A stretch of 57,809 bases of DNA from Candidatus Micrarchaeota archaeon. Its GTDB lineage: Archaea; Micrarchaeota; Micrarchaeia; Norongarragalinales; UBA8480. Shown in pieces: positions 1 to 57,809 of the stretch. The translations under genes were made by a program, and so were the position numbers. Under the pieces are notes generated by a model. The model had not been told where the DNA came from. It ran no database searches and was given only the letters and a program-made list of their open reading frames with translations. The stretch is taken from positions 1 to 57,809 of the forward strand of contig JAZDHP010000029.1 of the NCBI GenBank assembly GCA_043805855.1, given 5' to 3'. How positions within the stretch are numbered: the first letter of the stretch is position 1; every line of letters starts with the position of its first letter.

Positions 1-188
1 TTGAAAAAACTCGGAGCCAAGCGAAGCACAAGTTTGGTAAAATCTGAATAAGACCTCGCAGGTCCTGGTTTGAGTTTCGGAACCGCTGATTGTTTTATTT
101 GATCTGAAATCTCACCAACGTGACTTACAATAGCTGACAAATCCTCAAAACGTCGAGAAGCAAAATAATTTGAAAGAGCAGCTTGCAT
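1..188 (-). CDS. hypothetical protein, N-terminal part only (runs off the window start)
   Basis: Complement ATG at 188-186 opens the frame MQAALSNYFASRRFEDLSAIVSHVGEISDQ..., which stays open to position 1. No SD and no recognisable motif. Confidence 0.2.
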   Translation of the reverse strand, partial: MQAALSNYFASRRFEDLSAIVSHVGEISDQIKQSAVPKLKPGPARSYSDFTKLVLRLAPSFF

Positions 189-232
189 TAAAAAAATAGA
201 ATAAGCGAAAATAACAACCTTTCCCTAGCGCC

Positions 233-1102
233 ATGCACTTGCGTTTTATTAAAGTTAAAACGCTAAACAACATCGTGACAAAAACACACTTAGCAACTGA
301 CCAGATTGGTACAATTGCAATTATAGAAATTCCCCCCGGGACTAAATCAACAGCAGCGAAGCAAATCGCGAACGAAATTCTGGCGAGTAACAAACACATC
401 GAAACAGTATGCGCAAAGCAAGGAGCAATGCATGGAGTTTACCGCGTATGGAAGTTAAAACACCTAGCTGGAAAGAAAACAACTAAAACTACTTATCGCG
501 AAAACAATTGCACTTTTGAACTCGACGCCGCAAAGGTTTACTTTTCACCACGCTTGGCTTTTGAACGCCAGCGCATTGCACAAGAAGTTAAAAACGGCGA
601 GAAAATCCTCGTGCTATTTGCCGGAGTTGCGCCATTTTCCATAATAATTGCAAAAACTCTCAAGGCAAAACACGAAACAGCACACATTATTTCCAACGAG
701 TTGAATCCAGCTGCGGTAAAGTACGCTGTGAAAAACATCACTGCGAATAAAGTTAGCGAAATGGTTACAAGCGTAAAAGGCGACGCAGCGAAAATATTAA
801 AAAAATATCCGCGGTGGGCGAATAGAATTGTAATGCCTTTGCCGCATAGCGCAATTGACTTCTTACCGCAGGTTATTGACGCAGCTGCGCCTGGTTGCAT
901 AGTACACTTTTACGGGTTCGGCCCACACCGCAGCGAAAAGACAAAGCGCAAGACAAATCCATTTAGAGAATTGGAAAATAAAATAAAAAAAGAGTGCAAA
1001 AAGAAAAAAAGAAAGTGCAAAATTGTTTTCAAGCGAATTGTGCGGCCCTATTCTCCTTTTTCAGTGCAAGTTGTGATTGACTTTAAAATAGATAAAACAT
1101 GA
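233..1102 (+). CDS. Met-10+/Trm5-Taw2-like SAM-dependent tRNA methyltransferase
   Basis: FSPRLAFERQRIA..., ILVLFAGVAPFSI, NELNPAAV, GDA and IVMPLP occur in the order typical of Trm5/Tyw2-family enzymes. The Lys-rich C-terminal tail overlaps a 23-bp repeat. Confidence 0.7.
   Translation: MHLRFIKVKTLNNIVTKTHLATDQIGTIAIIEIPPGTKSTAAKQIANEILASNKHIETVCAKQGAMHGVYRVWKLKHLAGKKTTKTTYRENNCTFELDAAKVYFSPRLAFERQRIAQEVKNGEKILVLFAGVAPFSIIIAKTLKAKHETAHIISNELNPAAVKYAVKNITANKVSEMVTSVKGDAAKILKKYPRWANRIVMPLPHSAIDFLPQVIDAAAPGCIVHFYGFGPHRSEKTKRKTNPFRELENKIKKECKKKKRKCKIVFKRIVRPYSPFSVQVVIDFKIDKT
1061..1083. repeat. 23-bp direct repeat, copy 1 (TCAGTGCAAGTTGTGATTGACTT)
   Basis: Identical to 1865..1887. The two copies bracket the VapBC-like cassette. 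Confidence 0.9.
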
Positions 1103-1150
1103 GCAAAAGGTATATTAAGTACATATTGAATATACCTTTAAGGTGGTTTT

Positions 1151-1399
1151 ATGCAGCAAAATGTTGATTTTACAGTTAGGCTAAAAGGCGAAAGCGCAAG
1201 TGTGTTGAACAAACTCGTTAACCAAGGATATTGCGGCTCTAAAACAGAAGCAGTGAGAACAGCGTTGATTAGCTACGCGTTAAAACTCGGTGTTATTTCT
1301 CCAAATGAGTTGTTCAGAAAAACAGCAGAACGGGTAAGTAAAAAGGGATACACTGACGACGAAATAAAAGCACAAATAGCTTCAATTAGGTCAAAATGA
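1151..1399 (+). CDS. antitoxin-like small protein (VapB-type partner)
   Basis: 82 aa with AAGGTGG just upstream. Its stop overlaps the start of the PIN gene (ATGA). Confidence 0.55.
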   Translation: MQQNVDFTVRLKGESASVLNKLVNQGYCGSKTEAVRTALISYALKLGVISPNELFRKTAERVSKKGYTDDEIKAQIASIRSK

Positions 1400-1815
1400 A
1401 AATATTTCTAGACACAAGTGTATTCATATGGGCTTACAACCATCCTAAAAGCAATTCAGCACAGATCTTTAAACTAGCAAACAACAAGCAAATAGAAGCC
1501 GCGATAAGCGAAAACGTCTTAATAGAACTAAAAAGGTATTTCGGCACTTATCATGATGAACGAACAGTATACGAAGTAGAGGCGCTAATAACTGAAAAAT
1601 ATGAAATAATTCCAAAGCAACAAATTGAAGCAGAAATGCAAAAGTGGCACGGTAAAATAAAAGAAAAAGACTTGGAACATCTTGCAACAGTAAAACACTT
1701 GAAAATTGATACGCTTGTTGCGTTTGACCGCGACTACGAACCGTTTCCAGAATACATTACGCCAAAACAATTCTTGAAAAAACTTGGAATAAAAACAAGT
1801 GAAACGGAATATTAA
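1396..1815 (+). CDS. PIN-domain toxin (VapC-like)
   Basis: N-terminal IFLDTSVFI with the conserved Asp, plus a late acidic residue (AFDRD). Translationally coupled to the upstream small gene. Confidence 0.7.
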   Translation: MKIFLDTSVFIWAYNHPKSNSAQIFKLANNKQIEAAISENVLIELKRYFGTYHDERTVYEVEALITEKYEIIPKQQIEAEMQKWHGKIKEKDLEHLATVKHLKIDTLVAFDRDYEPFPEYITPKQFLKKLGIKTSETEY

Positions 1816-1832
1816 AAAGCGCAAAATTGTTT

Positions 1833-2777
1833 TTACGCGCGTTGTTCAACTGTGCCCGCCATTCTCAGTGCAAGTTGTGATTGACTTCGTGACATTCTAA
1901 CTGACCGCGCGCGTCTTTCCATTCGGTTAAGAGTTGCTTTTACATTTTGCTTTTTACATTTGTGCGCGTCTGCTATGTCTTGCAACGAATGATTGTAAGC
2001 GTGATGGAGTGTCCAGAAAATTAAATTCCGCTTAGGTAAGTTAAGCTTAATTAACTGGGCTAACTTATCTGAAACTGCTTCTGGGTCAAAAGCAGGCACG
2101 CCGCGCATATCGTGGCCAGTTCTTTCATCTTTACTAGAACGCCGTGCATCTAGAGAAGATAAACGTCGCCTGGCACGAATTTCTTTTCCAACCGCGCGTC
2201 TAATTGCAGTGGACATTTTAAGAGTTGCATACGTAGAAAAACTACCTTTAGCCGGGTTGTGTAATTCCAAAGCGCGTAAAGCCGCTTGCCTGGCAATTGA
2301 CTTCGCTTCATCTTTTTTTAGAAAAGGACTCCATGGCGGCACAATTCCCTTGCGCCTTCCGCCGCCGTGAAGCGCCCACATTATCAAACCTTCACAACCA
2401 ACTAATTGTTCATTTGAAACTAGGTTACGGTTAGGTAAACGAGATTGACTGAACCGAGTAGTCTGTTCAACTAAACCGCGCGCTTTTAACAAACTCAACG
2501 CACTGTAAACTCGCGCGTGGTATTTTTTTAACAAAGGCGGCCGAACTTTAACTTTATCTTCTTCCATTAACGCCCTGGCAATTTTTTTTAGTTGAAATTG
2601 ACCGTGCAAGTGCTGCGGTGCAAGTTTCAAAACTCTAGTTGTAAAAGGAGAAAGAGGGAGTTTATACTCTCTTTTTGGTCGAGAAGCTTTAAGCCGCCTA
2701 ATTTTCTGCGAAAGTCGATCAGCTTCACTAAGGATATCTTCAACTGCATTTAATCGCGACTGTACAACGGCAACCAT
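1833..2777 (-). CDS. sigma-70-family-like protein (region 2 and region 4 like) with an N-terminal wHTH-like segment
   Basis: ALELHNPAKGSFSTYATLKMSTAIRRAV resembles sigma-70 region 2.1-2.2 (..FD..G.KFSTYATWWIRQAI.RAI). The C-terminal SLQDIADAHKCKKQNVKATLNRMERRAR resembles the region 4.2 HTH. Confidence 0.5.
   Translation of the reverse strand: MVAVVQSRLNAVEDILSEADRLSQKIRRLKASRPKREYKLPLSPFTTRVLKLAPQHLHGQFQLKKIARALMEEDKVKVRPPLLKKYHARVYSALSLLKARGLVEQTTRFSQSRLPNRNLVSNEQLVGCEGLIMWALHGGGRRKGIVPPWSPFLKKDEAKSIARQAALRALELHNPAKGSFSTYATLKMSTAIRRAVGKEIRARRRLSSLDARRSSKDERTGHDMRGVPAFDPEAVSDKLAQLIKLNLPKRNLIFWTLHHAYNHSLQDIADAHKCKKQNVKATLNRMERRARSVRMSRSQSQLALRMAGTVEQRA
1865..1887. repeat. 23-bp direct repeat, copy 2
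   Basis: Identical to 1061..1083. Lies inside the 3' end of the minus-strand gene 1833..2777. Confidence 0.9.
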
Positions 2778-2819
2778 AAAATAAAATAGAACAACGTGGT
2801 TTAAACTGGTTTTGCTAAA

Positions 2820-3590
2820 TTACACGCGAAACTTTGCATAGCGGGCGTTCAATGTAAAATTGTGATTATGTTTTTGGTCAAAAAAGCCTAGCACGTGAAC
2901 TGGATTAACAGTTCCGCCTTGCTTGTCAGTGCCAAAAAGGGGATGAAGCACTTCCCCGTCCCCGCCGTCTCTCGAATGCGCTTCTTCCCATATTTCTCTA
3001 GGAATTTCAAGCACAACAACTGCATCGCTACCTTTGTGTTTTTTGTGATAATTTGCAAGCGCTTGTGCAACGTCGCGCGGTTGCCAAGTTGCAGTGCTTT
3101 GAAGCGACAGTGAGTTGTGCAACCCGACTCGAATTATTTTACGCGCTGTTTCAACGTTCGTGCGGTGTAAGAAACGCGGAGCATGCGGCGCAGAAACTAC
3201 AATGCGCTGGAGAAGCTGCGGGTGGTTTACCTCACGTTGAAAAATCTCTTGAAGTTTGTCTAGAATTTCGTTAACGTTTTTACGTTGACTAACATGAGAA
3301 GCAAACAAAGGAGAACCATAGTGTTGTAAGCGAATGTAATCGTACAACTGGCGTGCTTTCATAAATACAAAGGTTGACTTTACTGGATCGGTTAAATTAT
3401 CATGGTGAAATCTATCCAACTCGCTAACAACCACCACATCGGCAGCAGTAATGTCTTTTAAATCATATTCAGCACTTCGGCTAAACCACTTCCAATCCCC
3501 GAGTCCATTTTCCCTTTTCTTAGTAGACAACGCGCGAAGCTCGTGTACAATTGTTGGACGAAACCAAGACATTAAAAAGAAATAGAACAA
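2820..3590 (-). CDS. hypothetical protein
   Basis: Long ORF with consistent coding composition. The start may be the internal Met near 3572. No secure family motif. Confidence 0.5.
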   Translation of the reverse strand: MFYFFLMSWFRPTIVHELRALSTKKRENGLGDWKWFSRSAEYDLKDITAADVVVVSELDRFHHDNLTDPVKSTFVFMKARQLYDYIRLQHYGSPLFASHVSQRKNVNEILDKLQEIFQREVNHPQLLQRIVVSAPHAPRFLHRTNVETARKIIRVGLHNSLSLQSTATWQPRDVAQALANYHKKHKGSDAVVVLEIPREIWEEAHSRDGGDGEVLHPLFGTDKQGGTVNPVHVLGFFDQKHNHNFTLNARYAKFRV

Positions 3591-3634
3591 ACTAAAATTT
3601 ATTACAAGCAGATAGCAGAGGTTGTAATGAAAGA

Positions 3635-3755
3635 GTGATAGCAGCAGCGTCTTTTCCCGTTTTGAAAAACAGTACTTGGGCCGCCGTTAGAGTGCTTGAC
3701 TTCCAGGTTCGAAATGGGACTGGGTATTACCACTCTCCTATGACCGCTATCGCTA
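3635..3755 (-). rRNA. rrf: 5S rRNA (orphan, not in an rRNA operon)
   Basis: The reverse complement contains CCCAGTCCCATTTCGAACCTGGAAGTCAAGC, matching the conserved 5S CCCATCCCGAAC..GGAAGTTAAGC block. The termini pair (GATAGCGG / CTGCTATC). Ends are good to about +/-5 nt. Confidence 0.8.
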
Positions 3756-3806
3756 CTTAAAAGAAGGAAAAGAGTATAAAAACATTCTCTTGGTTAACTA
3801 ATTCTA

Positions 3807-4667
3807 ATGACTAGTTATATGCGCCGTGTAGAACCCGGAAAAAGTGTTATACTTCCAGAAAGTGGACGAGCGTATCGTAAGATTGTCCCGCGTCAAAAAG
3901 GCGCGTTTAACGTTTATACCTTTGCTCCCGGGCTCAGGACAATTATTAGAAGAAGATTTGAAAGACAATTATTTAATGCAGATTGGGAGTTAAAGGAAGA
4001 TTTGTCAACTCGTTCAAGCAGTGCGGGTACTTTCAAGTACACAAACGGTACAAATGAGCTACTTTTGCGGCCGGCGGTTAAACTAGAATTTTTGAAATTA
4101 TACCATCGACTGTACGCCGCTAGGGTGCGTTTTGAAGAACCAGTTGCTTTTTCAATCGCTGGAAATAAAGGCGAGTTAATAACCCGCATAAAAAATCAGA
4201 AAGAAGCAGCAAGTAGCGCACAGTTTAATCAAAATGAAGCGTTCGGAAAACAAACAGCGAGGCGCATTTTTTACGAGCTAGGCAAAATGCACGGCGCCGG
4301 CGTAGCTCACGGCCATCCTCACCTCGCTAATATTTTACTTGACGAAAAAGGCAACGTTACTTTAATTGACCCAAAGTTTCTATGCAATATAAACGCGAAG
4401 AGTTCACCACAATTAAACACCATTTTCCCACGCAGAGCCATACAACTGGCTCAAACAATCAGCGGAAAGGTATCTCTTAACAAAACCCGCGACATTGCGC
4501 GGCTTCTAATGGAGTTAAACGCTGAAGAAACCATGCGAGGCGTGAAGCGCACTTGGGGAATAAAAACAACCGTTGAATTAAAAGAAGCTGCAGCAGCGTA
4601 CAATAAAGGAGTAAAAGAAGGCAAACGCAAAACACGTTGGCTACGCGCAACGGATTGGCTACAGTAG
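3807..4667 (+). CDS. kinase-fold (RIO/Bud32/Kdo-like) protein with an atypical catalytic loop
   Basis: MHGAGVAHGHPHLANILLDEKGNVTLIDPKF matches the HxDxxxxN...ID kinase core, but His replaces the catalytic Asp. Paralogous to 22547..23341. Confidence 0.55.
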   Translation: MTSYMRRVEPGKSVILPESGRAYRKIVPRQKGAFNVYTFAPGLRTIIRRRFERQLFNADWELKEDLSTRSSSAGTFKYTNGTNELLLRPAVKLEFLKLYHRLYAARVRFEEPVAFSIAGNKGELITRIKNQKEAASSAQFNQNEAFGKQTARRIFYELGKMHGAGVAHGHPHLANILLDEKGNVTLIDPKFLCNINAKSSPQLNTIFPRRAIQLAQTISGKVSLNKTRDIARLLMELNAEETMRGVKRTWGIKTTVELKEAAAAYNKGVKEGKRKTRWLRATDWLQ

Positions 4668-4733
4668 CGAAAGTGAAAAAAGTAAAGCTAAAATAAGAGA
4701 AAAAAGTAAAATAAAAGAAAAAGGTATTCAAAA

Positions 4734-5024
4734 CTACATCATGTAGCCGCGGAGTAACTCAACTGCTCTCTTGATGCTTTGTTCGATTTGCTTTTCGCTT
4801 TTGGCACCTGAGCAGATTACTTTACCGTTCTTAAACAGTAACAGCGTTGTGCCTAGTTCCTTTAGCCTCATTATAGCGCCAGGGAACTGTTCTGGCTCGT
4901 ATTCAACGTTGTCAACTTCCATTGCAATGTTAAAAAGGTCAAGCTCCACCTGGAGATTAGCTGATGCGACTATGTTTTCAACTTTAAACGAACAGTTAAT
5001 TCTCTTTTTAAATTTCTTAGCCAT
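4734..5024 (-). CDS. single-repeat TATA-box-binding-protein domain protein (half-TBP)
   Basis: VENIVASANL..LDL...EYEPEQFPGAIMRL....LLLFKNGKVICSGAKSE matches one TBP repeat (closest to repeat 2), but the protein is only 96 aa. Two TATA-like boxes and AAAGGTG lie upstream. Confidence 0.8.
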   Translation of the reverse strand: MAKKFKKRINCSFKVENIVASANLQVELDLFNIAMEVDNVEYEPEQFPGAIMRLKELGTTLLLFKNGKVICSGAKSEKQIEQSIKRAVELLRGYMM

Positions 5025-5081
5025 AGTGGATACACCTTTTAAAACTAGGCGTCGAGGGTATTTAAAGGCGGTATATAAAGC

Positions 5082-5438
5082 CTACACCACAAGCAGCATC
5101 ATTATGATGAAAATTGCGAATAGCATGTAGCTTTGTGCCGCGATTCCCGCAACTGAACGCGACAACCAAACTAATGCGATTCCAAACACAGCTAGTCCAA
5201 CTAGGCCGCCGCCAATTGCGCCGACGAAAAAGCTAAGCAATACACCTAGCAATTGGGAAATTATCATGAGAAAGCCGGAGAATAAAAGCGTTGGAATGGC
5301 GAATATTGCCGCTGCAGCGGACAAGCCCTGCATATACATTAACACGAACATGAAAACGAGAAAGCCCAGGGCTACGTTAACTACATTAACCTCAGCAGGT
5401 GCACTCATGTACTTACTACCACTGAATAATAGTAACAA
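5082..5438 (-). CDS. small integral membrane protein
   Basis: 118 aa, hydrophobic almost throughout (3-4 predicted TM segments). Confidence 0.55.
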   Translation of the reverse strand: MLLLFSGSKYMSAPAEVNVVNVALGFLVFMFVLMYMQGLSAAAAIFAIPTLLFSGFLMIISQLLGVLLSFFVGAIGGGLVGLAVFGIALVWLSRSVAGIAAQSYMLFAIFIIMMLLVV

Positions 5439-5471
5439 AGTGGTTTTTAAGGATTTTGGTGGCTTTAAACG

Positions 5472-5861
5472 CTATTTACGAGTAAGCTGCGCCCTAATAG
5501 CTTCGTTTAACTTGCGCCGATCCTGCGCACCAAGTCTATTTGTACGTAGTTCAAAATGCCCCTTATCAGCATACGGCGCGTAAAATAAAGTACAGTGGTT
5601 TCCGCCTTTTGTTAAATCTAACTCGGTACTTTTGTTTCTGGGTGCAACGGCAAAGCCTCGTTTTCTTAAGCCAGCATAAATGACATCCATTGCTAAACCA
5701 GTTGGTAAATCACGCACATCAAGATGCACGGTATGCACACGCGTAGTAATTACGTTAGTTGATTCAGCGGCTAATCCAAATCTTTTCAAAATACCATAAT
5801 GGGCGCTTCTTAATCCAGCGCCCTGTTCACCGAGAAAATTAACAATTTCGTGCATTGACAT
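5472..5861 (-). CDS. hypothetical protein
   Basis: 129-aa ORF with an ATG start and no family motif recognised. Confidence 0.5.
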   Translation of the reverse strand: MSMHEIVNFLGEQGAGLRSAHYGILKRFGLAAESTNVITTRVHTVHLDVRDLPTGLAMDVIYAGLRKRGFAVAPRNKSTELDLTKGGNHCTLFYAPYADKGHFELRTNRLGAQDRRKLNEAIRAQLTRK

Positions 5862-6050
5862 TTGAATAATCGCCTCAAAAGAAATATCACAATAAGGAGT
5901 AAAAAGCCTTGCTGCGCTCGTTTTTCTTTTAGCCTACAGTTCGTTTTTGAGAATGAAAGACTTTTATACGCTTGTTGGTCTATCTGTTAATTACTTTTTA
6001 ACTAGGCGGCGAACCGTCTGCGTTGAATTGAACTTTAAAGTGGTTTTACT

Positions 6051-6317
6051 ATGAAGAGGAGTCACGGATATTTATCAAAGCACAGCAGGAAGCTAGGTTC
6101 CGGCAGGAAGACAATTCCCCAGTTGCTGCGCGTTTTCGACGTCGGGGCAAATGTCAGGATAAAAGTTGACGGCGCAAGTGCAAAGGTGCCAATGCGCTTT
6201 AACGGCAGGATTGTCAAAATAACTGCAAGGCAAGGAAAAGGCTACGTTGTTGAATTTAAAGATCTCAACAAGACAAAGAAATTAACCTTGATGCCAATGC
6301 ACTTGGCAACAGTTTAA
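6051..6317 (+). CDS. rpl21e: 50S ribosomal protein L21e
   Basis: MKRSHGY..SKHSRKL and the SH3-like body. First gene of the conserved archaeal rpl21e-rpoF-DUF655-ksgA order. Confidence 0.85.
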   Translation: MKRSHGYLSKHSRKLGSGRKTIPQLLRVFDVGANVRIKVDGASAKVPMRFNGRIVKITARQGKGYVVEFKDLNKTKKLTLMPMHLATV

Positions 6318-6335
6318 AAAAAGGTGGAAGAAAAA

Positions 6336-6794
6336 ATGCAAGTTATTACTGAAAAAATAATCACTGTAAACGAAGCGCACGCGTTGTTAAAGGAAAGGCA
6401 AAAACAAGGAAACTTGTCCTACGAACAGCAAAACACACTAAATTATTTTGAAGACTTGCTAAAAATAGACGACAAAGACGCTGCGAAGATGGTTAAGGAG
6501 TTAATGGACGCTGGCTTAACTCAATGGCAAGCTGTAAAAGTAACTGATTTGCTTCCAAAGAAAGAAGAGGAGCTAAAGGCAATACTCGCTGGAAGCGGCG
6601 CAATTGACGCAAGTAAATTAAAAAGTGCTTTTGAAATTGTTAAGAGTTACCGCAAAGACTCAAAGGAACCTGCAAAAACTAGAAAAATAGAACCGACTAA
6701 ACAAGAAGCAGCACCTGAAGGAGAACAAACTGCAGCAGCAAAACAAGAAGCAGACAGTAATGACGGCGAACCAACTGCAAAAGAAGGAGAATAA
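6336..6794 (+). CDS. rpoF: DNA-directed RNA polymerase subunit F (Rpo4)
   Basis: Rpb4/RpoF-like helical body at the expected position after rpl21e. GGTGG lies 8 nt before the ATG at 6336. Acidic low-complexity C-terminal tail. Confidence 0.75.
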   Translation: MQVITEKIITVNEAHALLKERQKQGNLSYEQQNTLNYFEDLLKIDDKDAAKMVKELMDAGLTQWQAVKVTDLLPKKEEELKAILAGSGAIDASKLKSAFEIVKSYRKDSKEPAKTRKIEPTKQEAAPEGEQTAAAKQEADSNDGEPTAKEGE

Positions 6795-6853
6795 GTAAAT
6801 TTTTATGTTACAAGAACAAAAAGAAGTAGTAAGAGAAATGGAAAGTGTTTGTA

Positions 6854-7438
6854 ATGATTCCAAGGAAAGAAGAATTTGTAATTGTGCTGGACTTTTTGCC
6901 ACACGGCAAGTCAAGCGAAGCAATGAAAGAACCAGTTGCACAAGTACTTGGAGAGTTCAACTTCACGCTGCTTGAAGTTGTAACAAGACCAATTCTGCCA
7001 ATAGAGTCAAAGCAACGCATTTACATTGGCAAAGACGAACGCAAAGAAGTTGACCACATTAAAGGCAGAATTGAATACAATCAACTTACTTCCAATGCAC
7101 AGGCTAATTTACACGACGCAGTGCACAGCGTAATTTTACAAAGAGAAGCTGATTTTGTCGCTTTTATCAACCGAGCTGGGCCAATTAGCATACGCAGCCA
7201 CATGCTTGAATTACTCCCTGGAATTGGAAAGAAACACTTAGATGCAATCATGGCAGCGCGCAGTGCAAAGCCGTTTGAAAACTTCAAGGATTTCCACGAG
7301 CGAGTAGCCCACGTTACTAGCATTGATGAGGTATTTACGCAAAGGATAATTGAAGAATTGAAGGGAGAGAGCAAGTACCACTTATTTACAAAGAGTCCAA
7401 AGCGCGAAGATGAACGAGAAGAAAGACAGTGGCGCTAA
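6854..7438 (+). CDS. DUF655-family HhH nucleic-acid-binding protein
   Basis: EEFVIVLDFLPHGK... N-terminus and the C-terminal LELLPGIGKKHLDAI helix-hairpin-helix. Conserved neighbour of rpoF and ksgA. Confidence 0.7.
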   Translation: MIPRKEEFVIVLDFLPHGKSSEAMKEPVAQVLGEFNFTLLEVVTRPILPIESKQRIYIGKDERKEVDHIKGRIEYNQLTSNAQANLHDAVHSVILQREADFVAFINRAGPISIRSHMLELLPGIGKKHLDAIMAARSAKPFENFKDFHERVAHVTSIDEVFTQRIIEELKGESKYHLFTKSPKREDEREERQWR

Positions 7439-8166
7439 TGAGCGAAATAACGCCGCGTAAAGAACTCGGACAAAACTTCTTGACAAGCGAAGAAATTGCA
7501 ATTCAAATAGCGGAGCTCGTACCAACAAAAGGAAAAGTGTTAGAAATCGGCCCGGGCTTAGGCGCGTTGACAGAACACCTTGCGAAAAGAGTAAGCGATT
7601 TAACTGTTGTTGAAATTGACCCGCAATTGATAGAGATACTTCATAGGAAGTTGCCAGCAAGTGTTGAAATAATTCACAACAACTGCATGAAAGAAGATTA
7701 TTCACAATACGATGCAATTGTTGGATTACTTCCCTACAACCTTTCTTCACAGATAATTGAAAAGTTCACCGTAAGCACCGCGAAAACCGCAGTGTTTGTT
7801 ATACAAAAGGAACTAGCTGAGCGAGTTGTTGCGCCTGCCGGTACACGAGACTACTCTCGCTTCAGTGTACTGTGCCAAAACAACTGCAACTGCGAATTAA
7901 TTGAAACTTACCCACCGGAAGTATCCTGGCCAGCGCCGCAAGTGCACAGCTCACTGGTCGTAATGAAGAAAAAGAAACCAATTGCGCTTAACCAACAACT
8001 TGTAAACGCGCTGTTCCAGCACAAGAATCAAAACGTGAGAAAAGCATTGAAACACTCGCGGCATTTACTGAAAATAGATGAAACAAAAATCTCACAAACA
8101 CTACTAGAAAAGAAAGTAGTACAGTTGACAATTCAAGAGCTAAGCGAAATGGGCAAACTAATTTAG
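7438..8166 (+). CDS. ksgA: 16S rRNA (adenine1518/1519-N6)-dimethyltransferase KsgA/Dim1
   Basis: ELGQNFL, VLEIGPGLGALT and LPYN motifs. The ATG overlaps the upstream stop (TAATG). Confidence 0.85.
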   Translation: MSEITPRKELGQNFLTSEEIAIQIAELVPTKGKVLEIGPGLGALTEHLAKRVSDLTVVEIDPQLIEILHRKLPASVEIIHNNCMKEDYSQYDAIVGLLPYNLSSQIIEKFTVSTAKTAVFVIQKELAERVVAPAGTRDYSRFSVLCQNNCNCELIETYPPEVSWPAPQVHSSLVVMKKKKPIALNQQLVNALFQHKNQNVRKALKHSRHLLKIDETKISQTLLEKKVVQLTIQELSEMGKLI

Positions 8167-10181
8167 AAAACTACTTCGCGCAGTTTATCTTTAATTTTAA
8201 AGCTCAGCTTGCCTTTCTTTGCCGATAGAGAAGAATTGTAAACCACAATTAGCTTTTCGTTCGGCGCGATTACTTTCCTGCGCCATGTTAGCACAACACC
8301 AATAACGGTTTTTGCTTTCCGCGCTCTGGATATTGCCTTAACTTTTGCGTTCAACGGAAGAATTTCTTGCAGCACAACGTTACACATATCCTCTTTTCCA
8401 ATGTTTATCACAACTAATCTGCACTCATTTTTATTTTGTTGACCTTTCAATCGCACAATTGTCTTGCGTTGGTTTTTCAAAAACAAAAACCCACCAATTA
8501 AAAGCGCGAAAGGCAAAAAGAAAAATGGAGAAAATTCAGGAAGCGCAAAAACAGCGAACCCTGAAAAAATAGAAGGCGCCCTTCCACTTGTCGGCAAGGC
8601 ATCAATTTCACCAATAGGTTCAACAACCGCACTTGAATTATTTTCACGAGGCGACGGCGTTGGAACAACTTTTCTAACTGAGTTATTCGCCGCTAAAATA
8701 TCCGTTGGCAAAATAGAATCAAATGTTCTTACGCTCGCAACGCCTGCTGCCCCAGCGGCGCCTGAGCTGCTTGCAATACCCGAGCTAGGAATTGTAATTT
8801 CAACACGCGCAGTTTTTTGTTTTACAAATATGGAAAAATTACTTTGATTAGAAACTAAAACACTCAATTTGCCGCCGTTAATTTCAACTGGAGTTGAATT
8901 CGCTAGTAGCGTAACGTTTTCAAACGGCGACACATCTAGCTCAAATGGCAAGGCAAGCGAAGAATTTGTTGGGTTAAAAAAAGACAGTGAATAATTTAAC
9001 TCTTCACCACCATTAACTGCTGCACTAGTGTTTGTAACTTTTACGAAATCTCCATTTAACAAAAGCAAAGTACTGTTTTGGGAAACAAACTCGTTCGGAT
9101 TCGCCGCGACACTTGTGTTAAAAAGTTGAGAGAAAAATTCGCTTGCATTTTTTACAAATAGGTTTTCAACTGGCGAGTCAAGGTTAAAGTTAACTGTAAT
9201 TATAGTTGTGTTTGTTGCAGTCCAGTTGGAAAAGTTGTGCGTCGCGTTGAATGAAAAATTTAGCAAGGTATTAGAAATATTTACAACTACATTACCTATG
9301 CCGCTGAAATTATATTCTGAAGAAACAATTGAACTACTGTTAACAAAATCGCCGGTAAAGGATTGTGAAAAGTTTGCAGTTGAATTGGCGGATAGGTTTG
9401 TAAAACTTTGCGTCGGAGAAAGTAGATGCTGGAAGGACACGTTTTCAAAATCTTCGCCAGCAGGGTTGGTAATTGTTACTGTTGATTGAATTGCTTGGCT
9501 GACTTTGGAAAATTCAAGTAATTGCAACGCATTAGAGAAGCGCAGCGCAGGAAACTCAAGGCGAATAAAATAATTTCCAGTTGTACAATTCCATTGTAAG
9601 GAATTGTTTTGAAATGAAAAAGTTATGTTGTCAGTTGAACCTGTTGAGTTGATTGCATTAGTTACGCTGGCAATTGTTGCGTTTGTTGAAAATTTACAAA
9701 CTGAAGTTCCAGTAACAACCGCATTTACGGAACATAAAGTTTTGTCACCGTAAGTGCATTGCTTTGGCGCGGCGTCGAATGTAAAGGCGGGAAAGGAAAC
9801 TTTGAGAACTGCGCCACTCACTTTTGTTGCAGCATAACCTTCAAGGCTATCAACTAACAAGCGATATTTTCCTGGAGTGAGAATTCTGCTTAGGTTGTTT
9901 TCACCAAATCCAACGCTTGCAACAACTGGACAAACTGAGTTATAATATTGATAATTTGTGCACGAATAATATGCGCATTTACGCAGACGTGCGAAGTAAT
10001 TATTTCCAGGCCCTTGGCCAACATTAATCGAAGCGTTCGTGTAATTTTCTGGAATGTCAACGTCAATTGCAATTGGCTGGGACATAAAATAATACTGCGA
10101 TACTGCCCAGCAACCCATATCGCCGCCAGTGAAGTTACTAATTGCAATTTCGGCAAATAAAAGTAAAAACAGCGAAAGCAC
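8163..10181 (-). CDS. large secreted/anchored surface protein, N-glycosylation-sequon rich
   Basis: N-terminal signal-like MLSLFLLLFAEIA, dozens of N-x-S/T sequons, one C-terminal TM (FFFLPFALLIGGFLFL), then a ~110-aa cytoplasmic beta-rich tail. Confidence 0.6.
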   Translation of the reverse strand: MLSLFLLLFAEIAISNFTGGDMGCWAVSQYYFMSQPIAIDVDIPENYTNASINVGQGPGNNYFARLRKCAYYSCTNYQYYNSVCPVVASVGFGENNLSRILTPGKYRLLVDSLEGYAATKVSGAVLKVSFPAFTFDAAPKQCTYGDKTLCSVNAVVTGTSVCKFSTNATIASVTNAINSTGSTDNITFSFQNNSLQWNCTTGNYFIRLEFPALRFSNALQLLEFSKVSQAIQSTVTITNPAGEDFENVSFQHLLSPTQSFTNLSANSTANFSQSFTGDFVNSSSIVSSEYNFSGIGNVVVNISNTLLNFSFNATHNFSNWTATNTTIITVNFNLDSPVENLFVKNASEFFSQLFNTSVAANPNEFVSQNSTLLLLNGDFVKVTNTSAAVNGGEELNYSLSFFNPTNSSLALPFELDVSPFENVTLLANSTPVEINGGKLSVLVSNQSNFSIFVKQKTARVEITIPSSGIASSSGAAGAAGVASVRTFDSILPTDILAANNSVRKVVPTPSPRENNSSAVVEPIGEIDALPTSGRAPSIFSGFAVFALPEFSPFFFLPFALLIGGFLFLKNQRKTIVRLKGQQNKNECRLVVINIGKEDMCNVVLQEILPLNAKVKAISRARKAKTVIGVVLTWRRKVIAPNEKLIVVYNSSLSAKKGKLSFKIKDKLREVVF

Positions 10182-10291
10182 GTGAGAAAAAGCGTAGCTA
10201 GTGTTCTAAAGGCAAATGAGTAGAAAAAGTAGACGAAGAGAAAAATTAAAATTAAAGGAAAAAGGTCAAATTGCGGCGCCTAAATTAACTA

Positions 10292-10492
10292 TTATGTTTT
10301 TCTAATGACGCTCATTGGGATTGAATGTTTGCTGAACTCTAGCTTGGCAAATTCAACTGGAGAAGTTAAAACGTGAACGTCGCTAACCTTAGTTGCGTCT
10401 ATTAGTGGCGGAGCGCCCATTGCGAGTTGCAGCGCACGTGCACCGACAAGGCGAGCCTCTTCGTATTTAGTGTAAGTATTTTCTTTAACCAT
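10292..10492 (-). CDS. rpoK: DNA-directed RNA polymerase subunit K (Rpo6)
   Basis: TKYEEARLVGARALQLAMGAPPL is the Rpb6/RpoK signature. Confidence 0.85.
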   Translation of the reverse strand: MVKENTYTKYEEARLVGARALQLAMGAPPLIDATKVSDVHVLTSPVEFAKLEFSKHSIPMSVIRKT

Positions 10493-10630
10493 ATTTGTAA
10501 ATCACTTAGAGAACTAGTGAATAAATTCGAAAAACTGACGCTTTTAACCCTTACGATGCGAAAATTTAGCAAATTCTAGTTGGCGCCGCCTTTCATTATA
10601 ATTATATGCAAGGAAAACGTATCACATTTA

Positions 10631-11932
10631 ATGGATAGAGTAACTTTTTACGGCGCAGCAAGCGAAGTTGGTAGAAGCTGCATTTTTATAGAATCGCACG
10701 AGAACACAATGCTAGACTGCGGCATAAAACTAGAAGGAAGAAAACCAGTTCCGCCGGAGTTTGACCTAAAACAAAGCAGCAGCGTAGACCAGCTAATTAT
10801 TAGCCACTCGCACTTAGACCACGTTGGCTACGCGCCGGCACTTTACCAACACGGGTTTAGCGGCAAAACCCTGCTTACAAAACCAACAAGAGACATAGCA
10901 CAGGTTTTACTTGCAGACGCGTTGAAAATACAAGGCGACAAATTTTTCAACGCACATAGTGTCGACAAACTAATGAAGCACACTAAACTCCTTGACTACA
11001 AACAACGTAGCGGCGGTGTTGAAATGAGAGACGCCGGCCACATTCTGGGCAGCGCAATGACGTTTCTAGATACAAGCGAACACAGGATACTTTACACTGG
11101 AGACGTTAATCTACGTCAGTCAAAATTACTCGAAGGCGCGGATATACATGGCCTCGAAGCTGACACGCTGATAATTGAAGGCACTTACGGCAACACGACT
11201 CGACAGTCGACAAAGAAAACCGTTAACACTTTTATTAACCACATTGGCACAACTTTGAAGCGCGGCGGAAAAGTGCTTGTACCTACTTTTGCAATTGGAA
11301 GAGGCCAAGAAGTACTGCTAACATTGGAAGCTCATATGTTGTCAAAAGTAATTCCCCATTGCCCAATTTTCCTCGATGGAATGGTGAAAAAAGTAATGAA
11401 AATTCACCGGCACAACGCAACGCACTTGAAACGCGAAATACAAATGCGTATACTTACAAGCGACGACGACCCGTTCAAGAGCGAATTTTACCGAGAGCCA
11501 CAAATGCGCAACAAGCAAGATGTGTTCGACGCAGGGAGGGCGATTATCGTAGCGTCAAGCGGCATGCTAGTAGGCGGACCTGCAGTGCGCTATTTCAAGA
11601 AACTCGCACCTGAACCGAAAAACGCAGTGATAATTGTAGGCTACCAAGCGAACGACACCCCGGGACGAGAACTTATAGATGGAAAACGAGACATTAACCT
11701 AGGAGGAACGCCAGTTCAAGTTAACTGCCAGGTTGAAACTGCGCCCTTCTCAGGACACTCAGACGCGCCTGAACTCCTCAACTTAACAAAGCACGTCAAG
11801 GGATTAAAGCAAATATTCGTAGTTCATTGCGAGCCAACAGCCGGCGCTGCACTTGCAAAAAGTTTACACAAACACACTGGCGTAAAAACGCACTTGCCAA
11901 CAATCGGACAAACGTTTGAACTACGATACTAG
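10631..11932 (+). CDS. beta-CASP metallo-beta-lactamase-fold ribonuclease (aCPSF2/aRNase J-like, no KH domains)
   Basis: ISHSHLDHVG (HxHxDH), later GH and H motifs, beta-CASP length. The ATG at 10631 is preferred over the upstream alternative start in the track. Confidence 0.75.
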   Translation: MDRVTFYGAASEVGRSCIFIESHENTMLDCGIKLEGRKPVPPEFDLKQSSSVDQLIISHSHLDHVGYAPALYQHGFSGKTLLTKPTRDIAQVLLADALKIQGDKFFNAHSVDKLMKHTKLLDYKQRSGGVEMRDAGHILGSAMTFLDTSEHRILYTGDVNLRQSKLLEGADIHGLEADTLIIEGTYGNTTRQSTKKTVNTFINHIGTTLKRGGKVLVPTFAIGRGQEVLLTLEAHMLSKVIPHCPIFLDGMVKKVMKIHRHNATHLKREIQMRILTSDDDPFKSEFYREPQMRNKQDVFDAGRAIIVASSGMLVGGPAVRYFKKLAPEPKNAVIIVGYQANDTPGRELIDGKRDINLGGTPVQVNCQVETAPFSGHSDAPELLNLTKHVKGLKQIFVVHCEPTAGAALAKSLHKHTGVKTHLPTIGQTFELRY

Positions 11933-12013
11933 TTACTAACTGCGCTAACTATTTTAATTTCACATATACTGCTAGTTATTTCAATTTAGCTTAGTCGAAC
12001 ACTTTTACAACAA

Positions 12014-13408
12014 ATGGAACTTGACGAATTTTTGAAAACCTGCCAAGAAGCAGGCAAACGCCTAGCGGAGTTCAACGACGCGGTTATTGTACACCACTTT
12101 GACGCCGACGGCATAGCTGCGGGGGCAATTACGTTCAGCGGCATGCTAAAGAACGGCGTTGAGCCGACAGTGCAGTGTTGGAAGAAAATTACGCCGGAAA
12201 ATCTACAGCAGTTAAGCGAAACTACGAATTACGAGCAAATTGTGTTTTGTGATTTAAGCGTAAGTCCAGAAGAGGCGGAAAAATACTTTACTAACCGAGA
12301 AATTGTTATTCTTGACCACCATGAACTAAAAGGCGAATACAAGGAAAACGTTTTCCTCGCTAACCCACACAGTTATGGAATTGACGGCTCTGTTTCAGTA
12401 AGCGGTGGCGGAACATCTTATTTAGCGTTTAGAAAATACCCTGAACTCGCACAGCTAGCACTTGTATCCGCAATCGGCGACTTGCAAGACCGCGACGGGC
12501 TAACAGGAGTAAATGAACTTATTCTCAAAGACGCGATAAAAAGTGGCGTCGCAATTACAAAAAAAGATCTTCGTTTATTTGGAAGAAGTGCGCGTAATTT
12601 AATTGCGTTTCTTAGTTATTGCAGTGAACCTTTTCTACCCGGATTAACTGGCAACGACAAAACATGCGCTCAATTTCTAGCAGAGAATGAAATTCCATTT
12701 AAGAAAAATGATAAGTTTATTTCATATTACGAATTAACTGACGATGAACAAAAGCAATTGGCAAGTGCACTTATAGAATACTGCTTTATGAAAAAGATGC
12801 CGGAAAAAGTTGTTGAAAAAATAATCGGCGACACTTATTTATTTCCAAGCGAAGTGAAAGGCACTCCTTTTTACGATGCACATGAATTTGCGACGTTGTT
12901 AAACGCTTGCGGCCGTAACAACGCAGCGCAAGTTGGATTCGGTGCGTGTATTAAACGAGAAAACGACCGCGAAGCAGCTGTGCAACTAGTACAACGGCAT
13001 CGCATTAATTTACGCAAGGGAATTGGAATTGCTAAGCGAAAAATAAGCGACGCTGGCCCGTTTTACTTAATTGACTGCCGGGGGCAAGTGAAAGACAGCA
13101 TCATTGGCACAGTTGCAGGCGCTGTGCTGTACAGCGTTGAACCAAACAAACCCGTAATTGCAATTGCAAACGACGATGAAGATGAAACAATGGTAAAAAT
13201 TTCAACGCGAGCAACAAAAGTGTTGGTTGCCAACGGCGTTGACCTTAATTACTTATTGAAAACCGCAACTAAAGATTTGGGAAAAAGCGCAGGCGGGGGG
13301 CACACAATTGCTTCAGGCGCAAGCGTTGAGAAGAAATACCTTCCGGAATTTCTAAAAAGGTGCGCAGAAATACTTAAGGAACAGGAGCAAACACAAATAG
13401 AACAATAA
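12014..13408 (+). CDS. DHH/DHHA1 phosphoesterase, archaeal RecJ/GAN-like
   Basis: HHFDADGIAAG, ILDHHE (DHH) and GGGHTIASGA (DHHA1) motifs. Confidence 0.75.
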   Translation: MELDEFLKTCQEAGKRLAEFNDAVIVHHFDADGIAAGAITFSGMLKNGVEPTVQCWKKITPENLQQLSETTNYEQIVFCDLSVSPEEAEKYFTNREIVILDHHELKGEYKENVFLANPHSYGIDGSVSVSGGGTSYLAFRKYPELAQLALVSAIGDLQDRDGLTGVNELILKDAIKSGVAITKKDLRLFGRSARNLIAFLSYCSEPFLPGLTGNDKTCAQFLAENEIPFKKNDKFISYYELTDDEQKQLASALIEYCFMKKMPEKVVEKIIGDTYLFPSEVKGTPFYDAHEFATLLNACGRNNAAQVGFGACIKRENDREAAVQLVQRHRINLRKGIGIAKRKISDAGPFYLIDCRGQVKDSIIGTVAGAVLYSVEPNKPVIAIANDDEDETMVKISTRATKVLVANGVDLNYLLKTATKDLGKSAGGGHTIASGASVEKKYLPEFLKRCAEILKEQEQTQIEQ

Positions 13409-13439
13409 CTTTAAAAGTAATGCTCTTTTTGTTCTAATT

Positions 13440-14306
13440 ATGGTAAACAAAATTCTAATTTCAACAATTGCCGCGCTAGTTGCATTTGCACTTTTATCCA
13501 CTTTTAATTTTTCTAGCATTACTGGTCAGTTAATTAACGAGTTAAACCCAATGCCCGGGCAAGGCACACCTGGCGGGCCAAGCGGTTCAGGCCCGCAGCA
13601 ATATGGCCCAAGCGCTGGCGATATTCAATGCATGGTGACTTGCATGAAGTGCACCTCGCCAGGAGTAGGCTGCAGTGGAAACTCAACTCAATGCCAGGCA
13701 CAGTGTAATGTTGTAAAGCCAGAGCAAACTCAAGAAGAACAGTGTGTTGAAACTTGCGCTAAAGTTGGATGCGGTGAGTTTGACTTTGTTTGCCAGCAGG
13801 GAAACCAAGCAAAGTGCGACAAACAATGCGGAATGATAAAAGCGCCTGACGAGAGTACAATGAATGAAGAACAAAAGTGTATTACTCGCTGCGTAAATAG
13901 CCAGGCGCCTGGAACAATCTGCGGAGCAAGCCAAACAGGAGAAACCGGCGGCGAAGTTTGTCAAATGTGCGCAAACCAATGTAAACACTTATACTCCGGC
14001 CCGTGTTTAGACGAAGCGAAGTTAACTGCAAAGAAAGCAGAGTGTAACACTTGTCCAACTTGCTACGGCGAACCAGTAAACGGCCCGTCCGGCGAAGGCT
14101 GGGATTGCATTGTTGACGTTATGTGTAAAGATTCTACAGGTCAATTCGGAGACACCCCTGGAACTGGCGAAGGAATAACGCAAAACACAAGCAGCAACGA
14201 AGAACAGAGGTCGGCGTTAAACATTCAAATTGTACCTGAAGTTAGCCGCGCAATTGAAAACGTTGCAAACAGCGTTGTAAGTTTCCTCAAGGGAATATTT
14301 GGATAA
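13440..14306 (+). CDS. secreted cysteine-rich protein
   Basis: N-terminal TM/signal followed by more than 35 Cys in repeated C-x2-4-C and C-x-C spacings. No family recognised. Confidence 0.5.
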   Translation: MVNKILISTIAALVAFALLSTFNFSSITGQLINELNPMPGQGTPGGPSGSGPQQYGPSAGDIQCMVTCMKCTSPGVGCSGNSTQCQAQCNVVKPEQTQEEQCVETCAKVGCGEFDFVCQQGNQAKCDKQCGMIKAPDESTMNEEQKCITRCVNSQAPGTICGASQTGETGGEVCQMCANQCKHLYSGPCLDEAKLTAKKAECNTCPTCYGEPVNGPSGEGWDCIVDVMCKDSTGQFGDTPGTGEGITQNTSSNEEQRSALNIQIVPEVSRAIENVANSVVSFLKGIFG

Positions 14307-14324
14307 ACCGAGAACTAGAATTAA

Positions 14325-14627
14325 TTAGTCTTGTCTCGCTTTGTATAATAGCTTCACTAAATCTTTAAAGTCATTATTTCGATTAATTATACATTCAACA
14401 CGGACCTCGTTGCCTTTGACAGTATAAATCAATCTGCTATAAAGCCCACTAAGTGTGATTTTAATTTCAAAAACTTTAGTAAGCCCTGGAACAGATAATC
14501 CTTTGTACCTAAATGGATTTATTTTAACCAATTCAAGCTTTTCCGAAATTAATTTTTTCTCACTATCAGTAAGCTCGTTAATTTGGCTTAGGAAAAAGTT
14601 ACGCGGCTTCAAAAAATATTCAACCAT
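14325..14627 (-). CDS. RelE/ParE-superfamily-like toxin
   Basis: 100 aa with a small beta-rich C-terminus (IYTVKGNEVRVECII). Overlaps the upstream 82-aa gene by 8 nt. Confidence 0.45.
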   Translation of the reverse strand: MVEYFLKPRNFFLSQINELTDSEKKLISEKLELVKINPFRYKGLSVPGLTKVFEIKITLSGLYSRLIYTVKGNEVRVECIINRNNDFKDLVKLLYKARQD

Positions 14628-14868
14628 GCTTCAATGCCTTCCACAAGTCCTCTTCAGTGCCGTAATCGCTTTCTTTTGTACTAGTTAAGAACTTTGCAAG
14701 CATTTTTCGCTCTTCTTCAGTTGGCTCGCCTTCAGCCAAGTGATATTTGTTTTTCAGTTCAAACAAACCAAGGCGAAGCACCTCAGTTTTCGTCTTTGCC
14801 AAACCCTGCCGAATAGCGTCTTCAATAATCTCGTCGACCACACCAGTAAAATTCACATTAACATTCAT
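14620..14868 (-). CDS. antitoxin-like small protein
   Basis: 82 aa, coupled upstream partner of 14325..14627. Confidence 0.45.
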   Translation of the reverse strand: MNVNVNFTGVVDEIIEDAIRQGLAKTKTEVLRLGLFELKNKYHLAEGEPTEEERKMLAKFLTSTKESDYGTEEDLWKALKHG

Positions 14869-14914
14869 TATCCATCACTAAAAGAGTTATGGAAACAATC
14901 ATATTTAAGGCTTT

Positions 14915-15178
14915 TCACGCCATTAACTGCTGCGCCGCAAGTTGTATATCTTCACGCGAAACATTATTACGACCAGCATGACGTGCGAGTATCTTTGCGT
15001 TGAAAGCAATTTCTGCAGCTGAATCTTCTAGCAATTCACGTAGTTTCCTGCTAGCGCGTTCGTCGACGCGGTCAGCACCGGCTACGCGGAAAAATTTATC
15101 CATTTCAAATAATGAAAACCTATTACTATCCACCACGTTTCTCACCCACTCTTTTTGTTTACGCTGTCGAAAAACCAC
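14915..15178 (-). CDS. archaeal histone (histone fold) with a basic N-terminal extension
   Basis: FRVAGADRVDERASRKLRELLEDSAAEIAFNAKILARHAGRNNVSREDIQLA aligns with HMf-type histones (..AGAERVS.DA...L...LE......A..LA.HAGRKT...EDI.LA). About 20 extra N-terminal residues (MVFRQRKQKEWVRNVVDSNR). Confidence 0.8.
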   Translation of the reverse strand: MVFRQRKQKEWVRNVVDSNRFSLFEMDKFFRVAGADRVDERASRKLRELLEDSAAEIAFNAKILARHAGRNNVSREDIQLAAQQLMA

Positions 15179-15315
15179 CCCTGATTTTCCAACTGCACTT
15201 TTTCTAAAAATTTACTTTTTTATTATCTCTTACTAACCAATAAAGTTCCGCGTTTGCCCACCACGACAAAAACAGCACTTTGCTTTTAACTTTACTTACG
15301 ATTGCCAACCGCACT

Positions 15316-16470
15316 TCAGTGCGTCGTTAGCAAGTTCTTAATCTTCGAATTCAAAAAATACAAATTCTTCTTCCTCTTTCCAACGAATTGCTGCTTTACC
15401 ATTACCAACGGAAATGGAATTTCTGGCTTTCTCTCTTTTTCAGCTTTGTCGTCTCCGCGCAACTGGTACAGCGCGTTGAACACAGTGTTCTGCGTTAAAC
15501 CTGTTTTTTTCATTAAATCATTGAGAGAAACGCCTTCGCCATCAACTAACTGCGACACAATTGTCCTCTGCGACGGTGAAAGAAGAGCCCACCATGAAGC
15601 GTGGCTCGTTGTAAACGCGTAATCAGTTAATTGCGGCTGTTCTCGCGAACGTTGAATTGCGCCTTGCACGATTAAATCATCTGCATACGGTTCTTGAGTT
15701 TCTTCACCAAGCGCAAGTTTTGCCAAGTGTGAATTTAACTCGTCAAAAACATACCTTGGAGAAAGCAAATTCTGTTCAGTTAAAACTCCATCAAGTGCTT
15801 TGCCAGTAAATGGCATTGTACCTTTACCGCCAACTGAAGTTACGCGGTGTTCAATAATCACTTCCATTTCGCCGCGCGTGAATTTATTCCTGGCAAAAAC
15901 ATTTGCAGTGCCAATTAAATGCAAAAGTGAATCTGGAAACTTGCTCTTGTCCAAAGCAGAGAATACAATTCGCAGGTTCGGCACGTCGTCGAGGAGGTAT
16001 TTGAACTCCATGTACATTTCTGGGCCAAGCTGCGCTTCGTCAATAAACCACATTAACTTTTTGTTTTCGCTAGCACGACGTAGAAAGCGAGAAATCTCTT
16101 GCCTTGTTACATCGCGCTTTCCTGCGAGGAATGGAATAAAAGAAATTCCCGTGTTCCTGCTTAGCCCAATTGCGTCTGCCAATTCGTTCAAATTGCCTGG
16201 CGGTTCTTTGAACATTGTTTTTTCAAATTCAGCTGGGAGTAAATAGTTAATATAATACAACGCAGAGGTCTTTCCAACTCCCTTTGGCCCCAACAATAAA
16301 CATGCTTTCGCGTCGAACGCGAGTTTTTCTAAAACTTTCGCCGCATCTAGAGGATAGTAATATTTTAGAAACACTTCCTTCTCGCCGGCACGGAGATCTT
16401 TTACAAAAGGGTTCTCGCTCCAGCCCAAGCTAGTCAAAAGTTTGTCCTTTGCATTGAAAACATTATCCAC
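15316..16470 (-). CDS. AAA+/P-loop ATPase with C-terminal winged-helix domain (Orc1/Cdc6-related or AAA_22-type)
   Basis: Walker A LLLGPKGVGKTS, Walker B WFIDEAQ and a C-terminal wHTH (VSLNDLMKKTGLTQNTVFNALYQL). Start placed at the GTG at 16470 (GGTG 6 nt upstream), because the track extension covers a repeated non-coding element. Confidence 0.6.
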   Translation of the reverse strand: MDNVFNAKDKLLTSLGWSENPFVKDLRAGEKEVFLKYYYPLDAAKVLEKLAFDAKACLLLGPKGVGKTSALYYINYLLPAEFEKTMFKEPPGNLNELADAIGLSRNTGISFIPFLAGKRDVTRQEISRFLRRASENKKLMWFIDEAQLGPEMYMEFKYLLDDVPNLRIVFSALDKSKFPDSLLHLIGTANVFARNKFTRGEMEVIIEHRVTSVGGKGTMPFTGKALDGVLTEQNLLSPRYVFDELNSHLAKLALGEETQEPYADDLIVQGAIQRSREQPQLTDYAFTTSHASWWALLSPSQRTIVSQLVDGEGVSLNDLMKKTGLTQNTVFNALYQLRGDDKAEKERKPEIPFPLVMVKQQFVGKRKKNLYFLNSKIKNLLTTH

Positions 16471-16525
16471 CTTTAACACCAAACAAGGGCCGCCAGCGAC
16501 GGCCCTTACTGAACCCTCTGCAACC
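16468..16525 (-). promoter_or_regulatory. conserved leader element, copy A (GGTTGCAGAGG..GGGCCGTCGCTGGCGGCCC..GGTG..AAAGGTG on the minus strand)
   Basis: Near-identical blocks and a compensated 6-bp GC hairpin (16487..16505) are shared with 47769..47821, in the same orientation relative to the downstream gene. Confidence 0.6.
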
Positions 16526-16538
16526 AAGCAGGGCTAAC

Positions 16539-16671
16539 ACTTACATAAAAGACCTTTAAAAGGCTTATGCCGTTGTTCCAGTTATATGTAACTAGTTGTA
16601 GGTGACATGTAAAAGACACTCAAACCACTCCAAAAACCATATAAAAGACATGTAAGTGACATGTAAAAGAG
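16539..16671. repeat. cluster of ACAT(G)TAAAAGA(C) direct repeats
   Basis: The 15-mer GTGACATGTAAAAGA is exact at 16602..16616 and 16656..16670. Variants at 16543..16553 and 16638..16649. Confidence 0.8.
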
Positions 16672-16697
16672 TTGTTTTTTGGTGAAAAATAGTGAAA

Positions 16698-17753
16698 TTA
16701 AAGTTTTGTAACTATTCCTTTAGTAGAATCAACTTGCACTTCGTCGCCGTTTTTTAAAACGCGCGTTGCGGTTTTTGTTCCAATCACGCAGGGCTTTTTC
16801 AACTCGCGGCTAACTATTGCCGCGTGGCACGTAATTCCGCCTTCATCTGTTACAATTGCAATTGCTTTTTTCATAGCTGGCAAAAAGTCAGGCACAGTCA
16901 TTGGCGAAACAAGCACTTCACCAGTTGTAAATTCACCTAGCTGGTCTGTTGAAAATATTTTTCTCACTTTGCCAGTTACAATTCCGCCGTTAAATGCAAC
17001 TTCGCCGAATAAACTAGTTGAACTAGACACATCGCAAGCGTAAGAAAACCCGTGCGCGGCTAATATTGCGCCGTAATTGTTTGCCAAGTAAAGCTTCCCG
17101 CGAAGGTACAAGTAACCTTTTTTACGTTTTAACAGTTGCTCAAGCGATATGACCCCGCGGTTGGCAAGTGTTTCCAACTCTTGACTATTCACAAATTTAG
17201 CCAAACTTGGCGGCACGACAAGTTGTTTCAATTTATCCGCGCACAATTTGCGCAAAAATAAATCTGTATTTTCCCACAGCCCTTCGGAAAATAACCTATC
17301 TGCATAAGCTTGTTTGACCACTTTTTCTGCGCCTTGCCCGTAAAGTTTCGAAAAATCTTCTTTCCATTTTGCAGGTAAAAAAACTGCAGGGATAAACCAC
17401 GGATAAAGCGAAGCAAGACAATTCTTGAAACCCGCAATTGTCGCAGGAGTTAAATCAGTGGTTTTTAGCTCTTGAATTTTTTGCTTTGCAACTGAAACTT
17501 CTTTTCGAAATTCAGCACTGCAAATTAAGTAAAACTCTCGCTCTGCGGCTAATTTTTTCAAAATTGCGTGTTTAAGCAAACTACGTTGACTTTCTGGCCG
17601 GAGGATCTGACAGGTCAAACCATCACTTATGAAAACATTCTCCTGGCCTACGCCAAAGATAGCCTTAGTTTTAGAATATATAATTTCATCAAGCCACTCG
17701 TTGAAATAAAGCGAAGTATCTCGAGTATAGGCACACAGAAGGTTGTCCATCAT
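16698..17753 (-). CDS. PEP-utilising-enzyme mobile-domain protein (PpsA/PPDK swivel-domain like)
   Basis: C-terminal AIVTDEGGITCHAAIVSRELKKPCVIG matches the phosphohistidine swivel domain (GG.TSHAAIVAREL.IP.VVG). Confidence 0.65.
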   Translation of the reverse strand: MMDNLLCAYTRDTSLYFNEWLDEIIYSKTKAIFGVGQENVFISDGLTCQILRPESQRSLLKHAILKKLAAEREFYLICSAEFRKEVSVAKQKIQELKTTDLTPATIAGFKNCLASLYPWFIPAVFLPAKWKEDFSKLYGQGAEKVVKQAYADRLFSEGLWENTDLFLRKLCADKLKQLVVPPSLAKFVNSQELETLANRGVISLEQLLKRKKGYLYLRGKLYLANNYGAILAAHGFSYACDVSSSTSLFGEVAFNGGIVTGKVRKIFSTDQLGEFTTGEVLVSPMTVPDFLPAMKKAIAIVTDEGGITCHAAIVSRELKKPCVIGTKTATRVLKNGDEVQVDSTKGIVTKL

Positions 17754-17785
17754 TATTAAAATTAATAAACAGAATAAAATACCCT

Positions 17786-18967
17786 ATGGCGCAGCCAAAC
17801 GACACCCCTTTGTTCAAGCAGATTGAAGCTAATTTGAAGCCATTGTTCTCCAAGAGAATTCCAAAGAACGTTTTCGGCAAATCTCCCTCTAGCGTTTTCA
17901 TTGGAAAATTTAATTATCCAAACGTTTACGCTGGACCTATGGTTGGGATTACAGATAATATTAAGAATAGCGACGCGCCGGGAAAATGGTACGGCTTGAA
18001 ACTAGAAGAAATTGTCGCGCATCGCTTGTCGCTTGCGCGAGGCGAGGCAACTGTGAGTGTGAAAAATGCAGATAGTAGAATGGCACGAGACTTGCAAGAC
18101 ACTGCCCTATCTCTCAAGGCAATTGACATGGAAGTTAACTTCGAGCGCGAACCAATACAGAAGATAAACTTCTCGCAATATCTCTCGCCAATGGGCGCGG
18201 CAGGAAAGATGGAGAAATTTACCCTCGCAGACAACCCCACTATTCCAAAGAAAGTTTTAAGTTTAGTTGAAGAAAAGTTAAAAGTTACAACTGCAGTTTA
18301 CGAGGGGTTCCAATTCCTAGGCGATACTTACTATTTACAACGCGTTTTGTCCAGCGGTGCGCTTGGCGAAGAGAAAAAACTAGTGCCAACCCGCTGGTCA
18401 ATCACTGCAGCTGATGATATTATTACAAAGCAACTACTCGGCGACGTGCGTGAGTTCCGTGCGTTGAACGAAATCACGGTTTACAGCAACAAATGGATGG
18501 GAAACCACTTCGAGATTGTGTTCCTCCCGGGAATGTGGGAATACGAGCAGTTTGAATCCTGGGAGCCTGGAAGCTACTGGGCGCAGAAGTCAAACGCGAA
18601 CGCCTACGGCGTCGCAACCTCCGACCCACTGGAATACGAGTACGAGCCCTTCGAGGGACGAACAGCTTATGCTGAGAGAGAAGGGGGAGGATATTACGCT
18701 GGTCGCATCGCGTGCGTTGAACATTTGCACAAACTGAAACGGCAAGCGCGAGTAATTGTACTGCGGGAGATAAGCGACGAGTATCAAGTCGCAGTCGGCG
18801 TGTGGCAAGTGAGGCAAAACTGCCGTGAGGCGTTGAAAAACGAACCAAAGAAATTCCAAAATCGCAGCGAGTTGCTAAACTATTTACAAACTGCACTGAA
18901 AAGGCCTCTTTCGCAGTACACTTCCAAAAGCAGAGTGTTGACACAGCGCAAGTTAGTGGATTTTTAG
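17786..18967 (+). CDS. Nre-family (DUF650/DUF651) putative archaeal DNA repair protein
   Basis: SVFIGKFNYPNVYAGPMV near the N-terminus and the overall size resemble archaeal Nre proteins as I recall them. Needs an HMM check. Confidence 0.5.
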   Translation: MAQPNDTPLFKQIEANLKPLFSKRIPKNVFGKSPSSVFIGKFNYPNVYAGPMVGITDNIKNSDAPGKWYGLKLEEIVAHRLSLARGEATVSVKNADSRMARDLQDTALSLKAIDMEVNFEREPIQKINFSQYLSPMGAAGKMEKFTLADNPTIPKKVLSLVEEKLKVTTAVYEGFQFLGDTYYLQRVLSSGALGEEKKLVPTRWSITAADDIITKQLLGDVREFRALNEITVYSNKWMGNHFEIVFLPGMWEYEQFESWEPGSYWAQKSNANAYGVATSDPLEYEYEPFEGRTAYAEREGGGYYAGRIACVEHLHKLKRQARVIVLREISDEYQVAVGVWQVRQNCREALKNEPKKFQNRSELLNYLQTALKRPLSQYTSKSRVLTQRKLVDF

Positions 18968-19008
18968 CGAAGCACATTAAAAAGTTAGAATTACTTAAAA
19001 CACTTATC

Positions 19009-19857
19009 ATGATAAAAGCGACAAAAACAATACAGGCGCATAACAAAGTACATGGCGCGTATCTATTGCGTGAAGCATATCGGCATTTAGAACCCGGCGC
19101 TAGGGAAAAAATATGCATTGCTCCTTTCAAATACGTTGCTCCAGTTCATTCTTTTGAAGAAATCAAAGCCAAAGTAATTAGACTTGCAAAAGGTAACCCT
19201 GCAGCTGAAAGAATACTTATTCGAGGCAATCCAACGGAAAACATATTAACTGGGGGCACTCGCCACGAGCGATATGCTATTGCCCCGCGTGGCCACTTCC
19301 ACACCAAACCCGGCCAATTCACTTGGGATAATACAATTGAAGATCAAGTTTTAATGCATTATGATCCACACACTAGATTGGTTAAACGCAAAGAAATAAC
19401 GCCCGGAAGCCATGAAGAAAAGCAATTAGTTTATCATTATCGCACAACAAACTGGCTGTTGTATCCAACTAAAGCACAAGAACAAATTGCTTTTGGTGGG
19501 TCTTTCCTTGTCAAAACATTTGCAAGGCGTGGCTACGCTGAAATAACTTGGTACACTGGCGATTTTCGCAATCCAAGCACAAAGCAAGAACACATTGCAC
19601 TTCGACTAAACAAGTCAACCGGCAAAATCACAATTCCACCAGAACACCAAGGCAAACTAGAACTAGTTGAACAGCATAGCCAAGCTCTAGGTAGATTTTT
19701 GAAAGCGCTTGCCAATGCACCAGGTGTGCGCGGAACAAACAGCCGATTTAGATTAAGATTTACCGTGTGGAAAGACGAACCAAACAAACTAGAGTTCTAT
19801 GACTGCATTAAAAGTGGATACATAAAATTCGTTGCTGGAAAAAGAATGCTTGTTTAA
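19009..19857 (+). CDS. hypothetical protein (possible distant member of the kinase-fold paralog family)
   Basis: Clean ATG ORF. GHFHTKPGQF...MHYDPHT weakly echoes [11 protein letters not shown]...LIDPT of 22547..23341. Confidence 0.45.
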   Translation: MIKATKTIQAHNKVHGAYLLREAYRHLEPGAREKICIAPFKYVAPVHSFEEIKAKVIRLAKGNPAAERILIRGNPTENILTGGTRHERYAIAPRGHFHTKPGQFTWDNTIEDQVLMHYDPHTRLVKRKEITPGSHEEKQLVYHYRTTNWLLYPTKAQEQIAFGGSFLVKTFARRGYAEITWYTGDFRNPSTKQEHIALRLNKSTGKITIPPEHQGKLELVEQHSQALGRFLKALANAPGVRGTNSRFRLRFTVWKDEPNKLEFYDCIKSGYIKFVAGKRMLV

Positions 19858-19903
19858 ACCCACTAACGCAACTTAGTAAAACCTTCACTGGCTAATTGTT
19901 TCT

Positions 19904-20668
19904 ATGCACATTGACGAAGATGTCCACGATCGCCAAAAGAGAGTTAGCGGCTGGAGTCAGGAGAAAATTGCTACTTCTAATGTTGCGGTTGTCGGCGCTG
20001 GTGCTTTGGGCAACGAAGTTGTCAAGAATCTATTACAACTAGGCGTTTCCAGCATCTCGATTATTGATTATGATGTTATTGTAAAGGCTAATTTGAACCG
20101 CTGCGTGTTGTTTACAGAAGAAGACGCGGAAAACAAAGCGTTGAAAGCCGAGGTGCTTAGCCAAAGAGGTAAAAAACTCAACCTCCTTGCGAAAATAACT
20201 CCAGTTTTGAAAAACGTCGAGGAGCTGGACGATAAATTCTTCTCTCAATTCGGCTCAGTGTTCGGCTGCCTTGACAATTTAGGCGCGAGGGTACATGTAA
20301 ACGCAAATTGCTACGATTGCGTTCCGTTTATCGATGGCGGAACAAGTGGGTTCATGGGCAAAGTACAAGTCGTTGCAAAGCCGTCAGCGTGTGTTGAATG
20401 CGCGCTCTCAAAGCAAGATTATGGTTTACTGTGGAAAAAGTACTCGTGCACCGGCGATTTGCTTGATGTGATGGACCCAAAGATGCCCGCGCTGCCCACA
20501 ACGACGAGCGTAATCGCAGGAATCCAAGTAAACGAATTTCTTAAACTCCTAAACCCGCAGTTGAAAGGCAAACCTCTCGCGGGGAAATACCTTTTCTATA
20601 ATGGTTTAACCAGCGAAACGAAAATGTTCACCGCTGAAAAGAGAAAGGGCTGTCCAGCGCACGAATAG
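19904..20668 (+). CDS. E1-like ubiquitin-activating enzyme (ThiF/MoeB/UBA adenylation domain)
   Basis: VAVVGAGALGNEV (GxGxxG), ANLNRCVLF (E1 NLNRQFLF motif), CLDNLGARVHVN, two CxxC pairs (CYDC, CVEC) and a candidate catalytic Cys in KYSCTGD. Confidence 0.8.
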   Translation: MHIDEDVHDRQKRVSGWSQEKIATSNVAVVGAGALGNEVVKNLLQLGVSSISIIDYDVIVKANLNRCVLFTEEDAENKALKAEVLSQRGKKLNLLAKITPVLKNVEELDDKFFSQFGSVFGCLDNLGARVHVNANCYDCVPFIDGGTSGFMGKVQVVAKPSACVECALSKQDYGLLWKKYSCTGDLLDVMDPKMPALPTTTSVIAGIQVNEFLKLLNPQLKGKPLAGKYLFYNGLTSETKMFTAEKRKGCPAHE

Positions 20669-20727
20669 GAGAATAAGCAAATGTTAAAAACATCAAAGTT
20701 GTAATTAATAAAAGAGGTAATAATTCA

Positions 20728-21114
20728 ATGGAAAACTTGTTAAAAACTACGTTGCGTGGTGGAAAGAACCTTGGTATTGCAATTGTAGCCGGCTCTGCAA
20801 TTAGACGGCTAGTGCAAACCAAACAAGGCGAAGCAGCAGCCAAGGCACTAAAACAACACTTGCGTCCCGGGCTATACTCACTTAAAGTGAATGAAGGCGC
20901 AACGCACGCGGTTTTCACAACGGAAACCACAATAATAAAACCTTTCCCAGGTGCAAGAGAAAGGCCTGGAACAATTGTACGCATTCAACTAGTTGCGCTC
21001 CCTAAACACGAAGGTAAAGTTGTGAAATTACCATTCGGAGGAGTGCGCTATCCAATAACAGAAAAACGCATAGAAAGGCCAAAAGGCAAAGTAACAGAAA
21101 GGCCGCGCAGGTAA
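20728..21114 (+). CDS. hypothetical protein in the ubiquitin-like cluster
   Basis: 128-aa ORF directly after the E1-like gene, basic C-terminus. No motif recognised. Confidence 0.45.
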   Translation: MENLLKTTLRGGKNLGIAIVAGSAIRRLVQTKQGEAAAKALKQHLRPGLYSLKVNEGATHAVFTTETTIIKPFPGARERPGTIVRIQLVALPKHEGKVVKLPFGGVRYPITEKRIERPKGKVTERPRR

Positions 21115-21115
21115 G

Positions 21116-22093
21116 CTATTCAAACGCGTCTTTTATTTCGTTTATCACGTCACGGCTACGTTTGTCAATGATTAGCAATAGTTTTTTACCGCAGCGTATG
21201 CACTGTGCATTGCCGTCTAGTAGAGAATCGTAGCATTCTTTATGGTAAGCTGCGCCGCAAAAACAGTGGCCGTACTTTGACAATGCTGAATCAGAAACTG
21301 CGAGTTTAAACTGAGATTTGCACAAGTCACACGCTTCCCCGTTACCGTTGCTTCCATTACTTTCATTTTGGTGTAAAGGTTGAGGTGGAACTGATTGTGA
21401 AGAAGCGACCCTTGTTTTAACAGGCTCTTGAATTATAGTGTGCGGCATTCTCACTTGTACTCGCAGTGGCTCTCCAGTTGCTTTATGTTGTAAGAAGCGT
21501 TGCCGCTGTTCTGGCGACGGACCGTAGCGTTTCATTATCTCTTCCAAATCCATTTTTCCAAGTTTACCGCCAAGGTCAACAACTTCTGTAGTTGAAAGAA
21601 AGTCTTTAACGTGTTTTTGCCCCTCACTTTCAACAACAGTTGGTTTCCTTGCAACAAACGGATGTTTTTGCAGCTTAACTTCGCCAGTAAAAGTTTTCTT
21701 TAAGCTAACTTTTTTCGCACCTTTTCCAGCGTAAAAATTATAACCTTTTATTGTTAAACCAAAAACTCCACTATCTTCTGCAACGAGTTGTTCGGTTTTC
21801 AAAACGTTTAGTTGAGTCATTAACTCGCTACGCGCGACGCCGAGTTGTAAAAGTAAATCATCTGGATTTCCAGTACCTTCGCGAATTAAGTGCAATAAAT
21901 CTCTGTCAAACTGCGTTTGTTTAAACGCCAGTTTGCGTGGTTGGCGCTTTTTCTTCTCTTCTTTTTGCTCTTTCTTTTCTTCTTTTCTATCTTCCTTTTT
22001 GTCTTCTCTTTTAGCTTCCTTGGCTTCTTTTTGAACCGACGTAGCTGCCGCTGGCTTTTCTTCTCTCGCCATTATTGGTTTTTCAGCGTTCAC
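21116..22093 (-). CDS. Lys/Glu-rich + winged-helix + C-terminal C4HC3 (RING-variant/PHD-like) zinc-finger protein, candidate E3
   Basis: The C-terminus CDLC-x16-CFC-x4-H-x2-C-x10-C-x2-C fits a cross-brace C4HC3 finger. The start overlaps the JAMM gene stop by 4 nt. Confidence 0.6.
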
Positions 22094-22539
22094 TTTATCA
22101 CCGCAAATGAAACTTCTCCGTATGAATTACCAGCCAAGCGATAAAAACGCTTTGCCATTACTTTACCCGCGCCAAAATCATCAGAAGCTAGCGGATCAAA
22201 TACTGCGGCAACGTGGAATTGCTCGTTGAAAAAACGACGTTGGGTAGAAACATCAGTTGTTGAAAGAAAACACCCGTAGCCAGGGTGCGAGTGGCACCAG
22301 CCGACAACTATTTCGCCACTTTTTTGCAACTCTTCGGCAATTTTTTCAAACGCGTTTGGAGAAAAGCGAACCGAAACAGCTGAAGAATCAGTTTCGCTTG
22401 TAATAAATTCATTCACAACAACGAAATTCTTCCCTTTGTGCTCGCAAACTTCTCCCATGAGAAGGCCCATTCCTTCCAAGTGAAGCGACGCCAATTGCGA
22501 AAAGTACTCCTCTGCTTTTTGCACTGCGGTTTGCTTCAT
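22090..22539 (-). CDS. JAB1/MPN/JAMM metalloprotease (Rpn11-like deubiquitinase candidate)
   Basis: [17 protein letters not shown] is an exact HxHx7Sx2D JAMM motif, with an upstream Glu in LLMGEV. ATG at 22539; an alternative GTG at 22566 is possible. Confidence 0.85.
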
Positions 22540-22546
22540 GTACACT

Positions 22547-23341
22547 TCAAGCGCCACACTTAGCACCTTTTAGTTTTCTTGCTAAACGTTTAACTCGTTG
22601 CCACTTGGTTAGCTTTGGAACATGCCGAACAATAGTATCAGGATGCACAAGAGTGTGTTTGTAAACCTCGCGGAGAGCTTTTTCAAAATTTCTCACCTCT
22701 CGCTGTGGAAATTCATCAACGCGAAGTAGTGAGTTAATTGCTTCTATTGCAATTCGCAAATCTCTTTCAGGTGTAACCATATGGTGTGTTTCTCGTAGTA
22801 ACGTCGGGTCAATCAACTGCACTGAACCATTAACATTTCTAACTGCATTTCTAGTACCTGGATGCGTGTGCACGAAACCAAGAGCGTGTAACTTAGCAAG
22901 TTGGCGAACAAACTCAAAACTAGCTCTAATCCTATCTCTCCTCGGGATTGTTGAATCGGAAAGGTAGCTATTAAGCGGGCGAGAGTCTTTCTTCCATAAG
23001 GTAACTAAAAGGCGGCGGCCGTCGGGCTGTTCAATAAACGCAACTGGCATTTCAACCAACGCGCGCTGAGAAGCAGCTAATGTCTGTAAACGATTAAATA
23101 TATTAGTTGGCGGAAAATAGGCGTTAACGTCTGACGAAACCCCGCCAACTGCGCAGTTTCTAACGGCAAGTTGATGCCTGCCAAATTGGTGAATGGTTAA
23201 AGCCGGAACTGTTCCAAAAATAACCCACTCAGGGGTTTTCAGCGCGGCTAGTAACTCGCGTGGGTTGTGCTTCTTCCAGTGCGTGACCCCAACTTCTCCT
23301 TCAGGGGTTTGAATTTTGTGCGTTTCCCATTCAAGCGGCAA
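22547..23341 (-). CDS. kinase-fold protein, atypical catalytic loop (paralog B)
   Basis: [30 protein letters not shown] parallels 3807..4667. Apparent TTG start one nt after the upstream stop. Confidence 0.55.
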
Positions 23342-23342
23342 A

Positions 23343-23633
23343 TTATTTCAACCCCAGCGCGTCTTTAAAGTCTCCAGTTAACCCTCGGCGCTTTCGCCTG
23401 TCTCGTTTAATCTTTTCCATTACATCTGGATCAACATTTAACGGAGAAAATGGAGGTTGGGAAGGAATAGCATCGCGCAGCTGCTGTTTACGCAGTTCAG
23501 CAACAACATCAACTGGAACAATCTGGGAAAATGCTTCAGCTTGCTCATCGATATTCTCAACTGGCTCAATTTGTTTAATTATCTTCGGCTTCGCTGGCGG
23601 CTTTTTAACTTCAACAACGCGGGGTTTTGACAT
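23343..23633 (-). CDS. small basic hypothetical protein
   Basis: 96 aa, Lys/Pro-rich N-terminus and RKRR near the C-terminus. Sits between the two kinase-fold genes in the same operon. Confidence 0.45.
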   Translation of the reverse strand: MSKPRVVEVKKPPAKPKIIKQIEPVENIDEQAEAFSQIVPVDVVAELRKQQLRDAIPSQPPFSPLNVDPDVMEKIKRDRRKRRGLTGDFKDALGLK

Positions 23634-23684
23634 AAAGAAAAAAGGAAGGCTAAGTTAAAAAAAGCATAAGTGCATTCAACGAAA

Positions 23685-24425
23685 TTAAACTATTCCTTCC
23701 CGCGCTATTCTTTGGTTTTCCGCTTCGATTCTTATCGCCTTTACCATTTTCTTAAAGTACTTTTTAACAGCAGGATGTTCCCAACGATTAACGTCGATAA
23801 CATTAGCGCCTCGTCGGTTGCCAATTAGATTTCTTACATTTGTATCGCTAGTTGTAAACCCAGCATTGCGAGCACGTTGAAGCAAACCTACGCTTAAGTC
23901 AACAATCTCTCCCTTGCATTTCTCTCTTACTACTCTTTTAGTCACAACCGCCCGACGGCCATCTTGATAGTAAATAATCGCTTGAGGAACCTCAGCGTTT
24001 ACTTTGACGCTCTTCAAACCAAGCAACAAACGCGCTTCTTTAGTTGCTTGCGCTTCAATCGTCTTTACTTTACCTGGAGAAAAAACAACCTCGCGGCTAG
24101 AAGCATAATCCCGCCACCAAGGTTGACCCAAAACAAACGACCGCTCTGGCTCTTTTACAAACAAAGACGTCGGCTTAAGATTAGACAACGTTTGAACGTG
24201 TACAACTGAACGCATGTTTCCTCGTCGAGTATATCCGCGCCAATTTTCAGGCATTAAATGCTCGTGAGGAACACTACAAGTTGGCAAAATAACAACGCGA
24301 TGCCCCGCAGGAGTGTGCAAAACCTCTAGTCTTGAAAGTCTTCGCACTTTTGTAGGTTCTTGAAGTTCAGTCATTGCAAGAATAATTCGCGTGGCAAGGC
24401 ATAATAAATTTCCGGCTGTAACCAT
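23685..24425 (-). CDS. kinase-fold protein (paralog C, retains Asp in the catalytic loop)
   Basis: PQAIIYYQDGRRAVVTK and ARNAGFTTSDTNVRNLIGNRRGANVIDVN parallel [17 protein letters not shown] and the [10 protein letters not shown]...LIDP of paralog B. The real start may be the Met at 24374, leaving room for a divergent promoter. Confidence 0.5.
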   Translation of the reverse strand: MVTAGNLLCLATRIILAMTELQEPTKVRRLSRLEVLHTPAGHRVVILPTCSVPHEHLMPENWRGYTRRGNMRSVVHVQTLSNLKPTSLFVKEPERSFVLGQPWWRDYASSREVVFSPGKVKTIEAQATKEARLLLGLKSVKVNAEVPQAIIYYQDGRRAVVTKRVVREKCKGEIVDLSVGLLQRARNAGFTTSDTNVRNLIGNRRGANVIDVNRWEHPAVKKYFKKMVKAIRIEAENQRIAREGIV

Positions 24426-24443
24426 TAGCGAGGCGAATAGAAC

Positions 24444-24689
24444 ATGGCAGAGTTTAACATTAAAGTTTCACACACGACAAGCGGAAAAGAAATAACCCTA
24501 GCAGTTGAACCAGAATTCACCGTACAATCAGTTTTGGATGTGCTAGTTGACTCCCTACAACTAAAAGACCGCTTCGTGTTGGCAAAAGCTTCTGACAACA
24601 AAATCCTAACGCCAGAAATCACAATGAACGACGCAGGCGTAAAAGAAGGCGAAACGCTACTACTGATGCCTGATCCTACTGGCGGCTAA
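24444..24689 (+). CDS. ubiquitin-like beta-grasp modifier ending in Gly-Gly-stop
   Basis: 81 aa with alternating beta-grasp-like hydrophobic pattern. The C-terminus ...LLLMPDPTGG is followed directly by TAA, so no processing is needed. Immediately upstream of the E2. Confidence 0.75.
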   Translation: MAEFNIKVSHTTSGKEITLAVEPEFTVQSVLDVLVDSLQLKDRFVLAKASDNKILTPEITMNDAGVKEGETLLLMPDPTGG

Positions 24690-24728
24690 AAAAATAGAAA
24701 TATAAAACAGAAAAGGCGAAAAACAACA

Positions 24729-25196
24729 ATGCCAAAATTACCTGAGTCAATTTGGCGTCGTAGAATAGACAATGAATATGCAGAACTTAGCCGCAATTTA
24801 AAAATTGCAAACCTAGAGGCAAACAGCGACAAAACAGAATATCACTTTACCTTAAACGCTACCGCGTACAAGAAAAACGGAACTGCAATTGTTCCAGTTA
24901 GCATGCACAACGTTTCAATTTACTTAACGCGGGAATACCCGTACGCTGGCGGGATTGAAGTCATATGGGATAGTGATATTTTTCATCCTAACATCCGCGC
25001 TAAAGACGGCGCAGTTTGCATTCAAGTGTTAAACCACTGGAGTGAATCGCAAACACTGTCAAGTGTCGTTGACGCGCTTGTACAAATGTTGGAAAATCCA
25101 AACCCCTACTCGCCGTTGAACAGTGAAGCCGCGAAATACTTCGCTAATTACATCCCGCAGAAAACTGAACCTGGAAAACCGAGAGTGGTTGTTTGA
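24729..25196 (+). CDS. E2 ubiquitin-conjugating enzyme (UBC fold)
   Basis: YPYAGGIEVIWDSDIFHPNIRAKDGAVCIQVLNHWSESQTL contains the HPN motif, the catalytic Cys and the conserved Trp. NPNPYSPLNSEAAKYF follows. Confidence 0.85.
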   Translation: MPKLPESIWRRRIDNEYAELSRNLKIANLEANSDKTEYHFTLNATAYKKNGTAIVPVSMHNVSIYLTREYPYAGGIEVIWDSDIFHPNIRAKDGAVCIQVLNHWSESQTLSSVVDALVQMLENPNPYSPLNSEAAKYFANYIPQKTEPGKPRVVV

Positions 25197-25855
25197 ACGA
25201 AACCACTGAACAAAAACCTGAAAAATTCCAATTAGCAAAATTTGCATCGCGAGCTGAACAAAGAAAATCTTTGAGAAAAGGAAAACTAGCTTTTAAAATA
25301 AACGGAAAAGTTGTTGCAATTGGTTTAACAAACGGACCAACCCCAATTGACCATCGTTCGCTTGTAGCAGTTTTGCACGATAGCGCGGGAAATTACCTTA
25401 TACTTCGCCGAGATCAATATGACACCCTTACAGTTCATTTACCGATGCAAAAAAAAGGAGACCGCGAGAAACAAATTGGAACCTTTAACCTACGCTTCAT
25501 TGACCGCTGGCTTGATCCGGAATTTAGAAGAAGAGGAATCGCGACACACGCTTTGAAATGTATAGAAAAATTACATGCCGCATACTATGGCGGCGGGCCT
25601 AACGTATTTGGAACTGTAAAACGCAGCACGGCGCTATTCTTAGCTAAGCGCGCACATTATGTAGAAGAGGAAAGCGGGCTAACCTTAGCGCAAATTAGAC
25701 GAAGTGGAGAGGAGCTACCGCGGATGGTTTACTTTAAGCCAAAACCAACTAAGCCAGCGTTTACAAAACAAGATCTTGAACAAAACCATGTACTAGTAGT
25801 AGCTGGCCATAGCGGCAAGCGAGAATGGTATGTATTGCCAAGGCGAGAGAAATGA
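25193..25855 (+). CDS. hypothetical protein, possible GNAT-fold acetyltransferase
   Basis: WLDPEFRRRGIATHALKCIEK resembles GNAT motif A (Q/R-x-x-G-x-G/A). TTG start overlaps the E2 stop by 4 nt. Confidence 0.4.
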   Translation: MNETTEQKPEKFQLAKFASRAEQRKSLRKGKLAFKINGKVVAIGLTNGPTPIDHRSLVAVLHDSAGNYLILRRDQYDTLTVHLPMQKKGDREKQIGTFNLRFIDRWLDPEFRRRGIATHALKCIEKLHAAYYGGGPNVFGTVKRSTALFLAKRAHYVEEESGLTLAQIRRSGEELPRMVYFKPKPTKPAFTKQDLEQNHVLVVAGHSGKREWYVLPRREK

Positions 25856-25982
25856 AGCCAAAAGTAATTGAAACAAAAGAAAGGCCGATAAAGAAGCGCA
25901 AGCCCCCGGCTGGAGAAGAAATTGTTTATAGTTACGCGCCAAAATAATCAAAATGTAATTGAAATAAAAGAAGAGAAGTAAA

Positions 25983-26693
25983 ATGAATCGACAAGAACTA
26001 AAGGTGTGGAAGGCGTTACTGCGAGAAAAGACGTACGTTGGTGGCGATGATTCTTTCAAGTTCAAAACAACAAGACAAGTAGAAACTGAAGAAAAAAACA
26101 GGGGAATTGACAATTATTTAATGGGTAAATTATTACCTACATTAGATGCGCTGCCGCATGGCGCGCGGGTTTTAGAGCTCGGAATTGGAAAAGGTGTTGC
26201 GTTCGCTGAACTGCGCAAAAGATACCCTCATTTGAAATTCTATGGAACTAACTACTATCCAAAAGGTAAAAATCCATCAACTGAACCACACGTTGCTTTC
26301 GCAGAAGGAAGCAACTTACCTTACCGCGATGCGGGTTTTGATTTTATTTACAGTGTTGCAATGTTTCCCTACGTGCCAGATAAACTAAAGCACTTGGAAG
26401 AAGTACACCGCGTGTTGAAAAAAGGTGGAAAGGCGTTACTTTACCACGAAAGCAGGTTTGGCGCGTATCCAAAAGGCAAACAACTAGTAGACGTACGCTT
26501 GCAGGATAAACCAGAAATAAAAATTCACGGCACAGAAAAAGGAGTAATTGAAATAACCAAACAAAAACCTCGCCTGCGCTTTGGAATGAAACTAAACTTA
26601 AAACAATGCAGCACCGCTCACTTTTTTGAAAGCATTTATCATCCAAAACCACAAAAGAGAAGTGCTTTGCGACGCCAGCAAAGAAATGAGTAA
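25983..26693 (+). CDS. class I SAM-dependent methyltransferase
   Basis: VLELGIGKGVAF (motif I) and LKKGGKALLY (post-motif) are typical of the Methyltransf_11/25 type. Confidence 0.65.
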   Translation: MNRQELKVWKALLREKTYVGGDDSFKFKTTRQVETEEKNRGIDNYLMGKLLPTLDALPHGARVLELGIGKGVAFAELRKRYPHLKFYGTNYYPKGKNPSTEPHVAFAEGSNLPYRDAGFDFIYSVAMFPYVPDKLKHLEEVHRVLKKGGKALLYHESRFGAYPKGKQLVDVRLQDKPEIKIHGTEKGVIEITKQKPRLRFGMKLNLKQCSTAHFFESIYHPKPQKRSALRRQQRNE

Positions 26694-26706
26694 ATAGAAA
26701 AATAAC

Positions 26707-27135
26707 TTAGCGTCTTCGCAACGGTTGGATTTCACCGCACTTTTTACAGATTTTTTCCTTGCGCTTCCACACGAATTCAAAATCTACTCCACCACAACCC
26801 GGACAAGTCTGCGCAGTATCTGTATTATTGTGGAATTTTTTCCAACTTTCCTTCGTGTCGCTAAGCGGCTGGTTGAAAACAAAACGACGCGGCGCAACCG
26901 CAGTTGGAGCGACAGGCGCAGCAGCGGTGTTTTCTGGAACAATAACTACTTTAGTTGTAGCGGGAGCAACTTCCTCTGGAATAGAAGAAGTTTGAGTGGA
27001 AACTGGTTTTTCATATTTACTAGATTTTCCAGTGATATTTGCGCTCGAACAGCGAGGGCATTGCCTTGCGTCGCTGCTTTCAAATTCTAAGTTACAGTTT
27101 TTACAAATTGTGTTATTCATGAAATTAGTAGTCAA
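26707..27135 (-). CDS. double zinc-ribbon protein
   Basis: CKNC-x14-CPRC at the N-terminus and CPGC-x17-CKKC at the C-terminus, joined by a Pro/Ala/Thr-rich linker. Confidence 0.5.
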   Translation of the reverse strand: MTTNFMNNTICKNCNLEFESSDARQCPRCSSANITGKSSKYEKPVSTQTSSIPEEVAPATTKVVIVPENTAAAPVAPTAVAPRRFVFNQPLSDTKESWKKFHNNTDTAQTCPGCGGVDFEFVWKRKEKICKKCGEIQPLRRR

Positions 27136-27267
27136 CCTTACTTTTTAGAAATGCCAAAATAGAAAAGGGTTTGCTAGCGCTAAACTGTAAAAAACAAAGG
27201 AAGGAAAAAGGCAAAAGCAAATAAAAAATAAAAACAATAAAAAAAAGAAAAAACTAAAAATTAGAAA

Positions 27268-27588
27268 CTATTGCCTGCGGTACCTGTAAGAGTAAGGCAT
27301 GTGTTTTGACTCAAAAGCTGGCTTTTCTGGCTCAGGTTCTGGCTCGACACTAGTGTTCGGCGAAACGATGATAATTTTTTCAACTGCTTTCACTGATTTG
27401 AAGAGAACGGTTTTGTCTTTGAAAATTCTCTTTGCGTCGTCGCGGCTTGAAGCACGAATTGGCTCGAGTGTTAAACGTACAACTTCTCCCTTTTCTAAGT
27501 CAAGGATAATGTCGTACACTTTGCCGATGAACTGCGCGCCATCACTGTAAACATCTAGCCCAATTAATTGAGATAATCTGACTGTCAT
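27268..27588 (-). CDS. PRC-barrel domain protein
   Basis: LIGLDVYSDGAQFIGKVYDIILDLEKGEVVRLTL is a typical PRC-barrel N-terminus. Confidence 0.65.
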   Translation of the reverse strand: MTVRLSQLIGLDVYSDGAQFIGKVYDIILDLEKGEVVRLTLEPIRASSRDDAKRIFKDKTVLFKSVKAVEKIIIVSPNTSVEPEPEPEKPAFESKHMPYSYRYRRQ

Positions 27589-27681
27589 TTTAAAATCCCT
27601 CTTTTTGAAAAATTGAATTGTAAGTTAAACAGCCTTATTCTTTTTAAACCCTTTTACAAGAAACAGCTGTTAAACTACGAG

Positions 27682-28083
27682 CTAAACCGCACGTAGGGTA
27701 AATTCTCTTTTCACCTCATTTAACACGTGACCATAGTTCCGGTAATGCGAAACCACATACATTTTAACAGGATAATCTCCCGGACGCGTGCGCTGGTTGC
27801 CATAAACATTTAACTTAAACTTCTTCTCTTCGCCTGGTTTCAAGAAACTTAGCCGGAGTTCTTTTTCTTGGCTTAAACCAGTTTGTTCAAACCCTAAGCC
27901 TTTTGGAACTGTAATTACAAAAGAAGTGAGCAACTCTTCTCGAGAAACGTTGCGAAGCGTAATAATCAATTCAATGTAGTCAACCTTATGACTAGCAATG
28001 CGAAGCGGGTGAAACGTGAACGATAAGTCAAACGGCGTACCGTCGCTTACTGATTTTTTTCCAAACAAGTCAAACAAAGCCAT
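27682..28083 (-). CDS. hypothetical protein (beta-sandwich-like)
   Basis: 133-aa ORF with an ATG start and an alternating beta pattern. No motif. Confidence 0.45.
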   Translation of the reverse strand: MALFDLFGKKSVSDGTPFDLSFTFHPLRIASHKVDYIELIITLRNVSREELLTSFVITVPKGLGFEQTGLSQEKELRLSFLKPGEEKKFKLNVYGNQRTRPGDYPVKMYVVSHYRNYGHVLNEVKREFTLRAV

Positions 28084-28153
28084 TTCCTAAAATCACCTAA
28101 AAAGAGTTAAAGAAATAGTAGAAAAGAGAAGTTTTAAAGCCAGTACGTTACCC

Positions 28154-28621
28154 CTAGTGTTCAACCCAGAATTTCCACCAGCTAGCGTACGCTGAGAGAA
28201 TGGAAGAAAACTCAGTGCTTAATTTATATGGTTCACCTTTACCGTTGCGCTCAATTAGCCCGCCGCGTTCAAGCGATAGACAAACAAGGAAAAGCGTGCT
28301 TTTCTTTGCGTTTAACTCCTTTCCTATAACTGCAAAGGGCTTCGACCCACTTTTCAAGGTGTTCAGTACGCCGATTGCAAGTTCTTTTTTAGGCTGGGAA
28401 AACGCGAAACTAGCGGTAATGAAATCGTAGATATTAAACTGCATTCCCTCTAGTTTCGGAAGATCTGCTTTGTTAATGCGAAAATGGGCAAATTGCTGGT
28501 TTTTTTGTGTTAAGTAGTGCTCGCGGGTCTTTCCAGAGCGTTTTATGGGTAGTGGTAGTTGTTGCTCAAGTTGAACTTCTTGCTTTTCTGGTGGTTTTTC
28601 AATATTTTCAACTTCTAACAC
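28154..28621 (-). CDS. hypothetical protein with a probable winged-helix DNA-binding domain
   Basis: KKSTLFLVCLSLERGGLIERNGKGEPYKLS resembles a wHTH recognition helix plus wing. Confidence 0.4.
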   Translation of the reverse strand: MLEVENIEKPPEKQEVQLEQQLPLPIKRSGKTREHYLTQKNQQFAHFRINKADLPKLEGMQFNIYDFITASFAFSQPKKELAIGVLNTLKSGSKPFAVIGKELNAKKSTLFLVCLSLERGGLIERNGKGEPYKLSTEFSSILSAYASWWKFWVEH

Positions 28622-28689
28622 AGGGACCCCCCACTTCTACTATTCTTCTATTTTTAGCGCTGCAACTCGCTATTATTTCACTAAATGAC

Positions 28690-28960
28690 CAAAAAGCTAA
28701 ATATAATTAGTTTGTTGGTTTTTGTTTTATTTTTATTAGCGCTTTTAGTCTTTTATTGTTTATTTTATTATTCTTTTTTATTTTTAATTTTATTTCCCTT
28801 TTCTTTCTAATTTTTTAATTTGTGTTTTGTTGTTGTTTTAATTGTTTATTTTATATTAATTTAAACAAATCAACATAATTAATTTTTCTTATTTTATTTA
28901 ACTAACTCTTATTCTTTTTCTTTATTTTTTAATTAATTTTCTTTCCAATACTTGTTTTTT
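28690..28960. repeat. ~270-bp strand-skewed T-rich low-complexity tract in the largest intergenic region
   Basis: Nearly pure T/A with T strongly favoured on the plus strand. Lies between the divergent genes 28154..28621 (-) and enolase (+). Confidence 0.7.
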
Positions 28961-29046
28961 GCACGTTGTTTATATTTTACCCACAATTTTAAACCTTATT
29001 AGCTTTAAATTTACAACTATTAATAGAAGTGAGGGGTGGGTCTCTT

Positions 29047-30291
29047 ATGTTAACATTGAACGCGTTTCAAGTTTTGGATTCAAGAGGAATACCAACCATA
29101 TGTGCTGTTTTGAAAAACGAAACAGGAATCTTCACTGCAACGGTTCCTTCAGGAACTTCTTCCGGTAAATTTGAAGCGGTTGAACTCCGCGACGGGGGTA
29201 AACCCTTCAAAGGTAAAGGGGTAACCAAAGCAATTCAAAACGTTTCGGAAATCGCAAAAAAGCTTCCATCTAGGATTTACAAAGATCAACAAAAACTTGA
29301 TAAATTACTAATTTCGCTTGACGGCACGCCAAACAAAGGAAAGTTGGGCGGAAATGCCCTGCTTGCAGTTAGCTTAGTTTGTGCTAAAGCCGCTGCGGCT
29401 GAAAACAAGCAGCAACTTTTTGAATATTTATCTACTCTCTCTAAAAATACACCAACCCTTCCAATTCCAACACCAACAGTTATTGACGGCGGAAAACATG
29501 GAGGTAACCGCCTTTCAACCCAAGAGTTTCTACTATTTCCAACCAAATTTTCAACATTCGCCGACTGTACTACCGCAGTTGCGGAAATTTACATGGAGTT
29601 GCAAGCGCTAATTTTAAAGAAATTTGGAATATCCGCAACTAATGTTGGGCTAGAAGGGGGGTTTGCCCCGCCGCTTGGGAAAACGCCAGCTGCGCTTGAT
29701 TTAATCTCAACAGCAATTGAAAGAGCAGGTTATGCCGGCATAGTTCGCCTTGGTTTAGATGTAGCTGCGAGCGAATTTTACAATGAAAAAACAAAGAAGT
29801 ACAACTTCGAGGGAAGGCAACTTTCAACAGAGCAATTAGTCGAAGAATATCTCAAGCTCATTACCGAGTACAAAATCATTTCAATTGAAGATCCGTTTGA
29901 CCAAGAAGATTGGAAGGGGTTTACACAATTAACAAAGCAAAGCAAAATTCAAGTAGTTGGTGATGATTTATTAGTTACAAACCCTGCGCGAATTAAGCAG
30001 GGAATTGCAAAGCAGGCAGTTAACTCACTTCTACTTAAGCCAAACCAAATTGGTACAATCAGCGAAACGCTGGCTGCTGCTAAGCTTGCGAGAAGCGCCG
30101 GGTGGACTGTTTTTGCATCACATCGCTCTGGAGACACTGAAGATACATTCCTATGCGACGTAGCTGCTGGCCTTGCGTGTGAATTTGCAAAGCTTGGAGC
30201 GCCATGCCGAAGTGAACGCACCTCAAAATACAACCGCTTTTTGTATTTAGAAAAGTTTCACAAGGTTAAGCTCGCAAAACCAAAGTTTTAG
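29047..30291 (+). CDS. eno: enolase (phosphopyruvate hydratase)
   Basis: VLDSRGIPT, PSGTSSGKFEAVELRDGG, SHRSGDTEDTF. ATG at 29047 preferred over the track start. Confidence 0.9.
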   Translation: MLTLNAFQVLDSRGIPTICAVLKNETGIFTATVPSGTSSGKFEAVELRDGGKPFKGKGVTKAIQNVSEIAKKLPSRIYKDQQKLDKLLISLDGTPNKGKLGGNALLAVSLVCAKAAAAENKQQLFEYLSTLSKNTPTLPIPTPTVIDGGKHGGNRLSTQEFLLFPTKFSTFADCTTAVAEIYMELQALILKKFGISATNVGLEGGFAPPLGKTPAALDLISTAIERAGYAGIVRLGLDVAASEFYNEKTKKYNFEGRQLSTEQLVEEYLKLITEYKIISIEDPFDQEDWKGFTQLTKQSKIQVVGDDLLVTNPARIKQGIAKQAVNSLLLKPNQIGTISETLAAAKLARSAGWTVFASHRSGDTEDTFLCDVAAGLACEFAKLGAPCRSERTSKYNRFLYLEKFHKVKLAKPKF

Positions 30292-31462
30292 CGCGTTGTA
30301 AAATTTCCCAAGCGGGAATTTCTTTTTTGGCACGGCTAGTTTTCTCATCAAAAAAATTATCTCTTCCCTCTACCCCTTCACCAGCAACTAAAACAGGCAC
30401 AGTGTCAGAAGAATGTGCTTTTAGCTTACATGGCGTCGAGTGATCTGCGGTTATAATAATTCTAGTTTTTGTTAAATCAACTTTTAAATTTCCAAAGAAT
30501 TTTTCATCAATCTCTTCAATACACTTTTTCTTTTCAATTGGTTTACCATCGTGGCCAAAAATATCCGGGCCCTTCAAGTGAACGTAAACATTTTCACGTT
30601 CAATTTCACGAGCAGCAACTTGCGCGATTTTTGTGTAATCCCCCTCTTTAACACACACTACTTTCATTTGAAACGCTTTGCCGATTCCAATTTCAAGTGG
30701 CATACCTGCAAGAATAGTCCAGTCACGATAATCTTCCGAGGGTAACTCCGTTTCACAATCCCGCAGCGTAATTCCGTTCGCTTGCAATTGCCCCCCCGTA
30801 CTTCGTTTTTTGTTAAAATCGCCTTTTTCCAACGCGGCGTTTACTGCAAGGGTAAATTCATTTACAATTTTCGCCGCTTCAACCGTTTCCTTTTTGCCAT
30901 CAAGTGCAACGCATTCTAAAATTTCATCGCCAAAATTTGTCAATGCGTTTGTAATTCCCCGGCTGTCCTTCTGGTACGCGGGGTCAGTATTTTGTACGTT
31001 TTTCGAAAACTTCCCCTTGAACCAAACAACCCCCCGATGTCCGGCAGTTGCGCGGAAAACAAACGGCACGCTTAGTTTAATTTTGTTAATTTCTTTTTCC
31101 AATAACTTTGCATCTTCGGTGCTTATCCGCCCCGCGCGCCGGTCAACAATTTTTCCGCCACGCAACGTGCAAAAATTAGTCCTGGCAACAAGCCAACCTG
31201 GCTTAAACTCTTCACCAGTTGAAAGTAACTCGAAAATAGAACGACCATAGTGTTTTTCAAACGGGCTAATCCCAAGAATCGACAATACTCCAACATCACT
31301 CTCTGGAGCAACATCTTTCGCAATGCGTGCGTTCCACACAATTGCCCTCTTCGCAAGCGCGTCCATATGCGGCTTGTGAGCCGCTTCAAGTGGCGTCTTT
31401 CCTTTAAGTTCAACGCAGGGTAAATCTCCAACGCCGTCAAGCACAATAAGCAACGTTTTCAT
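30266..31462 (-). CDS. apgM: cofactor-independent phosphoglycerate mutase, archaeal type (ApgM)
   Basis: MKTLLIVLDGVGD, ITADHSTP and family length. The 3' end overlaps the convergent enolase 3' end by 26 bp. Confidence 0.8.
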   Translation of the reverse strand: MKTLLIVLDGVGDLPCVELKGKTPLEAAHKPHMDALAKRAIVWNARIAKDVAPESDVGVLSILGISPFEKHYGRSIFELLSTGEEFKPGWLVARTNFCTLRGGKIVDRRAGRISTEDAKLLEKEINKIKLSVPFVFRATAGHRGVVWFKGKFSKNVQNTDPAYQKDSRGITNALTNFGDEILECVALDGKKETVEAAKIVNEFTLAVNAALEKGDFNKKRSTGGQLQANGITLRDCETELPSEDYRDWTILAGMPLEIGIGKAFQMKVVCVKEGDYTKIAQVAAREIERENVYVHLKGPDIFGHDGKPIEKKKCIEEIDEKFFGNLKVDLTKTRIIITADHSTPCKLKAHSSDTVPVLVAGEGVEGRDNFFDEKTSRAKKEIPAWEILQRAKTLVLRA

Positions 31463-31493
31463 GAGTTAAGCTACGCTGGGGAAAAATAAAAAG

Positions 31494-31671
31494 TAGCGGG
31501 GGGAAGATAATCAAAGGTTATTCAGCTTTGAAGAATCTTCTTTGAACTTCCGGTCTCCGGGTTATGAGCTTCGCCTCAAGCAACTTTGCAGTCGCCCGAA
31601 CCAGCGGGCACTCCTGGCTACCCTTAGGTCAAAATGATCAACAAAACAAGTGATTAAATTGATACCCCGCT
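31494..31671 (-). tRNA. initiator tRNA-Met (CAT) interrupted by three introns
   Basis: Exons 31671-31663, 31623-31601, 31569-31541 and 31507-31494 join to AGCGGGG-UA-GGGU-AGCCAGGAGU-GCCC-G-CUGGG-CUCAUAA-CCCGG-AGACC-GGAAG-UUCAAAU-CUUCC-CCCCGCU-A. This has A1:U72, three G:C pairs at 29-31/39-41 and A73. BHB-like folds are found at the introns. Confidence 0.75.
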
Positions 31672-31717
31672 GTAGATACAGGAGTGTAAAAAATAGTCAC
31701 AAGGATATTATTAAGCG

Positions 31718-32404
31718 CTATGCTTTAAGAGAAAATTGAGGTTTAAGCGTACTAGAATCAACCAAGCCGCTTAATGTTGTAATTTTTCTTTCAAGCTTCT
31801 GTAGTTCTTCATCTTGGTCAACTGAATTTAACTTACCTCTACAACTTGGACAGCGAAAACTATTTTCAACAGCTTTTTCAAATTCAAAACAACCGCAGTT
31901 TTTAGTACAACGGTAAACTTGCCCGCCCTCTCCCCGCGCTAATTGTACGCGAAGTTGTTCGTACTCGCGTTTCTTTGAATTCAAAAAGTTTTGCAACGCG
32001 CGGTTTGTGTTTAGCTTCCAGGTATAAGTAAACCAACCTGTTTGCAAGTTTTTCTCGCGGCTATACTCAACCAACCCATAACTATGCAAGTGGTTTAACA
32101 CAGAACGAATCTCAGCAATTTTCATCTTTGTATTCTGTTCTATCTTATCATCAGTAGTTCCGCAGTCGCCCATGCAAGAAACAATTTTCAAACCCTCTTC
32201 TCCCGCAACTTCACGCACAAATTCATTAACATGATCAACAGTAACCCGTGGCAACTGGGGAGAAGTCTCTTTTTTTGGGGTTAGTTGTTTCTTTGCGAAA
32301 CTTTTAGGCAAGATTTTTTGCGCCTCGCTTTTAATTATGTAGAGTGATTTTAAATAACCCTTCGCTCCTGAAAAATACATGGAACCCAGATGCGAACAAC
32401 GCAT
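31718..32404 (-). CDS. tfe: transcription factor E alpha (TFE) with an N-terminal extension
   Basis: wH region (EGLKIVSCM..TDDKIEQNT..IAEIRSVLNHLHSYGLVEY) followed by the zinc ribbon YRCTKNCGCFEF...FRCPSCRGKL. The start (32404 or the Met at 32380) is uncertain. Confidence 0.7.
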   Translation of the reverse strand: MRCSHLGSMYFSGAKGYLKSLYIIKSEAQKILPKSFAKKQLTPKKETSPQLPRVTVDHVNEFVREVAGEEGLKIVSCMGDCGTTDDKIEQNTKMKIAEIRSVLNHLHSYGLVEYSREKNLQTGWFTYTWKLNTNRALQNFLNSKKREYEQLRVQLARGEGGQVYRCTKNCGCFEFEKAVENSFRCPSCRGKLNSVDQDEELQKLERKITTLSGLVDSSTLKPQFSLKA

Positions 32405-32450
32405 ACGCTGAGAAAATTATAACTATTCTAAACCAGAAAAGTTATTCGCG

Positions 32451-32613
32451 CGGGCTCGTAGCTCAGCTTGGTAGAGCAATTGGCTCTTAACCAATGGGTC
32501 GAGGGTTCCGAACCCTTTTCTTCTTGAAAGAAGAAAAGCCTTCGAGTGGAAAAGAAGAACTAATAATTTTTCTATCCCGAGAATTGGTTCGCCCAAAAAT
32601 CCCTCCGAGCCCG
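32451..32613 (+). tRNA. tRNA-Lys (CTT) with an 88-nt intron in the T-loop (56/57; intron 32509..32596)
   Basis: The 5' part is a canonical acceptor/D-arm/anticodon arm (ATTGG-CTCTTAA-CCAAT) ending GAGGG-TTC. The matching AAAT-CCCTC-CGAGCCC-G lies 88 nt downstream. The BHB (GGGT/GCCC helix, bulges TCC and AAA, GAACC/GGTTC helix) puts the cuts exactly where TTCAAAT is restored. Confidence 0.8.
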
Positions 32614-32850
32614 CTTTCTTCTTTTTACACTCTAACAGAAAGCCTTTTATTGCGCTTTAACCTATTATTTTTAGCATCGGATTATATAGGTGGGTTGAAC
32701 GCAGGTGCGCCAAGTTCAGAATCCAGATATCCTAATTAAAGTGTTTGGAGGGGACTTGGCCGCCGTGTTCTAAAATTATTTTTTGACAACTACTTTTTTC
32801 GTTGTTCCAAAGCGTATTTAATTTCCCTTTTTTCTATTTTTTTGTAAAGT

Positions 32851-33046
32851 GCGAGGTTGGCAGAGCAGTTATGCATCCGCCTGCAGCAGCTTTTTCTTTC
32901 TAAAGAAAGAAAAAGACTGTGGGAAAAAGAAAGACGATAGTTTTCATTTCTTTTTGGCGCCACGCCCGGCACCTTTTTCTTTCGCAAAGAAAAAGGGGCA
33001 TGGCAGCAGTCAGCGGAGGAGAGGGGTGCAACTCCCTTACCTCGCT
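32851..33046 (+). tRNA. tRNA-Cys (GCA) with a 125-nt intron at the canonical 37/38 site (intron 32887..33011)
   Basis: GCGAGGT/ACCTCGC acceptor, U73 discriminator, TCCGC/GCGGA anticodon stem, CTGCAG|...|A loop. The BHB has a CTGC/GCAG helix with bulges AG|C and TC|A. Caveat: the T-loop reads TGCAACT (G at 55) and the variable loop has 4 nt. Confidence 0.65.
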
Positions 33047-33058
33047 CTTTTTGTTTTA

Positions 33059-33526
33059 CTAAGAAGTAGTTCTTTTTTTCGTTGCTTTTTTCAAAGCAGC
33101 TAGCCATTCGTCGATTGGATATGTTTTGTGTGATTCTAGTCCAAGTCGCGCCAGTTGCTTTGTTCTATCTTCGCTTGGTTTTTGGCTAGTGCTTATTGTT
33201 TGTATTCCTTGTGTTTTCAAGTGAGCGACGCAAATTTTTTCTATATGTGCAGCTAGTCCCTTGGCAAATCCTTTAGCGTCTCTTCCTTTTGGAAAATAAG
33301 TTTCGTTTTCTGCGTGTTTACCTGTAATTGAATATGCAATTTCTCCAAAAGGAGCCCGGCGGCCAGTATATATTTTTTGCAGGGTGGTGTGGTGTTGCTT
33401 TGGGATTTTCATTATTGCAATTCTTCTTTTAATTTGTGCTGCTGTTCTTTGAGTGTTTTCATTTTCTAAGTCGCACCAATATTCATATCTTCCATTGTGA
33501 TAAATTGAAAGTTGCAGGTTTGGCAT
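33059..33526 (-). CDS. hypothetical protein
   Basis: 155-aa ORF with an ATG start. No secure motif. Confidence 0.45.
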   Translation of the reverse strand: MPNLQLSIYHNGRYEYWCDLENENTQRTAAQIKRRIAIMKIPKQHHTTLQKIYTGRRAPFGEIAYSITGKHAENETYFPKGRDAKGFAKGLAAHIEKICVAHLKTQGIQTISTSQKPSEDRTKQLARLGLESHKTYPIDEWLAALKKATKKRTTS

Positions 33527-33536
33527 TTAGTTCCCT

Positions 33537-34040
33537 TTAGATGTTTAAGTAAATCTTCGCTGCGTACAGTGAAGCGATTGAGAGTGCGTCTGTCAATTGC
33601 CGTTTGTTAATTAGTTCTTCAATTTCGTTCCACGTGTACTCGCGGTGTTTGATGTTTTCTTCGATTTTCATTTGTTGTTTTCGCGTTGCGTCTAGCGCAA
33701 GGAAGATGAAGGGTTGAGTTGCAACGACGTTGGGTTCAATTGAGAAGCGCCCAAGTGAAGTCCAGGTTTTGCTAGTGTAGCCGGTTTCTTCTATTAATTC
33801 TCGCTTCGCGGTTTGCAGTGCCGTTTCATCTCCCCTATCTTTTACTCCTGCAGGGAGTTCGAGAATTTCTTTTTCCAACGGCTCGCGGTATTGCTTTATG
33901 AGTACTATTTTGTCGTTCGGCGTAACTGCAACGATTGCTACGCTTGGTCTAAATTTTACGATGGTGTAATCCCTTTTCCCTTGCTGGGGTTTTTTGCGTA
34001 CAATGAGAAACTTATCGCGGTAAACTATGCTTTCGGCCAT
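33537..34040 (-). CDS. NUDIX hydrolase (ADP-ribose pyrophosphatase-like)
   Basis: Nudix box GVKDRGDETALQTAKRELIEETGY (Gx5Ex7REUxEExGU). Confidence 0.8.
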   Translation of the reverse strand: MAESIVYRDKFLIVRKKPQQGKRDYTIVKFRPSVAIVAVTPNDKIVLIKQYREPLEKEILELPAGVKDRGDETALQTAKRELIEETGYTSKTWTSLGRFSIEPNVVATQPFIFLALDATRKQQMKIEENIKHREYTWNEIEELINKRQLTDALSIASLYAAKIYLNI

Positions 34041-34095
34041 AAGTAGTTAACGCGCCGGTGGTTTTTACGAGTTGTGTTGATTGTCAAACTAACGG

Positions 34096-34539
34096 TTATT
34101 TGTTATAATTTTTTATTCTGTTTTTTTCGTTGTCTGGTCTGTTTTGTATTCCGGTTAATCGTGATGCGATTCTTTCGCCAAACGCTTTTGCGCGGGAGAG
34201 TTCAACTTCGGTTACTTTTGCGCCAATTGGCAAAAGGGAAGGCGCGCGTTTTAAACACAAGGTGTTTTCCACGTTGACGTTTTGTTTTTGCAACTCTTCT
34301 ATGAGTTTTTGCATTTCTTGAAATGAAAAACCGACGCCAACCAAGTAAATTGTTTTTTCATGTAATTGCGGCGCGATGGTTTTCAATTCGCCGCCTAGTA
34401 CTTGTTTTGCAATGCAAATTACTGAAAGTGTTTGCAATTCACTTGCGTTTGTTGTTAGTTTCAGTTCAACTGATGCAGCGCCTGCTGCAACTGCTTTTGC
34501 AATTTCAATGCATTCTTGTGTGTGAAATATTGTTAACAT
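34096..34539 (-). CDS. hypothetical protein (possibly flavodoxin-like fold)
   Basis: 147-aa ORF overlapping the pyrG 3' end by 7 nt. Alternating beta/alpha pattern only. Confidence 0.4.
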   Translation of the reverse strand: MLTIFHTQECIEIAKAVAAGAASVELKLTTNASELQTLSVICIAKQVLGGELKTIAPQLHEKTIYLVGVGFSFQEMQKLIEELQKQNVNVENTLCLKRAPSLLPIGAKVTEVELSRAKAFGERIASRLTGIQNRPDNEKNRIKNYNK

Positions 34540-36125
34540 TTTTTGCTCGCCTTTATTAGTTGTGAGAATGACTCTTCTGGTTGTTCAAGCCGTGAGTCAA
34601 ACTCCGGGTGATATTGTACTCCAAAGAAGAACGGGTGGTTTTTCAACTCGAGTACTTTTTGGATTTTGCCGGTTTCGTCTGTGCCGGAAAAAGTCACGCC
34701 TGTGTCGATTAACTGTGAAACGTATTCTGGGTTCATTTCCCAGCGGTGTCTAAATCGTTTTTGGATTTCTGTGGTTTGGTATAATTGAAACGCAAGTGTA
34801 TTTTGTTTAATTAGTACTTTCTTAGCGCCAAGTCGGTTTGTTGCGCCCTTGTTTTTAATTAGCTTCTGTTCTGGAAGCAGGTCAATTACTGGGTGAGTTG
34901 TTTTTTCGTCTATTTCTGTTGTGTTTGCATCTGGCCAGTTTAGTTGGTGGCGCGCGATTTCTACAATTGCAAGTTGGAACCCGTAGCAAATTCCTAACAT
35001 TGGAAGGTTGTTTTCGCGACAATATTTAATTGCATTTATTTTGCCCTCGACAGCGCGGCCGCCGTAGCCGCCGGGAATAATTACGCCATCGTAATCTTTT
35101 AGGGTTGTGTTGTCGCTTTCAACTTCCGTTGCGTCGAGTAGAAACCCGTTTACTTTTACGTCATTGTGCACTCCCGCGTGGAGGAGTGCTTCGAAAATGC
35201 TAGCATATGCATCTTTTGCTTTTGCGTATTTCCCAACAACTGCGATGTTTATTTCGTCGGTTGTGTTTTCAATTTTTTCAACTAACTCTCGCCATTTTTG
35301 GAAATCTTCGCCGTCTTTTATTGGAATTTGTAATTGTTTTGAAAGCGCGACGTCAATTCCCTGCGCTTCTAGTATTAATGGCACTTTGTAAATTGTGCTG
35401 GCGTTTGGCGAGTAGTAAATGTTGTTTGGGTTAACGCTGCACTGTAACGCTAGCTTGATACGCGATTCTTCATTCATTTCACGAGTTGTTCGCGCAATTA
35501 GCACGTCCGGCGTAATCCCACGCGCTTGCAACGCGCGCACTGAGTGTTGCATTGGTTTTGTTTTTTCTTCTCCAGTAATTATTATGGGAAGCAATGCTAG
35601 GTGAATGAACCGCACGTTGTCGCCTTCTTCGTATTTCATTTGCCGAGCCGCGTCAAGTACAATGTCACTTTCAATATCTCCAACTGTTCCACCAATTTCT
35701 ATAATAAGTGTATCGCAGTTGGTTTTTTCGCCGCACTCGCGAATTTTGCGTTTAATTAAATTAGTCGCGTGGGGAATTAATTGAACTGTTTTGCCAAGGT
35801 AGTCGCCACGGCGTTCTTTTTCTGAAAGTTCCTTGTAAACTTCTCCCATCATTAAGTTCTGTTCTTTAATTGCAAACGCATTTAGAAAGCGCTCGTAGTT
35901 TCCAACGTCTAAGTCGCATTCTCTCCCGTCGCGTGTTACAAATACTTCACCATGTTCAAATGGATTTAACGTTCCAGCGTCGCAGTTCAAGTAAGGATCT
36001 ATTTTCATTAAGCTGGCGTTGTGGTTGTTTTTTGCGCGGAGGATTTTGGCAATTGAAGAGGCTAAGATGCCTTTGCCTAGAGAAGAGAGTACGCCTCCAG
36101 TTATAAAAATAAAATTGCGTTTCAC
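34533..36125 (-). CDS. pyrG: CTP synthase
   Basis: IFITGGVLSSLGKGI N-terminus and the C-terminal GATase with LGICYGFQL and HRHRWEMN-type motifs. Confidence 0.9.
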   Translation of the reverse strand: MKRNFIFITGGVLSSLGKGILASSIAKILRAKNNHNASLMKIDPYLNCDAGTLNPFEHGEVFVTRDGRECDLDVGNYERFLNAFAIKEQNLMMGEVYKELSEKERRGDYLGKTVQLIPHATNLIKRKIRECGEKTNCDTLIIEIGGTVGDIESDIVLDAARQMKYEEGDNVRFIHLALLPIIITGEEKTKPMQHSVRALQARGITPDVLIARTTREMNEESRIKLALQCSVNPNNIYYSPNASTIYKVPLILEAQGIDVALSKQLQIPIKDGEDFQKWRELVEKIENTTDEINIAVVGKYAKAKDAYASIFEALLHAGVHNDVKVNGFLLDATEVESDNTTLKDYDGVIIPGGYGGRAVEGKINAIKYCRENNLPMLGICYGFQLAIVEIARHQLNWPDANTTEIDEKTTHPVIDLLPEQKLIKNKGATNRLGAKKVLIKQNTLAFQLYQTTEIQKRFRHRWEMNPEYVSQLIDTGVTFSGTDETGKIQKVLELKNHPFFFGVQYHPEFDSRLEQPEESFSQLIKASKKC

Positions 36126-36274
36126 GCTATTAATTTGCGGCGATATAGTTAAAAAAAGAGGCGGAACGCAGTAAAAAGAGTTAAAAAATTAAATAAAAAT
36201 TGAAAAAATATTAAAAAATTAAAAATAAAGCTAAAAAATGGAATAAATTAAAAAATATGAAAATATTAAAAAAG

Positions 36275-36409
36275 TTAAAAAGGAGATTTGCTGGTGTCAA
36301 AGTGTTCTTCTGCGTCTTTTTCGTTTGGTCGCAAGAAAGGCATCACTTTGCTGAAAAATAATAGCGCGACACCTGCCAGCACGAGATATGGTAAAAATTC
36401 AAGCACCAT
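36275..36409 (-). CDS. 44-aa single-TM micro-protein (last gene of the membrane operon)
   Basis: Not in the track (<60 aa). MVLEFLPYLVLAGVALLFFSKVMPFLRPNEKDAEEHFDTSKSPF, with GGTGA 7 nt upstream of the ATG. Confidence 0.35.
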   Translation of the reverse strand: MVLEFLPYLVLAGVALLFFSKVMPFLRPNEKDAEEHFDTSKSPF

Positions 36410-36429
36410 TTCTTTCACCTTTGCTTTTT

Positions 36430-36735
36430 TTAGTTTCCGAGGATTACCCTACGTTTAGAGTTGACTTGGCCTTTCCTGTGCTCGTATTGAATGCGGTAAT
36501 ATGCAGCTGCTGCTAATGCCAGCACGGCTAGAATATTACCAATGAGCAAGAGGAATACCCCAATTGCTGCGAAAACGTATTGGTTTAAGTCAAACGCAAC
36601 CATGTCTTGGAAGTCGTTCATGTATTTTTCCATGTATCCCCAACGAGTAGTTGCTTGTAGGAAGATTGGCTGCTCTGCTCCAACTGAAGTGCCTCTTACG
36701 AATTTTCCAAATTCTCCTTCTGCCATTTTTTTCAC
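36430..36735 (-). CDS. small membrane protein (operon member 5)
   Basis: 101 aa: a soluble N-terminal ~50 aa, then the hydrophobic hairpin VFAAIGVFLLLIGNILAVLALAAAAYY. Confidence 0.5.
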   Translation of the reverse strand: MKKMAEGEFGKFVRGTSVGAEQPIFLQATTRWGYMEKYMNDFQDMVAFDLNQYVFAAIGVFLLLIGNILAVLALAAAAYYRIQYEHRKGQVNSKRRVILGN

Positions 36736-36754
36736 CTCATTTTATTACAATTCA

Positions 36755-37288
36755 CTATACTGTGTGGTACATTGTCTTGTTACTCATATCGTCTTTACCG
36801 AAGAACAAACCGCCGATGTACTGGCCCCAATTGTGGCCAACTTTCCATGCGAATGGAACCGCAACAAGCGGGTGTATCATTATGTACGCTAGAATCGTCG
36901 CTGCTAGGTAAACCCAAGTGTACGTCCATGCCTTGTAACACGTTCCAGAATCGTAGGTAAAGTCGTTTGGTTCAATCCATGCAGCTATTGCGTCTTTACG
37001 AGTTGCAATTTTTACAATTCCAATTGGGTCGCCTCTTCCCATTAACCTACCAGTCTGAAGTAGTTTATTTTTCCTTTGTTCGACAGACATTGCTAGCCAT
37101 TTAGCGTCGTTTTTCTTTTCTGGCGGCGTCATTGTTTTTAAGTCAATGTCGTCCGACGGGGTTGAATATGGAACTGTCAAAAGCGTCTTGTAAGTAGAGT
37201 CGTCTTTCTTCGACGCTCCACTAACTTGCACTGCTGACTTTGACTTTGCAAGAGCCGCTTTTATTTCGTTGATTGTTTTGAATTTCAT
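36755..37288 (-). CDS. membrane protein (operon member 4)
   Basis: Start set at the ATG at 37288 (AGGTGGA 5 nt upstream; the longer track ORF would overlap member 3). N-terminal helix + KKDD motif, C-terminal TM segments. Confidence 0.5.
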   Translation of the reverse strand: MKFKTINEIKAALAKSKSAVQVSGASKKDDSTYKTLLTVPYSTPSDDIDLKTMTPPEKKNDAKWLAMSVEQRKNKLLQTGRLMGRGDPIGIVKIATRKDAIAAWIEPNDFTYDSGTCYKAWTYTWVYLAATILAYIMIHPLVAVPFAWKVGHNWGQYIGGLFFGKDDMSNKTMYHTV

Positions 37289-37299
37289 TTGATTCCACC

Positions 37300-37689
37300 T
37301 TACAACTTTTCTATTGTCTTGATGAACTTGTCGCTTGCGAAGTAAATTACCCAAATAATTCCAAGGGGCAGCGCAAGCCAAGTGTTTGAGATTACCGCCA
37401 ATGCAGTTCCCAGGAAGAGCAAAGCGTTGATTATTTTGTCGTCGACGAGAAACATGTGCTTTTCCATGTCTTCTTCGAAGGTAATGTTTTTGTAACGCAA
37501 TATGTGTGCTAGTTTGTAATACTCCATTAACACTGCAAATTTGCTTGCCCAGGTTTGCAATTTCAACGATGTTTCGTCGCTGCAAAATGACGAAGACATT
37601 CCCTTAGCAATGTTTTCAAGGCGTTCGCTAGTTCCCAGTCCAACTGCATCGTACGACGTCTTCGAACTATGTAGTGCATCAGTTGTCAT
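37300..37689 (-). CDS. small membrane protein (operon member 3)
   Basis: 129 aa with a C-terminal hydrophobic hairpin (LLFLGTALAVISNTWLALPLGIIWVIYF). Confidence 0.5.
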   Translation of the reverse strand: MTTDALHSSKTSYDAVGLGTSERLENIAKGMSSSFCSDETSLKLQTWASKFAVLMEYYKLAHILRYKNITFEEDMEKHMFLVDDKIINALLFLGTALAVISNTWLALPLGIIWVIYFASDKFIKTIEKL

Positions 37690-37691
37690 TT

Positions 37692-38075
37692 TTATTCACC
37701 AATTATTGCGGTACGGAAGTTTCCGTTAAAGCGAGCGATGTTACGGCACCACATTGCGTGGTCCCAGTACTTTGCAGCAAGTGCAACACAAAATAATGAA
37801 AAGGGAGCAAAGACGTTGAATGTAAAAATTGCAACGCCAAGGAAACAAGCGCACTTTATCTTTGCACGGTAGTCGTCCTTCCAAAAGTCAATAAATTCAT
37901 TTAGGTAAACTTTACGAGTACATTGGCCCAAGACGTTATCAGTGCCGCGGGAAAGCACACCAGTGTAAAAGTCATCCTTCTTTGTTTTTGGCTCTTTAAA
38001 TGGCTCTGCCTTCAAGTCTGCTTTCAGCTGTTCGACTAGCGTCTTTGCCGTTGTTTGTGCGCCTGTTAAAGTCAT
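37692..38075 (-). CDS. small membrane protein (operon member 2)
   Basis: 127 aa. N-terminal AKTLVEQLKADLKAEPFKEPKTKKDD motif shared with members 1 and 4, plus a C-terminal TM hairpin. Confidence 0.5.
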   Translation of the reverse strand: MTLTGAQTTAKTLVEQLKADLKAEPFKEPKTKKDDFYTGVLSRGTDNVLGQCTRKVYLNEFIDFWKDDYRAKIKCACFLGVAIFTFNVFAPFSLFCVALAAKYWDHAMWCRNIARFNGNFRTAIIGE

Positions 38076-38130
38076 TTTTTATAACCTTTGATCTTTTGTT
38101 TACCGTTTTTTGTTTTTCCTTTCCTTTCTT

Positions 38131-38502
38131 TTACCTTGTGTACAAAATCTTTCTCTTTGTAAGGTTTCTTTCTATATATTTTGAAACTTTGACGTGTTCT
38201 GAATAAAAGTGGCCGGCAAGAACCGCTGCACCAGCAGCGAGCCACAAATTAACACTAAGCAAGAAAAGCGCAGCAACTGCGCACAAAATGCCAAAAACTC
38301 TCGAAGCATGCCAAGTCATCCAGGTACTAATTCCGCCATTAATGAAATTCTGACGAGTTGTTACGTTAAGCATTGAAGAGTTCTTGTCCATCTGAGCTGG
38401 GACAAAAGTAGGCATGACTACGACCGGGTCCTCTTCTTTTTTAGCCGCGGTATTCGATGCGGTAATTTTCAACTTTGCCATTTCAGAGGGTAATAAACTC
38501 AT
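38131..38502 (-). CDS. small membrane protein (operon member 1)
   Basis: 123 aa: MAKLKITASNTAAKKEED motif, then the TM hairpin FGILCAVAALFLLSVNLWLAAGAAVLAG. Confidence 0.5.
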   Translation of the reverse strand: MSLLPSEMAKLKITASNTAAKKEEDPVVVMPTFVPAQMDKNSSMLNVTTRQNFINGGISTWMTWHASRVFGILCAVAALFLLSVNLWLAAGAAVLAGHFYSEHVKVSKYIERNLTKRKILYTR

Positions 38503-38675
38503 ATCTCAAAAACTCCTTGTTTCTGCTTGCAATTAATATGCAGAAACTAATTTATAAACTTACCGGTAGTAACAAATAGTTAGTGAATGTGTCGTCAAGT
38601 AACGTATTGATATTTTTTAGTGGTTTTAGCTCGTAGAATGAGAGATTTCCATTGCGCTTTTTGCGGTATGATTTT

Positions 38676-39158
38676 TTATGATTGCGAATTTACGTCACTG
38701 TTTTCACTAATGGTTGGTGACAAGTCAGTTTGCGCTGATTCTTGTGTTAGTTTGTGTTCTTTGCCAGTTAGCTTTTCGCCAGTTAAATCCTCTAACTTTA
38801 AGCCAATTGCTAAGTCGCTCTTGGCTATAGTGTAACCGTGTTTCGTTTCCTTTAAGAAACTCAGTGGAAAGAATCGCCAGTCTTCTCGCGGTGGCTTCCA
38901 CGCGATGTAAAAGGGAATTCCGGTTGTGTTTTCAAATTCGCGCATTATTTGCATTTTTGGCTTTTCGAAGTGTAAGTTGGCCTTCCATGCTTTGCACTCT
39001 AGTGCAAATTTGCGGTTCATGCTCAACGCCACTAGATCAGGCGCTAGGCCATCAACACCGCTTTTGCTCGAGCGTACAACCCAAAAGCCACGCTCCCGTA
39101 GTAGCTGTTTTAACTGCCGCTCTGCCCTTGCACCTTTAATGTACGCGCCTTTGCCCAT
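38676..39158 (-). CDS. hjc: Holliday junction resolvase Hjc with a C-terminal extension
   Basis: KGARAERQLKQLLRERGFWVVRSSKSG...APDLVAL...FALECKAW carries the E...D...ExK nuclease core of archaeal Hjc. Confidence 0.7.
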   Translation of the reverse strand: MGKGAYIKGARAERQLKQLLRERGFWVVRSSKSGVDGLAPDLVALSMNRKFALECKAWKANLHFEKPKMQIMREFENTTGIPFYIAWKPPREDWRFFPLSFLKETKHGYTIAKSDLAIGLKLEDLTGEKLTGKEHKLTQESAQTDLSPTISENSDVNSQS

Positions 39159-39205
39159 ATTGATGAACTAAGGTAGTGAGATTAATTATCTTGTATGCTT
39201 GTTGG

Positions 39206-39592
39206 CTATTTGATCCGCTTTATTCCACTTACTTTGTCAAAACCCGCGTCGAATGACAAAATTTCTTTTAAACCAAGGCGCTGCATGTGAAGTATCATGT
39301 TTGCGTCGGTGAAACTTAACTCTGGGCTTTTTGAGTGAATTTCTTTTGTAGCATTGAATGATAGTTTATCGTTGTAAATGACTTCTTGTTTTTGTGAACT
39401 TGTTAGGAGTTCAAATGCTTCTCTCGATGCGTGTGCTCCGCTTTTTCGCAGTAAAAAATTAGCTACTTCTATAATTGCATAGTCAGTCATGTGTCGCTTG
39501 TTCTTTAAAAAAATAGGCAATAGTTGCAAAGCTGATTCGTGTTTTTCATCTCGGTTATATAAGTAAGCTATCCAGCAACTGCTATCAATCAT
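39206..39592 (-). CDS. PIN-domain toxin (VapC-like)
   Basis: MIDSSCWIAY (Asp3), later E and FTDAN/SFDAGF acidic positions. 4-nt overlap with the upstream small gene. Confidence 0.7.
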   Translation of the reverse strand: MIDSSCWIAYLYNRDEKHESALQLLPIFLKNKRHMTDYAIIEVANFLLRKSGAHASREAFELLTSSQKQEVIYNDKLSFNATKEIHSKSPELSFTDANMILHMQRLGLKEILSFDAGFDKVSGIKRIK

Positions 39593-39852
39593 ATAATTAA
39601 GTCATGCTCCAGTGCGGCGTTTGTTCTTTCCTTGCCAGTATACGTTGTTCTAAGCAATATGTCAAGCGAATCTTCAGTTTGTTCTTTTTTCTTTACATAA
39701 TTAAGAAAATCCATTTCTTTCCGCGAAATAAATTCAAGAATATCTGTAAGTAGGGTTTTTTGAGAGGTTTTCACTCCCAATTGTAATAGGTGCTTCTGCA
39801 ATTCCTTCAACACTAGCACGTCTTCAACTTCAATCTTTCTAGTAGTTTCCAT
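39589..39852 (-). CDS. antitoxin-like small protein
   Basis: 87 aa, coupled upstream partner of the PIN gene. Confidence 0.5.
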   Translation of the reverse strand: METTRKIEVEDVLVLKELQKHLLQLGVKTSQKTLLTDILEFISRKEMDFLNYVKKKEQTEDSLDILLRTTYTGKERTNAALEHDLII

Positions 39853-39913
39853 GTCAAAAGTAGGTAAAAACCACTTTATATACTTTACTACTTGGCTTGA
39901 GTGGGGAAGTTAA

Positions 39914-40726
39914 TTAGCGCATTGGGGGGCGGCGTTGATTTTGCCAGTGACGATCAATGTCTTTTGTTGTCGCACGGGAAATTAGTTTACTGTTGCGATA
40001 TAGTTCAGCGGCGTTGTTATACGAACCGCTTGGAACTAGGGAGTAGCCTCTCTTCGGTAACTCGCGATTAAAATAGTGACTTTTCAAATCGCCTAGAACC
40101 GCATTCATTTCAGCTAAAAATGTCGCGTTACTTCCTTCGCGATCTGGGTACATAGCGGCTCTGCGTTGAACGTCTTTAAATTGATCTTCAAAACTTAAGC
40201 TAAGTTCATTGGTACCTTTCTTTTCATAATGCGATCTAAGCTCGTCAGCGCCTTCAAATTCAGAGGGCATTCCGCCCCTAACATAGCGAAGGAGGAGACG
40301 TTCAAAATCCGCGTTTATTTCGTTGTATACTTGTGGATGTAAAACAGGAAGCGTACGTCGAATATAGCCGGCGCCGTCGTATGAACGGAGCGAATATAGC
40401 GCTTCATGTTGCGCGAATTTGTCCAAAACATCTTGTTCTGACACGTAAGTGGGTTTGTAAGATTGCACAGTTGACGTTGCTGGTTGTTTTGATCGTTGCC
40501 TAGCGTCTTGTTCTATTCTCCTAATCGCTTCAGCCCACGTTAATCCTGAGGGCGGCTTTAACTTTTCCAGGTTTTCCATTACTGTCCTTATTGGCGGCCT
40601 CGTTGGTTTTGAGGGGGTTTCTACTGGTTTGTCTCTCAATGCAACAGTTCCAACTAGTGCTCCTGCTGCTGCGGTTAGTAATGCAATTCTCTTCCAGTTT
40701 GTTGGCCTCTTAATTTTAGATGGCAT
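39914..40726 (-). CDS. membrane-anchored hypothetical protein (paralog of 40739..41593)
   Basis: N-terminal TM (IALLTAAAGALVGTVAL), Pro-rich linker, shared block GLTWAEAIRRIEQDARQR. Confidence 0.5.
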   Translation of the reverse strand: MPSKIKRPTNWKRIALLTAAAGALVGTVALRDKPVETPSKPTRPPIRTVMENLEKLKPPSGLTWAEAIRRIEQDARQRSKQPATSTVQSYKPTYVSEQDVLDKFAQHEALYSLRSYDGAGYIRRTLPVLHPQVYNEINADFERLLLRYVRGGMPSEFEGADELRSHYEKKGTNELSLSFEDQFKDVQRRAAMYPDREGSNATFLAEMNAVLGDLKSHYFNRELPKRGYSLVPSGSYNNAAELYRNSKLISRATTKDIDRHWQNQRRPPMR

Positions 40727-40738
40727 GTTGTTTCCCGT

Positions 40739-41593
40739 TTATAGCTCAGCTTTTCGCTGTCTTTGAAGCGCTGACTGCTTTCGCTGCCAAACTTGGTCCA
40801 TTTCTAGGTAGCTATCTTGTGTGGTTTTGCGCGGCGGATCTCTTTTGTTTGGATTAAAGGGGCGCACTACAAATGTTTGTTTGCCGCTATCGTAATATCC
40901 ACTGTACCTTTCTCGCTCTAGTGCCGTTCGATAGTATTCTCCTTTAGCTCTCAAAAACTCAGCCATTACTTCTTCATGAATTTTTTGTTGTCTATCTCTT
41001 TCGCTTAGTCCCTTAAATTTAGTGCCTATTTCGTTTACTAATTCCTCTAGCGAAGCCCGCGCTACTGGAATTCTCGATTCGTTAAATTTTCCTTGAAAAT
41101 ATAACTTGAGATCGCGGTTGAATGCATAGTCAATGCGGTTATATATGTCGGGGCGGAGGATTGGAAGGCTTTGAATTAAAGATAACGCGTCGTCGCCGAG
41201 CGTGTGAGTTTGTAGTGTCTCCGCTTCGTGTTGTGCTAATCTATATGCGAATTCCCCGGCGGTTAGTCGAGAAAAAGGATTAGGCGCTGGTGGTGGCGAA
41301 TCCGCAGCTTTTTCTTGCACTCGCTGCTTTGCATCTGCCTCTATTTTCTTAATTGCCTCAGCCCAAGTTAATTCAGATGGCTTTGCCTGCGTTAGGCCGT
41401 TTGGTTTTGGCGGCTGTGGTGCAGCTGAAACTTTTTCAACAATTTGAGTAGTTGGCCTTAAGGGAATTGTTTTTGGAGGCGAGCGGAGCGCGTAGTACGC
41501 TCCTGTGCCGGCAACAACCGCGGCAGCAGCGGCTAAGAGTGCTTTTCTCTTGCTTGTTGCTCTTGTTGGGTTTAGTGCTTTCCTTGCGGCCAT
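40739..41593 (-). CDS. membrane-anchored hypothetical protein (paralog of 39914..40726)
   Basis: Same architecture; shared block ELTWAEAIKKIEADAKQR and downstream LPIL(R/H)P..YN.I. Confidence 0.5.
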   Translation of the reverse strand: MAARKALNPTRATSKRKALLAAAAAVVAGTGAYYALRSPPKTIPLRPTTQIVEKVSAAPQPPKPNGLTQAKPSELTWAEAIKKIEADAKQRVQEKAADSPPPAPNPFSRLTAGEFAYRLAQHEAETLQTHTLGDDALSLIQSLPILRPDIYNRIDYAFNRDLKLYFQGKFNESRIPVARASLEELVNEIGTKFKGLSERDRQQKIHEEVMAEFLRAKGEYYRTALERERYSGYYDSGKQTFVVRPFNPNKRDPPRKTTQDSYLEMDQVWQRKQSALQRQRKAEL

Positions 41594-41740
41594 TTTGCTA
41601 CTCGCCTTTTGTCGTTATTATTTTTACTTAACTCTAGCTATAAATAGAACTTGTTACCTTATAGTAGTTAAGAATATTTACAGCGTGCATTTTGAGAAAA
41701 TTAGTTTTTTCACTTGTGCGCTTGGCATCAGGTTAAAAAT

Positions 41741-42169
41741 ATGGAAACCGGTGTTAAAGTTGGAGACTGCATGAAGACGTCGCTCGTCACCGTGCCTGAA
41801 TCTTCATCTGTTGTTTTAGCTGCTAGGAAAATGGCAGAAACGGGTGTTGGGAGTATTTTGGTAACAAACCAGAAAGGCATTTACGGTATTTTGACTGAGC
41901 GCGATCTTGTTGTCAAGGCTCTGGCGAATAACAAAGTTAATTTGACTGTGAAAGAAGTATGCACAAAAACGCTTATCACAATTTCGAAGCAAGAGGACAT
42001 CTCTCAAGCCGCGAGGCTCATGGGAGAGAAAGGCATAAAGCGCCTTGTAGTTACAGACAACGGTAAACTTGTCGGCATAGTTTCACAAAAAGATTTGATT
42101 TCCATTGCTCCGTCGCTTTACGATGCGATAAACGAGCAAAAACCAACTGCCAAGCTCAAAGTGTATTAA
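41741..42169 (+). CDS. CBS-domain pair protein
   Basis: Two CBS repeats (VGDCMKTSLVTV...GVGSILV; ..ARLMGEKGIKRLVVTDNGKLVGIVSQKDL). ATG at 41741. Confidence 0.75.
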   Translation: METGVKVGDCMKTSLVTVPESSSVVLAARKMAETGVGSILVTNQKGIYGILTERDLVVKALANNKVNLTVKEVCTKTLITISKQEDISQAARLMGEKGIKRLVVTDNGKLVGIVSQKDLISIAPSLYDAINEQKPTAKLKVY

Positions 42170-42274
42170 CTAATTATCTAAGGAGAAAAAGCGGGTAAAT
42201 GTTTTGTCGAGCAACCGCAGTAGCCGTGGATGACGTTCTTGATTCAATGAGAGAAACGCCAACAGCGGTTACAT

Positions 42275-42712
42275 GTGGCTCGAAAAATTAAAAACGGAGG
42301 CGGCGCAAAAGCCGTCAATAATATGGATGTTTTAGAAAAACTTGGCAAAATCGAAAAACTGATCAACCAGCTGAATGACGGAAATTTTGTCCTCGTTGTC
42401 GAGGGCAAGCGCGACCTAGTTGCGTTGCGCAACCTTGGTTTAACAACTGAAATAATTGCGGCTGTTGGGCGATCAGAAATGCTCGTCGCAAAAATTGTCA
42501 ACACTGAAAAAAAACCAGTTATTTTGTTTGACTTTGACGAAACCGGCATTGAACGCTGTAAGCGTTTGGCTGAACTCCTTGAAAATGAAGGAGTTGTGCC
42601 TGACGTTGCTGTGCGGAACAAGTTTCGGGGTTTGCTCGGGATAAGGTTCTTCGAGGAAAGCGATTCCAAGTTTGACAAACTCAAAACAGAAATTGAGGAA
42701 AAACGTAGATAG
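42275..42712 (+). CDS. small Toprim-domain protein
   Basis: FVLVVEGKRDLVALRNLGL (Toprim Glu) and VILFDFDETGIE (DxD). Start uncertain (GTG 42275 or ATG 42323). Confidence 0.6.
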   Translation: MARKIKNGGGAKAVNNMDVLEKLGKIEKLINQLNDGNFVLVVEGKRDLVALRNLGLTTEIIAAVGRSEMLVAKIVNTEKKPVILFDFDETGIERCKRLAELLENEGVVPDVAVRNKFRGLLGIRFFEESDSKFDKLKTEIEEKRR

Positions 42713-42826
42713 AAAAAAGCAAAAACAAAAGATAAAAAACGATGAAAATCGCGAAAATAGAAAATAAACAGAAAAAATAGAAAACAAACAAAAATAAACA
42801 GAAAAAATATAAGGTGAAAAAATTAA

Positions 42827-44224
42827 ATGGGAAAAACTTACATTGACACAGTGAAATACATGGTGAAGGCCAACTTTGAAGTCGACGGAATAATTGAAAA
42901 GCCAGATATAGTTGGCGCGCTGTTCGGGCAAACTGAAGGCTTGCTTGGAGATGATTTAGATTTCCGTGAGTTGCAAAAGAGCGGCCGCTTAGGGCGCATT
43001 GAAGTGGAAACGCAGATAAAAGGCGGGAAAACTTTCGGCCAAATTTATGTGCCTTCTAGCTTAGATATGGTTGAAACAAGTATACTTGCGGCTAGTTTAG
43101 AAATTGTTGACCGCGTTGGCCCGTGTGAAGCTAGAATTACAGTTGAAAAGATTGAAGATTCGCGAAGCGTAAAACGTAAACAGCTTCTTGACCGCGCTCG
43201 CAATTTACTAAAAAGTTTAGTGCTTGAAGAATTGCCTGAAAGTAAACAACTTACTGAACTTGTGCGCGATGAATTGAAAATTGCTGAAGTTTCAACTTAT
43301 GGCGAGGATAAACTTTCATGCGGTCCTGGTTTAAGTGCGTTTGACGAACTTGTTGTTGTCGAGGGACGAGCTGATGTTATTAACCTATTGAAAAACGGAA
43401 TTAAAAACGTCGTTGCTGTTGGCGGCGCAAATGTCGGCAAGACAATTGCAAAGCTGTGCAATGAAAAGGAAGTAACTGTTTTCCTCGATGGAGATCGCGG
43501 CGGAGACATTATTCTCAAGGAATTAATGGCAGTTGCTGAAATTGACTACGTTGCCCGCGCACCAGCTGGTAAAGAAGTTGAAGAACTTGCACGTAAAGAA
43601 ATAATTCAAAGCCTACGCAAGAGAGTTCCAGCTGAACAAGTGAATGGAAAGCGCGAAGTGCGCTTTGAAAAACCAATTACGCCGCGCAGCGATCGTGCTT
43701 TTGAATCGCGCCCAGTGCGCAGTGAAAGGCAAATGGAACGAGTGGAAAGAGCTGAACGGCCGCCAATTGTGCGCCCTCCGTTTGTCGAGAGGCAAGATCG
43801 CTCGGAACGTCCAAGTTTTTCTGAACGCCCAGCTTTTGTTGAACGACCTCGTGAAGTTAAAGAGTCAATTACAGGTCGATTACCTCGCCAGCGCGAAGAG
43901 TCTTTTGAACAAATTAATCCCCCAGTTCATGTTGGTGGAAACGACAAACCGCCAGTATTGATGGTTGCGTTGAAGGAACTTGAAGGTTCACTAAAGGCAA
44001 AACTATTCGGAAGTAACAATGAATTAATTGCCGAAGTTCCAATTCGTGAAATAATGAAAGCGCTAACTGAAACTGACGGCGTCAAAGCAGTTGTGCTTGA
44101 CGGCATTGTAACGCAAAGATTAGTTGACTTGTGCGAACAGAAGAAAACTGAATACCTAGTCGGCGTACGTGCAGGTACAATAATGCGCAAACCAACAATC
44201 ACAAAAGTAGTTGTAGCTGAATAA
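42827..44224 (+). CDS. dnaG: archaeal DnaG-type Toprim protein (exosome-associated primase homolog) with a repeat insertion
   Basis: N-terminal KYMVKANFEVDGIIEKPDIVGALFGQTEGLLG, Toprim LVVVEGRADV and FLDGDRGGD. An Arg/Glu/Pro-rich repeat region lies at about 43660..43865. Confidence 0.8.
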   Translation: MGKTYIDTVKYMVKANFEVDGIIEKPDIVGALFGQTEGLLGDDLDFRELQKSGRLGRIEVETQIKGGKTFGQIYVPSSLDMVETSILAASLEIVDRVGPCEARITVEKIEDSRSVKRKQLLDRARNLLKSLVLEELPESKQLTELVRDELKIAEVSTYGEDKLSCGPGLSAFDELVVVEGRADVINLLKNGIKNVVAVGGANVGKTIAKLCNEKEVTVFLDGDRGGDIILKELMAVAEIDYVARAPAGKEVEELARKEIIQSLRKRVPAEQVNGKREVRFEKPITPRSDRAFESRPVRSERQMERVERAERPPIVRPPFVERQDRSERPSFSERPAFVERPREVKESITGRLPRQREESFEQINPPVHVGGNDKPPVLMVALKELEGSLKAKLFGSNNELIAEVPIREIMKALTETDGVKAVVLDGIVTQRLVDLCEQKKTEYLVGVRAGTIMRKPTITKVVVAE

Positions 44225-44394
44225 AAACAAGTTGCGACTTCTTTTAATTTTTTTCTTTTTATTTTTTTAATTTTCTTGTTTTTTCTCAACAGATTACTTT
44301 TTCCTTTTAAGTGCCTTTTTGATATTTTTGCGGATTTCTGCTTCTTTTCCTTTGTTGGCGTTTCTAATATTTTCTAAGGGATCTTTTTGTTTTT

Positions 44395-44760
44395 TCATAT
44401 TATTTCAACTTTTTTCATTTTGGCGAAGTCACTATCTCGAGTAAGAAAAGTGTAATTGTGCGTTAATGCAGTTGCATAAATGAGTGAGTCAATGGCCGAG
44501 AGGCTCTTTGTGTTAGAAAGTTCGCCCGCTAATTCGCAAGTTTCAAAGTTTAGTGCGAGTATGTTGTATTTTTTAATGTCAGAGATTATTTTCCACCATT
44601 CGCTTATTTTTCCCGTGTTTCTAAAGTATTTGTTGAGTTCGTAAACTGACAATATGGAAATGCTTGCGCTAGTCTCATCTAAGCGAGTCATAACTGCTTC
44701 AGGCAATTTTCCTTGAAGGTAGTCTATTAAGGCGCTCGTGTCAGCTAAATACTCGGTCAC
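44395..44760 (-). CDS. PIN-domain toxin (VapC-like)
   Basis: YLADTSALIDYL (Asp), later E and LTRDSDF. Overlaps the upstream small gene. Confidence 0.7.
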   Translation of the reverse strand: MTEYLADTSALIDYLQGKLPEAVMTRLDETSASISILSVYELNKYFRNTGKISEWWKIISDIKKYNILALNFETCELAGELSNTKSLSAIDSLIYATALTHNYTFLTRDSDFAKMKKVEII

Positions 44761-44944
44761 GTTTATCCCTCACAAACGGCGCACATCCTTTGAGAATGCC
44801 GCGGTGCTTTGATAACCCTTTGAATATGCTTTTTCCGGCAAGTTCGCGTACCAACTCATCATATGTTGGTGCTTCGTATTCGGTTTTTAATTCATCAAGC
44901 CATTTCTTCGTATCTTTTTTCACCGCAATCATTACATATTCCAT
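44741..44944 (-). CDS. antitoxin-like small protein
   Basis: 67 aa, overlaps the PIN gene start by 20 nt. The promoter region 44945..45010 carries GAATTATAAT repeats. Confidence 0.5.
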   Translation of the reverse strand: MEYVMIAVKKDTKKWLDELKTEYEAPTYDELVRELAGKSIFKGLSKHRGILKGCAPFVRDKRDRVFS

Positions 44945-45026
44945 TGCAAACCACCAATCATAATTTGAATTATAATCTTAGTTATAATAAGAATTATAAT
45001 TGTTTGGTTTGTGGTTGATTATTCTT

Positions 45027-47513
45027 TTACTCGACGTCGCTTACTCCGTCTTCGTTTACGATGAAGATGCATTCTCCTTCTGCGAGGTGTGGTGAGTCGA
45101 CGATTTTGGCAATGCGACGGTTTTCTTTGCTGCGGCGCAGGTACATTCTTACTCCTGACGCGTGTGCAACTACGTTTCCTCCAACTGGAGTTGTCGGGTC
45201 TCCGAACATCATATCTGGCTTGTCCATAACTTGATTTGTAACGTAAATCGCAACGTTGTGAAGTTCAGCTAGTTTTTGCAATTCATGCATGTGTCTGTTT
45301 AGCTTTTGCTGTCGCTCGGCTAATTGCCCGCGGCCTAAGTATTCGCTGCGAAAGCAAGACATTAGCGAATCTACAATAACGAGTTTAATGTTCTTCTCTT
45401 TAATGAGGTCATTTGCTTTTTCTACAAGTAGCACCTGGTGGTCGCTTGTATGCGCTCGTGCAATTACGATGTTTTTCAACACCGTTGCTTCGTCTAGCCC
45501 CTTTGCTTTTGCCATTTGTACAACTCTCTCTGGCCGGAAAGTTGATTCAGTGTCAATGAACAGTGCGCCGGCTTCTAGCCCGCCTTGTTCTTTTGGTAGT
45601 TGAACATTTGCGCATAGTTGGAACGCAAGCTGGCTGTTGTGAAGTATTGTTGGTAGGTTTCCGCCTATGAATGTGTGCCCGTTTGGCACAACGAAGTCGT
45701 ATACATAGTCATTGTAAGGTACTATTTGTTTTTGTTGTACGTCGTCCCAGTTGAACAACGCTACTATTTTGAGTTGCTCCACTCCATTTTGAAGCGCATC
45801 GAGTCGTTTTTCTAATTCTATTTTAATAGCCTCTAAAACAGCTTTGCTTTTTTCGGGGTTGATTCCGCGAGTTGAATAATTTTCAATGCATTTCTTAGTT
45901 AGTTGTAATTCAGAGTAAAGAGAATTGAAGGCAAAGGGTAGTTTTGCAATCAGCGCCTTGTGTTTTTTCCTGTCGCTTCCAGCTGTTTCGGTTTCTTTTA
46001 TTAATTCTTGCAAATATACAGCACCTTGCTGTAGGAATTGAACAGTATTTACCAGTGTTTTTTCGGTTATTTTTTTCTCAATGCTGCCGGTGAAGGTGCT
46101 GAATAGGGTTTCGTTTATTTCTTTGATTGAGTGTTTGCCGTGGATTTTTCTCGTTCTTCCCCTGTTGCCGCCTAAACTGTTTTTGTAAATGTTTTTTATA
46201 AGTTTGAGAATTGTAATAGGGTAACCGTGGGCGGATGTGTTGCACTTCTGGGAATATTTCTTGAATTTGTATGGTAAATTTCTTAATTTTTCCCGGTCAA
46301 ATCCAGTTACGTATAGGCGATGATACCGCCCGTATTTTGGGTGTTGTTTTGTTTTGTAAGTAGTTGTTATTCCGAGCAGCATACACAGGTAAGATAACCC
46401 TTCTGCTAGTGTTTTGCTTTTTGTAGTCATTTCAACTGCTTTGCTCAAGTAGCCGTCTCCATCTATGTAGCCGGCTAGAAACGCTTTTTTAGCAGCTTCG
46501 CTTGAAGTGAAAATTTCAAGAGGTACAAATTTGCCGCCAGCTTTGCTTGTAGCGAGTTTTCCAAGTAGGGAGCTAGCGCTTTCCCTTATTAAAATTCGAT
46601 ATATGGCTTGCCTTTTTTCGGCGGCGGGCCTTTTTTCAATTGTTGGTTTATATCTAAATTTGTTTTGTAAATAATTTTCAAGCCAGTTTTTCATTTCTTC
46701 ATCCGCGGTGTCAATTGAAAGTGGGTTTGAAGTTCCTTCTGCAGTAAATAAACCAAGAAAATATGCATCGTCTTCATTCATTTCATTGGTTTCAGGTAGG
46801 TTTACTATTTTTGGATAAGCTATACTCTCGCCTGCCTCAACTAACCCGGCTTGTTTCCATGTTACTCCTTGCGGCGTTAATACGAGCAGGCGGTGCGGTA
46901 GGGTTACTTTCAATTCCCTTCCCCGCTTTGTTTTTATTGCTGCTATTTCGCTAACCTTTTCCTTGTATATCGTGTTGGTTTTTTCAACTGTAAGTCCATT
47001 GTTTGTTAAGCTGTTGACATAAACTGGAATTCCTTTTACAACGAACCCTTCTTCAAACTTTTCCTCACCAAACTTAGCCGCGTATTTGTTATAAGTTTCT
47101 TCTATTGTTTCAAGGTGAAAGTGCTCGTCGTTCAAGTACGAAACAACCGTGTCTTTCGCAATGCATTTACCGCTGCCAAATCTTCCAAATCCCTCTGTGA
47201 TGTTCATTGTTTCAATGCCGCCGCCAAGGAGAGTGTCGAGTTCTTTTGACCCAGTTGTAATTTTCTGGATATTTTTCCTTCTCTCGAGTACAATGTCTGC
47301 AGTTTCGTAGCCCATTTCCAACGCGTCGCGCGCTGCAATGACTATCTTAGCGGCTGTGCCTTCGCCGATTCCAGCAACTTCTGCGATTTCCGAAGCTCTG
47401 CTGACTGCTATAATTTCAAGAGAGTCGTAACCTGCTTCTTTTAACTTCGAGGCATTTGTATCCCCCACACCAGGAAGCTCTTCGATAGTTGTTATCTTCT
47501 TTTTTCCTGCCAT
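45027..47513 (-). CDS. radA: DNA repair and recombination protein RadA, interrupted by an intein
   Basis: N-terminal HhH (IEELPGVGDTNASKLKEAGY), Walker A split as GRFGSGK|C...HN|SQL, and a RadA C-terminal core (LFIDTESTFRPER, VIVDSL). Start set at the ATG at 47513 (GGTGA 8 nt upstream). Confidence 0.9.
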   Translation of the reverse strand: MAGKKKITTIEELPGVGDTNASKLKEAGYDSLEIIAVSRASEIAEVAGIGEGTAAKIVIAARDALEMGYETADIVLERRKNIQKITTGSKELDTLLGGGIETMNITEGFGRFGSGKCIAKDTVVSYLNDEHFHLETIEETYNKYAAKFGEEKFEEGFVVKGIPVYVNSLTNNGLTVEKTNTIYKEKVSEIAAIKTKRGRELKVTLPHRLLVLTPQGVTWKQAGLVEAGESIAYPKIVNLPETNEMNEDDAYFLGLFTAEGTSNPLSIDTADEEMKNWLENYLQNKFRYKPTIEKRPAAEKRQAIYRILIRESASSLLGKLATSKAGGKFVPLEIFTSSEAAKKAFLAGYIDGDGYLSKAVEMTTKSKTLAEGLSYLCMLLGITTTYKTKQHPKYGRYHRLYVTGFDREKLRNLPYKFKKYSQKCNTSAHGYPITILKLIKNIYKNSLGGNRGRTRKIHGKHSIKEINETLFSTFTGSIEKKITEKTLVNTVQFLQQGAVYLQELIKETETAGSDRKKHKALIAKLPFAFNSLYSELQLTKKCIENYSTRGINPEKSKAVLEAIKIELEKRLDALQNGVEQLKIVALFNWDDVQQKQIVPYNDYVYDFVVPNGHTFIGGNLPTILHNSQLAFQLCANVQLPKEQGGLEAGALFIDTESTFRPERVVQMAKAKGLDEATVLKNIVIARAHTSDHQVLLVEKANDLIKEKNIKLVIVDSLMSCFRSEYLGRGQLAERQQKLNRHMHELQKLAELHNVAIYVTNQVMDKPDMMFGDPTTPVGGNVVAHASGVRMYLRRSKENRRIAKIVDSPHLAEGECIFIVNEDGVSDVE
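45636..47165 (-). mobile_element. 510-aa intein with a LAGLIDADG homing-endonuclease domain, inserted in the RadA P-loop
   Basis: Begins with Cys after GSGK (CIAKDTVVSY...) and ends ...TILHN followed by Ser+1. Two LAGLIDADG blocks (FLGLFTAEGT, LAGYIDGDGYL). Confidence 0.85.
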
Positions 47514-47586
47514 TTTTTCCATCACCTTTAAACCAGAAGCCACGAGAACGGGCATTTTCGGTAAAAGGCCCCTCCGCGGCCTTCAG

Positions 47587-47632
47587 CACAAACGCGAGCG
47601 TTTGTGTCTGAGTCACAAAGCGAAGCTTTGTG
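47587..47632. other. two tandem near-identical hairpins (CACAAACG-CGAG-CGTTTGTG and CACAAAGC-GAA-GCTTTGTG)
   Basis: Perfect 8-bp stems at 47587..47606 and 47614..47632. The arms can also cross-pair. Located in the untranslated region upstream of radA. Confidence 0.7.
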
Positions 47633-47689
47633 CTCATTTGAACCACACGGGCTGGAGCCAAACTAGATGAAGTAGTCAACGTTTCTAGG

Positions 47690-47699
47690 TTTATAAATA
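47690..47699. promoter_or_regulatory. TATA-box-like element TTTATAAATA
   Basis: Near-palindromic archaeal TATA consensus in the radA / 47856 divergent intergenic region, directly beside the 22-bp repeat. Confidence 0.45.
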
Positions 47700-47704
47700 G
47701 TTCC

Positions 47705-47726
47705 CGACACGTCGTTGCCGGTAAAA
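47705..47726. repeat. 22-bp direct repeat, copy 1 (CGACACGTCGTTGCCGGTAAAA)
   Basis: Identical to 48780..48801. Both copies follow a TATAAA-type box, so similarity extends to about 40 bp. Confidence 0.9.
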
Positions 47727-47768
47727 GGCCGCTCGGGGCCGCAGGCCTTTTAGACCTCTGGCCAAGGC

Positions 47769-47821
47769 GGTTGCAGAAGGTTAAAGGACCGTCGCTGGCG
47801 GTCCTTTGCCGGTGAAAGGTG
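47769..47821 (+). promoter_or_regulatory. conserved leader element, copy B (GGTTGCAGAAGG..GGACCGTCGCTGGCGGTCC..GGTG..AAAGGTG)
   Basis: Matches copy A (16468..16525, minus strand) block for block. The hairpin at 47786..47804 differs from copy A by compensatory changes (A:T instead of G:C). Confidence 0.6.
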
Positions 47822-47855
47822 AAAGTTAATAACTTGAAAGTGGATTTATGAATTA

Positions 47856-48167
47856 ATGTTAATTTCTGCTAGTGATTTTGTGGCGTTAATCCGAGCGAAA
47901 CCGCGCCAGTTTAAATTTACTCGGCATGCGCTTGAAAGAGCTGAAAAACGAGTCATGTCTTCTAAAGTGTGTGAAGAAGAGTTATTGTCGAGAGAGCCGC
48001 AAGGAGTGTTGGAACAGCAAACTAGAATATCTGGTGAAAGAAAGTTTCGGGTTTATTATAAGCAGGATGACGATAAGTTTCATTGCTATATAGTGGTTTT
48101 AAATAAAGCTATTCGCGTTATAACTATGATGCGCATAAGTAAAGAATTGCAAGTTAGGTGGAGATAA
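47856..48167 (+). CDS. DUF4258-like putative toxin
   Basis: 103 aa. KFTRHALERAEKRVMS and the small beta C-terminus resemble DUF4258. Overlaps the next gene by 10 nt. Confidence 0.4.
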   Translation: MLISASDFVALIRAKPRQFKFTRHALERAEKRVMSSKVCEEELLSREPQGVLEQQTRISGERKFRVYYKQDDDKFHCYIVVLNKAIRVITMMRISKELQVRWR

Positions 48168-48502
48168 TGGCAAATTTTAATTACGATGAAGAAGGAGATA
48201 TCTTTACTATTGACATTAGTTCAAAAAAAGCTTATTTGTCGCTTGAAGTTAGCCCCGATTTAATTGTAGATTTAGCAGCAAATCATCAGCTAACTGGAAT
48301 CGAACTACTAAATGCTAGTGAAGTGCTTAGTAAATTATTCGGAATCAACATCAAGAAAAGTGAGTTGCACAAGATTCACTGCGCTATAAATCAAGACGCA
48401 ATTGAAAACAATGAAGGTTTATATGCTACTTTTAAACTAGGTGAAAAAACAGCCAAGGTTTTGATTCCAACTAATTACGAAAGTCCAATAGTTTCAGGAT
48501 AA
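48158..48502 (+). CDS. DUF2283-like putative antitoxin
   Basis: NYDEEGDIFTIDIS...IVDLAANHQLTGIELLNAS matches the YD.e.D.l.i ... GIEIL.AS pattern of DUF2283. Confidence 0.5.
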   Translation: MEIMANFNYDEEGDIFTIDISSKKAYLSLEVSPDLIVDLAANHQLTGIELLNASEVLSKLFGINIKKSELHKIHCAINQDAIENNEGLYATFKLGEKTAKVLIPTNYESPIVSG

Positions 48503-48535
48503 TTCTAAAGTATCTGTTTTGGGTCCTAAAGAAGC

Positions 48536-48727
48536 TCATCTTTTTATTTTGATATCGCGCCAGTTCTTTTCTTTGCCTTGTTGCATTTCAGCAATAATTG
48601 TGCTAAATTCTTTGCGTTCAGTTTCGCTAATTTCTTCGTCTGGGATAATTGCGTCGCGTAAGGCGTGAATCTCGCGGTGCATTTCTTTCAATTCGCCGTA
48701 AAGCACATTAAGAGTAACTTCTTCCAT
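48536..48727 (-). CDS. small helical hypothetical protein
   Basis: 63-aa charged coiled-coil-like ORF. A TATA-like box and the 22-bp repeat lie 35-75 nt upstream. Confidence 0.4.
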   Translation of the reverse strand: MEEVTLNVLYGELKEMHREIHALRDAIIPDEEISETERKEFSTIIAEMQQGKEKNWRDIKIKR

Positions 48728-48779
48728 TTTTAATTATCACTAAGAGTATATAGCTAAAAACAAGTATAAAAACAATTCT

Positions 48780-48801
48780 CGACACGTCGTTGCCGGTAAA
48801 A
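48780..48801. repeat. 22-bp direct repeat, copy 2
   Basis: Identical to 47705..47726. Confidence 0.9.
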
Positions 48802-48806
48802 AGGAA

Positions 48807-50024
48807 TTATGTGAGAATTTGCTTTGCAGTTGCGCTTAGTTGGTTGAGGTAATTGTTGAACTTTGTGCTTATGAGAATTTTAACTGGCTTTCCTTGTAGT
48901 TGTTGCTTTTTCAATTCGAATAAGGTTTCCAAAAGGTCCGGTGCAATTGACTTCATTTCTAATAACTGTAGCGCGCGTCCGTCGTAGAAAGTGCACTGTA
49001 TTTTTCCACTAGCGTCGCTTATTACGGCGTCGCAAATTAAAGTTTCCAGCGCGTTTCCCCCGCAGTTGCACGTTTGGGTTTTTGAAATTGCAAAGCACTT
49101 TTCGCACTGGAGTGCAAAGCGGCATAGTTTCAACTCTTCAATTCTCCCGTTTATAGCTATTGTTTCGTTTTCTTTTAATTGCGCAATTGGCTTTTCCACT
49201 TCGACAATTTGCGCTTTGCCGGTGATTTTTGTAAAACGGGTTGTGCGGCTGGTGTGCAATTCCATGTCGCCGTAAGTGTTCGCCTTTACTTTGACGTCTG
49301 TCATTTTTAATTCATCAGTTCGATTGAAGTTGCTGGCAAGTTCTGCAAATTCACCCCAGCAAACTAAGTTTATCTTTTTGCTGCCATCTGCAAGTGCTAA
49401 TCGGCGTAATTTACCTGTTCCCTTTTCTTTTTGGAATGTTTTCAACTCGCCTAAGTTTACAATCATGGCAGTTGTTGAGATTATCTTTTCGCCTACCTTT
49501 GCGTCAATCGCTAGTTGCGCTAGTGGAGTTTGGTTTACCTCGCGATTTGGAATTTTTGAAATGTCGGCAAGGTTTTCTACAGTAGGCGTTGTTACTGGTT
49601 CAATTGCGGTAAGTAAATCCGCGTTTAGTTCAAGTGGGTTAACGTTTTTCACCATCGCATCTTTTAACAGTACGGCGTCGTTTACTTGCAAGTTGCTTTC
49701 CAGGATTTTTCTCCCGTCGTAATTCCACAACGTTAGCGCCGCGTTTTTGTTTTGACTAGCTAAGTTTAGCACAAGGAGCTCACCTTGTCGTTCGTTGAAA
49801 GTGAATTTTTTCAACTCGTTGAAATAGTGGATTTTGAAATAGTTTGTAACCCGGTCGCCTTGCTTTAAGTTTTCCAACGAAGTTAAGGGCTTTGCGGGCT
49901 TTTCTATAACTGCGCCATTTTCCCTTGCGATTATCCGTTGGCTAGCTTCTTGTGTTAGCAAATAGTGAAACTGCGCTTGCTTTTCCTTTACTTGTTCTGG
50001 AGTTGCAATTGTGGAAGTAGGCAT
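48807..50024 (-). CDS. rpa: replication protein A-like ssDNA-binding protein (OB folds plus zinc finger)
   Basis: Repeated OB-fold signatures (GELLVLNLASQNKNAALTLWN; KLRRLALADGSKKINLVCWG) and a C-terminal Cys cluster CEKC...CNCGG. Confidence 0.65.
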   Translation of the reverse strand: MPTSTIATPEQVKEKQAQFHYLLTQEASQRIIARENGAVIEKPAKPLTSLENLKQGDRVTNYFKIHYFNELKKFTFNERQGELLVLNLASQNKNAALTLWNYDGRKILESNLQVNDAVLLKDAMVKNVNPLELNADLLTAIEPVTTPTVENLADISKIPNREVNQTPLAQLAIDAKVGEKIISTTAMIVNLGELKTFQKEKGTGKLRRLALADGSKKINLVCWGEFAELASNFNRTDELKMTDVKVKANTYGDMELHTSRTTRFTKITGKAQIVEVEKPIAQLKENETIAINGRIEELKLCRFALQCEKCFAISKTQTCNCGGNALETLICDAVISDASGKIQCTFYDGRALQLLEMKSIAPDLLETLFELKKQQLQGKPVKILISTKFNNYLNQLSATAKQILT

Positions 50025-50061
50025 AGTAAAAAAGAAAAGAAGAGCTAAAGTTAATTATCCT

Positions 50062-53000
50062 TTAGCCGCAGTATGCGCCGAACACACCGACACTGTCTAA
50101 AAGTGTCTTGCACTGTTTTTGTGCCGGGCAGGATAATATTCTACTTTTTACCTCTCTTACTCCTGCTCTTGGCCTAGTGCAATAGTATTCAGTTATCTTG
50201 CTGTTGTCGCCTTCAATGCACGAATCGCGTTGTGCGTTTCCTCTTACTAAAACATAGCCAGCTATATTTGCGGTTCTTCCTCCGTCAGAGTCAAAACATT
50301 GTGGCATTTCGCTTATTTGTTGGTCGCTAAAGCCAAGCGGCGTGTCTGAAATTCCTGTTCCTGTTTGTGTTTTGTCTCCAGTGCACTCTGTTTTATCTAC
50401 ATTGCATTGGCCGGTACAGCTGTAAGTAGTTGCTTCTCCGTAGCCCGCTTCGTTGCATGAATATTCCCAAATTCGAGTTACTTGGTCTTGTTCATTGCAC
50501 ACGTTTCTCAATGAGCGGGTTATTGTTGGTTGTACGCTTGGATATGCCATGGTTATTCCTTTTCCATTTTCATATAGCGTGCAAGCGAAGTTGAATCCAT
50601 CTTGTTCTTGAGTTTCAATCAAGTGTAAACCATTTGTATTGGTTGTAACTTTGAAGCCAGTTGGCGATCTGAACCCATCTATTTTGTCGCTTGAGATTGG
50701 CATATTTAAAATGTTGGTTCCAATTTCTGGATTAACTTGCAATAGATGTTCAAAGTACAAGGCGCTACTGTCGTAAATTTTGTATTTCACGGTTTTACTA
50801 TTGCTGGCGATTTGTAGTTTCCAGTATCCAAACCGCGCTTTTGCATAATTGTCTTGGGGCAAAGCGTTTGTTGCGTCTGCAATTTGAAATTCAGTTGAAG
50901 TTCCAATTAAAGCTACTGACATAGTAACGTAGCCTTCGCTTTTCCTAATTTGAATTTGCGTAGCTTCGTCAATTGTATAATCTGCTTTTACATTCGTGTA
51001 AGCGTCGTTTGTATTTGCTGGTTTTCTCAACGCTGTTGCTGTCCAGTTGTTAATCTGGAAATCGTAGCACAATACGCTACCAGTATATGGTTTTCCATTT
51101 GCTTCATCGCTTACAGTTACAAGGTAAATTGTGTCGCCGCAATCGCTTCCGCCGAAGGTAATTTGCCCTGCTTTAATTTCGATTACATTTAGCGAAGCGT
51201 CGGTTACTCCGTTGCTTTCATGAAACTTTCCAACGCCTTTAGTGAAACTAGCGTCTAGTTTATAGTTGTTACTGAGCTGAACGCGAGTTGGATTATTATT
51301 TACAATTAAAGTATTGCTAGCGGCTTGAGCTGCTGCGTTTCCACCTACAGGTTGGTTATTTTGCCCTGCCGGGTTGTTTCCAGCTTGGCCGCCAGTATTT
51401 CCGCCGCTTGCGCTAGCCATTGCAAATGGCAAAACGATGTTTTCAAGTTTATTTAAAGTGTATGTGTATGGTTTTTGAGAGCCTTCTTTTTTGAATTCAA
51501 CTCCGTTGTCAGCAGTAGAAGTTCCACTTATTACAGTTTCAACTACTCCTGCTGGCCGGGTATTGCCTGAAATGTAATGCGCCCCATTTGCCTGAATATA
51601 TTTAGTATGCGCACTGTATTCGCTTTCAGTTTGTGAAGCTTTTCCAAATGCCAATTTCCAATTCATTCCTTTTTCAGTTGTAGTGTCATAGGAATTGAAA
51701 ATTTGAATTGTAGCTGCGTCTCCTTGTTCGCCTGGTCTAACTCCCGTAATTGCAACTGGAATTAGTTTATCTCCGATTTTTAAAGAAATCTTTAGGCTTG
51801 TTGGGCTAGTCTTAAACGTGTTAGTGTTTTGTAAATTGCCGTACGCTGTGTTGCTGCTGCGTAAGTTGAAATAGTCGTAACCGTTTCCATTAAGGTATAA
51901 TAGCCGGCCCACCAACTCTTGTTTGTCATTTGGCGCGTTTGTAACTAGATAAACTTCCTGCTTGTCGATATTTGTTCCAAGGCGAATGCTTCCTTTGTTT
52001 AAACTAAACATCACAACTGCGAGGTTTACATTTACATAATTTGGTCCCTGATTGCCCATGTTAATTGAACTAAAAGTCTGCTGGTATATTTTTTTAATTG
52101 TTAACTTATAGTTTGCACTTCCGGCTTGACTATTTTGTCCGGCTGCGTTTCCCTGTGCCGCTGCGCTTGTTTTAAAGTTAAGCGAAACTTGTGAAGGGTT
52201 ATTTTTAGTATAGGTTATTATTTTGTTAGCAGTTGCTCGATTTTCAGTAATTTCTTGCGGGTAATATTCGCTTAATTCACTTTGATTTGTTGCTAAATGT
52301 GGCCCGTTTTGTTTTGTATATGTGTAAACATAAGTTTTTTCTTTAAATGTATTGCCGCTTGCATCAAAGTCAAATGCCCATGCAGTGCCGGCGCCAGTTT
52401 GTTGGTTGTATTCATCTAAAATTTGAGTTAAAACCGCGTATTTCTTTGTTTCTCCATATTCATACCCGTTTATGTAAATGGGGGTTGTTTTGTCTTGAAC
52501 TTTTAATTGAATTTCTTTATTTGCTCCTAGTGAGTTTGAGTCTAGCGCGTCATTGTAATTAGTTGTACCACTCGGATAAATTTTTTCAGTTAAATTCGCA
52601 ACATGCCGGTTATTTGCGTCTAGAACTTGCCCCACTAATGGGAAGTTGACGTTATCTGCAGCGTAAACTATTATTTTTATTATATTCGTCTCTCCGTTTG
52701 GTGTTATTATTGTTGCGCCGTTGCTTGCTGCCAATTCTAAAACATCAATGTTCGGGCTATTGAAAAGACTTCTATCACTTAATGCGATTTGTAAGCTTGT
52801 AGGGTGAGTTTTTGTTATTAAAAGTTTGGGTTGTTCACCTACAGCTGCGCTTCCAGCTGCGTTTGCCGGTTGCATTGCGGAGTTATCCTTGCATTTCTTT
52901 GCAGTTGCATCACAGCCGGTTGTACAGAGTTGTTCTTTTTCCTTTATTGCTAGGTTTTCAACGCACTCGTACGTTTTCAAAATATTTCCTTCGCACTTTG

Positions 53001-54003
53001 CAAGTTTTTGAACTTTGGTCTTCCAAGCTACTTCAGGGGTAGTGCTGGGATAAATTAAAGTAACGTCTTTTGAATTACTGTTGTCGCATTTTACTTGGTA
53101 ATTTGTAGCGAGGTTTTTTATTGAAAGAGTAACTTTGCTAGTTGTTTTACTTGTTAGTTTAGTTCCGGGTTGTGATGTAAAACCAACAATTGGTAACATT
53201 GGGAAAGTTGGTAAAGTTGGGTTTAACTGCGTGGCGTCGCCCGGGGTTGTTGAAGTTTGAAATTCGTTGTTGTCCGCAAAGTAAAGTTTATACTCTGTTT
53301 TAGTTATAAGCCACGTTTCTCTTGTTCCACTCTTTTTCCCTAATGTAATTATCCATAGCCCCTTTGGGTTTGTTGTATCGTCTAAAATTTGAATTTGAGC
53401 GTTTCCAGTGCTTGATGAGCCAGAGGCAACTCGCTTGCCACTAATTCTTATACTTATTGGCTGACTGGTTTGTAAAATTACGTCTTTATTAGTAATTGCA
53501 AACACGGAGTTTTGAATGTTCGTAAACAAGATTGTACTAGTGGTTGATTGAGAGGTGCGCAAATCAGTTATACGCTCTTGTCGGGGGTCATCTGCTTGGG
53601 TTATTTTACCAATAAGGACGTTGTCTGATCCGTCTAATACTAAGTAATGTTCTTTGGCCGTTCGTGTACCCGCCTTGATATTTGTATTGCTTGTTTTAAA
53701 AGTCGCTACAGTTAGCTGTTTGTTGTTTATTGTTTTAGTTTCAATTGAAATTTCTAAAGTATCGCTTAATCCGGTTTTTGCGTAATTAGTTGGAAGCCAT
53801 TTATCCATGCTGGAAGTGACCAAGGCAGTTTGTGCGTCGACTGAAGAGAATGTTTGCTTGAAAGTATAGTATCCAGTTGGTGACGCGCCGAAGTATAGAA
53901 TTCCAATTGCAATAAGTGCAATTATCGCTGCGACGAATAGTTTATTGTGTTGCTGTTTTGAAATTTTATTTTTGTTTTTAGTTTTAAAGTTAACTTTGGC
54001 CAT
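50062..54003 (-). CDS. giant (1313 aa) surface protein with an N-terminal anchor/signal and a Cys-rich C-terminal module
   Basis: N-terminal Lys-rich segment plus TM (LFVAAIIALIAIGILYF), a long Thr/Asn/Gln-rich beta-type body with Gln/Gly/Asn/Ala linkers, and the last ~200 aa holding more than 15 Cys. Confidence 0.6.
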   Translation of the reverse strand: MAKVNFKTKNKNKISKQQHNKLFVAAIIALIAIGILYFGASPTGYYTFKQTFSSVDAQTALVTSSMDKWLPTNYAKTGLSDTLEISIETKTINNKQLTVATFKTSNTNIKAGTRTAKEHYLVLDGSDNVLIGKITQADDPRQERITDLRTSQSTTSTILFTNIQNSVFAITNKDVILQTSQPISIRISGKRVASGSSSTGNAQIQILDDTTNPKGLWIITLGKKSGTRETWLITKTEYKLYFADNNEFQTSTTPGDATQLNPTLPTFPMLPIVGFTSQPGTKLTSKTTSKVTLSIKNLATNYQVKCDNSNSKDVTLIYPSTTPEVAWKTKVQKLAKCEGNILKTYECVENLAIKEKEQLCTTGCDATAKKCKDNSAMQPANAAGSAAVGEQPKLLITKTHPTSLQIALSDRSLFNSPNIDVLELAASNGATIITPNGETNIIKIIVYAADNVNFPLVGQVLDANNRHVANLTEKIYPSGTTNYNDALDSNSLGANKEIQLKVQDKTTPIYINGYEYGETKKYAVLTQILDEYNQQTGAGTAWAFDFDASGNTFKEKTYVYTYTKQNGPHLATNQSELSEYYPQEITENRATANKIITYTKNNPSQVSLNFKTSAAAQGNAAGQNSQAGSANYKLTIKKIYQQTFSSINMGNQGPNYVNVNLAVVMFSLNKGSIRLGTNIDKQEVYLVTNAPNDKQELVGRLLYLNGNGYDYFNLRSSNTAYGNLQNTNTFKTSPTSLKISLKIGDKLIPVAITGVRPGEQGDAATIQIFNSYDTTTEKGMNWKLAFGKASQTESEYSAHTKYIQANGAHYISGNTRPAGVVETVISGTSTADNGVEFKKEGSQKPYTYTLNKLENIVLPFAMASASGGNTGGQAGNNPAGQNNQPVGGNAAAQAASNTLIVNNNPTRVQLSNNYKLDASFTKGVGKFHESNGVTDASLNVIEIKAGQITFGGSDCGDTIYLVTVSDEANGKPYTGSVLCYDFQINNWTATALRKPANTNDAYTNVKADYTIDEATQIQIRKSEGYVTMSVALIGTSTEFQIADATNALPQDNYAKARFGYWKLQIASNSKTVKYKIYDSSALYFEHLLQVNPEIGTNILNMPISSDKIDGFRSPTGFKVTTNTNGLHLIETQEQDGFNFACTLYENGKGITMAYPSVQPTITRSLRNVCNEQDQVTRIWEYSCNEAGYGEATTYSCTGQCNVDKTECTGDKTQTGTGISDTPLGFSDQQISEMPQCFDSDGGRTANIAGYVLVRGNAQRDSCIEGDNSKITEYYCTRPRAGVREVKSRILSCPAQKQCKTLLDSVGVFGAYCG

Positions 54004-54106
54004 AGTAGTAAATTGGGATTTGTAGTTTTTAAATCCTGTGCGTTACAGTGGAATAGGGGGGTTTTTAAAACAATTATTTCCTATGTGTTTCAATAGGTGT
54101 TTTTTT

Positions 54107-54880
54107 ATGTGTGCTATTGGAAAGACTGAAAAATATTACTGGGAAAAAGTACACTCGCAAGGTGCGATGCTTTTTACCTTGATAGATCCGGATAAGTGTT
54201 TCTTGGACAACGCCGCCAAAGTAGCAAAGCAAGCATACGAGGCAGGGGCGGACGCAATTCTAGTTGGCGGCAGTATAGGCGCACAAGGTAGTATACTCGA
54301 CGAAACGGTTCAAAAGATAAAAGAAGCTGTTGACGTTCCAGTTGTTCTATTTCCAGGCAACATTTCCGGCTTAACGCAGTACGCCGACGCAGTGTATTTC
54401 ATGTACATGCTAAACTCTCGTGATGTTTACTGGCTTTCAACAGCACAAATTCAATCTGCGCCAGTTGTACAAAAAATGAAAATCGAAGCAATTCCAACAA
54501 GTTACCTTGTACTAGAGCCAGGCCGCGCAGTTGGTTGGATTGGCAACGCTAACTTAGTTCCGCGAGATCGGCCTGATTTAGCTTACGCTTGTGCATTGGC
54601 AAGTAAGTACATGGGCGCACACGTTGTAATTAGTGATTCAGGTAGCGGCGCAGCTGAACCTGCTCCAATTGAAGTAATTGCCAGCATTGCAAAAGCATGT
54701 GGCGACGACGTTTTCTACACTTACGGCGGCGGGATAAAGAACGGCGACCAAGCGGCTGACATAATTGCCGCAGGAGCGCATGGTATTCAAATTGGAACTG
54801 CTTTTGAAGCTGGTAACATTGGCGAAAAAGTTAAGCGCATAAAAGCATCGATGCTCGGCGCTGCAAAGAAACGCGTTTGA
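54107..54880 (+). CDS. geranylgeranylglyceryl phosphate synthase (PcrB/GGGPS family)
   Basis: LIDPDK, ILVGGS and YGGGI motifs. ATG at 54107 with GGTG 7 nt upstream. Confidence 0.75.
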   Translation: MCAIGKTEKYYWEKVHSQGAMLFTLIDPDKCFLDNAAKVAKQAYEAGADAILVGGSIGAQGSILDETVQKIKEAVDVPVVLFPGNISGLTQYADAVYFMYMLNSRDVYWLSTAQIQSAPVVQKMKIEAIPTSYLVLEPGRAVGWIGNANLVPRDRPDLAYACALASKYMGAHVVISDSGSGAAEPAPIEVIASIAKACGDDVFYTYGGGIKNGDQAADIIAAGAHGIQIGTAFEAGNIGEKVKRIKASMLGAAKKRV

Positions 54881-54935
54881 ATGGTGCTAGCGCTTTCACA
54901 TAATTAACTTATACTCTGGTTGTTTTGTTTTAAAC

Positions 54936-56174
54936 ATGGATTTTTCTTTTATTTCTTCTACCCTCCTTGCGTTAGCGTTGGGGGCGTTGATTGGGCTAGA
55001 GCGTGAGCGCAGTGGTTCAGCTACGCTTGGGTTGCGTTCGTTTGCACTTGTTTCATTTTTTGGTTTTGTTGTTACGCTTATTGGCTCGAAGTTCATTGGA
55101 AATTCACTTGGACTTGTTGTTGGAATTGGATTCGTAGGCGTTCTCTTGCTCTCGTTGTTGTACTATTACTTCCGCGCGCTACACGGGGTTCACGTAAAAA
55201 CAATGACTGGATTGACGACAACAGTGGCAGTTCCATTAACGTTTCTCTTGGGTGTTTTAGTTGGGCTTAATTTAGTTGTAGAGGCAGTTACAAGTGCAAT
55301 TGCAATTGCGTTGCTTTTAGTTGAAAGGCAAAAGCTGCACAGCGCGGTTAAAACAATTACGATGACTGAAATTGTTGACGGCTTGGTTTTTGCAATTATC
55401 GCGTTTGTAATTCAGCCGCTTATTCCAATGCAGCTGCAAGTGTTCATGGGATATTCAATTGATTTGCAACTCGCGTGGAAAATAGTTGTAATTGGTTCGC
55501 TGCTGTCATTCGTTGCGCATCTCCTAACGAAATACCTGCATGAGAAAGGAGCGTTGCTCGCCGCGTTTTTCGGCGGGGCAGTATCTTCACTTGGAGTAAT
55601 TTACCTTTTCTTGCACTACGTTGCTAAACAACCTTCAGCTGTGCGTCTAGCGTTAGTAGCCAGCAGCGCAGGCGCATACGTTGCGGATGTGATTTTTCTA
55701 TTATTTGTAAGTCCAGTGCTGTTCTTTTCAGCGGGGCTAGCCGTAACCGCGGTGTCAATTGTGTTACTATTGTTAACGTGGGTTTACAGCCGCGAAGCTG
55801 ACTTGCGCGGGGTTGTATTTTCCAAACCATTGTCCCTTGCGTTCGTCGCTGAATTTGCCATTTTATTCTTTCTCGTAAAACTACTTTCAGATTTCTTAAC
55901 TGCTTACTTCGGCGAAACGGGGTTACTTGTTTCGTCTTTTCTTGGCGGGTTAGCTAGCTCTTCTGCAGTGTTTGCAGCTGCAGTTGCGCTATTCTCACAA
56001 GGCACAATAACCGTAAAACAAGCGGCACTGTCAATGATCATTGGTTTGTCTGGAAGTATGATTGTTAAAACGTTCCTTGTTGCAAGTAAATTAAAATGGA
56101 AGGAACCAGTCAAAGTATTCGCGCCATTGCTAATTTCGCTCGCAATTGGCTTCCTGGTATTTTACTTAACGTGA
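54936..56174 (+). CDS. MgtC/SapB-family N-terminal domain fused to a DUF4010-like polytopic membrane domain
   Basis: LALALGALIGLERE signature followed by ~10 further TM segments. Confidence 0.65.
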   Translation: MDFSFISSTLLALALGALIGLERERSGSATLGLRSFALVSFFGFVVTLIGSKFIGNSLGLVVGIGFVGVLLLSLLYYYFRALHGVHVKTMTGLTTTVAVPLTFLLGVLVGLNLVVEAVTSAIAIALLLVERQKLHSAVKTITMTEIVDGLVFAIIAFVIQPLIPMQLQVFMGYSIDLQLAWKIVVIGSLLSFVAHLLTKYLHEKGALLAAFFGGAVSSLGVIYLFLHYVAKQPSAVRLALVASSAGAYVADVIFLLFVSPVLFFSAGLAVTAVSIVLLLLTWVYSREADLRGVVFSKPLSLAFVAEFAILFFLVKLLSDFLTAYFGETGLLVSSFLGGLASSSAVFAAAVALFSQGTITVKQAALSMIIGLSGSMIVKTFLVASKLKWKEPVKVFAPLLISLAIGFLVFYLT

Positions 56175-56182
56175 TTATTTAG

Positions 56183-57187
56183 ATGATTGAAATTAACGGC
56201 GGAGACGGCGGCGGGCAAGTACTACGAACCGCGCTAACGTTGTCTTGCATTTTACAAAAACCAATTCGCGTCGTTGCCATTCGCTCCACACGACCAAAGC
56301 CAGGTTTACAGCCACAGCATTTAACTTGCGTCAACGCGTTGAAACAAATTTGCAACGCTGAAGTAAACGGGAACAAAATCGGCGCAACTGAACTTGAATT
56401 TAAGCCCAGTGCAATTGCCAGTGGAAAATACAATTTTGACATCGGCACAGCAGGGGCAATAACGTTACTCGCGCAATGCGTTTTGCCAGTTCTTCTTTTT
56501 GGAAAAAAAGAAAGCGAAGTTGAGTTTACGGGTGGAACGCACGTTTCCTTTAGCCCGCCGGCGGATTATTTTGCACAAGTTTTCCTTTCAACTATTTCTA
56601 AAATGGACGCCGATACAGAGTTTAGCGTACAGCGTGTTGGTTGGTTTCCAGTTGGCGGCGGAAAAGCAAAACTAATTGTAAAGCCATCGAAGTTAAATGG
56701 AATTGAAATAAAACGCAGCGATATGGCGCCGAAAGTGTTTGTCTCGTCGTTATTCTCAAAACTTCCCACTCACGTTGGTGAAAGATTGGCAAGCGCAGCA
56801 GCGAGTGAGTTAAAGCAATTTTTTCCAACTGTAAAAGCAAAAGAATTTCCCGCAAGTTGCCCTGGCTGTTGTGTTTTTGTGAACTTGAATTACAGTTCTT
56901 GCTGTGCTGGGTTTTCTTCGCTTGGTGCAATTGGAAAACCAGCTGAAAAAGTTGGAAAAGAAGCAGCGGCGAAAGCTTTAGAGTTTCACAACAGCGGCGC
57001 CAGCGCGGATGAACGCCTCGCTGATCAACTTCTTCTTTACGCCGCGTTGGCAAAGGGAGAAACTACATTCACAACGCCAGAAATTACTGAACACTTTAAA
57101 ACAAATGTGGAAACAATTGCGAAATTCTTGCAACGTAAGGTAAAAATTGAAAAACAAAATACGAATTTCGCAGTTTCAATTATTTAA
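56183..57187 (+). CDS. rtcA: RNA 3'-terminal phosphate cyclase
   Basis: GGDGGGQVLRTALTLSCILQKPIRV..IRSTRPKPGLQPQHL matches the RtcA N-terminal signature. Confidence 0.85.
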   Translation: MIEINGGDGGGQVLRTALTLSCILQKPIRVVAIRSTRPKPGLQPQHLTCVNALKQICNAEVNGNKIGATELEFKPSAIASGKYNFDIGTAGAITLLAQCVLPVLLFGKKESEVEFTGGTHVSFSPPADYFAQVFLSTISKMDADTEFSVQRVGWFPVGGGKAKLIVKPSKLNGIEIKRSDMAPKVFVSSLFSKLPTHVGERLASAAASELKQFFPTVKAKEFPASCPGCCVFVNLNYSSCCAGFSSLGAIGKPAEKVGKEAAAKALEFHNSGASADERLADQLLLYAALAKGETTFTTPEITEHFKTNVETIAKFLQRKVKIEKQNTNFAVSII

Positions 57188-57199
57188 TAAGTCATTTTT

Positions 57200-57802
57200 C
57201 TACGCAAATAAAATAAACGCAATCGGGCTGATTACTAAAAGGCAGATTGCGAGCGCTAGGAAAACGTATGGCACGAAGCGAGGTAGGTTTTTGTAAACTG
57301 GAAATAGTTTAATTCCCTTTTCGCGTTGCAACTTTTTCAACTTCGCGACGTTTTCCTTTGTCAACACGCGTTCAATTTTATACTTTGTTAGGAGTTTTTC
57401 GTCGATAACTTCCGTCGCAAGTACATCTTCGTCTTCAATTTTTGCAATTGGAATATTTTGAATAATCACTTCGTGCGTTATTTGTTTTTTCATTGAAATT
57501 GAAAACGCGCTCGTTGCAGTTAGAACAAGGAAAACAATTAATTGCACTGCGCTTATTGGCGTAACGGAGTTGAACCACAAGATAAATGCTGCGGAAAGTA
57601 CAAGCACCAACGCCAATAGCGGCATGTTTGGTTTTGGGTTGATTTTCTTTTCGTACATTTTCAGAGCGTACATTAAACTACTTCCCACAAGTGCGAGCAC
57701 TGCTGCTGTTATCAAAATGGAAAAGATGAACGGATAAATTCCTGCAATCGCGAGGTAAGTTGCGTTTGTTGTAAGTGAAGTAATGGCGAAGTTTTGTATC
57801 AA
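57200..57802 (-). CDS. integral membrane protein
   Basis: 200 aa with 5 hydrophobic segments and a central Lys/Glu-rich loop. Apparent TTG start close to the window end, so the N-terminus is uncertain. Confidence 0.45.
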   Translation of the reverse strand: MIQNFAITSLTTNATYLAIAGIYPFIFSILITAAVLALVGSSLMYALKMYEKKINPKPNMPLLALVLVLSAAFILWFNSVTPISAVQLIVFLVLTATSAFSISMKKQITHEVIIQNIPIAKIEDEDVLATEVIDEKLLTKYKIERVLTKENVAKLKKLQREKGIKLFPVYKNLPRFVPYVFLALAICLLVISPIAFILFA

Positions 57803-57809
57803 TTCTAGC

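What the first reader, a model, noticed from the sequence alone, without database searches (positions are those of the whole stretch)
4734..5024. Stand-alone single-repeat TBP (half-TBP)
Canonical archaeal and eukaryotic TBP is a tandem duplication of about 180 aa. This 96-aa ORF encodes exactly one repeat with the strongly conserved block EYEPEQFPGAIMRL...LLLFKNGKVICSGAKSE, and it has its own TATA-like boxes and SD. A single-repeat TBP would have to homodimerise to form the saddle, which resembles the inferred pre-duplication ancestor. It could instead act as a decoy or regulator of a full-length TBP encoded elsewhere.
Basis: partly seen in the sequence, partly recalled or inferred. Interest (0 to 1): 0.65.

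Follow-up and report, generated by a model that had tools for sequence, protein, structure and literature searches.

The report
Single-lobe TATA-binding protein gene
This DPANN archaeon (Micrarchaeota) encodes a conserved 96-residue protein that is just one half of the normally two-lobed TATA-binding protein, in the genomic place where relatives carry the full gene, so it probably works as a homodimer and gives a natural test of how TBP worked before its internal duplication.

Summary
Window 4734-5024 (-) is a 96-aa ORF with one complete TBP domain (Pfam E 2e-28). There is no room for, and no trace of, a second repeat.

It is a real gene, not an artefact. More than 100 protein clusters of 91-116 aa at 79-95% identity exist in Micrarchaeota metagenome bins, on contigs up to 876 kb. 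Nineteen genome assemblies of Micrarchaeota and Iainarchaeota carry complete single-lobe TBP genes of several diverged lineages.

In the window and in many relatives the gene lies divergently next to L21e-RpoF-DUF655-KsgA. Other Micrarchaeota carry a two-lobe tbp at that same position, so the half-TBP is a positional orthologue of tbp. It keeps both DNA-kinking phenylalanines and the acidic TFB-binding stirrup, and it models as one TBP lobe (pLDDT 90).

Best reading (about 0.65): it is the cell's general TBP, acting as a homodimer, with TFB/BRE setting promoter direction. Dimerisation, DNA binding and the absence of another TBP elsewhere in the genome are not shown.

It cannot be assigned to the N or the C lobe. 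Two-lobe relatives have unusually similar lobes (up to 75%), which hints at repeated re-duplication or gene conversion.

Single-lobe TBP-domain proteins are already published, but this canonical, tbp-replacing DPANN form was not found in the literature I searched.

The parts
4734..5024 (-). Coding sequence of the single-lobe TBP (96 aa; the TAG stop at 4736-4734 is included).
   Evidence: one PF00352 domain covering residues 12-92. AlphaFold2 model with pLDDT 90.4, superposing on one lobe of solved TBPs at about 1.0 A rmsd.
5059..5079 (-). Two TATA-like boxes upstream of the gene: TTTATATA at 5079-5072 and TTTAAATA at 5066-5059. This is the candidate promoter.
   Evidence: Read from the sequence. 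TTTAAA-type hexamers are 5.2-fold enriched in the 80 nt upstream of the window's genes, with 7 of 18 lying at -25 to -33. Function is inferred.
5033..5044 (-). TTTTAAAA followed by GGTG (5036-5033), a Shine-Dalgarno-like motif 8 nt before the ATG.
   Evidence: Read from the sequence. Function is inferred.
4672..4733 (-). T-rich tract downstream of the stop, with several runs of 4-6 T. Probable archaeal oligo-T terminator. It fills the whole gap to the convergent ORF, so there is no room for a second repeat.
   Evidence: Read from the sequence. tblastn finds no TBP-like remnant there.
6051..8166 (+). Divergently transcribed conserved cluster L21e (6051-6317), RpoF/Rpb4 (6324-6794), DUF655 (6845-7438) and KsgA (7429-8166). 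It is the synteny anchor that identifies the locus as the tbp locus of the clade.
   Evidence: Pfam hits. The same cluster lies divergently next to single-lobe tbp in L002-L004, L009, L015, L029, L033, L036 and L049, and next to two-lobe tbp in L005, L010, L012-L014, L016, L018, L021, L023, L035 and L041.
5082..5861 (-). Two small lineage-specific ORFs between tbp and the L21e cluster: a 118-aa hydrophobic protein (5082-5438) and a 129-aa protein (5472-5861).
   Evidence: No Pfam or NCBIfam hit. No tblastn match in related loci.

Best explanation
The gene encodes the organism's general TATA-binding protein in single-lobe form. Each 96-aa chain folds as one TBP lobe. Two chains are proposed to pair through their S1 strands into the ten-stranded saddle that a normal TBP makes from its two fused lobes. 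The homodimer would bind and kink a TATA box; near-palindromic TTTAAA-type boxes are common in this genome. Because both stirrups of such a dimer are identical, promoter direction would be set entirely by TFB reading the BRE on one side, as is already largely the case in archaea.

Shown here: one complete, canonical TBP domain; the predicted lobe fold; conservation of the residues that contact DNA and TFB; strong purifying selection; wide occurrence in Micrarchaeota and Iainarchaeota; and positional orthology with the two-lobe tbp of relatives.

Inferred, not shown: dimerisation, DNA binding, TFB recruitment, and that no other TBP is encoded elsewhere in this genome.
For: (1) Domain and fold. 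PF00352 matches at E 2.3e-28 over the full domain. Identity to both lobes of solved archaeal TBPs is 40-46%. The AF2 model has pLDDT 90.4, and its top 44 PDB matches are all TBPs at about 1 A rmsd over 77-86 residues.

(2) Functional residues are invariant across the alignments. These are N17 and V19 in S1, F47 in EQFPG, and F64 in LLLFKNGK. F47 and F64 are the counterparts of yeast F99/F190 and F116/F207. R53, K68 and S72 are also conserved. E43-P44-E45 matches the acidic stirrup positions C.L3.2 and C.L3.4 that bind TFB/TFIIB (PMC7221094).

(3) It is a real, selected gene. There are 766 homologues, and most of the top 120 are 91-116 aa at 79-95% identity, on contigs up to 876 kb. Nineteen assemblies carry complete single-lobe ORFs ending in various stop codons. 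WIN-type proteins are 86-93% identical between genomes whose neighbouring DUF655 is only 46-50% identical.

(4) Positional orthology. The same divergent L21e-RpoF-DUF655-KsgA neighbourhood flanks single-lobe and two-lobe tbp genes across the clade.

(5) No sign of a second TBP. None is found in the 57.8-kb window. None lies within +/-10 kb of the gene in any of the 19 assemblies. All 80 best genome loci come from different assemblies. No large contig length is shared between the listed half-TBPs and the listed two-lobe TBPs.

(6) The rest of the basal machinery is ordinary. TFE-alpha and RpoF are in the window. TTTAAA is 5-fold enriched upstream of genes and peaks at -25 to -33.
Against: The whole genome is not available, so a two-lobe TBP or a second single-lobe gene elsewhere is not excluded. 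The tbp/L21e synteny is absent in some WIN-type genomes: L001, the 876-kb contig of GCA_041643055.1 and the 452-kb contig. No dimer model, binding data or expression data exist. There is precedent for single-lobe TBP-domain proteins that coexist with a full TBP, in Thermococcales and as halobacterial TbpA (PMC3597702).
Confidence: 0.65

Rival explanations
1. Accessory paralogue. The genome also has a normal two-lobe TBP elsewhere, and the single-lobe protein acts as a regulator. It could be a decoy for TFB or TATA boxes, a cap on the TBP DNA-binding surface, or a condition-specific alternative factor.
For: Known single-lobe TBP-domain proteins coexist with full TBPs, in Thermococcales and as TbpA in Halobacteria (PMC3597702). 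The rest of this genome was not available. The genome scan was truncated.
Against: The gene sits at the tbp position of relatives. It is far more conserved than its neighbours. It keeps every DNA-contact and TFB-contact residue. No assembly among the 80 best loci has two TBP loci. No contig length is shared with the listed two-lobe TBPs. Small DPANN genomes seldom keep paralogous basal factors (general knowledge).
Confidence: 0.15
2. Split gene. The saddle is a heterodimer of this protein with a second, different single-lobe TBP encoded at another locus.
For: Split genes are known in some DPANN archaea (general knowledge). Several diverged single-lobe lineages exist.
Against: Every diverged single-lobe lineage found comes from a different assembly. 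The protein shows no N-lobe or C-lobe specialisation, scoring -0.1 to -3.6 bits on a test where N lobes average +5.7 and C lobes -7.8. It carries the TFB-binding stirrup itself. No second copy is in the window.
Confidence: 0.08
3. A nucleic-acid-binding protein with a role outside transcription initiation, such as a chromatin or repair accessory, as with the TBP-like domains of RNase HIII and DNA glycosylases.
For: The TBP fold is used in other contexts (PMC3597702). Some single-lobe relatives carry Lys/Ala-rich tails (L008 and P0194).
Against: Sequence identity to bona fide TBP lobes is 40-60%, with the TBP-specific Phe pair and stirrup. RNase HIII is only a marginal structural hit (E 0.2, TM 0.36). 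The gene is a positional orthologue of tbp.
Confidence: 0.05
4. Artefact or pseudogene. A frameshift, a mis-assembly or a decaying remnant removed the second repeat.
For: One related locus (L038) does look like a frameshifted two-lobe gene.
Against: The same architecture appears in more than 100 independent protein clusters and 19 assemblies with clean stops. No remnant lies in the 57-nt and 66-nt flanks. Purifying selection is extreme.
Confidence: 0.02

Closest known systems
Canonical archaeal TBP (two fused lobes, about 180 aa; for example M. jannaschii 2Z8U, S. acidocaldarius 1MP9, P. woesei 1AIS)
   Same: It has the same domain family and predicted lobe fold, the same Phe pair, Asn/Val contacts in S1 and EYEPEQFPG stirrup, and the same genomic position as tbp in related Micrarchaeota.
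   Different: It has one lobe per chain, no inter-lobe linker and no acidic C-terminal tail. It scores far below every NCBIfam TBP whole-protein cut-off, 61-87 bits against 181-347, and is therefore mostly labelled 'hypothetical protein' in public records. A functional saddle would need two chains and would be perfectly symmetric.
Monopartite TBP-domain proteins of Thermococcales (Brindefalk et al. 2013, PMC3597702; for example P. furiosus NP_578195, 96 aa)
   Same: They are stand-alone proteins of about 95 aa made of a single TBP domain, in archaea.
   Different: They are reported as only distantly related to the TBPs of their own genomes and as coexisting with a full TBP. The protein here is canonical in sequence, 45-60% identical to real lobes, and sits at the tbp locus. 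It also comes from a different phylum (DPANN).
Halobacterial TbpA (single TBP-domain member of the multi-TBP family; PMC3597702)
   Same: It is a single TBP domain with a sequence close to genuine TBP lobes.
   Different: TbpA is one of several TBP paralogues in genomes that also have full-length TBPs, and it is reported as non-essential. Here no paralogue was seen, and the gene is conserved across a whole clade at the tbp position.
[quoted passage not shown] 2020 (PMC7221094)
   Same: The architecture may be the same.
   Different: That paper gives one sentence in its methods, with no taxa, context or function. DPANN, Micrarchaeota and Iainarchaeota do not occur in its text or in the supplements held here.

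Membership tests
TBP (Pfam PF00352 domain family) | Significant full-length match to the TBP domain profile. | tested here: met
   E 2.3e-28, 98.3 bits (cut-off 22.9), profile positions 1-83 of 85. E 9e-38 to solved archaeal TBPs.
TBP (canonical general transcription factor) | Two tandem TBP repeats in one polypeptide of about 180 aa. | tested here: not met
   One domain in 96 aa. No second repeat in the flanks or anywhere in the window. The same holds in 19 related assemblies.
TBP (canonical general transcription factor) | Passes NCBIfam TBP whole-protein cut-offs (NF001592-NF001601). | tested here: not met
   61-87 bits against cut-offs of 181-347. Each match covers half of each model.
TBP (canonical general transcription factor) | TBP lobe fold: five-stranded sheet plus two helices. 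| tested here: met
   pLDDT 90.4, with strands and helices in the TBP order; the top 44 PDB hits are all TBPs, TM (query-normalised) 0.76-0.83, rmsd about 1.0-1.8 A.
TBP (canonical general transcription factor) | DNA-kinking phenylalanine pair and minor-groove contact residues in the lobe. | tested here: met
   F47, F64, N17 and V19 are invariant, and R53, K68 and S72 are conserved. The mapping to yeast F99/F116, N69/V71 and T124 is by alignment plus established knowledge of TBP-DNA structures.
TBP (canonical general transcription factor) | Acidic stirrup residues that bind TFB/TFIIB (C.L3.2 and C.L3.4). | tested here: met
   E43-P44-E45 within the invariant EYEPEQFPG motif. The role of these positions is taken from PMC7221094.
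TBP (canonical general transcription factor) | Orthology with tbp of related genomes. | tested here: met
   The gene shares a divergent L21e-RpoF-DUF655-KsgA neighbourhood with the two-lobe tbp genes of other Micrarchaeota. This synteny is not conserved in every WIN-type genome.
TBP (canonical general transcription factor) | Binds and bends TATA DNA and recruits TFB and RNA polymerase. | not testable with these tools
   This needs biochemistry.
Thermococcales-type monopartite TBP-domain proteins (PMC3597702) | Single TBP domain of about 95 aa. | tested here: met
Thermococcales-type monopartite TBP-domain proteins (PMC3597702) | Strongly diverged from genuine TBP lobes, forming a separate sequence cluster. 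| tested here: not met
   Identity to real lobes is 40-62%. All TBP-specific motifs are intact.
Thermococcales-type monopartite TBP-domain proteins / halobacterial TbpA | Coexists with a full-length TBP in the same genome. | tested here: inconclusive
   No second TBP in the window, in +/-10 kb of 19 loci, or among the 80 best genome loci. Whole genomes could not be scanned.

The most novel reading that the evidence does not exclude
In the Micrarchaeota-Iainarchaeota clade the working TBP is, or ancestrally was, a homodimer of single lobes, and the two-lobe tbp genes found in parts of the clade arose several times by independent tandem re-duplication of that single-lobe gene. This would be a living example, and natural replays, of the duplication that created TBP before the archaeal-eukaryotic split. 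The evidence that does not exclude it is as follows. The single-lobe protein cannot be assigned to N or C. All N, C and single lobes of the clade group together against outgroup lobes in 79% of bootstraps. Own-N plus own-C clades are favoured (33-44%) over cross-group N-N or C-C clades (0-6%, with one pair at 36%). Intramolecular lobe identity reaches 75%, against a 39% archaeal mean. Synonymous-site similarity between lobes is elevated.
Probability: 0.3. Interest if true: 0.85.

Novelty: new variant of a known kind. Interest (0 to 1): 0.68.

Why it matters
TBP is used in every archaeal and eukaryotic transcription initiation event, and its two-lobe pseudo-symmetry is the textbook case of an ancient internal duplication. 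The presumed homodimeric precursor has only been inferred.

A clade in which a canonical single lobe apparently replaces the fused protein makes three questions directly testable with natural proteins:
- Can a symmetric homodimeric TBP support oriented initiation with TFB/BRE alone?
- What does fusion of the lobes add?
- How often do fusion and fission of the lobes occur?

It also has a practical side. These genes fall below the annotation cut-offs and are mostly labelled 'hypothetical protein'. Genome surveys can therefore wrongly score such DPANN genomes as lacking TBP.

Tried and rejected
- A single-sequence AlphaFold2 run gave an unusable model (pLDDT 49.8). It was replaced by a run with a 35-sequence alignment.
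- An exact-sequence look-up of the window protein found no record.
- Assignment to the N or C lobe with cross-validated lobe-specific HMMs was inconclusive. The half scores between the two distributions.
- A Biopython bootstrap timed out. It was redone with a numpy neighbour-joining routine. Deep nodes stay unsupported with 81 columns, so the direction of change (loss versus re-duplication) was not decided.
It therefore cannot prove that genomes with the half-TBP lack another TBP.
- A 'contig-length fingerprint' comparison between listed half-TBPs and listed two-lobe TBPs found no shared contig. Only 120 of 7841 two-lobe hits were visible, so this is a weak test.
- Eight literature searches found single-lobe TBP reports only for Euryarchaeota, plus one passing remark, and nothing on DPANN. 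Subscription-only papers are outside the library.
- The idea that the basic N-terminal tail is a relic of the inter-lobe linker was dropped. Two-lobe relatives such as P0033 have the same kind of leader at their own N terminus.

Full report
**1. The observation**

The minus-strand ORF 4734-5024 encodes a 96-aa protein: MAKKFKKRINCSFKVENIVASANLQVELDLFNIAMEVDNVEYEPEQFPGAIMRLKELGTTLLLFKNGKVICSGAKSEKQIEQSIKRAVELLRGYMM. Pfam finds one TBP domain (PF00352) at E 2.3e-28, covering profile positions 1-83 of 85. Against PDB sequences the protein matches archaeal TBPs at E about 1e-37, and it aligns about equally to both of their repeats. The scores are 66/64 bits for M. jannaschii, 68/61 for Sulfolobus and 54/66 for Pyrococcus.

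The flanks leave no room for a second repeat. There are 57 nt to the upstream membrane-protein ORF and 66 T-rich nt to the end of a convergent ORF. A tblastn of the protein against the whole 57.8-kb window at E<=100 finds nothing else credible. Two TATA-like boxes (5079-5072 and 5066-5059) and a GGTG (5036-5033) precede the ATG.

**2. A real and widespread gene**

The window is ordinary archaeal chromosome. It holds 5S rRNA, tRNA-Lys, L21e-RpoF-DUF655-KsgA, TFE-alpha, enolase, CTP synthase, RadA and PcrB.

A search of 5.8 billion proteins returned 766 homologues. Most of the best 120 are 91-116 aa single-domain proteins at 79-95% identity. Where named, they come from Candidatus Micrarchaeota, Micrarchaeia or Norongarragalinales bins, on contigs up to 876 kb. 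Most carry the label 'hypothetical protein'. That label is explained by NCBIfam: the protein scores 61-87 bits on every TBP model, against cut-offs of 181-347.

In a library clustered at 50% identity, all of these collapse into one cluster (P0018) among 5146 TBP-domain proteins. Nearly all of the best 150 listed are two-lobe proteins.

A truncated scan of one genome per GTDB species gave 80 loci from 80 different assemblies. Six-frame domain counting and ORF calling on these loci show complete single-lobe TBP genes with clean stops in 19 assemblies labelled Micrarchaeota, Iainarchaeum/Diapherotrites, 'Marsarchaeota' or Nanobdellati. They fall into several diverged lineages, 45-63% identical to the window protein. 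Only L001-L003 are of the window's type. Other Micrarchaeota, Iainarchaeota, Thermoplasmata and Woesearchaeota loci have normal two-lobe genes.

**3. Position in the genome**

In the window the gene is transcribed divergently from L21e-RpoF-DUF655-KsgA. Two small lineage-specific ORFs lie in between.

The same divergent arrangement is found next to single-lobe genes in L002, L003, L004, L009, L015, L029, L033, L036 and L049. It is also found next to two-lobe tbp genes in L005, L010, L012-L014, L016, L018, L021, L023, L035 and L041. It is absent from the Thermoplasmata and Woesearchaeota loci. The single-lobe gene is therefore a positional orthologue of tbp within this clade, not an added paralogue. 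The arrangement is not universal: L001, the 876-kb contig of GCA_041643055.1 and a 452-kb contig have other neighbours.

No locus has a second TBP gene within 10 kb, apart from L038, which looks like a frameshifted two-lobe gene.

**4. Constraint and functional residues**

Between the window, L002 and L003 the neighbouring DUF655 protein is 46-50% identical and L21e is about 40% identical. The half-TBP, by contrast, is 86-93% identical. Other half-TBP lineages and two-lobe TBPs at the same DUF655 divergence are about 58-60% identical.

Invariant positions across the alignments include N17 and V19 (S1), the whole EYEPEQFPGAI stirrup region with F47, and LLLFKNGK with F64. By alignment to yeast and archaeal TBP, F47 and F64 are the two DNA-kinking phenylalanines of a lobe. 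E43 and E45 are the acidic stirrup positions that bind TFB/TFIIB (PMC7221094).

With a 35-sequence alignment AlphaFold2 gives pLDDT 90.4. The 44 best PDB matches are all TBPs, with rmsd about 1.0 A over 77-86 residues. RNase HIII is only a marginal hit.

TTTAAA, a palindromic TATA core, is 5.2-fold enriched in the 80 nt upstream of the window's genes and clusters at -25 to -33.

**5. Most likely mechanism**

The simplest reading is that this is the cell's general TBP and that two chains form the saddle. Every chain carries a TFB-binding stirrup, so the dimer would be fully symmetric and promoter polarity would depend on TFB and the BRE. This agrees with established archaeal biology, where the BRE sets polarity.

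The following are inferred rather than shown: dimerisation, DNA bending, TFB recruitment, and the absence of another TBP-domain gene elsewhere in the genome. The indirect evidence for 'sole TBP' is threefold. There is positional orthology. Each of the 80 best loci comes from a different assembly (the scan was truncated). No large contig is shared between the listed half-TBPs and the listed two-lobe TBPs (only 120 of 7841 were visible). I give this reading about 0.65.

The rivals are an accessory or decoy paralogue (0.15), one half of a split heterodimeric TBP (0.08), a role outside transcription (0.05), and an artefact or pseudogene (0.02).

**6. Evolution**

Cross-validated lobe-specific HMMs separate archaeal N lobes (+5.7 +/- 5.4 bits) from C lobes (-7.8 +/- 5.8 bits). 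The window-type halves score -0.1 to -3.6, so they are neither.

In neighbour-joining trees of 78 lobes, shallow clades are well supported but deep nodes are not. All lobes of the Micrarchaeota/Iainarchaeota clade (N, C and single) separate from Thermoplasmata and Woesearchaeota lobes in 79% of bootstraps. A group's own N and C lobes cluster together in 33-44% of bootstraps. Cross-group N-N or C-C clades appear in 0-6%, with one pair at 36%.

The two lobes of one protein are 53-75% identical in the clade's main two-lobe groups (only L041, at 48%, falls lower), against a mean of 39% (27-56%) in 93 other archaeal TBPs. Codon identity at identical residues is 54-75% in the more symmetric members of the clade, against 29-48% in Thermoplasmata.

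On a DUF655 tree used as a rough species proxy, single-lobe and two-lobe states are interleaved. Together this points to several transitions between one-lobe and two-lobe genes, or to gene conversion between lobes. Secondary loss of a lobe remains the conservative view, because two-lobe TBP is otherwise universal in archaea and eukaryotes. Re-duplication from a single-lobe ancestor of the clade is not excluded (about 0.3).

**7. Comparison with what is known**

Single TBP-domain proteins have been described. TbpA of Halobacteria is close to TBP, is one of many paralogues and is non-essential. A divergent family of about 95 aa in Thermococcales coexists with full TBPs, and that screen found only euryarchaeal cases (PMC3597702). 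[quoted passage not shown]

None of eight full-text searches found a report of a canonical single-lobe TBP at the tbp locus of DPANN archaea. Reviews of archaeal transcription and DPANN genomics simply list TBP as present.

I therefore rate it a new variant of a known kind. It works like a TBP and belongs to the TBP domain family, but it fails the defining two-repeat architecture of the canonical factor. It also differs from the published monopartite proteins in sequence conservation and genomic role.

**8. Verdict**

Interest is fairly high (0.68). A specialist would be surprised by a lineage-wide single-lobe TBP that replaces the fused one. The finding also makes the long-standing 'homodimeric ancestor' idea experimentally testable. 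The key open point is whether these genomes encode any other TBP-domain gene.

Noticed in passing
window 19904-25855: A eukaryote-like ubiquitin-type gene cluster. It holds a ThiF/E1-like gene (19904-20668, +), a JAB/MPN deubiquitinase-like gene (22090-22566, -) and a UQ_con E2 gene (24729-25196, +). Four ORFs without Pfam hits lie among them (21116-22093, 22547-23341, 23685-24425, 25193-25855). One of these could be the modifier or a RING-type ligase.
   Followed up: no
window 45027-47555 (-): A RadA/Rad51 recombinase gene interrupted by an intein that carries a LAGLIDADG homing endonuclease (842 aa in total).
   Followed up: no
window 31718-32543: TFE-alpha (31718-32404, -) lies next to tRNA-Lys(CTT). 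ARAGORN nt (32452-32543) but Rfam matches only 32452-32516, which suggests an intron or a 3' extension in the tRNA.
   Followed up: no
window 50062-54003 (-) and 8163-10181 (-): Two large ORFs of 1313 aa and 672 aa have no Pfam hit at E<=0.001.
   Followed up: no
window 3636-3751 (-) and 3807-4667 (+): A stand-alone 5S rRNA gene lies just beyond the convergent neighbour of the half-TBP gene. That neighbour is a 286-aa protein with only weak Bud32/Kdo-kinase-like matches (Pfam E 0.007; NCBIfam Bud32 22 bits against a cut-off of 125).
   Followed up: partly
window 1396-1815, 39206-39592, 44395-44760: Three PIN-domain ORFs, likely toxin components of toxin-antitoxin pairs, are scattered through the window.
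   Followed up: no
L001-L003 and the window (half-TBP versus DUF655): The window-type half-TBP lineage is unusually frozen. It is 86-93% identical between genomes whose neighbouring DUF655 is 46-50% identical. Other half-TBP and two-lobe lineages show about 58-60% at the same divergence.
   Followed up: partly
L019, L010, L037, L014, L005 (two-lobe tbp genes at about 10001-10570): The two lobes of a single TBP are 65-75% identical, with long identical stretches and raised synonymous-site identity (for example 19 of 25 four-fold sites in L037). This suggests recent re-duplication or gene conversion between lobes.
   Followed up: partly
L008 9755-10255; P0194; P0123; P0146: Some single-lobe and two-lobe TBPs of this clade carry long Lys/Ala/Pro-rich tails that look like histone H1. 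L008 has a tail of about 65 aa made of AKKKAVKKKPA repeats at its N terminus.
   Followed up: no
proteins P0122, P0270-P0272 (three TBP repeats); P0121, P0127, P0153 (four matched stretches): Database proteins with three or four TBP repeats in one chain. P0121 is an exact tandem copy of a eukaryotic TBP core and may be an assembly artefact. The three-repeat archaeal ones may be real.
   Followed up: no
L038 9941-10643: A two-lobe tbp whose second lobe is split across two reading frames. This is a probable frameshift or sequencing error, or a gene caught in the act of losing a lobe.
   Followed up: no

Follow-up and report, generated by a model that had tools for sequence, protein, structure and literature searches.

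A protein-kinase-like family with histidine in place of the catalytic aspartate, and its clade in a ubiquitin-like gene cluster of Micrarchaeota

The window analysed here is the whole stretch of 57,809 nucleotides from a Candidatus Micrarchaeota archaeon (contig JAZDHP010000029.1), and it contains a cluster of genes of a ubiquitin-like (Ubl) system together with genes of kinase-like appearance. On the plus strand, the cluster comprises an E1-like enzyme of the ThiF family (19904..20668; Pfam ThiF, E 9.8e-46), a Ubl protein of 81 amino acids with a GG C-terminus (24444..24689; weak matches to Pfam families of the UBL type) and an E2-like ubiquitin-conjugating enzyme (24729..25196; Pfam UQ_con, E 1.6e-19). 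Divergent from the Ubl gene, the minus strand carries, head to tail, K3 (23685..24374; 229 amino acids, P0009), the open frame of which reaches position 24425, a conserved basic protein of 96 amino acids (basic96; 23343..23633) and K2 (22547..23341; 264 amino acids). These three genes are located directly upstream of a JAMM/MPN metalloprotease (22090..22566, minus strand; Pfam JAB, E 2e-12), which is followed by a RING-like protein of 325 amino acids (21116..22093, minus strand) with a Lys/Glu-rich N-terminus, a Cys-rich C-terminal end and a weak match to Pfam zf-RING_2 (E 0.13). The packing is tight, with the stop of basic96 being located 1 nt before the start of K2, the longest frame of the JAMM gene overlapping the stop of K2 by 20 nt and the RING-like gene overlapping the JAMM gene by 4 nt. 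A TATA-like element between K3 and basic96 suggests that K3 is transcribed separately. Another kinase-like gene, K1 (3807..4667, plus strand; 286 amino acids), lies outside the Ubl cluster and adjoins a 5S rRNA gene (3636-3751). The original prediction had placed three kinase-like genes with their motifs at these positions, two of them flanking the basic protein upstream of the JAMM and RING-like genes; both the positions and the gene order were confirmed in the open reading frames. No account of such a Ubl/E1/E2/RING/JAMM cluster in Micrarchaeota was found in the literature searched.

K1, K2 and K3 had been proposed to be three clear paralogs. Judged from sequence comparison, the similarity among them is above chance, but uneven. 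K1 and K2 do belong to one family, as BLASTP aligned them over 103 residues (E 2e-7) and an HMM of the K2 family, when searched against the genome, found K1 with an E-value of 3.4e-8, which improved to 2e-60 after iteration. K3, in contrast, stems from a separate small family. Its BLASTP match to K2 covers 18 residues only (E 0.006), a comparison with K1 yielded nothing significant, the K2-family HMM missed it in the genome, and a forced alignment to this HMM reached 1.9 bits. A close paralogy of K3 with K1 and K2 was thus rejected, leaving a kinship at the level of profile-profile comparison. The sequence block PxAFI..DGRR..VT, which was thought to be shared by all three copies, is complete in K2 and K3 only, whereas K1 reads PVAFSIAGNKGELITR. 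As DGRR is conserved in neither family, this part of the match between K2 and K3 is coincidental. The gene at 19009..19857 (plus strand), located between Nre and the E1 gene and suspected to be a fourth copy, turned out to be an orphan that is a member of neither family: BLASTP gave no significant match, the HMMs of both families remained silent even with filters off, and searches against Pfam and NCBIfam returned zero matches. No homolog of it is present in the Nre-E1 interval of the related genome G002.

K2 starts with a TTG codon, which yields the MPLEW N-terminus typical of its family. The AF2 model of K2 reached a pLDDT of 86.5 and a pTM of 0.81. Using this model, a Foldseek search against the PDB gave at least 500 matches at E <=0.001, and kinase-fold proteins had a probability of 1.0 among the matches listed. 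VIA-align likewise found kinases as top matches (Z 13.8-14.5, 182-213 aligned residues), namely Csk (14.5), Rio2 (14.2), WaaP (14.1), Rio1 (14.0) and Bud32 (13.8), and the Atlas model of K2 matched Kdo clusters with a TM of 0.72. Hence, the suspected kinase-like fold, including its bilobal architecture, is confirmed for the modelled structure of K2, while the Z scores are tied among Rio, WaaP and Bud32 and single out none of them. In profile comparisons, the K2 family matched the kinases MELK and PAK4 (E 1.7e-6 or weaker). The MELK alignment pairs GyaHgHpklrN..LiDp of the family with GYAHRDLKPEN..LIDFG, so that H160 of K2 (motif HTHPGTRN...LIDP) falls exactly on the catalytic Asp of the HRD motif, N165 on the metal-binding Asn and D178 on the Asp of the DFG motif. 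A His in place of the catalytic Asp, with the Asn and the downstream Asp being retained, is what had been read from the motifs, and the alignment bears this out.

The His was initially regarded as a feature of two copies. It is indeed present in both K2 and K1 (HGHPHLANIL...LIDP); however, it is a rule of the entire family, hereafter called the HxH family, rather than a peculiarity of these two proteins. Among 1.84 billion representative sequences, the family forms about 100 clusters at 50% identity, and the profile search returned 61 matches at E <=1e-30 and 127 at E <=1e-10. The 99 representatives used for column counts match 150 or more profile positions and are shorter than 400 amino acids, a few of them being shorter fragments. 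In these, the column of H160 contains His in 90 and Asp in 4 sequences. The metal-binding columns N165 and D178 are conserved in 95 of 99 each, the putative beta3 column R61 contains Arg in 88 and Lys in 5, and further conserved positions are E97 (96), P99 (97), A101 (97), G155 (96) and H158 (94). Nine columns, the His among them, reach a conservation of 90% or more across the 99 clusters, and the full R-H-N-D set is found in 79 representatives. The strict conservation of the His (90/99) is ambiguous, as it may reflect a new catalytic role instead of lost catalysis.

Members of the HxH family are typically about 230-290 amino acids long and exhibit a signature consisting of the beta3 Arg, ExPxA (beta4), TxxK (hinge), HxHxxxxN and D, preceded by a family-specific N-terminal hairpin (MPLEWKTT..VTHWKKHxP). 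Compared with the features that characterise protein-kinase-like (PKL) proteins, the catalytic Asp of the HxD loop is missing, whereas the metal-binding Asn and the Asp at the DFG position are present. The pair of beta3 Lys and alphaC Glu is absent as well, with R61 occupying the putative beta3 position and no conserved acidic column within helix 78-90, as judged indirectly from the secondary structure of the model and the order of the motifs. By the operational definition of a pseudokinase, a kinase fold in which one or more of beta3 Lys, HRD Asp and DFG Asp are missing, the family would be classified as such, although its DFG Asp is kept. Longer relatives, some with a hydrophobic N-terminal half, have the family motifs in common but retain HGD, which marks the His form as derived. 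As the beta3 Arg also occurs in these HGD-keeping relatives, it does not speak for inactivity.

The genome studied here encodes at least seven copies, six of them clear and one being a degenerate HGN form. At E <=1e-15 the family was found in only 9 of 401 genomes of the phylum. Across the sampled genomes it hardly occurs outside a single order of Micrarchaeota, within which its distribution is patchy and often multi-copy, and some copies are interrupted by stops or flanked by transposases. A Pfam search of the 99 members (E <=0.01) assigned 27 of them to Kdo, 15 to Pkinase and 2 to RIO1. Membership in a defence system was considered and rejected: the sole PADLOC match, of K1 to MkoA, is marginal (E 0.0063), and K2 and K3 have none.

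K3 (SDTNVRNLI...VIDV) is, by contrast, the member of a much rarer and smaller family that appears, from profile comparison, to be a distant cousin of the K2 family. The alignment of this family comprises four sequences, K3 and its homologs P0010-P0012, and in all four K74, E107, E113, D177, N182 and D194 are invariant. K3 thus has a beta3 Lys (K74), a Glu (E107/E113), the catalytic Asp that it had been predicted to keep (D177), and N182 and D194. With hhalign, the two families matched over 86 columns (probability 94.8%, E 4.8e-8), superposing D177 of K3 on H160 of K2. This match and that of the Atlas model of K3 to Kdo clusters (TM 0.59, 168 residues) are the sole basis on which K3 is assigned to the PKL fold; its AF2 model is poor (pLDDT 59.5), a wide VIA-align search with it reached Z <=5 with kinases scattered amid noise, and a profile search of K3 against the PDB returned nothing significant. 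K3 carries the full K/E/D/N/D set and is probably an active kinase. Strong matches of the K3 family were found in 3 of 41 related genomes (G000, G001, G026) and marginal ones (E 1e-4 to 5e-4) in two further genomes. Outside the studied genome the family was not seen beside Ubl genes, and K3 is missing from the matching cluster of G002, G003 and contig L071.

The position of K2 within the Ubl cluster is shared by a limited set of relatives. The K2-type copies located in Ubl clusters (G000, G002, G003 and L071) form a single clade (support 96/91). The order basic96-K2-type-JAMM-RING is found in G000 and G002 as well as in L071, which has two tandem K2-type copies, and in G003 basic96 adjoins a fragment of K2 next to the Ubl and E2 genes. 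Orthologs of basic96 accordingly adjoin K2-type genes in G002, G003 and L071. A weaker relative of basic96 is located beside the JAMM gene in G024, with no K2 there, and neither in G024 nor in G038 does the Ubl cluster contain a K2-type gene. The RING-like gene next to the JAMM gene is kept in G002, G024, G038 and L071, and the Ubl protein of the window is 90-92% identical to those of G002, G003 and L071. Within the cluster, K2 evolves faster than any other gene, sharing 47.8% identity with its ortholog of L071 compared to 60-90% for its neighbours. The alignment of related loci comprised 8 closer sequences, while a wider one of 13 had no conserved stretch.

Co-occurrence of the family with Ubl systems in other genomes had been suggested as a check of a functional coupling. 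At the level of whole genomes this check is uninformative, as 39 of the 41 relatives encode the E2, with or without the HxH family. At the level of gene neighbourhood the expectation held for the one clade mentioned above and failed for most paralogs, which are located in housekeeping clusters unrelated to the Ubl system. Their neighbours include FtsY with prefoldin, Rpr2 with S19e, SepF, thermosome, NMD3 and Cdc6, as well as geranylgeranyl reductase (twice), CDP-alcohol phosphatidyltransferase (twice) and cis-prenyltransferase (once). No neighbour is common to the whole family; genes of lipid metabolism recur, yet they account for a minority of the about 20 contexts. As the genome is dense (1 Mb), adjacency alone is weak evidence, and a complex prediction of K2 with basic96 (score 0.00) says nothing either way on their pairing. 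A functional link of K2 to ubiquitylation appears plausible.

K2 would most likely be a nucleotide-binding pseudokinase or switch. K1 and K2 probably still bind nucleotide and metal, would not carry out canonical phosphotransfer, and would regulate partner proteins either as pseudokinases that bind ATP or as slow ATPase switches in the style of Bud32 and RIO. The K2 clade, which stably resides in the Ubl cluster within the packed basic96-K2-JAMM-RING unit, would most likely be an accessory to the Ubl machinery, in the role of a regulatory subunit or an adaptor. K3 comes from the second, rarer family and was found inserted next to the Ubl gene in the studied genome only. Taken together, an HxH family of ATP-binding pseudokinases or ATPase switches, a K2 clade as Ubl accessory and a K3 that is probably an active kinase make up the explanation to which slightly better than even chances are given here.

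Bud32 and RIO proteins work in vivo as ATPases. It is conceivable, albeit unlikely, that the HxH proteins are catalytically active through a non-canonical chemistry, in which the His would serve as general base or as transient phospho-acceptor in a Bud32/RIO-like ATPase or phosphotransferase cycle. In favour of this reading, the His (90/99) belongs to the nine top columns and the metal ligands Asn and Asp are kept in 95/99 each, while drift would be expected of a site in decay; Bud32 and Kdo are, moreover, nearest in sequence. However, the alphaC Glu is not conserved, the beta3 Lys is replaced by Arg and no gene of its cluster evolves faster than K2. Furthermore, those kinase-fold families that have been described with a basic residue here are classed as pseudokinases (PMC3682881). 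A more far-reaching version, which we regard as distinctly doubtful, would combine the near-invariant His, the Mg ligands and the beta3 Arg into a new chemistry of a Bud32-derived fold (an ATPase cycle via phospho-histidine, or the transfer of a group other than phosphate), with the Ubl clade being an ATP-driven regulator or substrate adaptor of the archaeal RING/JAMM ubiquitylation module. If true, this would constitute a prokaryotic counterpart of pseudokinase-E3 pairs, of which Tribbles-COP1 is an example.

The hydrophobic N-terminal half of some longer relatives and the lipid genes adjoining several paralogs, together with Kdo/WaaP being the best Pfam family and among the best structural neighbours, would fit small-molecule kinases or binders of the Kdo/WaaP type, acting on sugars, lipids or polyprenol-linked compounds, for which the Ubl position of K2 is incidental. 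This appears quite improbable, as the catalytic Asp required by Kdo/WaaP-type kinases is absent, lipid neighbours make up a minority of the about 20 contexts, and the Ubl clade held its position through tandem duplication and differential loss. Active kinases paired with a pseudokinase are a known theme, and phosphorylation coupled directly to Ubl conjugation, either of a phosphodegron type or on Ubl or E2, with K3 as active kinase and K2 as its pseudokinase partner, would agree with the complete set of catalytic residues in K3 and with K3 and K2 lying on either side of basic96, all three in the same direction, upstream of JAMM and RING. We nevertheless consider it very improbable, given that the cluster lacks K3 in G002, G003 and L071, that strong matches of its family are limited to 3 of the 41 relatives and were not seen beside Ubl genes elsewhere, and that the TATA-like element separates K3 from basic96. 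A decay of Bud32-like duplicates into HxH genes without function, as their patchy distribution, the rapid divergence of members and the stop-broken or transposase-flanked copies might indicate, is hardly credible in view of intact frames, nine columns conserved to at least 90% in 99 clusters and several paralogs holding conserved syntenic places.

Kinase-fold families in which an unusual residue became fixed at the catalytic site have time and again proven to be allosteric regulators or enzymes with unexpected chemistry. The HxH family is compact and has nine conserved positions as well as natural Asp-containing relatives, which makes the role of its His directly testable. With its location in a eukaryote-like Ubl cluster of DPANN archaea, the K2 clade would be a first candidate for a nucleotide-dependent regulator of archaeal ubiquitylation. 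Even if the proteins were plain pseudokinases, this would still provide a useful annotation for about a hundred unnamed protein clusters.

In comparison with known systems, K1 and K2 represent an undescribed protein-kinase-like family whose nearest relatives are Bud32 and Kdo/WaaP. With Bud32/PRPK of the KEOPS complex (TIGR03724) it shares a kinase fold that is small and bilobal, has a truncated C-lobe and lacks an activation segment. The model arch_bud32 is the best NCBIfam match of both K2 (26.8 bits, E 3.2e-6) and K1 (22.3 bits), a Bud32 structure (4ww5) matches K2 with a Z of 13.8, and Bud32 is the closest canonical paralog of the HxH family in the studied genome. However, the scores of the HxH family (16-27 bits) fall far below the arch_bud32 cut-off of 125 bits, while the genome encodes a separate true Bud32 reaching 171.7 bits. 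Bud32 has HGD, beta3 Lys and DFG, whereas the HxH family has HxH, beta3 Arg, (I/V)D(P/Y) and the extra N-terminal hairpin, and, unlike for Bud32, no Kae1 partner is encoded near the HxH-family genes.

Among Pfam families, Kdo/WaaP (PF06293) is matched most often (by 27 of the 99 members, with an E-value of 2.2e-7 at best), and WaaP (6DFL) aligns to K2 with a Z of 14.1. The HGHPHxxN loop resembles the HGDLHxxN motif of Kdo kinases, with the catalytic Asp being a His here. K1 (16.3 bits), however, remains below the Kdo gathering cut-off of 21.3 bits, K2 and K3 show no match at E <=1, and Kdo/WaaP proteins are LPS kinases while the studied host is an archaeon without LPS. For RIO1 (PF01163), a search of the whole genome at E <=0.01 found only the true RIO (188.6 bits) and Bud32 and none of the HxH paralogs, and the two matches among the 99 family members are weak.

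A similar replacement of the HRD Asp by His or another basic residue in a well-aligned catalytic loop is described for coccidian rhoptry proteins (ROPs), where ROP5 (HG[R/K/H]), ROP22 (HTH) and ROP36 (HGH) are pseudokinase subfamilies (PMC3682881). ROP5C (4lv8) is also among the Foldseek matches listed for K2, and both ROPKs and the HxH family are lineage-specific expansions. As ROPKs are secreted eukaryotic ePKs with full C-lobes and an unrelated origin, the likeness is a convergence at one position and does not indicate membership. The Ubl cluster itself resembles the operon of Caldiarchaeum subterraneum, in which Ubl, E1-like, E2-like, RING-like and JAMM/Rpn11 genes are likewise clustered (PMC5654768); the available part of that paper does not mention 'kinase', 'DPANN' or 'Micrarchae'. 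The cluster studied here differs from this operon in its Ubl protein, which already ends in GG, and in the additional genes basic96, K2 and K3.

The minus-strand gene K2 (22547-23341) encodes a protein with a kinase fold. The model built from its family alignment reached a pLDDT of 86.5 and a pTM of 0.81, and Foldseek hits in the PDB numbered at least 500 at E≤0.001, those among the matches listed being kinase-fold proteins with probability 1.0. An exhaustive structural search gave Z-scores of 14.5 to 13.8 over 182-213 residues, the top scores of Csk, Pim1, Rio2 (14.2), WaaP (14.1), Rio1 (14.0) and Bud32 (13.8) being effectively tied, and an independent Atlas model of K2 matched Kdo/WaaP clusters with a TM of 0.72. 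The original prediction had assumed a kinase-like fold for all copies. It holds for K2. For K3 (23685-24425, minus strand) the AF2 model was of poor quality, and a fold search with it gave Z-scores no higher than 5, kinases being dispersed among background hits; the Atlas model of K3 matched Kdo clusters at a TM of 0.59 over 168 residues. Against the PDB, the profile of the HxH family (K1, K2 and homologs) matched human kinases (E 1.7e-6), and the alignment pairs GyaHgHpklrN...LiDp with GYAHRDLKPEN...LIDFG. The second His therefore lies exactly on the catalytic Asp, as had been proposed from motifs which are all found in the window.

A profile search across 1.84 billion representatives showed that this signature holds family-wide. 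It yielded 1980 proteins at E≤0.001, 127 at ≤1e-10 and 61 at ≤1e-30. From the 150 matches listed and the first seven homologs, 99 representatives with at least 150 matched profile positions and a length below 400 aa were taken; longer or more partial rows were left out, and a few of those retained are shorter fragments. At the catalytic-base position (H160 in K2) they carry His in 90 cases, Asp in four and another residue in five, while Asn165 and Asp178 are each kept in 95 of 99. The putative β3 position (R61; strands assigned from the secondary structure of the model) holds an Arg in 88 cases and a Lys in five, and the complete Arg-His-Asn-Asp set occurs in 79. Also conserved are Glu97 (96/99), Pro99 (97/99), Ala101 (97/99), Thr114 (88/99), Lys117 (84/99), Gly155 (96/99) and His158 (94/99). 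The helix expected to be αC showed no conserved acidic column among these sequences. Relatives of about 500 aa, whose N-terminal half is hydrophobic and probably membrane-embedded, share an N-terminal PWKTT..VTH, the Arg, ExPxA and SLWK, yet keep HGD. The His form is thus derived, and the Arg by itself is no sign of inactivity. Such proteins (P0089, P0104 and P0124) offer natural Asp-containing comparators.

Of the three clear paralogs and possible fourth originally proposed, K2 and K1 (3807-4667) prove to be relatives (BLASTP E 2e-7, 103 residues aligned), but K3 is a member of another family, in which the catalytic residues are all present. Its BLASTP match to K2 is limited to 18 residues (E 0.006), and it has nothing significant in common with K1. 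A K2-family HMM (K2 and seven database homologs) searched against the 1.03-Mb genome found five further copies, namely K1, two on contig C17, one on C40 and one on C10, the last cut by the contig end. Iteration added the true Bud32 on C45 and a degenerate copy on C35, and even then K3 was not found in the genome. The C35 member (31106-31774; locus L069 6107-6775) has HGN for HxH and LTNP for (I/V)DP, and adjoins a Cdc6/Orc1-like gene. The family to which K3 belongs is small (P0010-P0012, 31-51% identity). When this was compared with the K2 family profile to profile, the probability was 65.9% with 13 sequences and 94.8% with 99 (E 4.8e-8, 86 columns), the aligned region beginning where helix C ends, reaching as far as the metal-binding Asp and placing K3 D177 on K2 H160. 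On this profile comparison, the two families are homologous. The DGRR common to K2 and K3 is conserved in neither family, so that this match is a coincidence. The gene at 19009-19857 is unrelated to K1-K3.

In the window, K3, the gene for a 96-aa basic protein (basic96; 23343-23633) and K2 form a head-to-tail run on the minus strand, followed by the JAMM protease (22090-22566, minus) and a RING-like protein of 325 aa (21116-22093, minus). The basic96 stop and the K2 start lie 1 nt apart; the longest JAMM frame shares 20 nt with K2, and JAMM and the RING-like gene share 4 nt. A T-rich, TATA-like element is located between K3 and basic96, in a gap of 51 nt. The Ubl (24444-24689), which ends in GG, and E2 (24729-25196) diverge from K3, and the opposite side is occupied by E1 (19904-20668). 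K1 is 18 kb away, with a 5S rRNA gene (3636-3751, minus; Rfam 76.8 bits) directly upstream. Basic96 is a conserved protein, of which only seven database homologs were found and which none of the family models matched. A KPR close to the N-terminus is invariant, a DRKKRRGL-like block lies towards the C-terminus, and within the cluster the gene is always found beside JAMM or K2. Two orphan genes located within the Ubl cluster (19009-19857, 282 aa; 20728-21114, 128 aa) had neither a family match nor a paralog in the genome. A 220-aa protein (25193-25855), which overlaps the end of the E2 gene and matches GNAT marginally (E 0.02), is kept beside E2 in the metagenomic contig L071 (38.6% identity).

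The eukaryote-like Ubl/E1/E2/JAMM/RING-like cluster (19904-25196; L049, L051, L052, L071) is almost universal across this order of Micrarchaeota. As E2 was found in 39 of 41 related genomes, co-occurrence of HxH and Ubl genes is uninformative at the genome level; gene order is more informative. Genome G002 has the order E2, Ubl, then basic96, K2-type gene, JAMM, RING, then E1 and Nre; K3 is absent, and Nre and E1 have no gene between them, so that 19009-19857 has no counterpart there. A short contig of G003 carries basic96, Ubl and E2 together with a K2 fragment, and L071 has a G002-like order with two tandem K2-type genes. The cluster of G024 includes a basic96-like gene and no K2-type gene; that of G038 lacks both, with a family member 2.2 kb from E1. 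A maximum-likelihood tree built from 28 rows has many long branches, and ten of its forks are unresolved; only the cluster-resident clade was relied on. Every cluster-resident copy falls within it (support 96/91), showing one HxH clade to be resident in the Ubl cluster. It splits into K2, L071a and P0002 on one side and L071b with the G002 and G003 copies on the other, as would be expected if the cluster ancestrally held a tandem pair that later underwent differential loss. K2 is the fastest-evolving cluster gene (47.8% identity to L071a), compared with RING (59.6%), basic96 (61.7%), JAMM (66.2%), E1 (68.5%), E2 (76.1%), Nre (77.1%) and Ubl (90.1%).

The range of the HxH family is narrow, its closest relatives being from Candidatus Micrarchaeota. 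Strong full-length matches occur in nine of the 41 related genomes (G000, G002, G003, G007, G024, G025, G028, G034 and G038), several of them multi-copy, and weaker matches in others look like Bud32 cross-hits. In an even sample of the phylum, nine of 401 genomes had a match at E≤1e-15, eight of them from the same order. The K3 family has strong matches in three of 41 (G000, G001, G026) and marginal ones in two more.

Paralogs outside the Ubl cluster hold stable places of their own. In the studied genome (G000) as well as in a metagenomic contig (L075 8001-8744), one is placed between FtsY and prefoldin; C17 carries two (L067 2027-2791 and 6488-7186) in a conserved Rpr2, S19e, L31e, eIF6, prefoldin and FtsY cluster. 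Other neighbours are Rpr2 with S19e, SepF, thermosome, L10e, NMD3, Cdc6 and ThuA-like genes. Another copy is in two pieces separated by an rve-type integrase and a DDE transposase (L078 5599-7861), and so seems to have been interrupted by a mobile element.

We infer that HxH proteins bind nucleotide and metal without canonical phosphotransfer. They probably act as pseudokinase or ATPase-type switches, and K2 could modulate that part of the Ubl system which comprises JAMM, RING and basic96. A catalytic role of the His would be compatible with its strict conservation, and a small-molecule ligand with the Kdo-like fold and the occasional lipid-gene neighbours (geranylgeranyl reductase twice, CDP-alcohol phosphatidyltransferase twice).

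The HxH family is covered by none of the Pfam, NCBIfam and PADLOC models, close homologs of K2 and K3 are unnamed in their source databases, and the open-access literature searched yielded no paper describing this family or the Ubl cluster in Micrarchaeota. K2 had no Pfam match at E≤1, and K1 scored 16.3 bits against Kdo (cut-off 21.3). Among the 99 representatives, Pfam matches at E≤0.01 were to Kdo (27), Pkinase (15), PK_Tyr_Ser-Thr (10), Kinase-like (7), APH (4) and RIO1 (2). The NCBIfam archaeal Bud32 model gave 26.8 bits for K2 and 22.3 for K1 (cut-off 125) and weakly matched six HxH paralogs in the genome, the RIO model matched none of them, and the true Bud32 and RIO genes of the genome score 171.7 and 188.6 bits respectively. 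Judged by these scores, the family is a new branch near Bud32 and Kdo, belonging to neither, and the novelty lies within the well-known kinase-like superfamily. Bacterial ActPs2 pseudokinases combine a β3 Arg with an HRD Asn, according to PMC12599244. Coccidian pseudokinases, as described in PMC3682881, carry a basic residue where the HxH family has its His, with HG[R/K/H] in ROP5, HTH in ROP22 and HGH in ROP36.

Follow-up and report, generated by a model that had tools for sequence, protein, structure and literature searches.

Does the short gap between apgM and tfe encode an initiator tRNA, and how many introns would have to be removed from it? The sequence-only reading had proposed that this gap, given as 255 bp, holds an initiator tRNA-Met gene whose four minus-strand segments are separated by introns of 39, 31 and 33 nt. 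In this study, we analysed the locus (31494-31671) within the window, which is the whole stretch of 57,809 nucleotides. The gap was located at 31463-31717 and measures 255 bp. Both flanking genes were supported by Pfam and lie on the minus strand, apgM at 30266-31462 and tfe/TFE-alpha at 31718-32404. The segments of the tRNA gene were found on the minus strand as well, and the three intron lengths agreed with those proposed.

Joining 31671-31663, 31623-31601, 31569-31541 and 31507-31494 of the minus strand gave a 75-nt tRNA. Exon 1 (31671-31663; AGCGGGGTA, also given as AGCGGGGUA) covers tRNA positions 1-9, with the acceptor 5' strand, U8 and A9, and is followed by intron 1 (31624-31662, 39 nt) at position 9/10, which has a relaxed BHB motif. 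Exon 2 (31623-31601; GGGTAGCCAGGAGTGCCCGCTGG) covers positions 10-30, that is, the D-arm, G26 and the 5' part of the anticodon stem. Intron 2 (31570-31600, 31 nt) lies at position 30/31 and has an HBh' motif. Positions 31-59 are encoded by exon 3 (31569-31541; GCTCATAACCCGGAGACCGGAAGTTCAAA), which contains the anticodon loop, the 3' anticodon stem, the variable loop, the T-stem 5' strand and the T-loop to A59. Intron 3 (31508-31540, 33 nt) at position 59/60 has a near-canonical hBHBh' motif. Exon 4 (31507-31494; TCTTCCCCCCGCTA) supplies positions 60-73, with U60, the T-stem 3' strand, the acceptor 3' strand and A73, and no CCA is encoded.

Putative transcription signals were found on both sides of the gene, again on the minus strand. 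A TATA-like box (TTAATAATAT, 31705-31714) immediately follows the tfe stop codon. It precedes the mature 5' end by 34-43 nt and probably acts as the promoter. Archaeal tRNA promoters are located at -30 to -49 (Chan et al. 2011, PMC3218864). An A/T-rich box was present at a similar distance (about -45 to -32) in the relatives L002, L004, L010, L015 and L022 described below. A T-rich stretch (CTTTTTATTTTT, 31482-31493) immediately follows A73 and may serve as the terminator; most of the parsed relatives also have a T-run after A73.

ARAGORN called the joined 75-mer as tRNA-Met(CAT), and each of the 21 pairs in its four stems was formed. Every hallmark listed in the sequence-only reading could be read from it: A1:U72, the D-arm GGGU/GCCC, G29-31:C39-41, the anticodon loop CUCAUAA, the T-loop UUCAAAU and A73. 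The addition of exon 1, encoded in cis exactly 39 nt upstream, completed the acceptor stem at 7/7 positions. A1:U72, the three consecutive G:C pairs 29-31:39-41 and A73 constitute the archaeal/eukaryal initiator signature, and all three were invariant among 16 distinct spliced homologs. Within the 57.8-kb window there is one initiator-type anticodon arm, the one in exon 3.

ARAGORN had been suggested earlier as a check on the locus. When it was run on the unspliced DNA, with the whole window or with the locus alone, there was no call at 31494-31671. Rfam was also silent on the unspliced locus, both at the gathering score and at E<=10. This silence fits an interrupted gene and is therefore not evidence against the gene. 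The training set of the tRNAscan-SE intron models consisted of Crenarchaeota/Euryarchaeota and Thaumarchaeota and contained no DPANN.

Relatives were searched with an exon-only pattern around the 30/31 site, namely CCCGCYGG, a gap of 12-42 nt and then GCTCATAACCCGGAG. As the pattern demands an insertion at 30/31, the relatives found all carry the 30/31 intron by construction. Further initiator genes would be recognisable by GGGCTCATAACCC, and CCCGCYGGGCTCATAACCC would be the uninterrupted form, without the 30/31 intron. The scan of reference genomes gave 23 matches, nine of them from Candidatus Micrarchaeota MAGs (one labelled only 'archaeon'). The other 14 were bacterial and were discarded, being either ordinary tRNA-fMet genes or coding sequence that CCCGCYGG happens to precede. 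With the same pattern, 12 further archaeal loci were found in metagenome contigs, which brought the total to 21. Ten metagenome matches were discarded on the same grounds, and L030 was discarded as an unrelated uninterrupted tRNA. One rule set parsed 20 of the 21 loci into a 75-nt initiator tRNA; the unparsed locus, L037, is cut by a contig end.

There were 19 distinct interrupted initiator genes, in which four intron positions (9/10, 30/31, 43/44 and 59/60) are mixed. L002 has the 30/31 intron only. Introns at 9/10 and 30/31 were found in L010, L015, L026, L035, L045 and L047, and introns at 30/31 and 59/60 in L005, L014, L022, L031/L034, L040 and L042. The window shares its combination of 9/10, 30/31 and 59/60 with L004/L025, L007, L036 and L043, and L011 has introns at 30/31, 43/44 and 59/60. 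Exons 1 and 2 are contiguous in six distinct relatives (seven loci), namely L002, L005, L011, L014, L022 and L031. The boundary of intron 3 is delimited by L002, L010, L015, L045 and L047, of which L002 is without introns 1 and 3. Since these intron-less relatives show the exons directly joined, the junctions are fixed independently of folding.

We compared the exons and introns of the window with those of four relatives. Identity was 85-96% for the exons and 20-72% for the introns. The gene order tfe-iMet-apgM(-eno) is common to L002, L010, L014 and L015, at 40-56% protein identity. L043, the closest relative, retains tfe-iMet-apgM and is collinear with the window throughout the 3.5 kb, where about 70% of the nucleotides are identical. 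In the alignment of the 16 distinct spliced sequences, 99.1% of cells were paired, compared with 44-59% when the 3' partners were slid by 1-3 columns; the former value is somewhat inflated because 7/7 acceptor pairs were a condition for the parser's placement of exon 4. By estimate, about 2% of loci would give a 7/7 acceptor match by chance; conserved sequence and the T-run mark the position of exon 4 independently. Seven pairs were changed on both sides, and the observed values were reached by 0/500 shuffles. The co-varying pairs that bridge exons are 5:68 and 7:66 (exon 1-exon 4) and four T-stem pairs (exon 3-exon 4). It is the homologs and the covariation, not the window alone, that exclude chance. 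The divergence of exons and introns, the synteny and the covariation together indicate a genuine gene, with orthologs throughout a deep clade, that selection maintains as a spliced tRNA.

The splice motifs were then scored by BHB geometry, which consists of an outer helix h, a 4-bp helix H, 3-nt bulges cut after nucleotide 2 and an inner helix h'. Every junction was scored together with all alternatives giving an identical mature sequence. In intron 2, H is formed by C25-U28 (CGCU) with GGCG and is paired at 4/4 positions, with the bulges GG|U and AA|G. The helix and the bulges are those described earlier from the sequence. The further helix, described as 6 bp, is instead an h' of 10 bp closed by a GCAA loop, and h is 0. 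This conformer lies 2.1 kcal/mol above the MFE, with a pair probability of about 0.15 for H. The same motif was found in all of the 19 distinct loci, with H 4/4 in 19/19 and h always 0. Their h' helices have a median of 8 bp and unrelated sequences, and they were better than shuffles in 18/19.

Intron 3 was described in the sequence-only reading as the T-stem, bulges UA|U and AA|G, a helix of 3-4 bp and a helix of 3 bp, and the scoring agreed with this. The T-stem (5 bp) forms h, H is UUCA/UGAU with 3/4 pairs plus U.U, the bulges are AA|G and UA|U, and h' is AAG/CUU (3 bp). The conformer lies 6.3 kcal/mol above the MFE. Eleven other distinct loci also have an intron at 59/60, and H has at least 3/4 pairs in 11 of the 12 loci in total.

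The 9/10 junction of intron 1 had been named as the least certain, and intron 1 is indeed the weakest of the three in the window. Its H is GGGG/ACCU with 3/4 pairs (G4-G6/CCU and a G7.A mismatch), the bulges are UA|U and AA|G, and h' is CAA/UUG. The h helix has at most 1 bp unless a helix between the leader and the D-arm is counted. When compared with shuffled introns, intron 1 of the window was no better (p about 0.5 for H and about 0.06 for h'). As H uses the acceptor nucleotides G4-G7, the motif competes with the acceptor stem. Without the leader, the conformer costs about 12 to 14 kcal/mol against the acceptor stem, and the pair probability of H is about 0 at equilibrium. Yet a BHB is obtained only with the 9/10 junction, and ten other distinct loci have an intron at the same position, with H 4/4 in nine of the 11 in total. 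Across exon changes H is kept paired, as GGGG/CCUC, GAGG/CUUC and GGGG/CCCC, by changes that are one-sided and pairing-preserving, with no strict double compensation. Intron 1 of L043 is 72% identical to that of the window and has the same G7.A mismatch. A junction at 8/9 gives the same mature sequence and was rejected, as its H has only 1/4 pairs. For intron 1 the motif is weak in the window, and its assignment rests on the homologs. Intron 3 alone has both h and h'. Introns 1 and 2, in which h is missing (0 in intron 2 and at most 1 bp in intron 1), are of the relaxed rather than the strict hBHBh' type.

We examined the 5' leader (31672-31686, minus strand) as a proposed h clamp for intron 1. 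It contains CACUCCUG (31686-31679), which is complementary to C17-G22, and CUAC (31675-31672), which is complementary to G12-G15. RNAduplex gave -16.6 kcal/mol for the leader/D-arm duplex (z = -3.5 against shuffled leaders). The complementarity was clear in nine of the 11 loci with a 9/10 intron and in one of the eight without it (L014), with L002 marginal (z = -1.9), counts that come from lineages that are not independent. In the leader of L007 and L047, which have no clamp, part of the acceptor 5' strand is repeated instead. When 16 nt of leader were added, the BHB conformer of intron 1 cost 4.8 instead of 12.4 kcal/mol. When the leader, exon 1, intron 1 and exon 2 were folded alone as a proxy for the co-transcriptional state, the clamp was within the MFE. 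The D-loop side is invariant among the clamp-bearing loci, and the complementarity therefore allows no covariation test. From the TATA-like box (-43 to -34), transcription would be expected to begin near -12, so that only part of the clamp would be transcribed. From these models, we hypothesize that the leader may act as the outer helix clamp for intron 1. The leader-D-arm pairing would then supply the missing outer helix and hold G4-G7 off the acceptor 3' strand.

It is possible, but on balance doubtful, that the locus has two features so far undescribed for DPANN, a 9/10 splicing that depends on the leader and an intron content that moves between tRNA genes. If the first were true, leader sequence outside the tRNA would be part of the splice signal of intron 1. 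If the second were true, introns of Micrarchaeota would carry mobile DNA, a counterpart of the intron transposition reported for Thermoproteales.

The weakness of intron 1 raises the question of whether only the 30/31 and 59/60 introns are of the BHB type. The 39-nt segment would then be removed otherwise, or the 5' part of the tRNA would be supplied, for example, from a separate transcript, like that of split tRNAs. The intron 1 motif of the window, with H 3/4 and an h' of 3 bp, scores no better than shuffles, and its H, which competes with the acceptor stem, has a pair probability of about 0; these values speak for such a gene. However, exon 1 is present in cis 39 nt upstream and completes the acceptor at 7/7. 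The 9/10 insertion is also shared by the ten other distinct loci, where pairing is kept and H is 4/4 in nine of 11 with the window included. The similarity to intron 1 of L043 (72%), with the shared G7.A mismatch, and the presence of a leader/D-arm helix with the 9/10 intron in 9/11 loci likewise argue for a third BHB intron. We therefore consider a gene with only two such introns very unlikely.

Slightly less probable still is a decaying pseudogene with three junk insertions, the working initiator tRNA being encoded elsewhere. Rejection of the locus by standard detectors and the weak motif of intron 1 would suit such a relic, and the genome was inspected within the 57.8-kb window, so that a second copy could lie outside it. 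But the four exons are intact and form a perfect cloverleaf, a promoter box and a terminator are retained, and the same interrupted gene stands in the tfe-apgM context of relatives at only 40-67% protein identity. Moreover, the stems co-vary across exons, and the insertions hold BHB geometry despite their sequence divergence. Finally, the anticodon CAU by itself would also fit a spliced product that is an elongator tRNA-Met, or a tRNA-Ile2 whose CAU carries agmatidine. Both are hardly credible, since A1:U72, G29-31:C39-41 and A73 are present here and invariant across the 16 spliced sequences.

These results suggest that the locus is very probably the functional initiator tRNA-Met gene of a DPANN archaeon, most likely one of the Micrarchaeota, and that its introns at 9/10, 30/31 and 59/60 are each spliced through a BHB motif. 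The relatives, the covariation and the motif geometry thus speak for the earlier proposal of three BHB introns removed by a broad-specificity endonuclease, the enzyme itself being a deduction. A minus-strand precursor of about 190-200 nt would run from the TATA-like box after tfe to the T-run before apgM, if these are its limits. The archaeal tRNA splicing endonuclease would cut after the second nucleotide of both bulges flanking the 4-bp helix. A ligase of the RtcB type would join the exons into the 75-nt tRNA, to which CCA would be added. For intron 3 the T-stem would serve as the outer helix, in a near-canonical substrate. Because intron 2 has no outer helix (HBh'), its removal would require an enzyme of broad specificity, for which the epsilon2 EndA found in Micrarchaeota is an example. 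Intron 1 would probably be cut early or co-transcriptionally, presumably aided by the leader/D-arm pairing.

No EndA or RtcB was found by Pfam among the 59 window ORFs of at least 110 aa. RtcA is encoded in the window at 56183-57187. Other archaeal markers in the window are Hjc, Nre, PcrB, RpoF, TFE and RadA with an intein. As the window holds no EndA, we infer the type of the endonuclease from Micrarchaeota homologs and the literature. According to two reports, relaxed or non-canonical introns are removed only by (alpha-beta)2 and epsilon2 endonucleases, and the epsilon2 type has been described in members of the Micrarchaeota, namely ARMAN-1/-2 and Mancarchaeum (PMC3239211, PMC5829648). The ARMAN-2 report states that 56% of the tRNA genes are disrupted and that the epsilon2 EndA cuts relaxed motifs in vitro, including a 59/60 intron (PMC3239211). 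Archaeal tRNA genes are described there and elsewhere as having up to three introns (PMC3239211, PMC3218864).

Two neighbouring tRNA genes were also examined. A tRNA-Lys(CTT) was mis-called by the detector; its true extent is 32452-32613, with an 88-nt intron at 56/57. A tRNA-Cys(GCA) gene that had escaped detection occupies 32851-33046. Its intron of 125 nt is at 37/38, and compensated acceptor changes in the L043 ortholog confirm the gene. A hairpin-rich module of about 125 nt lies in the 37/38 intron of tRNA-Cys here and within the 59/60 intron of the initiator gene in L043. The genes for iMet, Lys and Cys lie within 1.6 kb, all three are interrupted, and each was missed or mis-bounded. A custom acceptor and T-arm scan of the window for hidden tRNAs recovered iMet and Lys; tRNA-Cys was missed because its T-loop is unusual. 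The sole intergenic extra of that scan, 48555-48669, is not a tRNA. Rfam at a permissive threshold gave only noise at 32600-33100 and 47540-48170. Local repeats around the locus were at chance level, except for the 11-mer TTTTTACACTC, which points to the Cys region.

The locus leaves the current picture of the archaeal tRNA splicing mechanism unchanged and will be no surprise to a specialist. Its value is a documented annotation blind spot and a series of intron variants. An essential initiator tRNA was invisible to ARAGORN and Rfam. Incomplete DPANN tRNA sets have been ascribed to undetected disrupted genes (PMC5829648). As detectors miss interrupted tRNAs, statements on the completeness of DPANN MAGs and on "missing tRNAs" are partly artefacts, as Kaneta et al. 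2018 suspected. The 19 interrupted genes form a natural series in which one could study intron gain and loss and the relaxed motifs that an epsilon2-type endonuclease must accept, and they could serve to train DPANN intron models.

Known systems resemble this gene in several respects. In Thermoproteales (Pyrobaculum, Thermofilum and Caldivirga), a single tRNA gene can likewise contain as many as three introns of the BHB type. They lie at non-canonical positions, and their motifs are often relaxed (HBh'/hBH); ordinary detectors miss them, and their removal depends on a broad-specificity endonuclease. Those multi-intron genes were found with SPLITS and the non-canonical intron models of tRNAscan-SE. 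However, Thermoproteales belong to the TACK hyperthermophiles, and their EndA is of the (alpha-beta)2 type and carries a Crenarchaea-specific loop, whereas the DNA analysed here is DPANN/Micrarchaeota-like with 42% GC, and an epsilon2 enzyme is expected. The break points are also familiar from genes in pieces: the split tRNA-Lys of N. equitans breaks at 30/31 and the permuted tRNA-iMet of T. pendens at 59/60 (Chan et al. 2011, PMC3218864). Such split and permuted tRNAs share these break points and BHB processing by the same endonuclease (PMC3218864). Unlike them, the pieces here are collinear in one transcript, separated by cis introns, and nothing is trans-spliced or permuted. ARMAN-2 is of the same or a close lineage. 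The main text of its report describes non-canonical introns, including 59/60, with relaxed motifs, and a tRNA-Pro with two introns at 53/54 and 59/60; apart from its supplement, that text describes no initiator tRNA, no 30/31 or 9/10 intron and no three-intron gene (PMC3239211). The locus is of a known kind, a multi-intron archaeal tRNA gene spliced through BHB motifs, and it belongs to a lineage already noted for disrupted tRNAs.

In this study, we found that a tRNA-Cys(GCA) gene lies at window positions 32851-33046 on the forward strand and is interrupted at the canonical position 37/38 by an intron of 125 nt (32887-33011). The gene was detected there by neither ARAGORN nor Rfam, and the spliced 71-mer was accepted by ARAGORN. 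The intron forms a bulge-helix-bulge motif in which all four pairs of the central helix (CUGC/GCAG) are present and the anticodon stem serves as the outer helix. The tRNA has a U73 discriminator, a D-stem of 3 bp, and an unusual T-loop, UGCAACU. This T-loop is identical in the ortholog at L043, the closest relative, and the acceptor stems differ by compensated changes (GCGAGGU/ACCUCGC in the window versus GCGGGGU/ACCCCGC in L043).

The tRNA-Cys intron consists of long A/G-T/C hairpins, CTTTTTCTTTC...GAAAGAAAAAG. A sequence with approximately 80% identity to it over 133 nt was found at L043 1251-1383, within the 59/60 intron of the initiator tRNA-Met (iMet) gene, where its orientation with respect to the host tRNA is the opposite one. 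The tRNA-Cys intron of L043 is shorter than its 125-nt counterpart in the window. Taken together, the resemblance between the two introns and the shorter L043 tRNA-Cys intron suggest that the hairpin module is an element carried by introns, which is moved or copied from one tRNA gene to another. Similar hairpins are also present in the tRNA-Lys intron of the window and in the 93-nt iMet intron of the related locus L014; the sequence match of these two introns to the tRNA-Cys module was not significant.

This tRNA-Lys(CTT) gene (32452-32613, forward strand) is interrupted in the T-loop at position 56/57 by an intron of 88 nt (32509-32596), with a complete 4-bp central helix (GGGU/GCCC) and the inner helix GAACC/GGUUC. 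The joined exons give a clean tRNA-Lys of 74 nt. Both ARAGORN (32452-32543) and Rfam (32452-32516) misplaced its 3' end because the start of the intron imitates the T-arm.

The iMet gene also varies among relatives. Besides the 30/31 and 59/60 introns, L011 (a MAG locus, JAZDKC010000044.1) carries a different third intron, best fitted at 43/44, with a complete central helix (ACCC/GGGU) and an inner helix of 10 bp; four intron positions are therefore used within this iMet family. In three other related loci, the leader abutting exon 1 repeats part of the acceptor 5' strand in direct orientation (leader copy|acceptor strand: L007, AGCGGGAC|AGCGGGGTA; L047, AGCGGGGAAT|AGCGGGGTA; L040, AGCGGGATAC|AGCGGGATA). 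L007 and L047 are the only two loci bearing the 9/10 intron in which the leader is not complementary to the D-arm. The copy might act as a decoy that pairs with the acceptor 3' strand, or it might be the trace of a duplication.

Two further stretches have counterparts in L043. The first, a non-coding stretch between tRNA-Lys and tRNA-Cys (~32677-32790, forward strand), includes GGATTATATAGGTGGGTTGAACGCAGGTGCGCCAAGTTCAG and is conserved at L043 ~2650-2740. Rfam gave no match to it at E<=1, and it could be an uncharacterized small RNA or another heavily disrupted gene. The second is a 600-bp gap (47556-48157) with neither an ORF nor an Rfam match. It holds paired GGCC hairpins followed by TTTTAC, repeated at 47570-47590; the box TTTATAAA and the motif GGTTCAAAT are present as well. 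Its hairpin segment (47724-47769, reverse strand) is 87% identical over 46 nt to L043 2787-2831, just upstream of the L043 tRNA-Cys. The gap may represent repeats resembling terminators, or a further RNA gene that is disrupted.

Among the other window genes are a 5S rRNA gene (3636-3751, reverse strand, 76.8 bits), three separate PIN-domain ORFs (1396-1815, 39206-39592, and 44395-44760), and a RadA/Rad51 recombinase of 842 aa in total (45027-47555, reverse strand) split by an intein that carries a LAGLIDADG homing endonuclease. RtcA, an RNA 3'-terminal phosphate cyclase that usually accompanies the RtcB ligation pathway, is encoded at 56183-57187 (forward strand). No Pfam domain was found in the reverse-strand ORFs of 1313 aa (50062-54003) and 672 aa (8163-10181). 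A cluster at 19904-25196 encodes a ThiF-type E1 (19904-20668, forward strand), a JAB/MPN protease (22090-22566, reverse strand), and a UQ_con ubiquitin-conjugating E2 (24729-25196, forward strand), with unannotated ORFs interspersed among them. A DPANN-type genome thus carries a ubiquitination set of eukaryote-like or Bil-like character.
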